Below, one piece after another: positions 1 through 38,985 of a DNA stretch of 38,985 nucleotides; positions within the stretch are counted from its first letter, which is position 1, and the number at the start of each line of letters is the position of its first letter. Under the pieces are notes generated by a model. The model ran no database searches. It was not told the DNA's origin and worked only from the letters and a program-made list of their open reading frames with translations. The stretch is from Vulcanimicrobiales bacterium (lineage in GTDB: Bacteria > Vulcanimicrobiota > Vulcanimicrobiia > Vulcanimicrobiales > Vulcanimicrobiaceae). The position numbers and the translations under genes were made by a program. Location of the stretch: the NCBI GenBank assembly GCA_038231455.1, contig JBBRLI010000029.1, positions 1 to 38,985 on the forward strand, written 5' to 3'.

Positions 1-185
1 ACGTTCAGTGTCGCACCCGAATTTGGCGTCCCGCTGGGTGAGGGCACCGGAGTCGGCGACGGCGACGTACCCGGTAGGATCGGTTGGCTGGTCCCGCTGG
101 TCCCGCTAGTCCCACCGCCGCATGCGGTGAGCACGAAGCCGACGCCAAGCACGAGTAATTCGCGCCGCCGAAAAATGTCTTTCAA
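1..185 (-). CDS. Tat-exported lipoprotein, N-terminal part only (runs off window edge)
   Basis: Hand translation from TTG at 185: MKDIFRRRELLVLGVGFVLTACGGGTSGTSGTSQPILPGTSPSPTPVPSPSGTPNSG. Twin-arginine motif RRRELL, lipobox LTAC, SD AAGGGAG just upstream. Not in the ORF track. Confidence 0.8.
   Translation of the reverse strand, partial: MKDIFRRRELLVLGVGFVLTACGGGTSGTSGTSQPILPGTSPSPTPVPSPSGTPNSGATLN
87..113. repeat. 9-bp tandem repeat x3 (GCTGGTCCC GCTGGTCCC GCTAGTCCC) encoding a GTS-GTS-GTS linker
   Basis: Read directly from the sequence. Confidence 0.85.
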
Positions 186-297
186 GACGGATTCTCCCTT
201 ACGTGCGAGCCCACGGAACTGTGGACTGCATGGTTCTGGAATATCCTACGTCAGAAATACGGTGTTCGTTGTTGAACGGACATTAGAGTTCGCGAGG

Positions 298-316
298 CAA
301 ATCGTAACAAATCGTA
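298..316. promoter_or_regulatory. Tandem direct repeat CAAATCGTA-A-CAAATCGTA, possible transcription factor site
   Basis: Perfect 9-mer repeated with a 10-bp period in the intergenic region upstream of the Tat lipoprotein. Confidence 0.35.
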
Positions 317-334
317 GTCACGCGCGCAACTCGT

Positions 335-958
335 TTATTCCGGTGCTTGGGTCTTTGCATTCCAGAGGTGTTCGGGTTGGCCGAGTGCGCCGTTGATCCA
401 GCGCGACCAGACAAAGAGTGCGTCCGAGAGCCGGTTGACGTAGCGGACGACATCGTTTGAGATCGGTTCGTTATCGCGCAGGGTGATGAGCAGACGCTCG
501 GCCCGGCGTGCGATCGTGCGCGCTTGGTGTAAGAAGGCGCCGGCGTACGAGCCGCCCGGTAAGATGAAGTTGGCGAGCGGTTCGAGGTCTTGTTGCGCGT
601 GGTCGATCGCGCGTTCGAGAGCGAGTGCGTCCGCTTCGTGGATCAGCGGCATGCCTTCCCAGCGGTCTTGCGGGAGCGTGGCAAGATCGGAGCCTAGGTT
701 GAAGAGCACGTCCTGCACCCAGGCGAGCCAGGCATCCAGCTCGGCGCCGACTTTAAGCGCGCGGTCATGGTCCTGCGTTGGGCGCGTGCGGCGAAGCTCG
801 CCGAGCGCCGTGCGCGCAAGACCGATGACGCTCGAGAGTTCGTCGATCGTGCCATAGGTCTCGATCCGCAGCGCGTTTTTCTTGACCCGCTGTCCGCCGA
901 CGAGGCCCGTCGTTCCGTCGTCGCCCGTTCGTGTGTAGATTCGTGTTAATTTCGGCAT
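335..958 (-). CDS. pduO: ATP:cob(I)alamin adenosyltransferase, PduO type
   Basis: IYTRTGDDGTT, YGTIDELSS, FILPGGS, LHQARTIARRAER, YVNRLSDALF motifs. Confidence 0.93.
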   Translation of the reverse strand: MPKLTRIYTRTGDDGTTGLVGGQRVKKNALRIETYGTIDELSSVIGLARTALGELRRTRPTQDHDRALKVGAELDAWLAWVQDVLFNLGSDLATLPQDRWEGMPLIHEADALALERAIDHAQQDLEPLANFILPGGSYAGAFLHQARTIARRAERLLITLRDNEPISNDVVRYVNRLSDALFVWSRWINGALGQPEHLWNAKTQAPE

Positions 959-1026
959 TGCGTCGGCTTGCTTTCGCCAGCGGGCGAGGACCCTCCGGTG
1001 GTTCTCCGAACCCTTGGGACGCAGTT

Positions 1027-2490
1027 ATGGCCGAAAAACTTGAAAAGACCCCGTACGTCAAAGACATCCCGGAAAAAGCCAAGGATCTCTCGGAGTGGTA
1101 CCAAGCCGTCGTTTATAAGGCGGAACTCGTTTCACTTGCGCCGGTACGCGGGTGCGTCGTTCTCCGACCTTACGGCTTCGCGCTTTGGGAGCGCTTGCAG
1201 GCCGAACTCGATGCGCGCTTCAAGGCGACGGGCCACGAGAACGCCTATTTTCCGCTCCTGATCCCCGAGTCGCTCCTCACAAAAGAAGCCGAGCACGTCG
1301 AGGGGTTTGCGCCCGAAGTCGCCTGGGTGACCGAAGGCGGCGGCGAGAAACTTGCCGAGCGTCTCGCGATCCGGCCGACCTCGGAAGTCATCATCGGCAC
1401 GATGTATGCGGAGTGGATTCAGTCCTATCGCGACTTGCCGATCCTCATCAACCAGTGGGTCAACGTGCTGCGCTGGGAAAAACGCACGCGTCCGTTCTTG
1501 CGTACGATGGAATTCCTATGGCAAGAAGGTCATACGGCGCACGCAACCGAGACCGAAGCCGCAGCCGAAGTCGCGCAGATGCTCGAGGTCTATCGCGAAG
1601 TTGCCGAGACCGTCGTCGGCGTGCCGGTGATTACGGGCGAGAAGAGCTCGAGCGAACGCTTCGCCGGCGCGACGCACACGTATTCGATCGAAGCGCTGAT
1701 GCCCGATGGCAAAGCATTGCAATCCGGCACCTCCCACGAACTCGGGCAGAACTTTTCTAAAGCCTACGACATTACGTTCTCTGCCGAAGATCAAACGCAG
1801 CAACATGCCTGGACGACGTCCTGGGGGATGTCGTGGCGCATGCTTGGCGCGATGATCATGGTGCACGGCGACGATCGCGGATTGCGTATCCCCCCGAAAA
1901 TGGCGCCGATCGAAGTCGTGATCGTGCCGATCGTCAAAGGCGAGTCGCCGTCGGTCCGTAATGCCGCGCAGGATCTTTTCAAAGCATGCAAAGCGGCGGG
2001 TCTGCGCGTGAAGCTCGACGATCGCGACGGGAAGACGCCGGGCAACAAGTTCAACGAATGGGAACTGCGCGGCGTGCCGATTCGCATCGAACTTGGCGAA
2101 CGCGATCTCACCGAAGGGGTCGCAACGCTCGTACGCCGAGATAAGGCCGTCAAGAGTGAGGGTCAGAAGACGGCGGTGAAAATTGCCGACGTCCCAACGA
2201 CGATCCCAGCGATGCTCGCCGACATCCAGCACGAACTCTTCGCGCAAGCCAAAGCCTTTCTTGATTCGCACGTTCACACCGCAAGCAGCCGCGATGAATT
2301 CTTCGGGTTGCTCAAAGAACGTGCGGGTATGATCGTGATTCCTTGGTGCAACCGTCCCGAATGTGAAGCGGCGATCAAAGAGTCCAGTTCCGCCACCTCG
2401 CGCGTCGTTCACGAGCCGGCGCTCGGCCAAACGTGCCTTGCGTGCGGTGAACCGGCACGCGTGCAAGCGCACTTCGCGCAAAGCTACTAG
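1027..2490 (+). CDS. proS: Proline--tRNA ligase, archaeal/eukaryote-like type (no INS editing domain, C-terminal Zn domain)
   Basis: HVEGFAPEVAWV, RPTSE, RPFLRTMEFLWQEGHT, LQSGTSH; C-terminal C..C/CLAC and terminal SY. ATG at 1027 preferred over the ORF-track start at 931, which overlaps pduO. Confidence 0.97.
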   Translation: MAEKLEKTPYVKDIPEKAKDLSEWYQAVVYKAELVSLAPVRGCVVLRPYGFALWERLQAELDARFKATGHENAYFPLLIPESLLTKEAEHVEGFAPEVAWVTEGGGEKLAERLAIRPTSEVIIGTMYAEWIQSYRDLPILINQWVNVLRWEKRTRPFLRTMEFLWQEGHTAHATETEAAAEVAQMLEVYREVAETVVGVPVITGEKSSSERFAGATHTYSIEALMPDGKALQSGTSHELGQNFSKAYDITFSAEDQTQQHAWTTSWGMSWRMLGAMIMVHGDDRGLRIPPKMAPIEVVIVPIVKGESPSVRNAAQDLFKACKAAGLRVKLDDRDGKTPGNKFNEWELRGVPIRIELGERDLTEGVATLVRRDKAVKSEGQKTAVKIADVPTTIPAMLADIQHELFAQAKAFLDSHVHTASSRDEFFGLLKERAGMIVIPWCNRPECEAAIKESSSATSRVVHEPALGQTCLACGEPARVQAHFAQSY

Positions 2491-2969
2491 TGCTGGGACT
2501 TATCACGCCGCTCGATCTTGGGCCGCAGAAGAAAGCGGAACTCCGCGCGAGCGGAACGCAGCGCGCGATTGCGGTCGCTATTGGAAAGCGCGTTTTCGCG
2601 CACGATCTCCCCGCCCAAGTCTTGAAGATTCGGGTTGACGGCGACGGCCGTCATACGATCGCGGGCGTGACGATCTCCGGCGTAAAATTCAAACATCCGA
2701 TCGACGCACGCGGCTTGACGGCGGAAGTCGCGACCGTCGTCCGCGATGCATTTGCGGCCGCACCGATCGAGGAAGTGGACATTTGGGCGACGGTGCCGCT
2801 CGCACAACCGCCCAAGACCGTGGTGAGCGGCGAATATGCACAGCCGACGGCGCGTATCGTCTATTCCGCAACCGTGCTGCGCGGTGATCTTCCCGCACTC
2901 GATGCGCTTTTGAACGGCACGCGCGCGATCTATTGGGATGCCGCCTTCCGCGCGGGTCTGCGCACGTGA
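2490..2969 (+). CDS. Hypothetical protein
   Basis: 159 aa ORF whose GTG overlaps the proS stop and whose stop overlaps the next start (GTGA); no family recognised. Confidence 0.75.
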   Translation: MLGLITPLDLGPQKKAELRASGTQRAIAVAIGKRVFAHDLPAQVLKIRVDGDGRHTIAGVTISGVKFKHPIDARGLTAEVATVVRDAFAAAPIEEVDIWATVPLAQPPKTVVSGEYAQPTARIVYSATVLRGDLPALDALLNGTRAIYWDAAFRAGLRT

Positions 2970-4228
2970 TCCGGCAGTCGGTTCTTGCGGGCGGCGTCCG
3001 CGTCATCACCGAGAGCATGCCGCATTTGCGTTCGGCGACCGTCGGTATTTGGGCCGATGTGGGTTCGGCCTCCGAGCGGCCTGCGCAGCGCGGTATCTCG
3101 CACATGGTCGAACACATGCTCTTCAAAGGCACGCCGCGCCGAACGGCGCGCGCGATCGCCGAGACGATGGACAGCGTCGGCGGCAACATGAACGCCTTCA
3201 CTGATAAAGAGACGACGTGCTATTATGCAACGATCATCGACCGACACGTGCCGCTCGCGATCGACGTGCTCGGTGATATGTTCGTTTATTCCCTGTTCGA
3301 TCCGGACGAACTCAGTAAAGAGCAGCGCGTGGTGATCGAAGAAATCCGCATGTACGACGATTCGCCCGATGAGATGATCGGCGACCTGTTCGCGCGCACG
3401 ATGTGGAATAATTCGCACCTTGGCGAACCGACGATCGGTTACGAAGAAACCGTGACGGCGCTCAAGGCCGATGATTTGCGCGGTTGGATGCGCGAACGCT
3501 ACGCGCCGACAACGGTGCTCGTCACGGCTGCCGGAAATGTCGAGCACGACGCGGTGTGCGCGATGGTCGAGAAAGCCTTCGCGGGCTATACCGGTGCGGC
3601 GATCCCGCCGCTCCCGGATCGCCCGAAGCTCACGCCTTCGCTCGTCGTAAAGAAGAAGGACGTCGAGCAGGCGTACGTGATGTTCGGGACGCTCGGACTT
3701 GGGATGCGCGATGACGACCGCTATGCGCTCTCGATCTTGGATTCGATCCTCGGCGGCGGCATGTCGAGCCGACTCTTCCAGGAAGTGCGCGAAAAGCGCG
3801 GTCTTGCGTATTCGGTCTACTCGTTCCAGCACGCGTATCGGGAAGCCGGAATCTTCGGCGTATCGGCCGGCACAGCGCCCGACCGCGTTCAGGAATGTGT
3901 GGACGTCATCGTCGATCAGTGGGATCAAATGATGATGGACGGCGTGAACGAGACCGAATTGCATCTCTCAAAAGAGTATCTCAAAGGCAGTCTGACGCTC
4001 TCGCTTGAGTCGAGCGCCTCGCGTATGATGCGTCTGGGTCGCAGCGAGTTCACCTTCGGACGTCAGTTCGCAACGGAAGAAATCGAAGCGTCAATCGACG
4101 CCGTCACAACGGATGACGTTGCCCGGCTTGCGCACACGCTACTCGCCTCCGATCAGCGGGGTCTTGTCGTCCTCGGACCGCTCGAACCCGAGGATGTCCG
4201 CTTCGATGCCCCGCGGGTTCTTGCGTGA
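2966..4228 (+). CDS. M16 (pitrilysin/insulinase) family zinc peptidase
   Basis: Inverted zincin HMVEH, NAFTDKE, SSRLFQEVREKRGLAYSV; GTG at 2966 in a GTGA overlap. Confidence 0.95.
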   Translation: MIRQSVLAGGVRVITESMPHLRSATVGIWADVGSASERPAQRGISHMVEHMLFKGTPRRTARAIAETMDSVGGNMNAFTDKETTCYYATIIDRHVPLAIDVLGDMFVYSLFDPDELSKEQRVVIEEIRMYDDSPDEMIGDLFARTMWNNSHLGEPTIGYEETVTALKADDLRGWMRERYAPTTVLVTAAGNVEHDAVCAMVEKAFAGYTGAAIPPLPDRPKLTPSLVVKKKDVEQAYVMFGTLGLGMRDDDRYALSILDSILGGGMSSRLFQEVREKRGLAYSVYSFQHAYREAGIFGVSAGTAPDRVQECVDVIVDQWDQMMMDGVNETELHLSKEYLKGSLTLSLESSASRMMRLGRSEFTFGRQFATEEIEASIDAVTTDDVARLAHTLLASDQRGLVVLGPLEPEDVRFDAPRVLA

Positions 4229-5103
4229 CCCAAGCGGTCGTCACGAACTTCTGGTCGTGGCAACTTGGTGTCGCACTCGTGCTCAATGCAATCGTCCAGG
4301 CCGTGACGATCGGCGCGTTCGCCGCCCGGATCGCGGGCGTTATCACGCGGCGGATTGCGATTTCGATCTCGCTCTTCAGTCTCTTCGTAACCGCGAGCCG
4401 GTTGGCGAACCTCGTCTATACGCCGCTGCTCGGCGGTATCTCGGATGCCGCGCGCAACGTCGTCGTCCAAGCCGACAAGCTCAACCTGCCTGGCATGGCG
4501 CAGCCGGCGCTCGCGCAGTACGAATGGCAACTGCGCACGATCGTCTTTGCCGGAACGATCGGCACGGTCATCGGCGGGATATTGCTGCCGACGTTCATGT
4601 TTTTGTTCATCCGCGGAATCGGCTCGTTCGAGCGCCTCGACTCGATGCCAAAGGCCCTCTTCCGGCTCTTCGATCCCAAGGTGGTCCGCGATATTGTCGG
4701 TTCGCTGCGCTCGCCGAACCCGACGTCGTGGGGACGGTTCAAGCTCACCCACGTTCCGATGAAGTTGCTCATCGCCAATACCGTGCTGCAGTCGGTCTAC
4801 GCGATCGGCGTTGTCGCCGCCGTCTATGCGGGCGTCCGCGATCCGGTTCACTCGATCGCCGCGACCTTGCTCTCGGGGATCGTAAACGGTATCGGCACGA
4901 TCGCCTTTACGCTCTTTGTCGATCCGACCTCGGCGCAGATCGTCGATCAGGCAACACACGGGAAACGGACGCTCGACGAAGTAAAATCGATGGTATTCTT
5001 CCTCACGCTAACTACGATCGTAGGAACGTTGATCTCGCAGCTGTTCTTGTATCCCGCAGCGCTCCTCATCGGAGCGGTCGCGCGATTGACCTACCATGGG
5101 TGA
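4225..5103 (+). CDS. amj: Lipid II flippase Amj family (DUF2837) membrane protein
   Basis: ARIAGVITRRIAISISLFSLFVTASRLAN and LSGIVNGIGTIAFTLFVDP resemble Amj conserved segments; multiple TM helices. Confidence 0.82.
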   Translation: MTQAVVTNFWSWQLGVALVLNAIVQAVTIGAFAARIAGVITRRIAISISLFSLFVTASRLANLVYTPLLGGISDAARNVVVQADKLNLPGMAQPALAQYEWQLRTIVFAGTIGTVIGGILLPTFMFLFIRGIGSFERLDSMPKALFRLFDPKVVRDIVGSLRSPNPTSWGRFKLTHVPMKLLIANTVLQSVYAIGVVAAVYAGVRDPVHSIAATLLSGIVNGIGTIAFTLFVDPTSAQIVDQATHGKRTLDEVKSMVFFLTLTTIVGTLISQLFLYPAALLIGAVARLTYHG

Positions 5104-5785
5104 GCGCCGCGCGCTGATCCTGGCTGCGGTGCTCTGCGTGCTGCCGCTAAACGGCTGCGCGTCGAACATCACCGGCTGGATCGTCGAGACGCGCAATCAT
5201 CAAGGAGACGTCGCGCTCAGCCGCGCACGCATGTCGATTCCGATTTCACCTGCGTATCTCGAAGAAGCCTCGAAAGCCTACGCGCTCGCCCTGCGTGTCG
5301 ATCCGACGGACGTGCATGCGCGCAGCGGCGCCGTCGCCGTGCAGCTCGAGAATGCCGCGCAAGATTATCGGGCCTCAAAATTCGATGACGCACTGGCCGC
5401 CGTTGCGGTGGCAGCAAAGTACGATCCGACGAACGTGCGCGTGGCGCAACTGCGCAGCGATATCGAAGAAGCGCGCCTCAAACGCGAGATCGCGCTCTCG
5501 AACTATCCGACCTACAAAGATTCTGCCACCTCACTGCGGCGCGCTTACGACGGTCTCAAAGTATACAACGCCCGGGTCACCGCCTCGCTCAAACGCTTCG
5601 ACTACACCTACGACATCAACGACCTCAACGAGGCGATCCGCCAAAGTTACGACTTCGATGAAGTCATCAAACGCGACACCAACCGCCTCGTGCAGTTCCG
5701 CCAGCTCGTCGAGTCAGGCGCGCCGGAATCGGCGCGCAGCGGCGCCCCGGTCGCACCGCCGGCGTCGCTGTTGCCGCTTCCGTAG
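5096..5785 (+). CDS. Putative lipoprotein with TPR-like helices
   Basis: Signal peptide ending LNGC; YALALRVDP and AAKYDPTN TPR-like turns. Confidence 0.7.
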   Translation: MGERRALILAAVLCVLPLNGCASNITGWIVETRNHQGDVALSRARMSIPISPAYLEEASKAYALALRVDPTDVHARSGAVAVQLENAAQDYRASKFDDALAAVAVAAKYDPTNVRVAQLRSDIEEARLKREIALSNYPTYKDSATSLRRAYDGLKVYNARVTASLKRFDYTYDINDLNEAIRQSYDFDEVIKRDTNRLVQFRQLVESGAPESARSGAPVAPPASLLPLP

Positions 5786-5819
5786 CGGTTTCCCGTCTCG
5801 CCGGCACGAACGAGCCGGT

Positions 5820-6206
5820 ATGGCAAAGGTAACGGGCGTCGGCGGTATTTTTCTGCGTGCGCGAGATCCGCAAGCGCTTAGTGCGTGGTATCAGCATCAT
5901 CTGGGTCTTCCGTACGCCCACGGATTTGCGAAGCTCAAGTGGTCCGAGGACGGCGATGCAAATGCGTCCACCGCTTGGAGTGCCTTCGATATTGATACGA
6001 CCCACTTCGGCGCCGCGACGCAACAAGTCATGGTGAACTATCGTGTTGACGACCTCGATGGGCTGCTTACCAAACTCGAAGCGGACGGAGTAGAAATTAT
6101 TCCGGAGCGCAGTGACGACCAGACATTCGGGCGTTTTGCGTGGATTGTCGACTGCGAAGGCAATCGAGTAGAACTCTGGGAGCCCGCAGGACGGCCGAAA
6201 GGCTAG
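5820..6206 (+). CDS. VOC/glyoxalase family protein
   Basis: MAKVTGVGGIFLRARDP..WY..HLG, NYRVDDLD, GRFAWIVDCEGNRVELWEP; ATG at 5820. Confidence 0.92.
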   Translation: MAKVTGVGGIFLRARDPQALSAWYQHHLGLPYAHGFAKLKWSEDGDANASTAWSAFDIDTTHFGAATQQVMVNYRVDDLDGLLTKLEADGVEIIPERSDDQTFGRFAWIVDCEGNRVELWEPAGRPKG

Positions 6207-7810
6207 CTCTGTGGAACGGGAGGTGCGCTCAACGGTTCGAGCAGCCCCGCCTTTTCTTTGCGACGAAATTCTTGCCAGCGTTCCTCCGCACCGGGGAGAA
6301 CCTTTGCGGGGTCGGTCTCGTAGAGTGGCCACATGGCATTCGGATTGCGCACGGGGAAGCGCTGCATCCAGGCGTAGAGTTCGACGTTTCGCTTGAAGCG
6401 ATTGTTTTCGATCGCGATAAAATAGCGCGAGCCTTTGCGTATCGCGCTCTGCTCGTCGAAGGGCGTCCAGAGGTAGGGATCCTCTTCCCAGCCTTTGCGA
6501 TTGATGTAGTACAAGATCGATGGATCGTAGTGCGCCATGACGACGAGCGCACCCGGCGGTAAGGTCGCATTCAGAGCCTTTGCCGCGATGACGTTCGCTT
6601 TCTTGTAGTGGTAGTAGGGCGCGAGCGTTCGCCGTTCATCGACGATGAATGCGATGAAGAGGAGTGCGCCGGCGACGGCAAGCCCCGATAGGAACGCGCG
6701 CGCATTGTTCGTCGCGCGCAGGCGCTCGATCCAGTACGAGAACAGCGCGCCGCCCACGAGTGCCGCGAGCGGCAAGATGATATAGGTGTAGTAGTCGACG
6801 CGTTCGACCGTTAGCACGGCGTAGGCGTAAAGCAAATATCCGAGGAGCCACCCGTACAAGAGCGCGTCACTTCGCGTGCTTAAGCGGCGCGTGAAGCCGA
6901 GAACGAGGACGAGCACTCCGAAGAAACCGAGCATCGTTTTGCTGATGAGACCATAGGTGTCTTTGAACGCGCGCAGCTTCGCAACGAACTCGGCTGGCGA
7001 TGTGAGCGCTTTCTTGAGGGCGGGGATCACGTGGAGTTTGGTGATGCCGCTTGCCCAATGCCACTCGGCGTGCGATGAGACGATTTGTCCGTACACCGAT
7101 AACACGACGACCGCTGCGACGATCGTCGCGCCGATGCGTGCAAGACCCATCGTGCCGAACGTTTTGTTGCGGAACTCCCACGCCGCAACGGCGACGAGCG
7201 GCACAAGCGCTACCACTGCCACGGGTTTGGCAAGGAATGCCATCGTGAGTGCGAGTGCTGCCCAAGCCGCACCGCGCCACGTCTTGGCGCCCTCAACGAG
7301 AAACCGCGTACACACGAAGAGCGCGAGCGTGAAGAAGAAGACCATCGTCGTATCCGGCATGAACGTGCGACCGTAGTACACGCTCCCGGGCAGCACGGTG
7401 AAGATCGCAGCGGCGATCAAGCCGCCCGCGATCGTTCCGATCAGCCAGCGGCCGAAGAACGCCAGCACGACGATGGTTCCAACGGAAAAACCAATCGAGA
7501 TCAGGCGACCGAACACTTCGTGAATGCCGAATATTTTATAGCCGATCGCCGCGAGGAACGGCACGATCTGCAGTTCGAGCTCGACGTAGTTCGGCGGCGG
7601 CCCGTTATAGTCGGTCTGGGGATAGAGCGGATTGAACTGCAGCGTCGCAAAGTTGCGCGCGATGGCCGCTGTATCGCCTTGGCGCCAACCGGGATGATCG
7701 AGGATCGGGTTATGCAGGCCGCGGAGGCGCAAGATGATCCCAAGCGCGACGAGCGCTCCGATCCCAAGCCACCAGATCCAGCGGTCTAGCGAACGGCGCG
7801 GAACGTCCAA
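6203..7810 (-). CDS. GT-C membrane glycosyltransferase (ArnT/PMT, family 39-like)
   Basis: WRQGDTAAIARNF loop after TM1, YYGRTFMPD, LAKP, many TM helices, soluble C-terminal domain. Confidence 0.85.
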   Translation of the reverse strand: MDVPRRSLDRWIWWLGIGALVALGIILRLRGLHNPILDHPGWRQGDTAAIARNFATLQFNPLYPQTDYNGPPPNYVELELQIVPFLAAIGYKIFGIHEVFGRLISIGFSVGTIVVLAFFGRWLIGTIAGGLIAAAIFTVLPGSVYYGRTFMPDTTMVFFFTLALFVCTRFLVEGAKTWRGAAWAALALTMAFLAKPVAVVALVPLVAVAAWEFRNKTFGTMGLARIGATIVAAVVVLSVYGQIVSSHAEWHWASGITKLHVIPALKKALTSPAEFVAKLRAFKDTYGLISKTMLGFFGVLVLVLGFTRRLSTRSDALLYGWLLGYLLYAYAVLTVERVDYYTYIILPLAALVGGALFSYWIERLRATNNARAFLSGLAVAGALLFIAFIVDERRTLAPYYHYKKANVIAAKALNATLPPGALVVMAHYDPSILYYINRKGWEEDPYLWTPFDEQSAIRKGSRYFIAIENNRFKRNVELYAWMQRFPVRNPNAMWPLYETDPAKVLPGAEERWQEFRRKEKAGLLEPLSAPPVPQS

Positions 7811-8217
7811 TACTTATTGACAAAGAAATTGACGAAGATACCGGCGAGGGTCGCGAGCAGCCACAACTTGTGTCCGCGTCCGAACACCGGCGCGAAGAGC
7901 GTGGAGACGCCAAGTCCCACGAGTAGCGCGATCACGGAGACGGTGAGAAACGCAGCGCCCTCTTTGCCCGCGTGCCCGGTCGAGCGAAACGTCCAAATGC
8001 GATTGAGAAAATAATTCGACACGCCGCCAGAGAGAAAGCTCACCGAGTAGATCAGGTTGTACTGAAACGGCGCGGCGTGATTGGGGACGATGCGCTGCAA
8101 GATCGTGAAAATCACGACGTTGACCGCGAGCCCCGAACTGCCGACGATGCCGAACTTGACGAGCTGACGGACACCGCGCCGCTGCGTAATGCGTTGAACG
8201 ATTCCCGGTGCGCTCAC
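7786..8217 (-). CDS. GtrA family flippase-like protein
   Basis: QLVKFGIVG, NYFLNRIWTF, NFFVNKYWTF; GTG at 8217 overlaps the upstream TGA. Confidence 0.9.
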   Translation of the reverse strand: MSAPGIVQRITQRRGVRQLVKFGIVGSSGLAVNVVIFTILQRIVPNHAAPFQYNLIYSVSFLSGGVSNYFLNRIWTFRSTGHAGKEGAAFLTVSVIALLVGLGVSTLFAPVFGRGHKLWLLATLAGIFVNFFVNKYWTFRAVR

Positions 8218-9746
8218 GCGACCCAGTACCAATTGGCGAAAAGCACCGTATAGAGTCCTAAGAGCGGGAGGGAGAATGATACGATCGCATTGTGCACGGT
8301 CGAGCGTTCGCCCCACAGTGCCATGACGGCGAACATCGGGAAGAGCACGAGCGCGAAGCGCGGCATGCTCATCAGCGAGGCGGTCGACATTGGAATGAGG
8401 ATCGAGAGCGCCATGTAAATCGAGTAGGACGGGCGCAATCGCCGGATGCCGGCGATCAAGATGCCCACCATCAGCAGTGTGAAGCTCAGTTCGAAGAATT
8501 GATTCACAATCGTAACCGCCGAACTCGACGTCGACATGATATGGATGGAATTGTAGAAAGCGACCCACGGCGGGGCGAAGTGGCGACCCCAGTGACTCTG
8601 GACGTGTGAAAACGCGAGTGGGTCGCCGTTGATCACCCAAAGCGCGGCCATGTACGTCAGGAGGCCTAGTGGAATGAGCGCGAGGCCCACGATCGGCCGC
8701 ACGAACGCATCGAGCGGAAACTTACGTACGCCCCACATCAGCGTGATCCACTCGATGAAGAATGGAACGGCAAGTAGGACACCCTCGGAGCGCGTAAGTG
8801 CGGCAAAGTAGCCGATGAGCCCGGCCGTGATCCACTTGCGTTCGCGAATATAGTAGAACGACGCGACAGTGAGCGCGAAAAAGAGCGACTCGGTATACAC
8901 GGCGGAGAAAAAAATCGCCGTTGGAAAGACGGAGGCATAAAACGTCGCGCGTTGCGCCACGTGCCGATTGTATTGATGTTCGACGAGCTTATAAAAGAAA
9001 AGCAAGCCGAAGAAGACAGAGACGTTCGAGATGATCAGACCCGAGACGAGCGGGTTCCCGGTTACTTTGGTCAAGAGCCAAATGAGCGAGGGGAAGAGCG
9101 GGAAGAACGCAGCGTCGGTGCCGTGATAGCCTTGGCGTGCGATCGTGATGTAATGCTCGGCATCCCAGCGGCCCCACACCGCAAGCGCCGGATTCGTCGA
9201 TGCGGCGTAGTGACTGCCCGGACGCGCGCCGATGAGCACGGCAGCGAATTCCGCAATCAAGATGATCGGCACGCGCGTCACGATGAAGGTGATCGCGACA
9301 TCGCGCACGGTCCGGTTGAGCGTCGCGGCGACCGCGAGCTTCACGACCGCAAACGCCGCGATTGCAAGTCCGGTCGTGCGGCCGGTCTGAGCGGCGCCAA
9401 ACGGCCCGACGAACGTCGCCCACGAAAAGACCAGCATGCCCCACGACACCGCGTCATATTTGAGGGCGGTGACCAGTGCGACGTCCGTGCGGCGCGAGAA
9501 ATAGCGCGCGTACCCGACCCACAGTGCAAGCGCCGTCGCAATGCCAAGGGGCAGCGCGGCGAGCAGCGCCGCCTCCATTGCTATCGGCAAACTCGACAGA
9601 CGCCCGAGCGCTGCATACCAGGCAAAGAAACCGGCCGTTAAGCCGGCGAGCACCACGGTAACGAGCGCCGGAACACCGGCGCTCATCAGCAGATCACCAA
9701 GCGCTGGGCGAACGGCAAGGCCGCCGAGCGGCAACGTTCGGTTCAT
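8214..9746 (-). CDS. PIG-V-like (GT76) membrane mannosyltransferase with extra N-terminal TM region
   Basis: WGRWDAEHYITIARQGY, AFFPLFP, FSAVYTESLF, SMPRF. Start ATG 9746 or GTG 9773 (AGGAG 5 nt upstream); the longer ORF-track call is antisense to glpX. Confidence 0.85.
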   Translation of the reverse strand: MNRTLPLGGLAVRPALGDLLMSAGVPALVTVVLAGLTAGFFAWYAALGRLSSLPIAMEAALLAALPLGIATALALWVGYARYFSRRTDVALVTALKYDAVSWGMLVFSWATFVGPFGAAQTGRTTGLAIAAFAVVKLAVAATLNRTVRDVAITFIVTRVPIILIAEFAAVLIGARPGSHYAASTNPALAVWGRWDAEHYITIARQGYHGTDAAFFPLFPSLIWLLTKVTGNPLVSGLIISNVSVFFGLLFFYKLVEHQYNRHVAQRATFYASVFPTAIFFSAVYTESLFFALTVASFYYIRERKWITAGLIGYFAALTRSEGVLLAVPFFIEWITLMWGVRKFPLDAFVRPIVGLALIPLGLLTYMAALWVINGDPLAFSHVQSHWGRHFAPPWVAFYNSIHIMSTSSSAVTIVNQFFELSFTLLMVGILIAGIRRLRPSYSIYMALSILIPMSTASLMSMPRFALVLFPMFAVMALWGERSTVHNAIVSFSLPLLGLYTVLFANWYWVA

Positions 9747-9821
9747 TTCGGCAAATGCGTTCAACCGCCGCACGAGCGCTCCTGGCAGGGCCAACGAGCC
9801 GGAGCAAAAATCAGATTTTTG

Positions 9822-10802
9822 ATGACCTTGACGATGCAAACCGGTACGAGCCCCGTTGATACGCTCGATTTTGTCAAAGTAACGGAGGCCGCGGCACTGG
9901 CAGCTTCGCGTTGGATGGGGCGCGGCGAGCGAAACATCGCCGACGGCGCCGCGGTGGAGCAGATGCGCAACGCGCTCAACGCCATGCCGATCTCCGGCCG
10001 CATCGTTATCGGCGAAGGCGAACGCGATGAAGCCCCGATGCTCTATATCGGTGAAGAACTCGGCCAGGGCGGCTTTGCCGTCGATATCGCCGTCGACCCG
10101 GTCGAAGGCACCAACCTGGTTGCCAACGGCCTCCCAAATTCGATCGCCGTCATGGCGCTTGCGGATCGCGGCGGCCTGCTCCACGCGCCCGACTCCTATA
10201 TGCAGAAGCTGGCGGTCGGGCCCAAAGCCGCTCCGTTCGTGCATTTGGACGCCTCCGTTAAAGACAACCTCGAAGCCGTCGCAAACGCCCTCGATCGGCC
10301 GATCAACGACGTCACCGTCGTGATTCTCGAACGCGACCGTCATAAAGAGCTGATCGCCGAGGTGCGCGAAGCGGGCGCGCGGATCAAACTGATCTCCGAT
10401 GGGGATGTCGATGCCGCGATCGCAACGGCGGTCGATGGGACCGGCATTCACGTGGCGATGGGAACGGGCGGTGCCCCGGAAGGCGTCCTCGCAGCGGCAG
10501 CCCTCAAATGCCTCGGCGGCGGATTTTACGGGCGCCTCAAACCGCGCAGTGCCGAGGAAGCCGAACGTGCGAAGAAGATGGGTTTCGGCGACCTCAACCG
10601 GGTGCTCACGATGGACGATCTCGCCCACGGCGAGAATATCGTCTTCGTGGCCACCGGCATCACCGACGGCGACCTCGTCCGGGGCGTGCGCTTCTACGGC
10701 AACCACGCCAAAACGCACTCGATTCTGATCCACTCCGCAAGCGGAACCGTTCGCTTCATCGAAAGTGTCCATAGACTGGGAGCAAAGCCCAACCGGGCTT
10801 AA
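9822..10802 (+). CDS. glpX: Class II fructose-1,6-bisphosphatase
   Basis: VIGEGERDEAPMLYIGE, DIAVDPVEGT, LISDGDV, GGAPEGV, ATGITDG. Confidence 0.96.
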   Translation: MTLTMQTGTSPVDTLDFVKVTEAAALAASRWMGRGERNIADGAAVEQMRNALNAMPISGRIVIGEGERDEAPMLYIGEELGQGGFAVDIAVDPVEGTNLVANGLPNSIAVMALADRGGLLHAPDSYMQKLAVGPKAAPFVHLDASVKDNLEAVANALDRPINDVTVVILERDRHKELIAEVREAGARIKLISDGDVDAAIATAVDGTGIHVAMGTGGAPEGVLAAAALKCLGGGFYGRLKPRSAEEAERAKKMGFGDLNRVLTMDDLAHGENIVFVATGITDGDLVRGVRFYGNHAKTHSILIHSASGTVRFIESVHRLGAKPNRA

Positions 10803-10828
10803 TCGTTCGCCCCCCGCTGGAGCCCGCC

Positions 10829-12241
10829 ATCATTACCCCAACCCATACGTACGACATCGTCATCATCGGCGCGGGCTCCGGCGGTTATGCCGCCGGGCGC
10901 ACGGCGCGCGAACTCGGCGCCTCGGTTGCCTTTGTCGACGCCGGACCGCTCGGCGGTCTGTGCATTTTGCGCGGCTGTATGCCAAGCAAGACGCTTATCG
11001 CCACCGGCGATGCCGCATACCACATGCGCCATGCCGGCGAACTTGGCGTTCACGCGGAGAATGTCACGGTCGATTTTCCGGCGGTCATGGCACGCAAACG
11101 CGAGACGATTGCGGGCTTCGCGGATTATCGCATCGCGGGGATCGAAACGTTTCCCATCTACACGGGCACGGCACGATTCCTCACCGAGAACGATTTGGAA
11201 GTTGGCGCGGATATTCTTCGCGCGCGGACGTTCGTGATCGCAACGGGCAGCATCGTCGCACCACCGGCAGTGCCGGGTCTCGTCGATGCAGGTTACATCG
11301 ATAGCGATGACGCCCTCGATCTCGCCGAACCGCCAAAGTCGCTCGTCGTCCTCGGTGGCGGCTACATCGGCTCGGAGCTGGGGCAATTTTTTGCACGCAT
11401 CGGCGTGCCGGTAACGGTGTTGCTGCGCAGTCCGCATCTGCTCTCGGGTGAAGATGAAGATATCGGCTCGGGGCTGACAGAGTATTTCCGTGCCGAGGGT
11501 ATTCCCGTTGAAACACGAGCGGTGGTGCATCGCGTCAGCGTGGAAGACGGCATGAAAGTCGTTCATTACACGCAGAACGGTGAAGAAAAAACGCACCGCG
11601 CGCATGAAATTTTCTACGCGCTCGGCCGCACGCCAAACGTTGCCGGCTTGGATTTAGAGACGGCGGGTGTGCGCTACCATCCGATCGCGGGGATCGAGGT
11701 CGACGCGACGCTCCGCACATCAAATCCGACGATTTTCGCCGTCGGCGACGTGAACGGCCAGCATTTGCTCGTTCACGTTGCAATTCAGCAGGGTGAAGTC
11801 GCCGCGCGCAACGCGATCGCGAACGGCGATGAGAAGATCGATTACACGCTCTCGAAAACGCATACGGTTTTTACCGATCCGCAAGTCGCGGTGGTCGGCG
11901 AGACCGAAAAAGAATTGATCGCGAAGAAGATTCCGTATCTCAAGGCGAGCTATCCGTTTAACGATCACGGCAAGTCGATCGCAATCGGCCGCACGCAAGG
12001 CTTCGTCAAGATATTGGCCTCGCCGGATGACGGCAAGATTCTGGGCGCGGCGATCCTCGGACCTGAAGGGTCGGATCTCATTCACCTCATCATCGTTGCG
12101 ATGGCCTACAACGCAACGGTCTTCGAGTACATGAAGATTCCGCATCTCCACCCGACGCTCGCTGAAATCTGGACGTATCCCGCCGAAGAGATCGCCGAGC
12201 AAATCACCGCTGCAAGGCGCCCGCTCGCCGCGGCGCCCTAG
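10829..12241 (+). CDS. Class I pyridine nucleotide-disulfide oxidoreductase (Lpd/MerA/RclA-like); start codon appears non-canonical
   Basis: In-frame YDIVIIGAGSGG and GGLCILRGCMPSK begin upstream of the ORF-track TTG at 10967; GGGYIGSE, IFAVGD, HPTLAE. Candidate starts CTG 10817, ATC 10829, ATT 10832. Confidence 0.9.
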   Translation: MITPTHTYDIVIIGAGSGGYAAGRTARELGASVAFVDAGPLGGLCILRGCMPSKTLIATGDAAYHMRHAGELGVHAENVTVDFPAVMARKRETIAGFADYRIAGIETFPIYTGTARFLTENDLEVGADILRARTFVIATGSIVAPPAVPGLVDAGYIDSDDALDLAEPPKSLVVLGGGYIGSELGQFFARIGVPVTVLLRSPHLLSGEDEDIGSGLTEYFRAEGIPVETRAVVHRVSVEDGMKVVHYTQNGEEKTHRAHEIFYALGRTPNVAGLDLETAGVRYHPIAGIEVDATLRTSNPTIFAVGDVNGQHLLVHVAIQQGEVAARNAIANGDEKIDYTLSKTHTVFTDPQVAVVGETEKELIAKKIPYLKASYPFNDHGKSIAIGRTQGFVKILASPDDGKILGAAILGPEGSDLIHLIIVAMAYNATVFEYMKIPHLHPTLAEIWTYPAEEIAEQITAARRPLAAAP

Positions 12242-12246
12242 CCGCC

Positions 12247-13176
12247 ATGAGCACCGTGCGCGACGTCGCGGTCGTCCAGTTCAAGCCGCACAAAGGCGAT
12301 GTTCCGGCGAACCTCGCTACCTTGCGCGAAATTTTTGCGCAACTGTACGGCGAGGGTAAGCCCGACCTCATCGTTCTTCCCGAGGCGGCGCTCACGGGGT
12401 ATTTCGTCGAGGGCGGCGTGTACGATTTGGCGGTTACCGCGGACGAATTTGCGGACCGTATTGCAAGCACGTATCGCGAAGCGAACGGCGGCATGGCGCC
12501 GCTCGAATTCGTCTGCGGCTTTTACGAGAAAGACGGCGGTACGTTTTATAATAGCGCGATGTATCTTCGCCTGGGCGTAGGCGAACCCGAAATCGTGCAC
12601 GTGCATCGCAAGCTTTTCTTACCGACGTACGGCGTTTTTGACGAGCAGCGTTTTCTTACGCGCGGCCGCCGCATGAACGTGTTCCCGACGGCCTTTGGTG
12701 ATACGGCGCTGATGATTTGCGAGGATGCCTGGCATTCGCTCGTGCCGACCGTCGCTGCGCTTAAAGGCGCAAAATTGATGATCGTTCCGAGCGCTTCGCC
12801 CGGCCGTGGGCTCGGCGGCGACGGCGAGCTTGAATCAACGACGCGGTGGAAGACGCTGCTGGGCGCGATGGCCGCCGAACACGGCGTGTACGTGCTCTAC
12901 GCGGGGCTCACCGGATTTGAAGGCGGCAAAGGCATGTCGGGTTCGTCGTGCGCCTACGGTCCGCACGGCAACTTGCTCAATAGCGCGCCCGCACTCGAGG
13001 CGTGTATTTTCCGCGTGCGGCTCGATCCTGCGGAAATCGATATCGCGCGTTCGCGATTTCCCTTGCTTGGCGATTTGAACGAGGTGTTGCCGGACTTGCT
13101 GCTCGATGAGGAATTGCCCGTTCAGCGCGGCGTTCGCTTGACCAACGGGTCGATCAAAGGCGAGGTGGCGCCGTAA
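12247..13176 (+). CDS. Nitrilase-fold amidohydrolase, probable stand-alone glutaminase subunit of NAD synthetase
   Basis: E-K-C triad (LPEAAL, HRKLFLPTYGVFDEQRF, ICEDAW), SASP; stop overlaps the nadE start. Confidence 0.88.
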   Translation: MSTVRDVAVVQFKPHKGDVPANLATLREIFAQLYGEGKPDLIVLPEAALTGYFVEGGVYDLAVTADEFADRIASTYREANGGMAPLEFVCGFYEKDGGTFYNSAMYLRLGVGEPEIVHVHRKLFLPTYGVFDEQRFLTRGRRMNVFPTAFGDTALMICEDAWHSLVPTVAALKGAKLMIVPSASPGRGLGGDGELESTTRWKTLLGAMAAEHGVYVLYAGLTGFEGGKGMSGSSCAYGPHGNLLNSAPALEACIFRVRLDPAEIDIARSRFPLLGDLNEVLPDLLLDEELPVQRGVRLTNGSIKGEVAP

Positions 13177-14027
13177 TGCTGACCGTGTACGAAGAGCCGA
13201 ATCACGCACCGGCAGACGCGCTTGCGATCGATGGTGCCATGACGGCACGCTGGCTCGAAGCGTTCTTGCGCGATGAATTGATCGACCGCCGCAAGATCAC
13301 AAAGGCCGTGCTTGGACTCTCGGGCGGCATCGACTCGGCCGTTGTCGCGTATCTCTGCGCAAACGCGCTCGGTCCGAAGAACGTCACCGCGATCCGCATG
13401 CCGTACCGTTCGTCGTCACCCGCGAGCCTCTCCGATGCACAGCTCGTGATCGATGCGCTCGGCATCTCCTCGCTCACGATCGAGATTTCTGCTGCGGTCG
13501 ACGGCTATTTGCAGTTCGCGCCGGAAGCCGATGCCCGCCGGCGCGGTAATGTCATGGCGCGAACGCGCATGATCGCGCTGTTCGATCAATCCGAACGCCT
13601 GCGCGCACTCCCGATCGGTACCGGCAACAAAACCGAACGGCTGATGGGTTATTTCACCTGGCATGCCGATGATTCGCCGCCGCTCAACCCGATCGGCGAT
13701 CTCTTTAAAACACAGGTCTGGGCGCTCGCGCGCCATCTCGGCGTTCCGAGTGCCCTCATTGACAAACCGCCGAGCGCCGATCTTGAAGCCGACCAAACCG
13801 ACGAAGGGGATCTTGGCATTACGTATGCGCGTGCCGATGAAATTCTCTCGCTGATTCTGCTCGGTTATAACGATGCGCACATCGTCGCCCGCGGCTTCAC
13901 GCCGGGAGACGTGCGACTCGTGCGCCGCCGCGTCGACTCGACGCACTGGAAACGCCACTTGCCGACGACGGCCCTGGTTTCGGGCACCGCAATCAACGAG
14001 TTCTACTTGCGTCCGGTGGACTACTGA
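13176..14027 (+). CDS. nadE: NAD+ synthetase (synthetase domain only)
   Basis: GLSGGIDS, GNVMARTRM, GTGNKTE, PIGDLFKTQV, KPPSADL. Confidence 0.96.
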   Translation: MLTVYEEPNHAPADALAIDGAMTARWLEAFLRDELIDRRKITKAVLGLSGGIDSAVVAYLCANALGPKNVTAIRMPYRSSSPASLSDAQLVIDALGISSLTIEISAAVDGYLQFAPEADARRRGNVMARTRMIALFDQSERLRALPIGTGNKTERLMGYFTWHADDSPPLNPIGDLFKTQVWALARHLGVPSALIDKPPSADLEADQTDEGDLGITYARADEILSLILLGYNDAHIVARGFTPGDVRLVRRRVDSTHWKRHLPTTALVSGTAINEFYLRPVDY

Positions 14028-14671
14028 TGCGCGCATCGACAGCGCCGCGCATGGCTGAGGAAGTGTTGCCGCCGGCGTTCTATCCCGTCAGCTTGAATCT
14101 GGTCGGCCGCAAATGCGTCGTAATCGGCGCGGGCGACGATCGCGAGGCGGTCGAGAAAGATCACGCGCTGCGGGAAGTCGGCGCGGACGTCGTGTGGATC
14201 AAAGACTACGAGCATTTGCGCGATGAGGACGTCGCCGATGCGTATTTCGTCATTTCGACGCCGCAGGAAGAGCCGCTCGCAATGCGATTGCGCGCGCTTG
14301 CCGATACGCACAAATTTTTACTGTGCGCGATCGATCAACCAAAATACGGATTCGTCGCAATGGCGGCGATCGTCAAAGCCGGCCCGGCGCGCGTCGCAAT
14401 TTCCACCGGCGGCGTCTCGCCGCGGGTGGGCGGTAAATTGCGCGCCGCTCTGCAGGGCGCCTTCGATGAGACGTTCGAGCGGTTTCTCGATTGCCTCTCG
14501 AATCAGCGACGCCGCAACAAAGCGGTGCTCACGGAATCTGCGGACCGACGCGCGACGATGATGAAGGCCGCCGATGGATTCGAGGTGGCAATCTCGTTCA
14601 CGTATCCGGCGTGGTTCACTGAAGAACTCGAAGAATTCGCCCCCCGCGTTTTGCCCAAGAAAGAATCGTAG
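14027..14671 (+). CDS. Precorrin-2 dehydrogenase/sirohydrochlorin ferrochelatase-like (SirC/CysG N-terminal)
   Basis: FYPVSLNLVGRKCVVIGAG and VAISTGGVSPR motifs; divergent glycine loop. Confidence 0.78.
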   Translation: MRASTAPRMAEEVLPPAFYPVSLNLVGRKCVVIGAGDDREAVEKDHALREVGADVVWIKDYEHLRDEDVADAYFVISTPQEEPLAMRLRALADTHKFLLCAIDQPKYGFVAMAAIVKAGPARVAISTGGVSPRVGGKLRAALQGAFDETFERFLDCLSNQRRRNKAVLTESADRRATMMKAADGFEVAISFTYPAWFTEELEEFAPRVLPKKES

Positions 14672-14674
14672 CGC

Positions 14675-15955
14675 ATGGCCTCCGTCGAGATCATCACGAT
14701 CGGCACCGAGATTTTGCTCGGTCACCTGATCGACACCAACGCCGTACACATCGCACGCGAACTCGCGGACGCCGGCGTCGACGTGTATGCGAAGCACTCC
14801 GTCGGCGATAATACCGAACGCCTTGCCGCGATGCTCTCGGATACGCTTGCACGCGCCGACGGTGCGATTACGACCGGTGGCCTCGGACCGACCGTCGACG
14901 ATCTCACGAAAGATGCGGTCGCGCGGGCCGCGGGCGTGGGACTCGAGCTGCACGAGCCTTCGCTTCTCGCCCTCGAAGAGCGCTTCAAATATTTTGGCCG
15001 CACGATGTCAGAGAACAACCGCCGCCAAGCGATTTTACCGATCGGCTCGCACGTGCTGGAAAATCCGCATGGGACGGCGCCGGGTTTCGTTATCGTGCGC
15101 GCGGATGGAAAATTCATCGCGTGCATGCCGGGCGTCCCGCGCGAGATGAAACCGATGCTTGCCGAGCGTTTGATCCCGTGGCTGAAAGCACGCTATCAGC
15201 TGCGCAGTGCGATCTACACAAAAACGATTCGCACGGCAGGTTGGGGTGAGTCCGAGGTGGACCGGCGCATCGAAGATCTTTTCCGCTCGCAAGAGAATCC
15301 GAAGATCGCCGTGCTCGCGCATGAGGGCCGCGTCGATATTAAGGTAATGGCGAAAGCCGGCAGCCGCGAGGAAGCCGATGCGATGATCGCGCCCCTTGCT
15401 GCCGAATTGCGCAATCGCTTGGTCACCGGCATTTTTGGTGAGGATGCGGAGACGCTTCCCGGCGCAATCATCCGTGAGTGCGCGCGGCGCGGTCTGCATA
15501 TTGCAACCGGTGAGTCGTGCACGGGGGGCGCGATCGCCGATGCGCTCGTGAGCGTCCCCGGCGCATCTCAGGCCTTCCTCGGCGGTGTCGTCGCGTATGA
15601 CAACACGATCAAGACACAGTTCCTCGGCGTCGATGAGGCGCTTCTTGCGCGCGTCGGGGCGGTGAGCGAGGAAGTTGCCCGCGCGATGGCCGCGGGTGCG
15701 CGCGACCGGCTGGGAGCACAAATGGCGATTGCGACGACCGGCATCGCCGGTCCAGAGGGTGGGACAGATGAAAAGCCGGTTGGACTTGTGTGGTTTGGCC
15801 TTGCGAATCCCGACGGTTCGGTCGATACGAAAAGTATGACGTTTCCGGGAAATCGTGACGATGTGCGGCGCCGTGCGACGACGGCCGCTCTTTCTCTTGT
15901 CTGGCGCCGACTCGAGCGCGACATTTTGGCTCCCACGAGCGTTCACACTTCATGA
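14675..15955 (+). CDS. cinA: Competence/damage-inducible protein A (MoCF-like domain + PncC NMN deamidase)
   Basis: IGTEILLG..DTN, TTGGLGPTVDDLT, PGVPREM, ESCTGG, TGIAGPEGG..KPVGLV. Confidence 0.95.
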   Translation: MASVEIITIGTEILLGHLIDTNAVHIARELADAGVDVYAKHSVGDNTERLAAMLSDTLARADGAITTGGLGPTVDDLTKDAVARAAGVGLELHEPSLLALEERFKYFGRTMSENNRRQAILPIGSHVLENPHGTAPGFVIVRADGKFIACMPGVPREMKPMLAERLIPWLKARYQLRSAIYTKTIRTAGWGESEVDRRIEDLFRSQENPKIAVLAHEGRVDIKVMAKAGSREEADAMIAPLAAELRNRLVTGIFGEDAETLPGAIIRECARRGLHIATGESCTGGAIADALVSVPGASQAFLGGVVAYDNTIKTQFLGVDEALLARVGAVSEEVARAMAAGARDRLGAQMAIATTGIAGPEGGTDEKPVGLVWFGLANPDGSVDTKSMTFPGNRDDVRRRATTAALSLVWRRLERDILAPTSVHTS

Positions 15956-18171
15956 CGACGCCGCTTCCCGTTCGCGCATCGGCGCTTGCCCTTTCGCTTG
16001 CCTTGGTTGCCTGCGGTGGCGGTGGTGGATCGTCCAGTGGGGGCATCGGTGGTCCGCCGACCCCGACACCGACCCCGTTTTCCACGCCGACCCCGGTCTA
16101 CGCTCCGTGTTCGACCGGGAGCGCGTTCACCAAAACGGCGATTTCGACGAGCGGCCCACTGACATTGCCGAACCCGACGAAACTCTCGACCTTCACATTC
16201 AATTCGAATCCAACCGGAATTCCGGTGACGATCACGTTCCCGAACTCGACGGCCACACAGGGACTTGGACCGGCGCCCGTTGCAACGCAGCCGGCGGTCG
16301 CTCACACGGCGTACAACGTTACGTGGAACGGCAGTTCCGCGCCGTTCACCGTAGCGATCGACCAATCGCAAAACGGCGACCATTCGCTGATCTACAATCA
16401 GGCTAGCGACACGAACGGCACGATCAATCTCTCGACGATCGCAAGTGCCGCGCGCAGCACGCAGTCAACGACCGGCACGCGCTCAAAGCGGCCTGAGGAT
16501 CCGGGTCGTCCACTGCAACGCCAGGACGGTCGACCTTCGCTTTCGTCAAGCCGTCTTTTCGTGCGCTACGATACGACGGCCATTCGTGGTGCACACGCGC
16601 GTGTCGTGGCAAGCGAAGAAGCACTCGGGATGTCGGCGGCAACCGATATCGGCGACTTCGGCGGCGTGACCGTTCGTGAAGTGACGATCCCGCAAAGCGA
16701 AACGATTGCGGATGCGACGAACCGACTTCGTGGGCTTGCCGGTGTGAAGAGCGTGGAACGCGTCCACCTACGTTACGCATCGAGTTGCACGGGGCTGACA
16801 GCGAATAACCCGCACTTCCTGCCCGATCAGCAATGGGATATGTATCAAATTGGGGCGCCGAACGCGTGGGGCTATACCAAGGGCGATGCAATCACGATCG
16901 CGATCATCGACACGGGCATCGACAACAATTTGCCCCAACTCACGAGCAAGCTCAAGTTCGAAGAACAAGTCGTCGGCGGCGTCAAGACGACCGGTGGTCA
17001 AGTCGCGCAAGATACCAACGGTCATGGGACCAACGTCGCTGGTATTGCGCTCGCGCAAGTCAATGACGGGCTTGGATTCGCGGGCGTCGGCTACAACGTA
17101 CAACTGCAAGCGTATAAGATTTTTCCGAACGACTCGGCGACGGGCCCGGGCGACCCGCCCGGCGCAGACACCGGTGACGAGGCGACGGCAATTCGCGATG
17201 CGGTCGCAAATGGCGCCGACGTCATCAACTTGAGTCTTGGTTCACAGCAAGACACACGCAACACCGATGGTTCGACGGGCGTCGATATCGTCGAACATGA
17301 TGCGATCGAATATGCGATTTCGCAGGGAGTCGTGGTCGTTGCCGCAGCGGGTAATGAGGGCACGACCGGCGTCTCCAATCTGGACTATCCCGCGAACGAC
17401 GATAACGTGATCTCCGTCGGCGCGACTTCGCTGCGCGATAACAATACCGGGATCCCGTCCCCAGCGAACGTCGAGTACGTCACGTCGTACTCGAATGCCG
17501 CGCCCAATCTCAGCGTTGTCGCTCCGGGCGGCGATCCGACCAGTGGCAATGATTCCGACTATCTCCACTGGATCTTCAACCTCTCGACGACGACCGCGAC
17601 GAATCCGATCAATAAGTGCAAGAACAACGCGGACTGCAAAGCGCTCTTCGCCGGAACCTCACAGGCAACGCCGCATGTATCGGGCACGATCGCCCTCATG
17701 CTCGCCGCGGCGGGCGGACGCAAGTCGCTCACGGTCGGTCAGATCACGCAACTGATCCAGTCGACCGCCGACAACATTAACGATCCAAAACAAGGTCACG
17801 GACGCATCAACGCCTACCGCGCGATTGCAGCGGCTGCCGGAGACACGCAGCCGCCCGCGTACGTGCCCAACGCAAATCAGTTCGTTGCATTCGCGTACAC
17901 GAATTCCGGCGGCGCTGCGCCGACGGTTGTGAATTTGGACTATCCGCGTGGCGTTCCGGTGACCTCGAACGGACTCTTCCGGGTCGCCGATGTGCCGCCG
18001 TCGATCGGCAGCTTCAAGATCGGCGTCTGGTACGACAGCAACGGCGACGGTACGATCGACGGCGGAGACTTATTCGGTTCCGTTCAGACGACGTGCAGTT
18101 CGCAAGCGAACGTCTGCGGTTCCCCGCAGATCAACGTCGCTCGCGTCGGCTCGGGCTTTACGCTTCCGTAG
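15952..18171 (+). CDS. S8 subtilisin-family serine peptidase, lipoprotein
   Basis: Lipobox LVAC, PT-rich linker, catalytic IIDTG / HGTNVAG / GTSQATP, oxyanion AAAGN, C-terminal DSNGDG motif. Confidence 0.93.
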   Translation: MTTPLPVRASALALSLALVACGGGGGSSSGGIGGPPTPTPTPFSTPTPVYAPCSTGSAFTKTAISTSGPLTLPNPTKLSTFTFNSNPTGIPVTITFPNSTATQGLGPAPVATQPAVAHTAYNVTWNGSSAPFTVAIDQSQNGDHSLIYNQASDTNGTINLSTIASAARSTQSTTGTRSKRPEDPGRPLQRQDGRPSLSSSRLFVRYDTTAIRGAHARVVASEEALGMSAATDIGDFGGVTVREVTIPQSETIADATNRLRGLAGVKSVERVHLRYASSCTGLTANNPHFLPDQQWDMYQIGAPNAWGYTKGDAITIAIIDTGIDNNLPQLTSKLKFEEQVVGGVKTTGGQVAQDTNGHGTNVAGIALAQVNDGLGFAGVGYNVQLQAYKIFPNDSATGPGDPPGADTGDEATAIRDAVANGADVINLSLGSQQDTRNTDGSTGVDIVEHDAIEYAISQGVVVVAAAGNEGTTGVSNLDYPANDDNVISVGATSLRDNNTGIPSPANVEYVTSYSNAAPNLSVVAPGGDPTSGNDSDYLHWIFNLSTTTATNPINKCKNNADCKALFAGTSQATPHVSGTIALMLAAAGGRKSLTVGQITQLIQSTADNINDPKQGHGRINAYRAIAAAAGDTQPPAYVPNANQFVAFAYTNSGGAAPTVVNLDYPRGVPVTSNGLFRVADVPPSIGSFKIGVWYDSNGDGTIDGGDLFGSVQTTCSSQANVCGSPQINVARVGSGFTLP

Positions 18172-19189
18172 CGTAGCCAATCGCCGTCAGCACGCGCATG
18201 GTCTCGAGCGATTCCGCGAAGCTCGGGACCGTGCTCTGCTTCGTCTCGATCTCGACGGCAAAGTCATCGAGTAACTCGAGGAACATCGGGATGTTGCCGT
18301 GGACGGGTTCGTAGCGCGCGTAGGTCGGCTCGACGACTTCGAGTTCGCTCTGTTCGTCGGGTTCGAGTAAGAAGAGACGCGATTCGATGAGGGTCTCGCC
18401 GTTGCCGATCGCCGCGCGCTGATCGCCGTGGACGCCCACGGTCGATGAACTGATGAGCATGGTGCCATCGACGCTTACGCGCGCGATGAGACCCTCGCCG
18501 TAGTCGATGAGCGCAAACGCACCGTCGTCGACCGTGCTTGTGAAGACGCCCTGCGCGTCACGGCGCGTCGGAATCGCGGTACGGATTCCGCCGGTGACGC
18601 GCAAGGGTTTGCGCCCCGCAAGCCATGATGCCGTATCGATGAGGTGCGAGCCGATTGCGCCCGCGATGCCGCCGCCGCGTTCGCGTTCGAACCACCAGCC
18701 GCGCGGTCGTTCGACCTCGGAGCCAAGCCACGTCGCAAACGCCGTCACTTCGATTTGCCGCAGCGTCCCGAGGTGACCGTTGACGATGAGTTCCTTGATC
18801 GCGCGCCGCACGGGGTTGTAGCGGAATTCGTGCGCGACGGCCGTCGCCGTTCCGGCGATCTTCGCGGCGGCGACCATCTCTTCGGCTTGCGCGACGGTGA
18901 GTGCGAAGGGCTTTTCGCAGAGGACGTGCTTGCCAAAGGCAAACGCCGCGATCGTCTGCTGGTGGTGGGCGAAGGGCGGTGAGGCGATCGAGACCACGTC
19001 GATGTCAACGCTTGCGAGCATCGCTTCGAGCGAGTTGAACGCATGCGGAATATCGCGTTGCTTTGCGACCTCGGCGGCATTTGTCGGCGATGCGATCGCG
19101 ACGACGTCAAATTTCGGATGGAGTTTATAGGCCGGAACGTGGACGTTTCCGCCAAAACTGCTGCCGACGACACCGACACGGTAGGTCAT
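18158..19189 (-). CDS. Gfo/Idh/MocA family oxidoreductase
   Basis: N-terminal Rossmann strand, HVLCEKPFA, EFRY, GGG...IGSHLID. Confidence 0.92.
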   Translation of the reverse strand: MTYRVGVVGSSFGGNVHVPAYKLHPKFDVVAIASPTNAAEVAKQRDIPHAFNSLEAMLASVDIDVVSIASPPFAHHQQTIAAFAFGKHVLCEKPFALTVAQAEEMVAAAKIAGTATAVAHEFRYNPVRRAIKELIVNGHLGTLRQIEVTAFATWLGSEVERPRGWWFERERGGGIAGAIGSHLIDTASWLAGRKPLRVTGGIRTAIPTRRDAQGVFTSTVDDGAFALIDYGEGLIARVSVDGTMLISSSTVGVHGDQRAAIGNGETLIESRLFLLEPDEQSELEVVEPTYARYEPVHGNIPMFLELLDDFAVEIETKQSTVPSFAESLETMRVLTAIGYATEA

Positions 19190-20490
19190 CGTTTTACGGC
19201 CTCGACAATGTTCTCGATGATGCCGATCGCGCGTTCGAGCTGGCTCTGTTCGATCGTGAGCGGCGGGGCGATCGTAATCGACGATCCCGTCGGTCCCGAC
19301 TGAAGCAAAATGACCCCACGGCGCAGAGCCTTCTTAACGAGCATCGTTGCAATCGCCGGATCGGTACATTCGATGGCCCACATGTATCCAATCCCGCGAA
19401 TATCGCGAATGCATGCGTTGTATTTGCGCAACCGAAAGAGACGCCCAGCGAGCAACTGCGCGCGGCCGCGTACCGTGCTGACGAGGTTCAGTCGCTGGAT
19501 CTCATCGATGTTTGCAAGCGCCGCCGCACACGCGAGCGGGTTGCCGAGATACGTTGAGGTATGCAGTGCTTCGCCGCTCGAGATGTCCCAGGCGTCCATT
19601 ACCTCCGCGCGGCCGATCGTCGCGGAAAGCGGGACGCCGCCTGCGATCGCCTTGCCAAGACACATGAGGTCCGGCACGACGCCGTCGAGATCGCAGGCGA
19701 ACATCGCGCCCGTCCGGCCAAAGCCCGTGTAGATCTCATCGAGGATCATGACGATCTTGGCTTTGTCGCAGATCGCTCGCACGCCGGCAAGAAATCCCGG
19801 CGGCGGGATGATGATGCCGCCGCGGCCTTGGATCGGCTCGAGAATGATCGCGCCGATCTGCGGATCCCGCGCGAGTGCGTCGCTTATTGCGAGCAGGGCC
19901 GCCGGCGTACCGCTCGCAGCGCTCGGATACGGCAGCCACGTCGTGCCGGTCGTGACCAGCGGCGAAAACGGTTCGCGAAATTTGGAGATACCCGTGACGG
20001 AAAGCGCGCCGAGCGAGAGGCCATGATACGCGTTCTCATACGCGAGAACATGCGGCTTCTTGGTCTTGAGAAACGCCGTTTTCAGGGCGAATTCGACCGC
20101 TTCGGCACCGGTCGAACACAAGAACGTTTTCTCGAGACCCGCGGGTGTGATCGCAGCGAGTTTCTCGAGCAGCTGGACGCGAACTTCGGTTGGATGCACG
20201 TCGCCCATGCCGTGCATGAGCCGGAGCGCTTGATCGGCGACGGCAGCGGCGACGTAGCGATTCGTATGCCCGGTATTCGCGACGCCGAAGGCGGAGGTCA
20301 AGTCGATATAACGGTTATTGTCGACATCCGTGACGAGCGCGCCGCTCGCCGATTGCCAAAACACGGGAAAGTCACTAGCAAGATAGGTCACGCCGCGAGA
20401 TTCGAAACGTGCAAGGGATGCCGCAAGTTCAAGCGAGCGCGGCCCGGGGATCGGCCCGCGAATCGCCTCGAAGAGTTCGTTTTCGTTCAT
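19186..20490 (-). CDS. Class III PLP aminotransferase (GabT/ArgD-like omega-aminotransferase)
   Basis: DVDNNRYID, TGAEAVEFALK, EPIQGRGG, DEIYTGFGRTG, GKAIAGG, STYLGNP; ATG 20490 in an ATGA overlap. Confidence 0.92.
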   Translation of the reverse strand: MNENELFEAIRGPIPGPRSLELAASLARFESRGVTYLASDFPVFWQSASGALVTDVDNNRYIDLTSAFGVANTGHTNRYVAAAVADQALRLMHGMGDVHPTEVRVQLLEKLAAITPAGLEKTFLCSTGAEAVEFALKTAFLKTKKPHVLAYENAYHGLSLGALSVTGISKFREPFSPLVTTGTTWLPYPSAASGTPAALLAISDALARDPQIGAIILEPIQGRGGIIIPPPGFLAGVRAICDKAKIVMILDEIYTGFGRTGAMFACDLDGVVPDLMCLGKAIAGGVPLSATIGRAEVMDAWDISSGEALHTSTYLGNPLACAAALANIDEIQRLNLVSTVRGRAQLLAGRLFRLRKYNACIRDIRGIGYMWAIECTDPAIATMLVKKALRRGVILLQSGPTGSSITIAPPLTIEQSQLERAIGIIENIVEAVKR

Positions 20491-21734
20491 CGTTCCACAT
20501 CGATCCAGCGGATGAAGGGCATGATGCAAGGCTCGCCGCCATGATGGGCGCCTGCCGGTGGCGATTGCATTTCTCCGAATCGTGTGATTCGAACTGCACC
20601 GCCCGCTCGTGCAACCTCACCGAGTGCCAAGTAATGATCGGTGTCGGCAAGTGCGAGAGCCTCGAGCGGGAGACGGTGCGCACGTAGATAGTCGGCCGCT
20701 TCGTCCGCAGACGTGACCGGAAAGATCGGCACGATGCGCGCGGCCAGCGGCGGCGGTGAATCGCGCGGCGGGTCGACGATGAGCGATGCTTGCGCGGTGG
20801 GTGCCGTGATCAGCGTGCCCGCTCCGGATGCCGCACGAAATGCGGCGAGATCGCGAGCGGCGGCATGCGAGGCGGCACTTCCGGCGGCGAGCCGTCCCGG
20901 TGGGAATTCAATTGCAGCACGGTCGAGCGCACCAGCCAGGATCCGCGCGAAAGCCGTCGCTTCAGCGCCTTCCGATTCGACGAAGAGCACGTGCAGCGAC
21001 ATGCAACCCGAACCGTCATAAAGCAGTGCGTCGCGCGCGATGCGCTCGGCAAGCGCCATCGTGTCACCCGAAAGATCGGAACGTCGAATGTATCCGGCGC
21101 TCGCGCGATGACCGAACGCGACGATGCGCGTTGCCGTGCTTGCGCCGAGCCGGACAGCCTCGATCGTTGCATCGCTCCCAAAGACGACGATCGTCTGTGC
21201 GGATGCGAAGAGTCTGGCTTCGCGCGGATCGTTGCCGCCATGCCAAATTTCCGCATGAGCAGCGTCGGCGAATGCCGGCTCTTCCTCGATCAGCGTTTCG
21301 AAGAACGCGCCGATCAAGCCGTCGTCGCGATCTTTGACGACGACACGGCACTTAGCGATGAGCGCGTAGATCGCGGGGACGAGTGCGACCCCGATCGTGG
21401 TGTCGCTGCCGACGATGACCGCGGTGTCGACGCCGCGTGCATGGACGCGCATTCCATATCGTTCGACGGGGCCGTCGAGTGCCGCAAGCGAGCCGACTTC
21501 GGCTTCGACCGCCGTGTGCAGCGCACGCACTTGCAGCGATCCGAAGAGCCGGTCTAGCGCGTACTCGATGACCGGGATCGCGAAGCCGGTGCGTGCCTCA
21601 ATTGCCGCCTGGGCGCGCACGCGCGGCGGAAAGTCCGCGTCATGCCAACGTTCTGCGGCGTCGGCGATCGCGCGCACGATCGCATGCGCGCTCCGTTCGC
21701 GGAGCGCGTTAACGGCGGGCAAGGTCTTCGGCAT
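20487..21734 (-). CDS. LuxC-like acyl-CoA/acyl-protein reductase
   Basis: WHGG, VVFGSDATIEAVR, FGHRAS, ARDALLYDGSGCMS (catalytic Cys position), RITRFGEM, HHGG. Confidence 0.82.
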   Translation of the reverse strand: MPKTLPAVNALRERSAHAIVRAIADAAERWHDADFPPRVRAQAAIEARTGFAIPVIEYALDRLFGSLQVRALHTAVEAEVGSLAALDGPVERYGMRVHARGVDTAVIVGSDTTIGVALVPAIYALIAKCRVVVKDRDDGLIGAFFETLIEEEPAFADAAHAEIWHGGNDPREARLFASAQTIVVFGSDATIEAVRLGASTATRIVAFGHRASAGYIRRSDLSGDTMALAERIARDALLYDGSGCMSLHVLFVESEGAEATAFARILAGALDRAAIEFPPGRLAAGSAASHAAARDLAAFRAASGAGTLITAPTAQASLIVDPPRDSPPPLAARIVPIFPVTSADEAADYLRAHRLPLEALALADTDHYLALGEVARAGGAVRITRFGEMQSPPAGAHHGGEPCIMPFIRWIDVER

Positions 21735-22788
21735 CGAGCGAACAGCCGCGCAACTCGGCGCCGACGTCACGTCCGAGCAAGACGATGCCATCGCCACTGG
21801 CGTAGCCCAGGTCTTCGGTTTCGATCGCGATCACCGAACTGCGATTCGCGCAGTCGATGTGTCGGAGCGCGCCAATGACGCCCGGCGGACATTCGTTCCC
21901 ATCGATGTCGACGACGATCGGGCGAAGCCATGGCGGAGCGATCTTGACACGCCGGTCGGCGCTTCGGCTCCCGGCAGAATCGTAATACTGACTGCAGAGT
22001 TCGGTCATGCCGTATTCGGCAACGATCGATGATTCGGGAAGTCCGAGCCGCTGCGAAATCGCGGTGTAGAGATCGCTGCGTTCCACGACGCGGGAGCGGC
22101 CTTTGAAGCCGCCCGTCTCCATGATGCGCGAACCGGCTGGCAACGTAAATCGGCGTTCGCCCGCTGCAAGGCCATCGAGCAACGCGACGAATGCGAATGC
22201 CGTCGCAGCGATACACACCGGGACGCCCGCATCGCACGCGCTGGCAAGGTCCCGCATGAATCGATCAAGATCGAGTCCGTCATCATGCAGAAACCAGCCC
22301 GTGCGACCGTCGCCGAAGCGTTTGCTGACGGCCGCCATCATGAAGCCCAGTGACGAGGTCGGCTTCTCACGCGGGTCGGGAACGAGCAAAAGATACCGCA
22401 GGGCAGCGCCGTCGGCGAGCATCGCGCGCTCAAAACCCGCTAGCAGCGATGCCGTATAGAGTTCGGTCGTCGCAAGATAGTGGCGTCCGCTCGTACCGAC
22501 GGTCGTTCCACTCGTCTCGAACATCGCCGCGGCACGCGCGACATCAAACGTTGCAAGCGCAGCCTCTTTGAACGCCGCAGCTGGGACGGCCGGAATATCG
22601 ATCGGACGCCGCGGAAGATGGCCCGCATCGTAGCCTTTGCTCCGCGCGTACGCCGCGTATGGTTCGTTGTAGCGGATTTGGTAGGCGAAAAGGTCGCGCG
22701 CAAGCGCATCGAAGTCGAGTGTTTTCGGCGCCTGGATCGCGGCGAGAATCCGCGCGTCGAGTACCGCGGCCTCTTCCGGTTCGCTCAT
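21709..22788 (-). CDS. LuxE-like acyl-protein synthetase
   Basis: LFAYQ..N..Y, IPAVP..AFK, FETSGTT, ETGGFKGR, EYGMTEL, IETEDLG, LLGR...ELRGCS (C-terminal acyl-acceptor Cys). Confidence 0.85.
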   Translation of the reverse strand: MSEPEEAAVLDARILAAIQAPKTLDFDALARDLFAYQIRYNEPYAAYARSKGYDAGHLPRRPIDIPAVPAAAFKEAALATFDVARAAAMFETSGTTVGTSGRHYLATTELYTASLLAGFERAMLADGAALRYLLLVPDPREKPTSSLGFMMAAVSKRFGDGRTGWFLHDDGLDLDRFMRDLASACDAGVPVCIAATAFAFVALLDGLAAGERRFTLPAGSRIMETGGFKGRSRVVERSDLYTAISQRLGLPESSIVAEYGMTELCSQYYDSAGSRSADRRVKIAPPWLRPIVVDIDGNECPPGVIGALRHIDCANRSSVIAIETEDLGYASGDGIVLLGRDVGAELRGCSLDAEDLARR

Positions 22789-22824
22789 CGAGGATGCATC
22801 AAATCGCGCGTGCACACGATCGCC

Positions 22825-23304
22825 TCAGCGACCGCGCCGCCGTGCGGTGATCAGTCCGGTGTTGAGTCCGGCGATGGCGAGGCCGCCGTCAAAACGCGCG
22901 GATTCGACTTTGAGACAGCGGTCGACCACGACATCGAGCCCGGCTTCATCGGCCAGGCGAATCGCTTCCTCATTGATGACGCCGTACTGAAACCAAATCG
23001 CCTTCGCACCAACGTCGATTGCTTCGCGTGCGACCGATGGAGCGTCGGCGGGTTTGCGGAAGACATCGACGATATCGGGTGCGCCGTGGACGGCGGCATA
23101 TGCCGCGAGCGTCGGATACGACCTCACGCCGTCGATCTCGGCGACCATCGGATTGATCGGGACGATCGTGAGTTTGCCTTTAGTGCGCAGATACGAGAAC
23201 ACAAAGTAGCTCGGGCGGGTGGGATTCGGTGAGGCTCCGACCATCGCAACGGTTTTCGAGCGGTCGAGGAGATCGCGGCGGTCAGCCACGGTATCGAGAA
23301 TCAA
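22825..23304 (-). CDS. CoA-binding protein (YccU-like)
   Basis: VAMVGASPNPTRPSY, PINP, DIVDVFR, WFQYGV, VVDRCLKVE; TTG 23304 with GGAG SD. Confidence 0.92.
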   Translation of the reverse strand: MILDTVADRRDLLDRSKTVAMVGASPNPTRPSYFVFSYLRTKGKLTIVPINPMVAEIDGVRSYPTLAAYAAVHGAPDIVDVFRKPADAPSVAREAIDVGAKAIWFQYGVINEEAIRLADEAGLDVVVDRCLKVESARFDGGLAIAGLNTGLITARRRGR

Positions 23305-23305
23305 G

Positions 23306-24622
23306 CTAGTCTCCGTGCGATCCGGCCAGGACGTGTTTTGCCGATGCAACGAGCGCGCGGTCGAGATCCCAGATCAAATCTTCGACGTCTTCGGTGCCGA
23401 CCGAGAGTCGAATGAGATCGGGCGTTACGCCCGAGGCACTCATCTCCGCATCGCTCAACTGTTGGTGTGTGGTCGAAGCGGGGTGGATCACCAAACTCTT
23501 CGAGTCGCCGACGTTGGCAAGATGGCTCCAGAGTTCGAGCGATTCGATGAACGTGCGTCCCGCCTCGCGTCCGCCACGCAGACCGAAGGAAAAGATCGAG
23601 CCCGCGCCATCCGGCAAATACGTGCCGGCCAGCGTGTGATACGGCGAATCGTCGAGTTCCGCATACGAAACCCATGCGACTTCGTCGCGCGATTTGAGGA
23701 ACCGGGAAATTGCGCGTGCGTTCTCGACATGCGCCTTCATGCGCAGCGCAAGCGTTTCCAATCCCTGAATGAACATGAACGCGTTCATTGGTGAGAGGCA
23801 TGCCCCAACGTCGCGCATCACTTCGACGCGCGCGCGCATCAAGAACGCGTACTCGCCGAACGTCTCGAAGAAATTCATGTCGTGGTAGCCGGGGCTCGGC
23901 GTTGACAGGAGCGGATGTTTGCCGGCGCCCCACGGGAAGGTGCCCGATTCCACGATGATTCCGCCAATCGCGGTGCCGTGTCCGCTGATAAACTTCGTTG
24001 CGGATTGAATGACGATATCGGCGCCGTGTTCGATCGGACGGCAGAGTGCCGGCGATGCAAACGTGTTGTCGACGATGAGCGGCAACCCGTGCGTGTGTGC
24101 GACGGCCGCGATTGCGGCGAGGTCCGCAACGTTTCCGGTCGGATTCCCAATCGTCTCGGTGTAGATCGCTTTCGTATTGGGCTGGATCGCCGCTGCGAGT
24201 GCCGCCGCTTCACCTCCCGGAACGAACGTCACATCGATTCCCATCCGTTTGAGGGTCACGCCGAACTGCGTGATCGTTCCGCCGTAGAGATTTGCACTCG
24301 CGACGAGATGATCGCCGTTCTGCGCGATGGCAAGAATGGCGATGAGCTGCGCGGCAAGACCGCTCGCCGTCGCAACGCCGCCAAGCCCGCCTTCGAGGCT
24401 CGCCATCTTTTCTTCGAACGCGGCGACCGTCGGATTCCCGATGCGCGAATAGATATTCCCGTACGTCCGAAGCGCGAAGAGTTCGGCGGCGTGTTCGGTC
24501 GAGTCGAACACGAAGCTCGAGGTCAGGTAGATCGGCTGCGCGCGGGCGCCGGTCTCGGGGTCAGGCGGGGTGCCGGCGTGCAGGGCACGCGTACGAAAGC
24601 CGAAGCGCCGATCCTCGGGCAT
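23306..24622 (-). CDS. metY: O-acetylhomoserine sulfhydrylase (Cys/Met metabolism PLP enzyme)
   Basis: IYSRIGNPT, LYGGT, VDNTFASP, SATKFISGHG, HLANVGDSKSLVIHPASTTHQQL, IRLSVG. Confidence 0.92.
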   Translation of the reverse strand: MPEDRRFGFRTRALHAGTPPDPETGARAQPIYLTSSFVFDSTEHAAELFALRTYGNIYSRIGNPTVAAFEEKMASLEGGLGGVATASGLAAQLIAILAIAQNGDHLVASANLYGGTITQFGVTLKRMGIDVTFVPGGEAAALAAAIQPNTKAIYTETIGNPTGNVADLAAIAAVAHTHGLPLIVDNTFASPALCRPIEHGADIVIQSATKFISGHGTAIGGIIVESGTFPWGAGKHPLLSTPSPGYHDMNFFETFGEYAFLMRARVEVMRDVGACLSPMNAFMFIQGLETLALRMKAHVENARAISRFLKSRDEVAWVSYAELDDSPYHTLAGTYLPDGAGSIFSFGLRGGREAGRTFIESLELWSHLANVGDSKSLVIHPASTTHQQLSDAEMSASGVTPDLIRLSVGTEDVEDLIWDLDRALVASAKHVLAGSHGD

Positions 24623-25242
24623 TACTGGCCGATCTTTTCTTTCTTCCGGTGCGAGGCGGTAAAAGGCGTCCCCGCTTTGCCGCCGTCATCGATCAGGCCG
24701 ACCATGTCGCCGAAATTTTCCGCGTATCCGGTGAAGATCGTGTCCTTGGGTTTGGTCGCGACGACCAGTTTGAAGATGCGTCCATCGAAGGTCCCCGTGT
24801 AGGGGACTTTCGCTTGGCCCGGGCGGTCCCACGTGCCGCTGACGTTCGCACCGTCCTGTTTGACCGTCAGGTGCTGGTAGACCGTGCGCGTGCCGTCGAG
24901 CGGCTGGATCTGGACTTCCCAGACGCCATCGAGTGAGGCGAATTGGGGCGGTTCCGGGGTATCGGTGGGGCTCGCCTCAGGCGCCGGCTTCGCTTTTTTG
25001 CCGCCTTTGCCGGCGGGCGTGGGCTGCAAGGTCGGCTGAACGGACGGCACGCTTGCCGCGGGAGTGGTGGCCGGCGTCGGCGTCCCGGTGGTCGTTGGTG
25101 TGCCGGTCCCCGAGGTCGCGACGGGGTTCGGGCGCGGCGGTGGCGGCGGGGTCGGGTTGGCCTGGGAAAAGGCAACCTGGCGCATGCCGGTGAGGAGCGA
25201 AAGGGCGAAAACGAGTCCGAAACCGAGCCGGGCGAATTTCAA
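24622..25242 (-). CDS. Secreted hypothetical protein, Pro/Thr-rich linker plus small beta-rich domain
   Basis: TTG 25242 with GGAG 8 nt upstream; signal peptide ending AFSQ; LDGVWEV..LTVKQDGANVSGTW; stop overlaps the metY start. Confidence 0.75.
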   Translation of the reverse strand: MKFARLGFGLVFALSLLTGMRQVAFSQANPTPPPPPRPNPVATSGTGTPTTTGTPTPATTPAASVPSVQPTLQPTPAGKGGKKAKPAPEASPTDTPEPPQFASLDGVWEVQIQPLDGTRTVYQHLTVKQDGANVSGTWDRPGQAKVPYTGTFDGRIFKLVVATKPKDTIFTGYAENFGDMVGLIDDGGKAGTPFTASHRKKEKIGQ

Positions 25243-25331
25243 GAAAGCAACTCCAAAGCGGGGGTACGCTGTTATAACTGTGGCGGAGCCGCATACGTTA
25301 CAGCGCCCGCCCCGAGGGCCCTTGCCACGGG

Positions 25332-25340
25332 TGATATGAT
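25332..25340 (+). promoter_or_regulatory. Possible extended -10 element (TGaTATGAT) for rpmE
   Basis: TGn-TATGAT ending 9 nt before the GTG start. Confidence 0.4.
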
Positions 25341-25349
25341 AGGACCGCT

Positions 25350-25619
25350 GTGAAAGACAAGATCCACCCCAAATGGTACCCCGAAGCCTCAGTCGCGTGC
25401 GGCTGTGGTGCAACCTTTACGACCGGCTCGACGCTGCCCAAAATCACCGTCGAAGTCTGCTCGCAATGCCACCCGCTCTACACGGGTCAGCAAAAGTTCC
25501 TCGACACCGCCGGCCGCGTTGAGAAATTCAACCAGCGCGTCGTCCTTGCCGAGAAGAAGAAAGCCGAAGCGGACGCCCGGAAGGTTAAAAAAGACGAGGC
25601 CGCTGCCGCCGCACTTTAG
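25350..25619 (+). CDS. rpmE: 50S ribosomal protein L31, Zn-binding (C+) type
   Basis: [29 protein letters not shown]; upstream of prfA-prmC. Confidence 0.97.
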
Positions 25620-25638
25620 CGGTCCAGTCGTGTTCCGG

Positions 25639-25667
25639 AAGCGAGTCGCGCGAGCGGCTCGCTTTTT
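25639..25667 (+). terminator. Intrinsic terminator/attenuator after rpmE
   Basis: AAGCGAGTCGC-GCGA-GCGGCTCGCTT stem with GNRA loop running into a T tract. Confidence 0.8.
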
Positions 25668-25703
25668 CGTTCTTTCGCTCCATCATCGCCGAAGAAGACC
25701 ATC

Positions 25704-26789
25704 ATGCTGCTGACCGATCGTCTCGAAACGCTCTCGAAAAAATTCGACGAGCTCGACGCTGCCCTCGCGAACCCGAGCGGCGCGTTCGATCAAGAGCGTT
25801 TTACCTCGATCGTCAAAGAACGCTCGGCGATCGAACCGACGGTGCTTGCCTTCCGCAGCTATAAAAAACTGCTTGCCGACATGGCGGCCAACGACGCGCT
25901 GCTCGAAGAACGCGGCGACGCCGAGATGCACGCGATGGCCGAAGATGAAGCAAAAGAACTGCGCGCGCGCAAGAAAGCGATCGAAGAAGAGCTGCAGGAG
26001 CTGATGCTCCCGCGCGACCCCAACGACTCGAAGGACATCTTTATCGAAATCCGCGCGGGTGCAGGCGGCGATGAAGCCAGCCTCTTCGCAGCGGAAATCG
26101 GTCGCATGTACGGCCGTTTTGCCGAATCGAAGAAGATGAAAATCGAGGTTCTCTCGCAGAGCGAGTCGGAGGCCGGCGGTTCGAAAGAACTCGTGCTCTC
26201 CGTGCGCGGCGGCGAACCGTACCGCTTCTTCAAATATGAGTCCGGCGTGCACCGGGTGCAACGCGTGCCGCTCACCGAGACGCAAGGCCGCGTGCACACG
26301 AGTACGGCTACGGTCGCCGTTTTGCCCGAAGTCGAAGATACGGGCGAGGTGCAGATCAACGCCAAAGACCTGCAAGTCGATACGTTCAAAGCCTCCGGCG
26401 CCGGCGGTCAGCACGTCAATAAAACTGAATCCGCAATTCGGATCACGCACGTTCCCTCCGGGATCATCGTCTCGTGCAGTGAAGAGCGTTCGCAGATACA
26501 GAATCGTGAACGGGCGATGGGCATGCTTCGCGCGCAGCTCGCCGACCGCCAGCGCCGTGAAGCCGAAGAAGCCGTCGGATCATTGCGCAAGAGCCAAGTT
26601 GGGACGGGCGATCGCAGCGAGAAAATCCGCACGTATAATTTCCCGCAAGACCGCATCACTGACCATCGCATCAATCAGAACTATCAAAATATCAAGACGA
26701 TCCTCGAAGGCGATATGGACCGGCTCGTCGCCGATCTGCAACGCGATGAGAAGGCCCGTTTGCTCGCCGGAGAAGAGCCAGCCGCATGA
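25704..26789 (+). CDS. prfA: Peptide chain release factor 1
   Basis: PxT (VPLT) specificity motif, GAGGQHVN, RSEKIRTYNFPQ. Confidence 0.98.
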   Translation: MLLTDRLETLSKKFDELDAALANPSGAFDQERFTSIVKERSAIEPTVLAFRSYKKLLADMAANDALLEERGDAEMHAMAEDEAKELRARKKAIEEELQELMLPRDPNDSKDIFIEIRAGAGGDEASLFAAEIGRMYGRFAESKKMKIEVLSQSESEAGGSKELVLSVRGGEPYRFFKYESGVHRVQRVPLTETQGRVHTSTATVAVLPEVEDTGEVQINAKDLQVDTFKASGAGGQHVNKTESAIRITHVPSGIIVSCSEERSQIQNRERAMGMLRAQLADRQRREAEEAVGSLRKSQVGTGDRSEKIRTYNFPQDRITDHRINQNYQNIKTILEGDMDRLVADLQRDEKARLLAGEEPAA

Positions 26790-27640
26790 CGATCAGCGCC
26801 GTCCTCCGCGAAGCTACGTCGCGACTCGCCGCCGTCTCTGATTCTGCTGCGATGGATGCCGAGCTGATGCTCGCGCATCTGGTTGAATGCGACCGGGTCT
26901 ACTTTCTCGTCCACGGTGACGAGCCGCTGGAAGAGTCGATCCGGCAGCGCTTCAACGACGCCTTGCTCGAACGCGAACGTGGACGCCCCGTCCCATACAT
27001 TATCGGAACGGCCGGATTTTACGGGCGGACATTTGAGGTGGATGGCCGCGTGCTCGTGCCGCGACCCGAGACCGAGCTACTCGTCGAAGCCGCGATCGCC
27101 CATTTGCGTCTGAGCGAGCGCGTTCTCGGATTTGCGGCGGACATCGGAACGGGCTCTGGGATCATCGCGATCTCGCTTGCCTGCGAACTGCCCGCGCTCA
27201 ACGTGTTCGCAACGGATATCTCGCGCGAGGCACTCTCGGTCGCGCGTAAAAACGCTGCCCGGAATAATGTTTTCCAGCATATCAGCTTCGTCCACGGTGA
27301 CCTCGGTGAGCCGCTGGGTCGTTTCGGTCGCTACGATGCGATCGTCGCGAATCTCCCTTACGTGCCAACCGATGAGATCGGGCTTGCGCCCGACCCCGTC
27401 TCGCACGAGCCTCGTCTTGCGCTCGATGGCGGTGGCGGGGGCTTGGACTTATACCAGCGTCTCGTTCCCACGCTCGAAACGCTCCTCGCTCCCGGCGGTG
27501 CCGCGTTCCTCGAAGCTGCACCAGTGAACGTCGTCGATCTCGCCCTTATGATTCGCGCAGTATGGCCAAGCGCGACGGTTGAAGTCAAGGCAGACTATAG
27601 CTCGCTTCCGCGCTTCGTGACGGTCACCGCGCCCTCGTAA
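26786..27640 (+). CDS. prmC: Release factor glutamine methyltransferase
   Basis: VLVPRPETE, DIGTGSG, ANLPY, EPRLALDGG; ATGA overlap with prfA. Confidence 0.96.
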   Translation: MTISAVLREATSRLAAVSDSAAMDAELMLAHLVECDRVYFLVHGDEPLEESIRQRFNDALLERERGRPVPYIIGTAGFYGRTFEVDGRVLVPRPETELLVEAAIAHLRLSERVLGFAADIGTGSGIIAISLACELPALNVFATDISREALSVARKNAARNNVFQHISFVHGDLGEPLGRFGRYDAIVANLPYVPTDEIGLAPDPVSHEPRLALDGGGGGLDLYQRLVPTLETLLAPGGAAFLEAAPVNVVDLALMIRAVWPSATVEVKADYSSLPRFVTVTAPS

Positions 27641-27680
27641 GAGCGAACCAACAAAGACGTGCGCCTCGGACACGCACCCT

Positions 27681-28061
27681 TTACGAAGACGTACAGCTTT
27701 TTAAGGAAATCCATTTGGGAAATGGCTTTGACCGATCGCCAAAGACGTTACTTACTTTGTCCGGCTCGTTAAAGCCGCTGATTGTTTGATAATATTTGCG
27801 CGTTTGTGCGGTTGCCTTCGCGCTTAATTGAAGATGCATGTGTCCGAAATCATCAAAGTAGGCCCACCCCTCGCCGATGCCCGAGTTGTTCACCATTAGA
27901 GCTGCTGCTATGATTGATAACGGATGCGTGTAGTTTCCGTTCTCGACCCGAAGTGCGATATTGTCTTCAAGCGCAAACGGCGAATCGACGCAAACCGACG
28001 GTTGCCTCGCAACCGCTGACGCTTGTGATATTAGTAAGAAAAGGGCAATGGCAGAAAGCAT
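27681..28061 (-). CDS. Hypothetical secreted protein, AT-richer than flanks
   Basis: Signal-like MLSAIALFLLISQASA, two Cys; start uncertain (28061, 28076 or 28136). Confidence 0.55.
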   Translation of the reverse strand: MLSAIALFLLISQASAVARQPSVCVDSPFALEDNIALRVENGNYTHPLSIIAAALMVNNSGIGEGWAYFDDFGHMHLQLSAKATAQTRKYYQTISGFNEPDKVSNVFGDRSKPFPKWISLKSCTSS

Positions 28062-28336
28062 CGCAAACGGATTCAAATTTCCCCCCCGGCGTTCGATATG
28101 TCGCGCTTTTATTGCGAGCGTATTGATATCCGACACGGTGCCGGAAACTCCGCGTGTTCCCGGCCCTCACCTTGACTCGGGTTATTTGCGGCGCAAGCGG
28201 ATGCTCGGGGCCAAAACCATGAGGAATCCGGGCCTATGCGAGGGCGGTCACCGCTATTTCCCGCTCGACCGACCGGAGCGTCACAAGGGTCATCCCCGCG
28301 CGCTAGCACGAGTTTTGCCGAAAGATCTCGGGATAG

Positions 28337-30842
<2,506 letters not shown>

Positions 30843-30846
<4 letters not shown>

Positions 30847-31835
30847 TCGCGCTCGACACACGCGCCACATCGCATATGTCGGTGGGTATGCTATCGTATG
30901 CGCGCGCGATCGCCGAACGCGTTCCGATCCTCGCGCCAGACCTGTCGTTTGCGACCTTCGGCTCGGGTGATAATTTCGATCTCGACGAACAAGTGAAGAT
31001 GCCGCTCTGGATCGTGCGCAATCGGCCGCAACTCGTGCACTTTCTCTCGGTCTATACGCCCCGGGTGATCCTCGCGCCGTACATCGTGACGATTCACGAT
31101 TTGATCGATCTGCACTATCCCCAATTCGGAAAGAAGAAGGTCGGGCCATACTATCATAACGTCGTTGCGCCCGTTGCGCGCGCTGCTGCACGCATCATCG
31201 TGGATGACGAATCGACGATCGCGGATTGCGAGCGGTACCTGGGTATCGATCGCAGACGTGTGCGCGTCGTGCCGCTTGGCATCGACGATCCGCCGGAAGC
31301 GCCGCGTTTCACGCACCCGCGTCCGTATCTGCTCTATGTCGGCAACCGGCGCGAACACAAAGACTTGCGCACACTCTATGCGGCCTGGCGCGCGATGCAC
31401 ACGCCGCGGCCGATCGACTTGCTGCTCAGCGGTGAGGACGATCCGTACTTGCACGCGCGCGAACGTCGCGACGACGGCGGCGAACTCGTGTTCCTCGGCG
31501 AGCGCACGGATGCAGAGCTGCGAGCGGTCTATACGGGTGCGGTTGCCTACGTGCATCCGGCACTACGCGAGGGTTTTGGTTTGCCGCTGCTCGAGGCGAC
31601 GCGGAGCGGCGCGCCGGTGATCGCCGCCCACACGGCGATTCCGGGCGTGCTGCGGCCATACGTGATCGGTTTCGACGCGGGCGACGCCGATGCGCTACGG
31701 CGCGAACTCAATGGGACCTTTCAGCGGCCGGATGTTGCTCGCGAACGTGCCCGCATCGCGCTAGAAGCAACGCGCGACCTGACGTGGGATCGCTGCGCGC
31801 AGCGCACGATCGACGTGTACCGCGAGCTGTTGTGA
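30843..31835 (+). CDS. Family 4 (GT-B) glycosyltransferase
   Basis: VTIHDLI, LLYVGNRREHK, EGFGLPLLEA; ATGA overlap. Confidence 0.92.
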
Positions 31836-32836
31836 GGCCGGATGTGGCAGTCGACGTGCGGCGCACGCGGCGGATGTCCGTCGGCACGCGCGTCTATCTT
31901 GACGAACTGCTCCGCGGTTTGCCGCAGGTCGCACCCGAATTGCGGATCGCAAGCGTTGGATCCGGCGAGAATTTTGGGTTTGCCGAAAACGTTGCGTTGC
32001 CACTCGAACTTGCACGCCTTCGGCCGCGTCTCGTGCACTATCCGACACTCTTCGCTCCGGTCGTTCGCGCGCAACCCTACGTCGCCACGGTTCACGACCT
32101 GATCCACCTGCGACATCCTGAATTCTTCGGCCGCGCGACAGCCGTGTTTTATGCGACGCTCGGCGGATCGATCGCACGCGGGGCGCGACTCCTCTGCATG
32201 GGCGACGAACGCACCGTCGATGATTGCGAGCGTTACTTGCGCGTGCCGCGCGAACGTTGCCGCGTCGTACCGCTCGGCTTCGATCCGGCGCTGCTCGCCT
32301 CGACGGAGATGGAGCGCGTCGCGCGTCCCTATTTCTTTTACGCCGGCAATCACCGACCGCATAAGAATCTGGAGACGCTCTATCGTGCTTGGAACGCGCT
32401 TGCCGAGCCAATCGATCTCGTTCTCACCGGTCCCGATGAACCCGCGACGCGCGCGGCGCATGCGCGCTCCGGCGCCGAGATTCGCTATGTGGGTGATCTA
32501 TCGGCGGCGATGCTTTGGGCCCAGTACCGCGGGGCGCTTGCCTACATTCAGCCCTCGCTCGCCGAGGGTTTTGGTATTCCGATGCTCGAGGCGCTGGCGG
32601 TTGGGACGCCCGTGATCGCATCCGAGGAGGCCGTTCCGACCATCGTACGCCCATTCGCACAAACGTTTCCCGCACGCAACGCAAGCGCACTCACCGACGT
32701 TCTTCGGATACTGGCCCGCGATCCCGGAGCGGCTCGTGCGCGTGCCTCCGAGGGCGCGCTAGCCGTTCGCGCGTATACTTGGGACCGATTCGCGGCCGCA
32801 ACTGCTGCGGTCTACCACGAGGTTTTGGATGTTTAA
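31832..32836 (+). CDS. Family 4 (GT-B) glycosyltransferase, paralog of the upstream gene
   Basis: TVHDLI, YAGNHRPHKN, EGFGIPMLEA; GTGA overlap. Confidence 0.92.
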   Translation: MRPDVAVDVRRTRRMSVGTRVYLDELLRGLPQVAPELRIASVGSGENFGFAENVALPLELARLRPRLVHYPTLFAPVVRAQPYVATVHDLIHLRHPEFFGRATAVFYATLGGSIARGARLLCMGDERTVDDCERYLRVPRERCRVVPLGFDPALLASTEMERVARPYFFYAGNHRPHKNLETLYRAWNALAEPIDLVLTGPDEPATRAAHARSGAEIRYVGDLSAAMLWAQYRGALAYIQPSLAEGFGIPMLEALAVGTPVIASEEAVPTIVRPFAQTFPARNASALTDVLRILARDPGAARARASEGALAVRAYTWDRFAAATAAVYHEVLDV

Positions 32837-34421
32837 CTCTTCCCTGCGGATCGCTGCGCTGGCGCTGGTGCTCGGTGCAACGTTCTCGAGCGCGGCGATT
32901 GCCGCGCCGCCAAAGCCGCCGCGCGATGAAACGCCGACGCGCGCAATTGCGATTGTCGTCAACGGCGTCGAACTCGAACGCGATCCTGCCCCGCGCGTCG
33001 TTGGTTCGCGGTTGCTCGTGCCGGTCGTGCGGATTTACAGTTCGCTTGGCATCGCGGTCGACCGGAGCGGCGATCAGATCGTCGCCTCGGGCCCGGGTAA
33101 GCGCGTCGTGATAACCGAGGGCAGCGCGACGGCGACCGTCGACGGGAATGTCGTGCACATGCAAGCCCCGGTCGTCAGCATCGACGGCGCGACGTACGTG
33201 CCGCTTCGCTTTGTTGCCGATTCCCTAGGCGCAAACGTTTCGTACGACGCCAAAGGGCAGCGCGTCGAAATCGTCTCGGTGCTGGTCGGTCGAACGCGCA
33301 ACGTCTCGGTCGTCGGATCGAACGGACTCACGCAAGTTAGTGGCACGGTGAGCGCCGTCGATCTAAATTCGTCGCCGGAGGCGGTAACGGTCGTGCAGAG
33401 CGGACGGTCGCGGACCGTTTCGATTACGTCGAATGCAAAGATCGTCGTGCAAGATTTTAAAACGCGCACGACGGTTGACGGCACGCTCAACTCCGTCCAT
33501 CCGGGCGACGCGGTCTCGATTTCGCTCAACCGCGACGGTTCGGTCGATCAACTCATCGTGCGGTACACCTCGCACGCCGGAACGCTTGCGGCCGTCTCGG
33601 CCGGTGCCGTCGTCCTCGCCGATGGCACGGTGGTCACCGCCGATAAATCGTCGACGATCACGCTCAACGGTCAAGCCGCGACCCTTGCGAATTTGCAAGT
33701 CGGCGACAGTGTCGTTGTCCGGATCAATCCGGAGAGCGGCGAGCGACGCGAGATTATCGCCTCGCGCGTCGTTGCCGAAGTCTCGCCGACGCCTGCCGCA
33801 TCGCCCGGCACCGCGCCCGTGCAGCAGGTTGCGGCACCAAGCGTTTCGATAGCGCAATTCACGATTTCGGCGACACGTCCGCTGCGCGCGGGCGAATCCT
33901 TCGACGTCACACTCGTCGGGACGCCCGGTGGGCGCGCGACGTTCGACATCGGATCGTATTTGCCGAATCTGGGGATGCGCGAGACGCAGGCCGGCACGTA
34001 TACGGGCCGCTTTACCGTTCCAAACGGAGTGAATTTTCCGGCAACGCCGATCTACGGTCACCTCTCGCTCATGCGTGTGGATGCGCCGCGCGCGCAAGCA
34101 AAGCAACTCGTGAGTGCAGCCACCTCACCGCCGCAAATCACCGAGATCGCCCCGCCGGGCGGCCAGACGGTGAACAATCCCAAGCCGTCCGTCTTTGCGA
34201 CGTATAACTCGCCGGCCGAAGTCGGAATCGACACGGCGAGCGTGCGCCTTATCGTCAACGGCGCCGACGTTACGTCGAGTGCAACCGTGACGCCCACGTT
34301 CATCACGTACAGCCCCGCATCGTCACTGGCCGATGGAACGGTCTCGGTGACGGTCAAAGTCGGCGATTTCGCCGGCAACGTCGCGACGCGGTCGTGGACG
34401 TTTACGATCCGAACGCGCTAG
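32829..34421 (+). CDS. Secreted protein with copper-amine-oxidase N-terminal (stalk) domain, OB-like repeats and Ig-like C terminus
   Basis: Signal peptide; LLVPV...LG and TYVPLRFVADSLGANVSYD; repeated G.V.AV....GD.V beta units. Confidence 0.8.
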   Translation: MFNSSLRIAALALVLGATFSSAAIAAPPKPPRDETPTRAIAIVVNGVELERDPAPRVVGSRLLVPVVRIYSSLGIAVDRSGDQIVASGPGKRVVITEGSATATVDGNVVHMQAPVVSIDGATYVPLRFVADSLGANVSYDAKGQRVEIVSVLVGRTRNVSVVGSNGLTQVSGTVSAVDLNSSPEAVTVVQSGRSRTVSITSNAKIVVQDFKTRTTVDGTLNSVHPGDAVSISLNRDGSVDQLIVRYTSHAGTLAAVSAGAVVLADGTVVTADKSSTITLNGQAATLANLQVGDSVVVRINPESGERREIIASRVVAEVSPTPAASPGTAPVQQVAAPSVSIAQFTISATRPLRAGESFDVTLVGTPGGRATFDIGSYLPNLGMRETQAGTYTGRFTVPNGVNFPATPIYGHLSLMRVDAPRAQAKQLVSAATSPPQITEIAPPGGQTVNNPKPSVFATYNSPAEVGIDTASVRLIVNGADVTSSATVTPTFITYSPASSLADGTVSVTVKVGDFAGNVATRSWTFTIRTR

Positions 34422-34445
34422 CACCACTTCAAGGAGACGATCCGC

Positions 34446-36029
34446 TTGACCACGACCCTGCGCCGGTGCGTATGCACCCTCAGTTTGCTACTGACGCTCA
34501 CCGCCTGTGGTGGCAGCGGCGGGACGACATCGAAAGATACGCTCGTGATGGCGCGGGTAAAAGACTCGGAGAATCTCGATCCGTCGCATGCCGTCGAAGG
34601 CAACTCGCTTAACGTCGCTGCCGAAGTGATGCAGGGACTCGTGCAGTTCAAGCCCGGGTCATTTGACGTGCAAGGCGGACTTGCAAAATCGTGGACGGTT
34701 AGCCCCGATGGTAAATCGTACACGTTCGAATTGAAACCCGGCCTGAAATTCAGCGATGGTACGCCGGCAGACGCAGCCGCGGTGAAGTTCAATTTCGATC
34801 GCTGGCGTTTCAAAGAAAATCCGGCTCACGGAAATTTCGCGTACACGTACTACAGTGATGTATACGGCGGATTCCCCGGAATCATCAAAGACGTCGCGGT
34901 ACTCTCACCGACCTCGGTTCGGCTCACGCTCGCGCGATCGCTCGGGCCGTTCTTGCGAGATCTCGCGATGCCGTCGTTTACGATCGGATCGCCGACCGCG
35001 ATCAAAACCGATCCCAAAGCATTCGAGCAGAAACCCATCGGCAGCGGGCCCTACACGGTGGTCGAGTGGGTGAAAGACGACCACATGACCCTTGCTGCCA
35101 ATCCCAACTACCTGCCACAGCCGGCGTATAAGAACATCATCATCCGCGCGATCCCCGATCAAGCGACAAGCGTCCTTTCGCTTCAAAAGGGCGATATCGA
35201 CATGCTTACGGATCCGCGTCCCGATGATGCGCGATCTGCCGCGACCGATAAAACGATCAGCGTCGCGGAGCAGCCGGCGAACAATCTCTCGTATTTGGCC
35301 ATGAACGTGGAAAAGAAGCCGTTCGACAATTTGCTGGTGCGCCAGGCCGTCGCGTACGCACTCGATCTGCAGCCGATCGCCGAAAAACTCTATGGTTCCG
35401 GGACGGTCGTTGCAAATACGTGGTTGCCAAAAGGCATGATCGGCGACAATCCGTCGGTCAAAGCCTACGCGTACGATGTTGCGAAGGCAAAGGCGCTTCT
35501 GGCTCAGGCGGGATTCCCCAAAGGCTTTGCGACGAGTCTCTACTATCCGACGACGCCGCGTCCGTACATGCCCGAACCCCAGCGACTCGCAGAGACGCTT
35601 CAGTTCGATCTCAAAGCGATCGGCATCGATGCGACGTTGCAGCCGTACGAATTTGGCGTGTTCCTCGAAAAAGTACGGAACGGCGAGCACCAGATGTGCC
35701 TCATCGGCTGGACCGGTGACAACGGGGATCCGGACAACTTCATGTATACGCTCCTCGATCAAGACTCAGCGCACAAAGGCAGCGCGCAGAATTATTCATT
35801 CTGGCGCGACGCCGGATTCCACAAACTGATGCTCGCGGGACAGGCCGAACCCGATCAGGCAAAACGCGCCGTCATCTATTCGCAGGCCGTGAAACTCGTG
35901 CACGATCAAGTGCCCGCAGTGCCGATCATCCACCGCGCGGTACCGGTACTCATCAAATCGTCGATCGACGGCTTCGTGCCGAGCCCCGATACGCAGTACC
36001 ACTGGGAATTGATGAAGCCAAAATCATGA
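34446..36029 (+). CDS. ABC transporter substrate-binding lipoprotein, family 5 (DppA/OppA-like)
   Basis: AAGGAG SD, lipobox LTAC, LAKSWTVSPDGKSYTFELKPGLKFSDG, PIGSGPY, RPYMPEP, GWTGDNGDPDNF. Confidence 0.95.
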   Translation: MTTTLRRCVCTLSLLLTLTACGGSGGTTSKDTLVMARVKDSENLDPSHAVEGNSLNVAAEVMQGLVQFKPGSFDVQGGLAKSWTVSPDGKSYTFELKPGLKFSDGTPADAAAVKFNFDRWRFKENPAHGNFAYTYYSDVYGGFPGIIKDVAVLSPTSVRLTLARSLGPFLRDLAMPSFTIGSPTAIKTDPKAFEQKPIGSGPYTVVEWVKDDHMTLAANPNYLPQPAYKNIIIRAIPDQATSVLSLQKGDIDMLTDPRPDDARSAATDKTISVAEQPANNLSYLAMNVEKKPFDNLLVRQAVAYALDLQPIAEKLYGSGTVVANTWLPKGMIGDNPSVKAYAYDVAKAKALLAQAGFPKGFATSLYYPTTPRPYMPEPQRLAETLQFDLKAIGIDATLQPYEFGVFLEKVRNGEHQMCLIGWTGDNGDPDNFMYTLLDQDSAHKGSAQNYSFWRDAGFHKLMLAGQAEPDQAKRAVIYSQAVKLVHDQVPAVPIIHRAVPVLIKSSIDGFVPSPDTQYHWELMKPKS

Positions 36030-36364
36030 GCGACTGTCTGTTTTGTAAAATCGTCCGCAAAGAAATCCTGGCAAACGAAGTAGTGCGCGACGAGCACGTC
36101 GTCGCGTTCCACGACCTCAACCCGCAGGCACCGCACCACGTGCTCGTGATCCCAACCGAGCACGCCGAACACCTCACGGAGTTCGTGGGAAAAAGTGGCG
36201 CGCACGCAGCGCGCCTCTTACAGGCCGCAGCCGAAATCGGCGAGGGATTCGGTCCCGGCGGTTACCGTGTCGTTGCCAACACGGGCAAGGACGGCGGCCA
36301 GACCGTCCACCATTTGCATTTGCACGTCCTGGGCGGGCGGCAAATGACATGGCCCCCCGGATAA
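36026..36364 (+). CDS. Histidine triad (HIT) nucleotide-binding protein
   Basis: DCLFCKI, PQAPHHVLVIP, GQTVHHLHLHVLGGR, WPPG. Confidence 0.96.
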   Translation: MSDCLFCKIVRKEILANEVVRDEHVVAFHDLNPQAPHHVLVIPTEHAEHLTEFVGKSGAHAARLLQAAAEIGEGFGPGGYRVVANTGKDGGQTVHHLHLHVLGGRQMTWPPG

Positions 36365-36410
36365 GCACTGGCAAATTCATTTCGCATACGATCGAAACGG
36401 GGGTGAATCG

Positions 36411-37531
36411 ATGAAGTACTCTCGCGGAACATTTCTTCTAGGGTGCGCGCTCGTCGCGGGATCGACGGCGGTTTCTGCCCAAACGCTCGAACCATCGCGT
36501 ATAAGCCGCATCGACGAACTCGTGGCAAAGGCGATGTCCGAGCTTCCGATCCGCGGCGTGAGTATTGTCGCGACGCGCGCTGGCACGACGGTCTTCGACC
36601 GGGCTTATGGGTTTGCGGACGGCGAGACGAAGGTCGCGGCGACGTCATCCACGCGGTATCCCGTCGGCTCCATCACAAAGTCGTTCACCGCGGCCGCGAT
36701 CTTGGCGCTACGCGATTCAAAAAGAATCGATCTCGATGCGCCGATCGGGCGCTATGTACCCGAGGCGGGAAAAGGTTCGGCGGTCCCCATTCGCTTGTTG
36801 CTCGAGCAGCGATCCGGAATCCCGAATTTCTTCGGCGACTACGTTTGGGAACGGAACCTGCGCAATGCCACAGCAGCCGAGATGCTCGCGACCATGGCCT
36901 CGGCACCGCTTGATTTCGTTCCCGGCGCCCTCTTCGAATATCCGAACACAAACTATTTGCTCTTAGGTTTAGCAATCGAACGAATCACAAAACAACCGTA
37001 CTTCTCCGTTCTCAAGCGACTGGTGACGATCCCGCCCGGCTGCAAGAGACCGCGCTTGTCGGCGAACCGAATACACCACATGCCGTCGGATACCAGCGCT
37101 TTACGAATCCCGCCGGCGCGCCGATTGGCATCCCCGATGGTGCTCGAATGTATTGGGGCGCGGGCGCGCTCCTTTCGAGCGCGCGCGATCTTGCCGCTTG
37201 GGATGTCGCGCTTCTCGATGGGCGCGTGATTGCGGCGTCGAGCATGCGCGAGATGATGACCCCCGTCTCGCCGGTGTCGCCGTTGTCGCCAAGCATGATG
37301 TATGCAATGGGTTGGTTTGTCGACTCGATTGGCGAGGTTACGCGTGTTCGACATTCCGGACTTGTGCCCGGCTTCTCGTGCTCAAACGATCTCTTTCCTA
37401 GTAAAAAAATGACGCTCACGGTTTGCTGTAACCTAAGCCGGATCCCGATCGAATTGCTCGCGGAACGGATCGGAGCGGAACTGCTTGGAGTACCCAGCGG
37501 CGAGGGGACGATCTTCCCTCCGAACGCGTAA
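36411..37531 (+). pseudogene. Beta-lactamase-family serine hydrolase split by a frameshift near 37031-37040
   Basis: First frame has SITK (SxxK) and YPNTNY; a second frame continues LQETALVGEP...GAGALLSSARDL...YAMGW...HSGLVPGF to the stop at 37531. Confidence 0.8.
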
Positions 37532-37539
37532 CGAGTGGA

Positions 37540-37584
37540 CCATATGGGCAATAATTTGATTTTATCGCCCATATGGGATAGAAT
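37540..37584 (+). promoter_or_regulatory. Sigma70-type promoter (TTGATT-17-TAGAAT) overlapped by a 15-bp inverted-repeat operator
   Basis: -35 at 37556-37561, -10 at 37579-37584; arms CCATATGGGCAATAA (37540-37554) and TTATCGCCCATATGG (37562-37576) are 14/15 complementary. Confidence 0.75.
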
Positions 37585-37590
37585 GATTGT

Positions 37591-37959
37591 ATGCCCACCG
37601 TCGCCGCCGAGCGGCTTTCCGCTCCGGCCCTCCGCACGTTCGAAAACATTGCCGATGCCTGGAAATTGCGCGGTCCCGATCGGCGTGCCTTACTTGGGAA
37701 CGTCCCCTCATCCACGTACGACCGTTGGCGCCGAAACCCAAGTGGCGCGGTGCTCTCGCAAGATGCCTTGGAGCGCATCTCGCATATTGTCGGGATCTAT
37801 AAATCACTCCATATTCTGTTCACCAACGCCCCTTATGCGGACCGTTGGATTAACGACCCGAACGCGGCTTTTGCCGGAGCGACAGCTCGCGATCGCATGA
37901 CGGCGGGCTTTACGCAGCTTGTCGACGTCCGGCGGTATCTCGATAGCGTCCGCGGGTGA
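37591..37959 (+). CDS. Xre/MbcA/ParS family antitoxin
   Basis: N-terminal HTH-like LLGNVPSSTYDRW, ERISHIVGIYKSL, WINDPN..F.G, VRRYLD; coupled to a RES gene. Confidence 0.92.
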   Translation: MPTVAAERLSAPALRTFENIADAWKLRGPDRRALLGNVPSSTYDRWRRNPSGAVLSQDALERISHIVGIYKSLHILFTNAPYADRWINDPNAAFAGATARDRMTAGFTQLVDVRRYLDSVRG

Positions 37960-38639
37960 TCGCGGCTGACGTCGCGTGGTCGCCGGCATTTCGCTTGATC
38001 GCCGCGCGGCTGCCGCGACTAGATATCTTCGAGCGTGTCACGGCGCCCGCCGATTTGCCCGCCGTCTTGGAACTCGAGGCCCTCACTAATCCACGCCTCC
38101 GTCCGCTCGCTAGGCCGATCGGGGCATTGCCGCCGGAAGACCGCCTTTCCGGGCCGGGAGCCTCGCTTGTGATGGCCGCGTTTGCCTATCCAAGAGCCGC
38201 GCGCTTTTCGGATACGCGTTCTGGTGCCTATTACGCGGGCGAGAGCCTGGCGACGGCCCTTGCGGAGGTGTCGTTTCATCGCGCCCGCTTTGCCGGCCGC
38301 ACGTCAACGCCGCCGATGGATTTTGACGAACGAATTATCGAAGCGCGGATCGCGGGTCGTTTCTGCGATATCCGCGGTCGGCCGCCCCACGATCCACTCT
38401 ATGACCCGGACCCGGACCAGTACAGCATATCTCAAGCTTTTGCCGCAAAAGAGCGATCGAAGGGAGTGGGGGGCATCGTTTACCGGAGCGTCCGACGGGC
38501 GGATGGCGAGTGCATTGCGGTTTTCCAGCCGCGGCTGATCCGCGATGCCCACACGGCGGGCTACCTTGGCTTGCGTTGGGACGGAACGGCGATCGTCGAC
38601 GCGTATCGCAAAAACTCGCTTCTAGTCGACTACGCGTAG
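37956..38639 (+). CDS. RES domain toxin (NAD+ phosphorylase/ADP-ribosyltransferase family)
   Basis: Conserved R (FRL), RFSD..GAYYA, E (ALAEV), S (GIVYRSVR), CIAVF; GTGA overlap. Confidence 0.93.
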   Translation: MIAADVAWSPAFRLIAARLPRLDIFERVTAPADLPAVLELEALTNPRLRPLARPIGALPPEDRLSGPGASLVMAAFAYPRAARFSDTRSGAYYAGESLATALAEVSFHRARFAGRTSTPPMDFDERIIEARIAGRFCDIRGRPPHDPLYDPDPDQYSISQAFAAKERSKGVGGIVYRSVRRADGECIAVFQPRLIRDAHTAGYLGLRWDGTAIVDAYRKNSLLVDYA

Positions 38640-38771
38640 CAGCGGCGAGCGCACCAAGATCCTGGACGAGACAGAGGCGTCCCAACGCATCATGCGATCA
38701 AAGCCGAGTTATCGATAGAACGCGAGCGTCCGGTCGAGGGTGGCGGCTCTCTTGAACGTTGGAACGCTTTT

Positions 38772-38800
38772 TTGACTGCTGACGCTTCTTGTGGTAACGT
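38772..38800 (+). promoter_or_regulatory. Sigma70-type promoter for rpsU (TTGACT-17-TAACGT, extended TG)
   Basis: -35 at 38772-38777, TG at 38792-38793, -10 at 38795-38800. Confidence 0.7.
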
Positions 38801-38870
38801 TCTCGTTTGGGCCCCCGCGAAGCGAGGGTACCGTCGGCGTGAAAGCGCCTTGCGAAGGGAGGGTTGAATA

Positions 38871-38985
38871 GTGGAAGTACGCGTTGCACCAGGCGAGACC
38901 ATCGAGTCCGCACTGCGCCGTTTTAAGAAAGCCACGCAAAAGGCTGGCGTCCTCGCAGAGGCACGCAAGCACGAGCACTACGAAA
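38871..38985 (+). CDS. rpsU: 30S ribosomal protein S21, partial (runs off window)
   Basis: Hand translation [46 protein letters not shown] 8 nt upstream; not in the ORF track. Confidence 0.96.

Follow-up and report, generated by a model that had tools for sequence, protein, structure and literature searches.

What do LuxE-like and LuxC-like proteins make when they are encoded together with a class III aminotransferase and a Gfo/Idh/MocA oxidoreductase, in a window that has no luxA/B? The window, meaning the whole stretch of DNA analysed here (38,985 nt), is an entire contig of an Eremiobacterota (Vulcanimicrobiota) metagenome-assembled genome (MAG) of 3.71 Mb with 93.7% completeness. A sequence-only reading of this locus had suggested an acid-to-aldehyde-to-amine pathway leading to a fatty amine, an omega-amino metabolite or an unusual lipid, with the Gfo/Idh/MocA enzyme performing a further redox step.

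Gene arrangement and enzyme families

The ORF listing and the sequence agree with that reading in placing the four genes in one overlapping minus-strand run (Table 1). The LuxC-like stop and the aminotransferase start share an ATGA at 20487-20490, as do the aminotransferase stop and the Gfo start at 19186-19189, and the LuxE-like and LuxC-like genes overlap by 26 nt, provided that the latter starts at ATG 21734. The first three genes were each assigned an ATG start; a GTG is also located at 22815 for the LuxE-like gene, in-frame GTGs at 21770 and 21797 for the LuxC-like gene, and the mechanical aminotransferase ORF opens further out, at TTG 20529. Eighteen of 20 loci from the same order and all 5 from the sister order show this arrangement, which, given the recurrence, is not a matter of chance. 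The CoA_binding_2 gene ends 36 nt before the LuxE-like start. In most family f1 loci it neighbours metY and the LuxE-like gene, but loci L037, L051 and L052 and those of family f3 lack it, and it is probably context outside the module; MetY is context only.

Table 1. Genes of the module and its upstream neighbours in the window
Feature	Position	Strand	Basis
LuxE-like acid-activating enzyme, ANL superfamily, 359 aa	21709..22788	-	Pfam LuxE
LuxC-like thioester reductase, ALDH superfamily, 415 aa	20487..21734	-	Pfam LuxC
Class III (omega) aminotransferase, 434 aa	19186..20490	-	Pfam Aminotran_3
Gfo/Idh/MocA NAD(P)-dependent oxidoreductase, 343 aa	18158..19189	-	Pfam GFO_IDH_MocA + C-terminal domains
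CoA_binding_2 protein, upstream neighbour	22825..23349	-	Pfam CoA_binding_2, 128 bits
O-acetylhomoserine sulfhydrylase (MetY), upstream neighbour	23306..24622	-	NCBIfam TIGR01326, 610.9 bits vs cut-off 495.1

All four family assignments of the sequence-only reading were recovered with Pfam models. The LuxE-like protein scored 43.7 bits (cut-off 24.9) and the LuxC-like protein 117.3 bits (cut-off 21), and both fell far below the NCBIfam equivalog cut-offs (28.1 versus 550 for LuxE, 19.2 versus 750 for LuxC). The motifs that it listed are likewise all in place: TSGTT at residue 92, EYGMTE at residue 258 and RGCS with Cys349 of 359 in the LuxE-like protein, and DGSGC with Cys244 in the LuxC-like protein. 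Profiles of 12 members matched the subunits of the Photobacterium phosphoreum LuxC-LuxE fatty acid reductase (PDB 7XC6) over nearly their full length (class profile against 7xc6_E, LuxE, residues 39-369, E 1.3e-31; 7xc6_A, LuxC, E 5.4e-31). K229, R340 and C349 align with LuxE Lys238, Arg355 and Cys364, whose roles are described in PMC9157457, and are invariant across the LuxE-like alignment; GC(L/M)S falls on the LuxC active-site Cys, with G243, C244 and S246 invariant. The module's pair thus resembles that two-protein system, as characterized in PMC9157457 and the review PMC12041015, in combining an ANL-type synthetase, which has the catalytic Lys/Arg pair and, in a C-terminal (R/K)GCS motif, the Cys that accepts the acyl group, with an ALDH-fold reductase carrying a single essential Cys. 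The LuxE-like enzyme is predicted to adenylate a carboxylate and then load it onto its own C-terminal Cys349, and Cys244 is the predicted catalytic residue of the LuxC-like reductase. Each gene is present in a single copy in the genome.

Unlike the LuxC-LuxE system, the module has a coupled aminotransferase and no luxA/B. The genome's single Bac_luciferase-family match, located on another contig, is an MsnO8-family LLM oxidoreductase (372.7 bits, cut-off 166.95) that scored 31.6 bits against the luciferase-alpha model (cut-off 600), in keeping with the sequence-only reading's view that the locus is luciferase-free.

The aminotransferase matched Aminotran_3 with 354.6 bits and no NCBIfam equivalog at its cut-off; its PLP lysine is K280. 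It lies within a 37-row clade (SH-aLRT 99) alongside queE-adjacent aminotransferases of Verrucomicrobiota, with the signature L158, R223 and Y254, and the genome's five aminotransferase paralogues fall outside this clade. In 37 of 37 clade rows, Leu, Val or Met occupies the site of an Arg in the genome's ArgD paralogue, a position at which we take GabT, OAT and AcOAT to bind the carboxylate of their substrates. Judged by tree and residues, the enzyme belongs to a clade of its own that goes with LuxE/LuxC-like genes, not to ordinary ArgD or GabT, and is predicted to aminate an aldehyde. Since it is also co-conserved with the luxE/luxC homologues, the sequence-only reading survives the test it had set itself, namely that the aminotransferase should travel with these genes and stand apart from GabT/ArgD.

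The queuosine pathway gap and the distribution of the module

In the canonical route, as outlined in PMC11130926, QueC turns 7-carboxy-7-deazaguanine (CDG) into the nitrile preQ0 and QueF turns preQ0 into preQ1. The window's genome encodes QueD (TIGR03367, 94.3 bits versus a cut-off of 89.25), whose gene overlaps that of a QueE-like radical-SAM protein; the five best-matching models for the latter are without exception QueE, but its 111.9 bits reach no QueE cut-off. Tgt (508.6 bits), QueA (401 bits) and QueG (327.8 bits, cut-off 200) were also detected in the genome, in which QueF had no match and QueC searches returned only PP-loop noise (no more than 32.4 bits). With QueD, QueE-like, Tgt, QueA and QueG present and QueC and QueF missing, the step from CDG to preQ1 is left unfilled. 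QueD and the QueE-like gene are located on another contig, so that no que gene adjoins the module in the window, and a preQ1 riboswitch was detected neither in the window nor in 29 related loci.

The phylum profile covered 201 genomes, 132 of which make up the class set (families f1, f2 and f3 plus the window's genome). LuxC-like and QueD-like proteins were found in 132/132 of these, QueC over its cut-off and QueF in 0/132, and the module forms a single-copy set across every sampled genome of the whole class. By hand tabulation, 32 of the remaining 69 phylum genomes had a QueD match, 27 of them with QueC over the cut-off. The 132 genomes are not independent, because the swap inside the phylum counts as one evolutionary event. 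Outside the phylum, the 40 genomes with the LuxE-like family, which are MAGs without stated completeness, contained QueA in 39, QueD-like proteins in 39 (18 over the cut-off), QueC in 2 and QueF in 2, and the comparison gene ProA in 26; in four of the 40 the module coexists with QueC or QueF.

Of the 147 locus records from outside the phylum, 22 have que genes next to the module (20 from Verrucomicrobiota, one from Methylomirabilota and one unclassified), and 125 have no neighbouring que gene. The contiguous orders observed were queE-AT-luxE-luxC and luxE-luxC-queD, with queE as the immediate module neighbour in 17 of 80 loci. Of six QueE ORFs tested, five scored 303.1-315.9 bits and one 272.7 against a TIGR04349 cut-off of 300; all five QueD ORFs tested exceeded theirs. 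Both the gene context and the pattern of presence and absence point towards the pathway to the queuosine precursor.

A candidate route from CDG to preQ1

Our best explanation is that the LuxE-like, LuxC-like and aminotransferase proteins probably form a module replacing QueC and QueF, which would convert CDG to preQ1 through 7-formyl-7-deazaguanine. What the data show directly are the genes with their catalytic residues and co-conservation, the gap in the pathway and, in other phyla, the linkage to que genes; we infer the module's substrate, cofactors, amino donor and product. The LuxE-like enzyme would adenylate CDG, the QueE product, and form a thioester on Cys349, from which a flexible tail would pass the acyl group to LuxC-like Cys244; reduction with NAD(P)H would then give 7-formyl-7-deazaguanine, a known compound according to PMC13740343, where its release by QueF variants is described. 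The aminotransferase would use PLP to convert this aldehyde to preQ1 (7-aminomethyl-7-deazaguanine), probably with glutamate as the amino donor, after which Tgt, QueA and QueG, encoded elsewhere in the genome, would complete queuosine on the tRNA. Retention of the mechanistic residues (LuxE-like K229, R340 and C349, LuxC-like C244, aminotransferase K280) counts in favour of this reading, as does the aminotransferase clade shared by the window and the queE-adjacent genes, with its own active-site signature. Against it weigh the que adjacency in only 22 of 147 records, 20 of them from a single phylum, the lack of a riboswitch and of an adjacent que gene in the window, the four out-of-phylum genomes that combine the module with QueC or QueF, the non-independence of the 132 class genomes and the sub-cut-off score of the genome's own QueE-like gene. 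If the reading is true, preQ1, a tRNA-modification precursor, is made without either textbook enzyme of the CDG-to-preQ1 step; our literature search found no description of a LuxE/LuxC/aminotransferase route to it.

The proposed route shares with QueC-QueF its start, its end and its partners (QueD/QueE upstream, Tgt/QueA/QueG downstream). It would use unrelated enzymes, no nitrile intermediate, and nitrogen from an amino donor by transamination instead of ammonia via amide and nitrile, and the carrier genomes mostly lack both QueC and QueF. In ArgB/ArgC/ArgD and LysZ/LysY/LysJ, a carboxylate is activated, reduced to an aldehyde and aminated by a class III aminotransferase. The module appears to follow the same logic, with adenylation and a protein thioester in place of an acyl phosphate and with a reductase of ALDH/LuxC fold, unlike those triads; the genome's argC and argD paralogue lie elsewhere.

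The Gfo gene, translationally coupled as it is, has no place in the proposed CDG-to-preQ1 chemistry. Its product matched Pfam GFO_IDH_MocA with 95.4 bits and had no fitting NCBIfam equivalog (best 100.5 bits, cut-off 650). At E<=1e-45, 102/113 f1, 0/3 f2 and 5/15 f3 genomes had a match; the f2 gene in this position is a divergent orthologue, and the f3 copies are unlinked to the module. Searches of one genus gave no match in 11 of its 44 genomes, and the sister order showed no copy linked to the module; both groups retain the other three genes. The gene is therefore a dispensable, order-level accessory and not a core step, contrary to the further redox role first assigned to it.

Alternative substrates and products

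Some other small, non-fatty carboxylic acid might instead be converted to an amine, such as a polyamine, osmolyte or cofactor precursor, with QueC/QueF loss unrelated and preQ0/preQ1 salvaged through an unrecognised transporter. We consider this unlikely: salvage of preQ1 would make the retained CDG-producing QueD and QueE pointless, the LuxE-like family tracks QueC/QueF absence in many phyla, and operons with queE or queD occur in at least two phyla and one unclassified MAG. It would, however, fit the missing que neighbours in the window and most out-of-phylum records, as well as the identity of the closest solved aminotransferase, E. coli putrescine aminotransferase (263.7 bits); the transporter search covered one salvage family, Vut_1, which was not found in the genome.

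The QueD product, 6-carboxy-tetrahydropterin, also bears a carboxyl group, and several Verrucomicrobiota loci have queD, not queE, directly after luxC. That the module acts on this or another carboxylate of the same pathway, or yields a 7-deazaguanine derivative other than preQ1, nevertheless seems improbable: the CDG-to-preQ1 gap would stay unfilled although QueA, which acts on preQ1-tRNA, is kept, and queE itself adjoins the module at the frequency given above.

The acid-to-aldehyde-to-amine logic of the sequence-only reading agrees with the conserved catalytic residues, whereas nothing was found pointing to a fatty amine or to an omega-amino or otherwise unusual lipid as the product. Such a non-luminous fatty acid reductase with a transaminase has the homology to LuxE and LuxC behind it, and also tambjamine biosynthesis, in which, as described in bioRxiv 10.1101/2025.08.11.669332, a LuxC-related thioester reductase (TabE acyl-ACP reductase) feeds an aldehyde to a transaminase (TamH) to give alkylamines, with ACP- or CoA-bound fatty acyl chains and a secondary-metabolite cluster. 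The module differs from that system in its LuxE-type self-acylating partner, the lack of a carrier protein and its single-copy, class-wide conservation, unlike a variable secondary-metabolite cluster. Past the aligned region, the LuxC-like protein has about 13 residues and LuxC 41, so that about 28 C-terminal residues are missing, including the segment (LuxC P460-P488) that, according to PMC9157457, closes a hydrophobic cleft that extends over more than 40 Å to accommodate the C14 chain; a deazapurine carboxylate is the predicted substrate here, as opposed to myristate. Taken with the sub-cut-off equivalog scores, the dispensable Gfo gene and no acyl-carrier, thioesterase or lipid gene among the 16 window ORFs scanned with Pfam, a fatty product is very improbable.

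Least probable of all is a ProB/ProA replacement, in which glutamate would be reduced to its 5-semialdehyde and the aminotransferase would work as an ornithine aminotransferase to supply proline or ornithine: ProA was indeed not found in the window's genome and occurs in only 4/113 f1, 0/3 f2 and 0/15 f3 genomes, but all four ProA-bearing f1 genomes keep the LuxC-like gene, the three of these genomes whose loci were examined (G045, G105 and G130) keep the whole module, most out-of-phylum carriers have ProA, 19 sampled genomes from ten other families of the phylum have neither a ProA match nor a separate LuxE/LuxC/aminotransferase module, the clade lacks the ArgD-type Arg, and the genome has argC with an adjacent argD paralogue. 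As a separate observation, several of those 19 genomes carry only a fused form of LuxC.

Gene layout and conservation within the phylum

The window corresponds to the complete contig C29 of a 3.71-Mb MAG (106 contigs, completeness 93.7%) and carries a module of LuxE-like, LuxC-like and class III aminotransferase genes, adjoined by a Gfo/Idh/MocA oxidoreductase gene (hereafter Gfo). As the sequence-only reading had described, the last two junctions of this four-gene run are ATGA overlaps, and the motifs that it listed for the LuxE-like and LuxC-like proteins were found in both; the LuxE/LuxC junction is a 26-nt overlap, given the ATG at 21734 as the start. Genes for a CoA_binding_2 protein and for MetY lie upstream on the same strand. 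Downstream of the Gfo gene, the gene for a 739-aa subtilase (Peptidase_S8) runs convergently on the plus strand and ends at 18171; the 3′ ends of the two genes overlap by 14 nt (window 18158-18171), which leaves no intergenic space for a terminator after the Gfo gene. A consensus scan of 17900-25800 for promoters and terminators gave nothing above shuffled controls, and Rfam at gathering thresholds gave zero matches across the whole window. The 263-aa ORF listed in the table is conserved beside metY in related genomes over its C-terminal part, and the 255-aa ORF, which overlaps the RF1 gene on the opposite strand, may be spurious.

Features of the module and its upstream flank (window coordinates)
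Feature	Position	Strand	Assignment
LuxE-like gene	21709-22788	-	Pfam LuxE
LuxC-like gene	20487-21734	-	Pfam LuxC
Class III aminotransferase gene	19186-20490	-	PF00202
Gfo/Idh/MocA oxidoreductase gene	18158-19189	-	PF01408
263-aa ORF	24622-25413	-	no Pfam or NCBIfam match
255-aa ORF	25683-26450	-	no Pfam or NCBIfam match

The named MAGs closest to this genome belong to Vulcanimicrobiota (Eremiobacterota). A survey of 201 sampled genomes of this phylum, all searched gene by gene, yielded a LuxC-like match in 165, including 113/113 genomes of the window's family (f1), 3/3 of the second family of the order (f2) and 15/15 of the sister order (f3). The window proteins were mapped onto each of 32 loci fetched in the phylum. 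The aminotransferase was found to travel with the luxE/luxC homologues, a neighbourhood that the sequence-only reading had wanted to see conserved: the three genes occur together in 18 of the 20 f1 and f2 loci, and LuxE-LuxC-aminotransferase without Gfo was found in 5/5 f3 loci. About 1.4 kb separates LuxE from LuxC in three of the 18 loci. In L041, a 423-aa DUF1565 gene (9249-10520, plus strand) is inserted on the opposite strand between the LuxE-like and LuxC-like genes, and the LuxE-LuxC gaps of L044 and L046 equal that of L041 in size. Two loci of genus g4, a member of f1, hold LuxC and the aminotransferase alone; in five genomes of this genus the LuxE-like gene is located elsewhere in the genome, in two loci beside CoA-binding and metY genes. 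In L053 (genome G198), the LuxE-like, LuxC-like and aminotransferase proteins were each matched in at least two frame-shifted pieces, which suggests assembly errors or a decaying copy.

In seven loci from other classes of the phylum (L056, L057 and L062-L066), the LuxC-like match falls within ORFs of 879-959 aa. The two of these long ORFs that were scanned are fusions of LuxC with an AMP-binding (PaaK-like) domain (Pfam LuxC 308.8 and 290.6 bits), and the fusion loci have no aminotransferase nearby; the fusions, with LuxC scores much higher than that of the window protein, belong to a subfamily other than that of the window's genes. The reach of the locus scan depended on the query: a single LuxC-like protein recovered only two close relatives, the class alignment A1 recovered Eremiobacterota records almost exclusively, and smaller alignments reached other phyla.

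The Gfo protein combines an N-terminal Rossmann domain with a C-terminal domain (PF01408 95.4 bits, PF22725 70.1 bits, PF02894 44.2 bits) and reached no NCBIfam equivalog cut-off. Matches at E ≤ 1e-45 were obtained in 102/113 f1, 0/3 f2 and 5/15 f3 genomes; the 11 f1 genomes without a match all belong to genus g4 and retain the other three genes, and the five f3 copies are unlinked to the module. In f2, a tree identified the gene at the Gfo position as a divergent orthologue. Because of this distribution and the positional orthologue in f2, we classify the Gfo gene as an order-level accessory of the module. Our guess at its role is that it returns over-reduced alcohol to the aldehyde.

Catalytic residues and the aminotransferase clade

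The LuxE-like protein scored 43.7 bits against PF04443, over the cut-off of 24.9, and 28.1 bits against the NCBIfam model NF052244 (long-chain-fatty-acid--protein ligase LuxE), below its cut-off of 550; by these scores it is a superfamily member and no equivalog of the LuxE of luminous bacteria. Similarly, the LuxC-like protein scored 117.3 bits against PF05893 (cut-off 21) and 19.2 bits against the equivalog NF052251, below 750. When 12-sequence profiles were searched against the PDB, the sole match of the LuxE-like profile was Photobacterium phosphoreum LuxE (7xc6_E, E 1.3e-31), and the LuxC-like profile matched LuxC (7xc6_A, E 5.4e-31). Passages of the cryo-EM study of these proteins (PMC9157457) name Lys238 and Arg355 of LuxE as the adenylation/thioesterification pair, Cys364, within the motif TRxxKGCxLS, as the acyl carrier, and Cys296 of LuxC (P. 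phosphoreum numbering) as the acceptor and active-site cysteine. The counterparts of the three LuxE residues in the LuxE-like protein are K229, R340 and C349, and in the profile alignment with 7xc6_A the active-site cysteine is matched by C244 of the LuxC-like sequence; all four are invariant in 12/12 class sequences. Because these key residues align and are invariant in the class, the module very probably retains the acyl hand-over mechanism of LuxE and LuxC.

The two LuxC proteins differ at the C-terminus. The alignment to 7xc6_A stops at position 436 of 477, leaving 41 residues beyond it in P. phosphoreum LuxC compared with about 13 in the window protein, and the segment equivalent to LuxC P460-P488 is missing. 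According to the structural description in PMC9157457, this segment reaches from the neighbouring subunit and closes an L-shaped hydrophobic cleft of more than 40 Å for the C14 chain. Its absence from the alignment speaks, short of proof, against long-chain substrates, and indirectly against a long-chain fatty acid as the substrate of the LuxE-like enzyme. Each of the two lux-type genes is present in one copy in the genome of the window, and the luciferase genes of the lux operon (luxCDABE), luxA and luxB, were not found there. The luciferase-free character proposed from the window alone thus extended to the whole genome: its sole Bac_luciferase-family gene lies on another contig and encodes an MsnO8-family LLM oxidoreductase, which scored 31.6 bits against the luciferase-alpha model (cut-off 600).

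The aminotransferase scored 354.6 bits against PF00202, and the solved structures nearest to it are those of E. coli putrescine aminotransferase (263.7 bits) and mycobacterial GabT. All of its best 25 NCBIfam models remained below cut-off, including GabT (TIGR00700, 302.5 bits, cut-off 506.65) and argD (TIGR00707, 281.1 bits, cut-off 410.05). The genome encodes five paralogues, one of them adjoining argC. A quick maximum-likelihood tree of 47 rows, with SH-aLRT support only, was built from the window protein, 13 of the 25 class loci with an aminotransferase match (picked for spread), the five paralogues and every out-of-phylum match of at least 330 aa from 67 loci; the PLP-binding lysine, K280, aligned and was conserved in 47/47 rows. 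A 37-row clade (SH-aLRT 99) unites the window protein with all Eremiobacterota-linked copies in the tree, with the copies adjacent to queE in Verrucomicrobiota (L236, L238) and with linked copies of Myxococcota, Spirochaetota, Chlamydiota, Planctomycetota and others. The five paralogues fall outside this clade and the equivalog cut-offs were not reached, so that the enzyme does not group with ordinary GabT or ArgD; on this point the sequence-only reading held.

Several positions distinguish the clade, and by analogy with GabT and OAT structures they may line the substrate site. After the conserved HG, 37/37 main-clade rows have Leu, Val or Met (position 158 of the window protein is Leu, that of the genome's own ArgD paralogue Arg). 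The variable position of 'EPIQG-x-GG' is Arg in 37/37 rows and Glu, Ala or Asn in the other ten. Tyr or Phe occupies, in 35/37 rows, a site at which 5/10 other rows, the C20 and C11 paralogues included, have Gln ('DEVQTG'). The linked copies of L173, L176, L199 and L211 form a second, separate clade; its hosts are Nitrospirota, Armatimonadota, Eisenbacteria and one unclassified MAG, and it has the motifs 'HGDT' and 'QGEGG' in place of 'HGL' and 'QGRGG'.

Queuosine genes among module carriers

In the textbook route, 7-carboxy-7-deazaguanine (CDG), the product of QueE, is converted by QueC to preQ0 and by QueF to 7-aminomethyl-7-deazaguanine (preQ1). The genome of the window encodes a QueD over its equivalog cut-off, an overlapping radical-SAM gene whose top five NCBIfam matches are all QueE models (sub-cut-off), and Tgt, QueA and QueG. 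QueF gave zero matches, and QueC gave weak matches of at most 32.4 bits, in unrelated PP-loop genes. Because the genome is 93.7% complete, the absence of both is probable, short of proof. Searches of this genome for QueH and for the Vut_1 (YhhQ) transporter were likewise negative. With QueD, the QueE-like protein, Tgt, QueA and QueG present and QueC and QueF not found, the genome seems equipped for CDG synthesis and for the use of preQ1, while the two known enzymes that connect these compounds are lacking.

Queuosine-pathway and comparison genes in the 132-genome set (f1-f3 and the genome of the window), in the other 69 of the 201 genomes of the phylum and in 40 out-of-phylum carriers
Gene	132-genome set	Other 69	Out-of-phylum carriers
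LuxC-like	132/132	33 (fusion ORFs in 7/7 fetched loci; Pfam run on 2)	
QueD-like	132/132 (E ≤ 1e-10)	32 (E ≤ 1e-10)	39/40 (18 over cut-off)
QueC over cut-off	0/132	29	2/40
QueF	0/132	13	2/40
QueA			39/40
ProA (comparison gene)			26/40

QueD without QueC and QueF recurs throughout the 132-genome set. The top QueC-like scores in the 132-genome set were 83.5, 75.2 and 71.3 bits (three genomes; cut-off 150.3), and outside this set a hand tabulation placed QueC over cut-off in 27 of the 32 genomes with a QueD match. The complementary distribution of the module and QueC/QueF within the phylum amounts to one evolutionary event. Two genomes in the LuxC-like, QueC and QueD tallies carry an unpublished flag (G177, G128), as does G177 alone in the Gfo tally, and the conclusions are independent of both. 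Outside f1-f3, 17 of the 29 genomes with an over-cut-off QueC have no QueF match (among them G072, G062, G035 and all but one of the six f13 genomes sampled); either QueF was missed there, or preQ0 has another use or route. In four f3 genomes (G134, G041, G185, G165), a QueD-like gene lies about 17-20 kb from the LuxC-like gene on the same contig, which may reflect loose conserved synteny.

To place the family more widely, 1.84 billion representative proteins were searched with a profile, which returned 4585 LuxE-like matches at E ≤ 1e-3, of which 1693 reached E ≤ 1e-30, and most of the best 150 representatives carry (R/K)GCS near the C-terminus of the LuxE-like domain. Two locus scans gave 67 and 80 non-Eremiobacterota-type records, with a few contigs common to both, from Gemmatimonadota, Verrucomicrobiota, Myxococcota, Nitrospirota, Methylomirabilota, Chloroflexota, Sumerlaeota, Planctomycetota, Spirochaetota, Armatimonadota, Chlamydiota and others. 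Among the first 67, 49 have a LuxC-like gene no more than 1.5 kb from the LuxE-like gene, and 26 have an aminotransferase within 2.6 kb, mostly upstream in the order aminotransferase-LuxE-LuxC; Myxococcota-type loci show the context UDG-aminotransferase-LuxE-LuxC-Rrf2. For 40 of these loci, queuosine genes were sought across the entire source genome (MAGs of unstated completeness), and the QueC-positive and QueF-positive carriers are different genomes. The near-constant presence of QueA and the scarcity of QueC and QueF (see table) suggest that carriers across many phyla modify tRNA by queuosine-pathway enzymes, with QueC and QueF almost always absent.

Neighbouring que genes were sought by tblastn with QueD, QueE, QueA and Tgt of the window's genome, supplemented for the second set by two QueE and one QueD of Verrucomicrobiota. 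They adjoin the module in 5 of the 67 and 17 of the 80 records, concentrated in one phylum (20 Verrucomicrobiota, 1 Methylomirabilota, 1 unclassified); at most out-of-phylum loci this search found no que neighbour. The arrangements include contiguous queE-aminotransferase-luxE-luxC (e.g., L251, L259), luxE-luxC-queD (L170, L231, L238), queE-luxE-luxC (L267, Methylomirabilota) and queE-luxE-luxC-aminotransferase (L292). Five of six tested QueE ORFs passed the TIGR04349 cut-off of 300 (303.1-315.9 bits; L238 scored 272.7), and five QueD ORFs were over their own NCBIfam cut-off. Pfam run on 109 of 219 selected out-of-phylum flank ORFs gave one que-related match, PTPS in L170. The Rfam search of 29 related loci found no preQ1 riboswitch; its matches were two tRNAs in L168 and a TPP riboswitch in L196 (24-137, 66.1 bits), which on this Methylomirabilota contig stands in front of a gene for a zinc-type alcohol dehydrogenase, itself located upstream of the LuxE-like gene.

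Six Verrucomicrobiota loci (L236, at 3398-4399, L246, L247, L248, L252 and L276) have a Gfo/Idh/MocA gene immediately upstream of a queE-aminotransferase-luxE-luxC run. These Gfo-type genes were considered as orthologues of the window's Gfo and rejected, as they form their own clade in the tree; the superfamily may have been recruited here a second time, independently, or the proximity may be coincidental.

A candidate nitrile-free route to preQ1 and competing readings

An acid-to-aldehyde-to-amine module is exactly the chemistry to bridge the -COOH of CDG to the -CH2NH2 of preQ1. In the proposed route, CDG would be reduced to 7-formyl-7-deazaguanine through a protein thioester of the LuxE/LuxC type, with no nitrile intermediate, and the dedicated class III aminotransferase would convert this aldehyde to preQ1. 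The aldehyde is a known compound, described in a passage of PMC13740343 as released by QueF variants. With moderate confidence, we favour the view that a QueC/QueF-independent, nitrile-free preQ1 route is normal in a large part of the uncultured bacteria (Eremiobacterota, Verrucomicrobiota, Gemmatimonadota, Myxococcota, Methylomirabilota and others), that many genomes regarded as 'queuosine salvagers' or 'incomplete' are then de novo producers, and that Gfo enzymes were recruited twice independently for a fourth function. A full-text search found no published link of LuxE/LuxC-type enzymes or of an aminotransferase to preQ1 synthesis; this result falls short of proof of absence because subscription journals lay mostly outside its scope.

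Queuosine is a near-universal tRNA wobble modification, and its de novo route is described, in a passage of PMC11130926, as requiring QueD, QueE, QueC and QueF. If the proposed route operates, it would be a widespread non-orthologous alternative to the textbook pathway, and metabolic reconstructions in which genomes lacking QueC/QueF count as salvage-dependent would be mistaken in several phyla. Reductases of the LuxE/LuxC type, familiar as suppliers of luciferase's fatty aldehyde, would acquire a housekeeping function in nucleobase chemistry. The reactions would also constitute a compact enzymatic conversion of a heteroaromatic acid to an aminomethyl group at the cost of one ATP, one NAD(P)H and one amino donor.

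Less probably, the module may act on a different small acid, with preQ1 being salvaged; the transporter search covered one family, Vut_1. The product suggested by the sequence-only reading, a fatty amine, omega-amino metabolite or unusual lipid, fared less well: we found no positive support for a fatty amine beyond homology, and both the lack of the LuxC cleft segment and the housekeeping-like conservation of the module weaken the claim. Replacement of ProA/ProB in proline synthesis is unlikely. ProA was not found in the genome of the window and occurs in 4/113 f1, 0/3 f2 and 0/15 f3 genomes, as such a replacement would have it, but the four ProA-positive class genomes still have the LuxC-like gene (the whole module in the three with fetched loci), neither ProA nor a separate module was matched in 19 sampled genomes from ten other families of the phylum, several with the fused LuxC alone, and many out-of-phylum carriers have ProA (see table). 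The absence of ProA was accordingly rejected as a module-specific gap, being not specific to module carriers. A role in the arginine pathway was rejected, as that route is intact, with argC present and an aminotransferase paralogue beside it.
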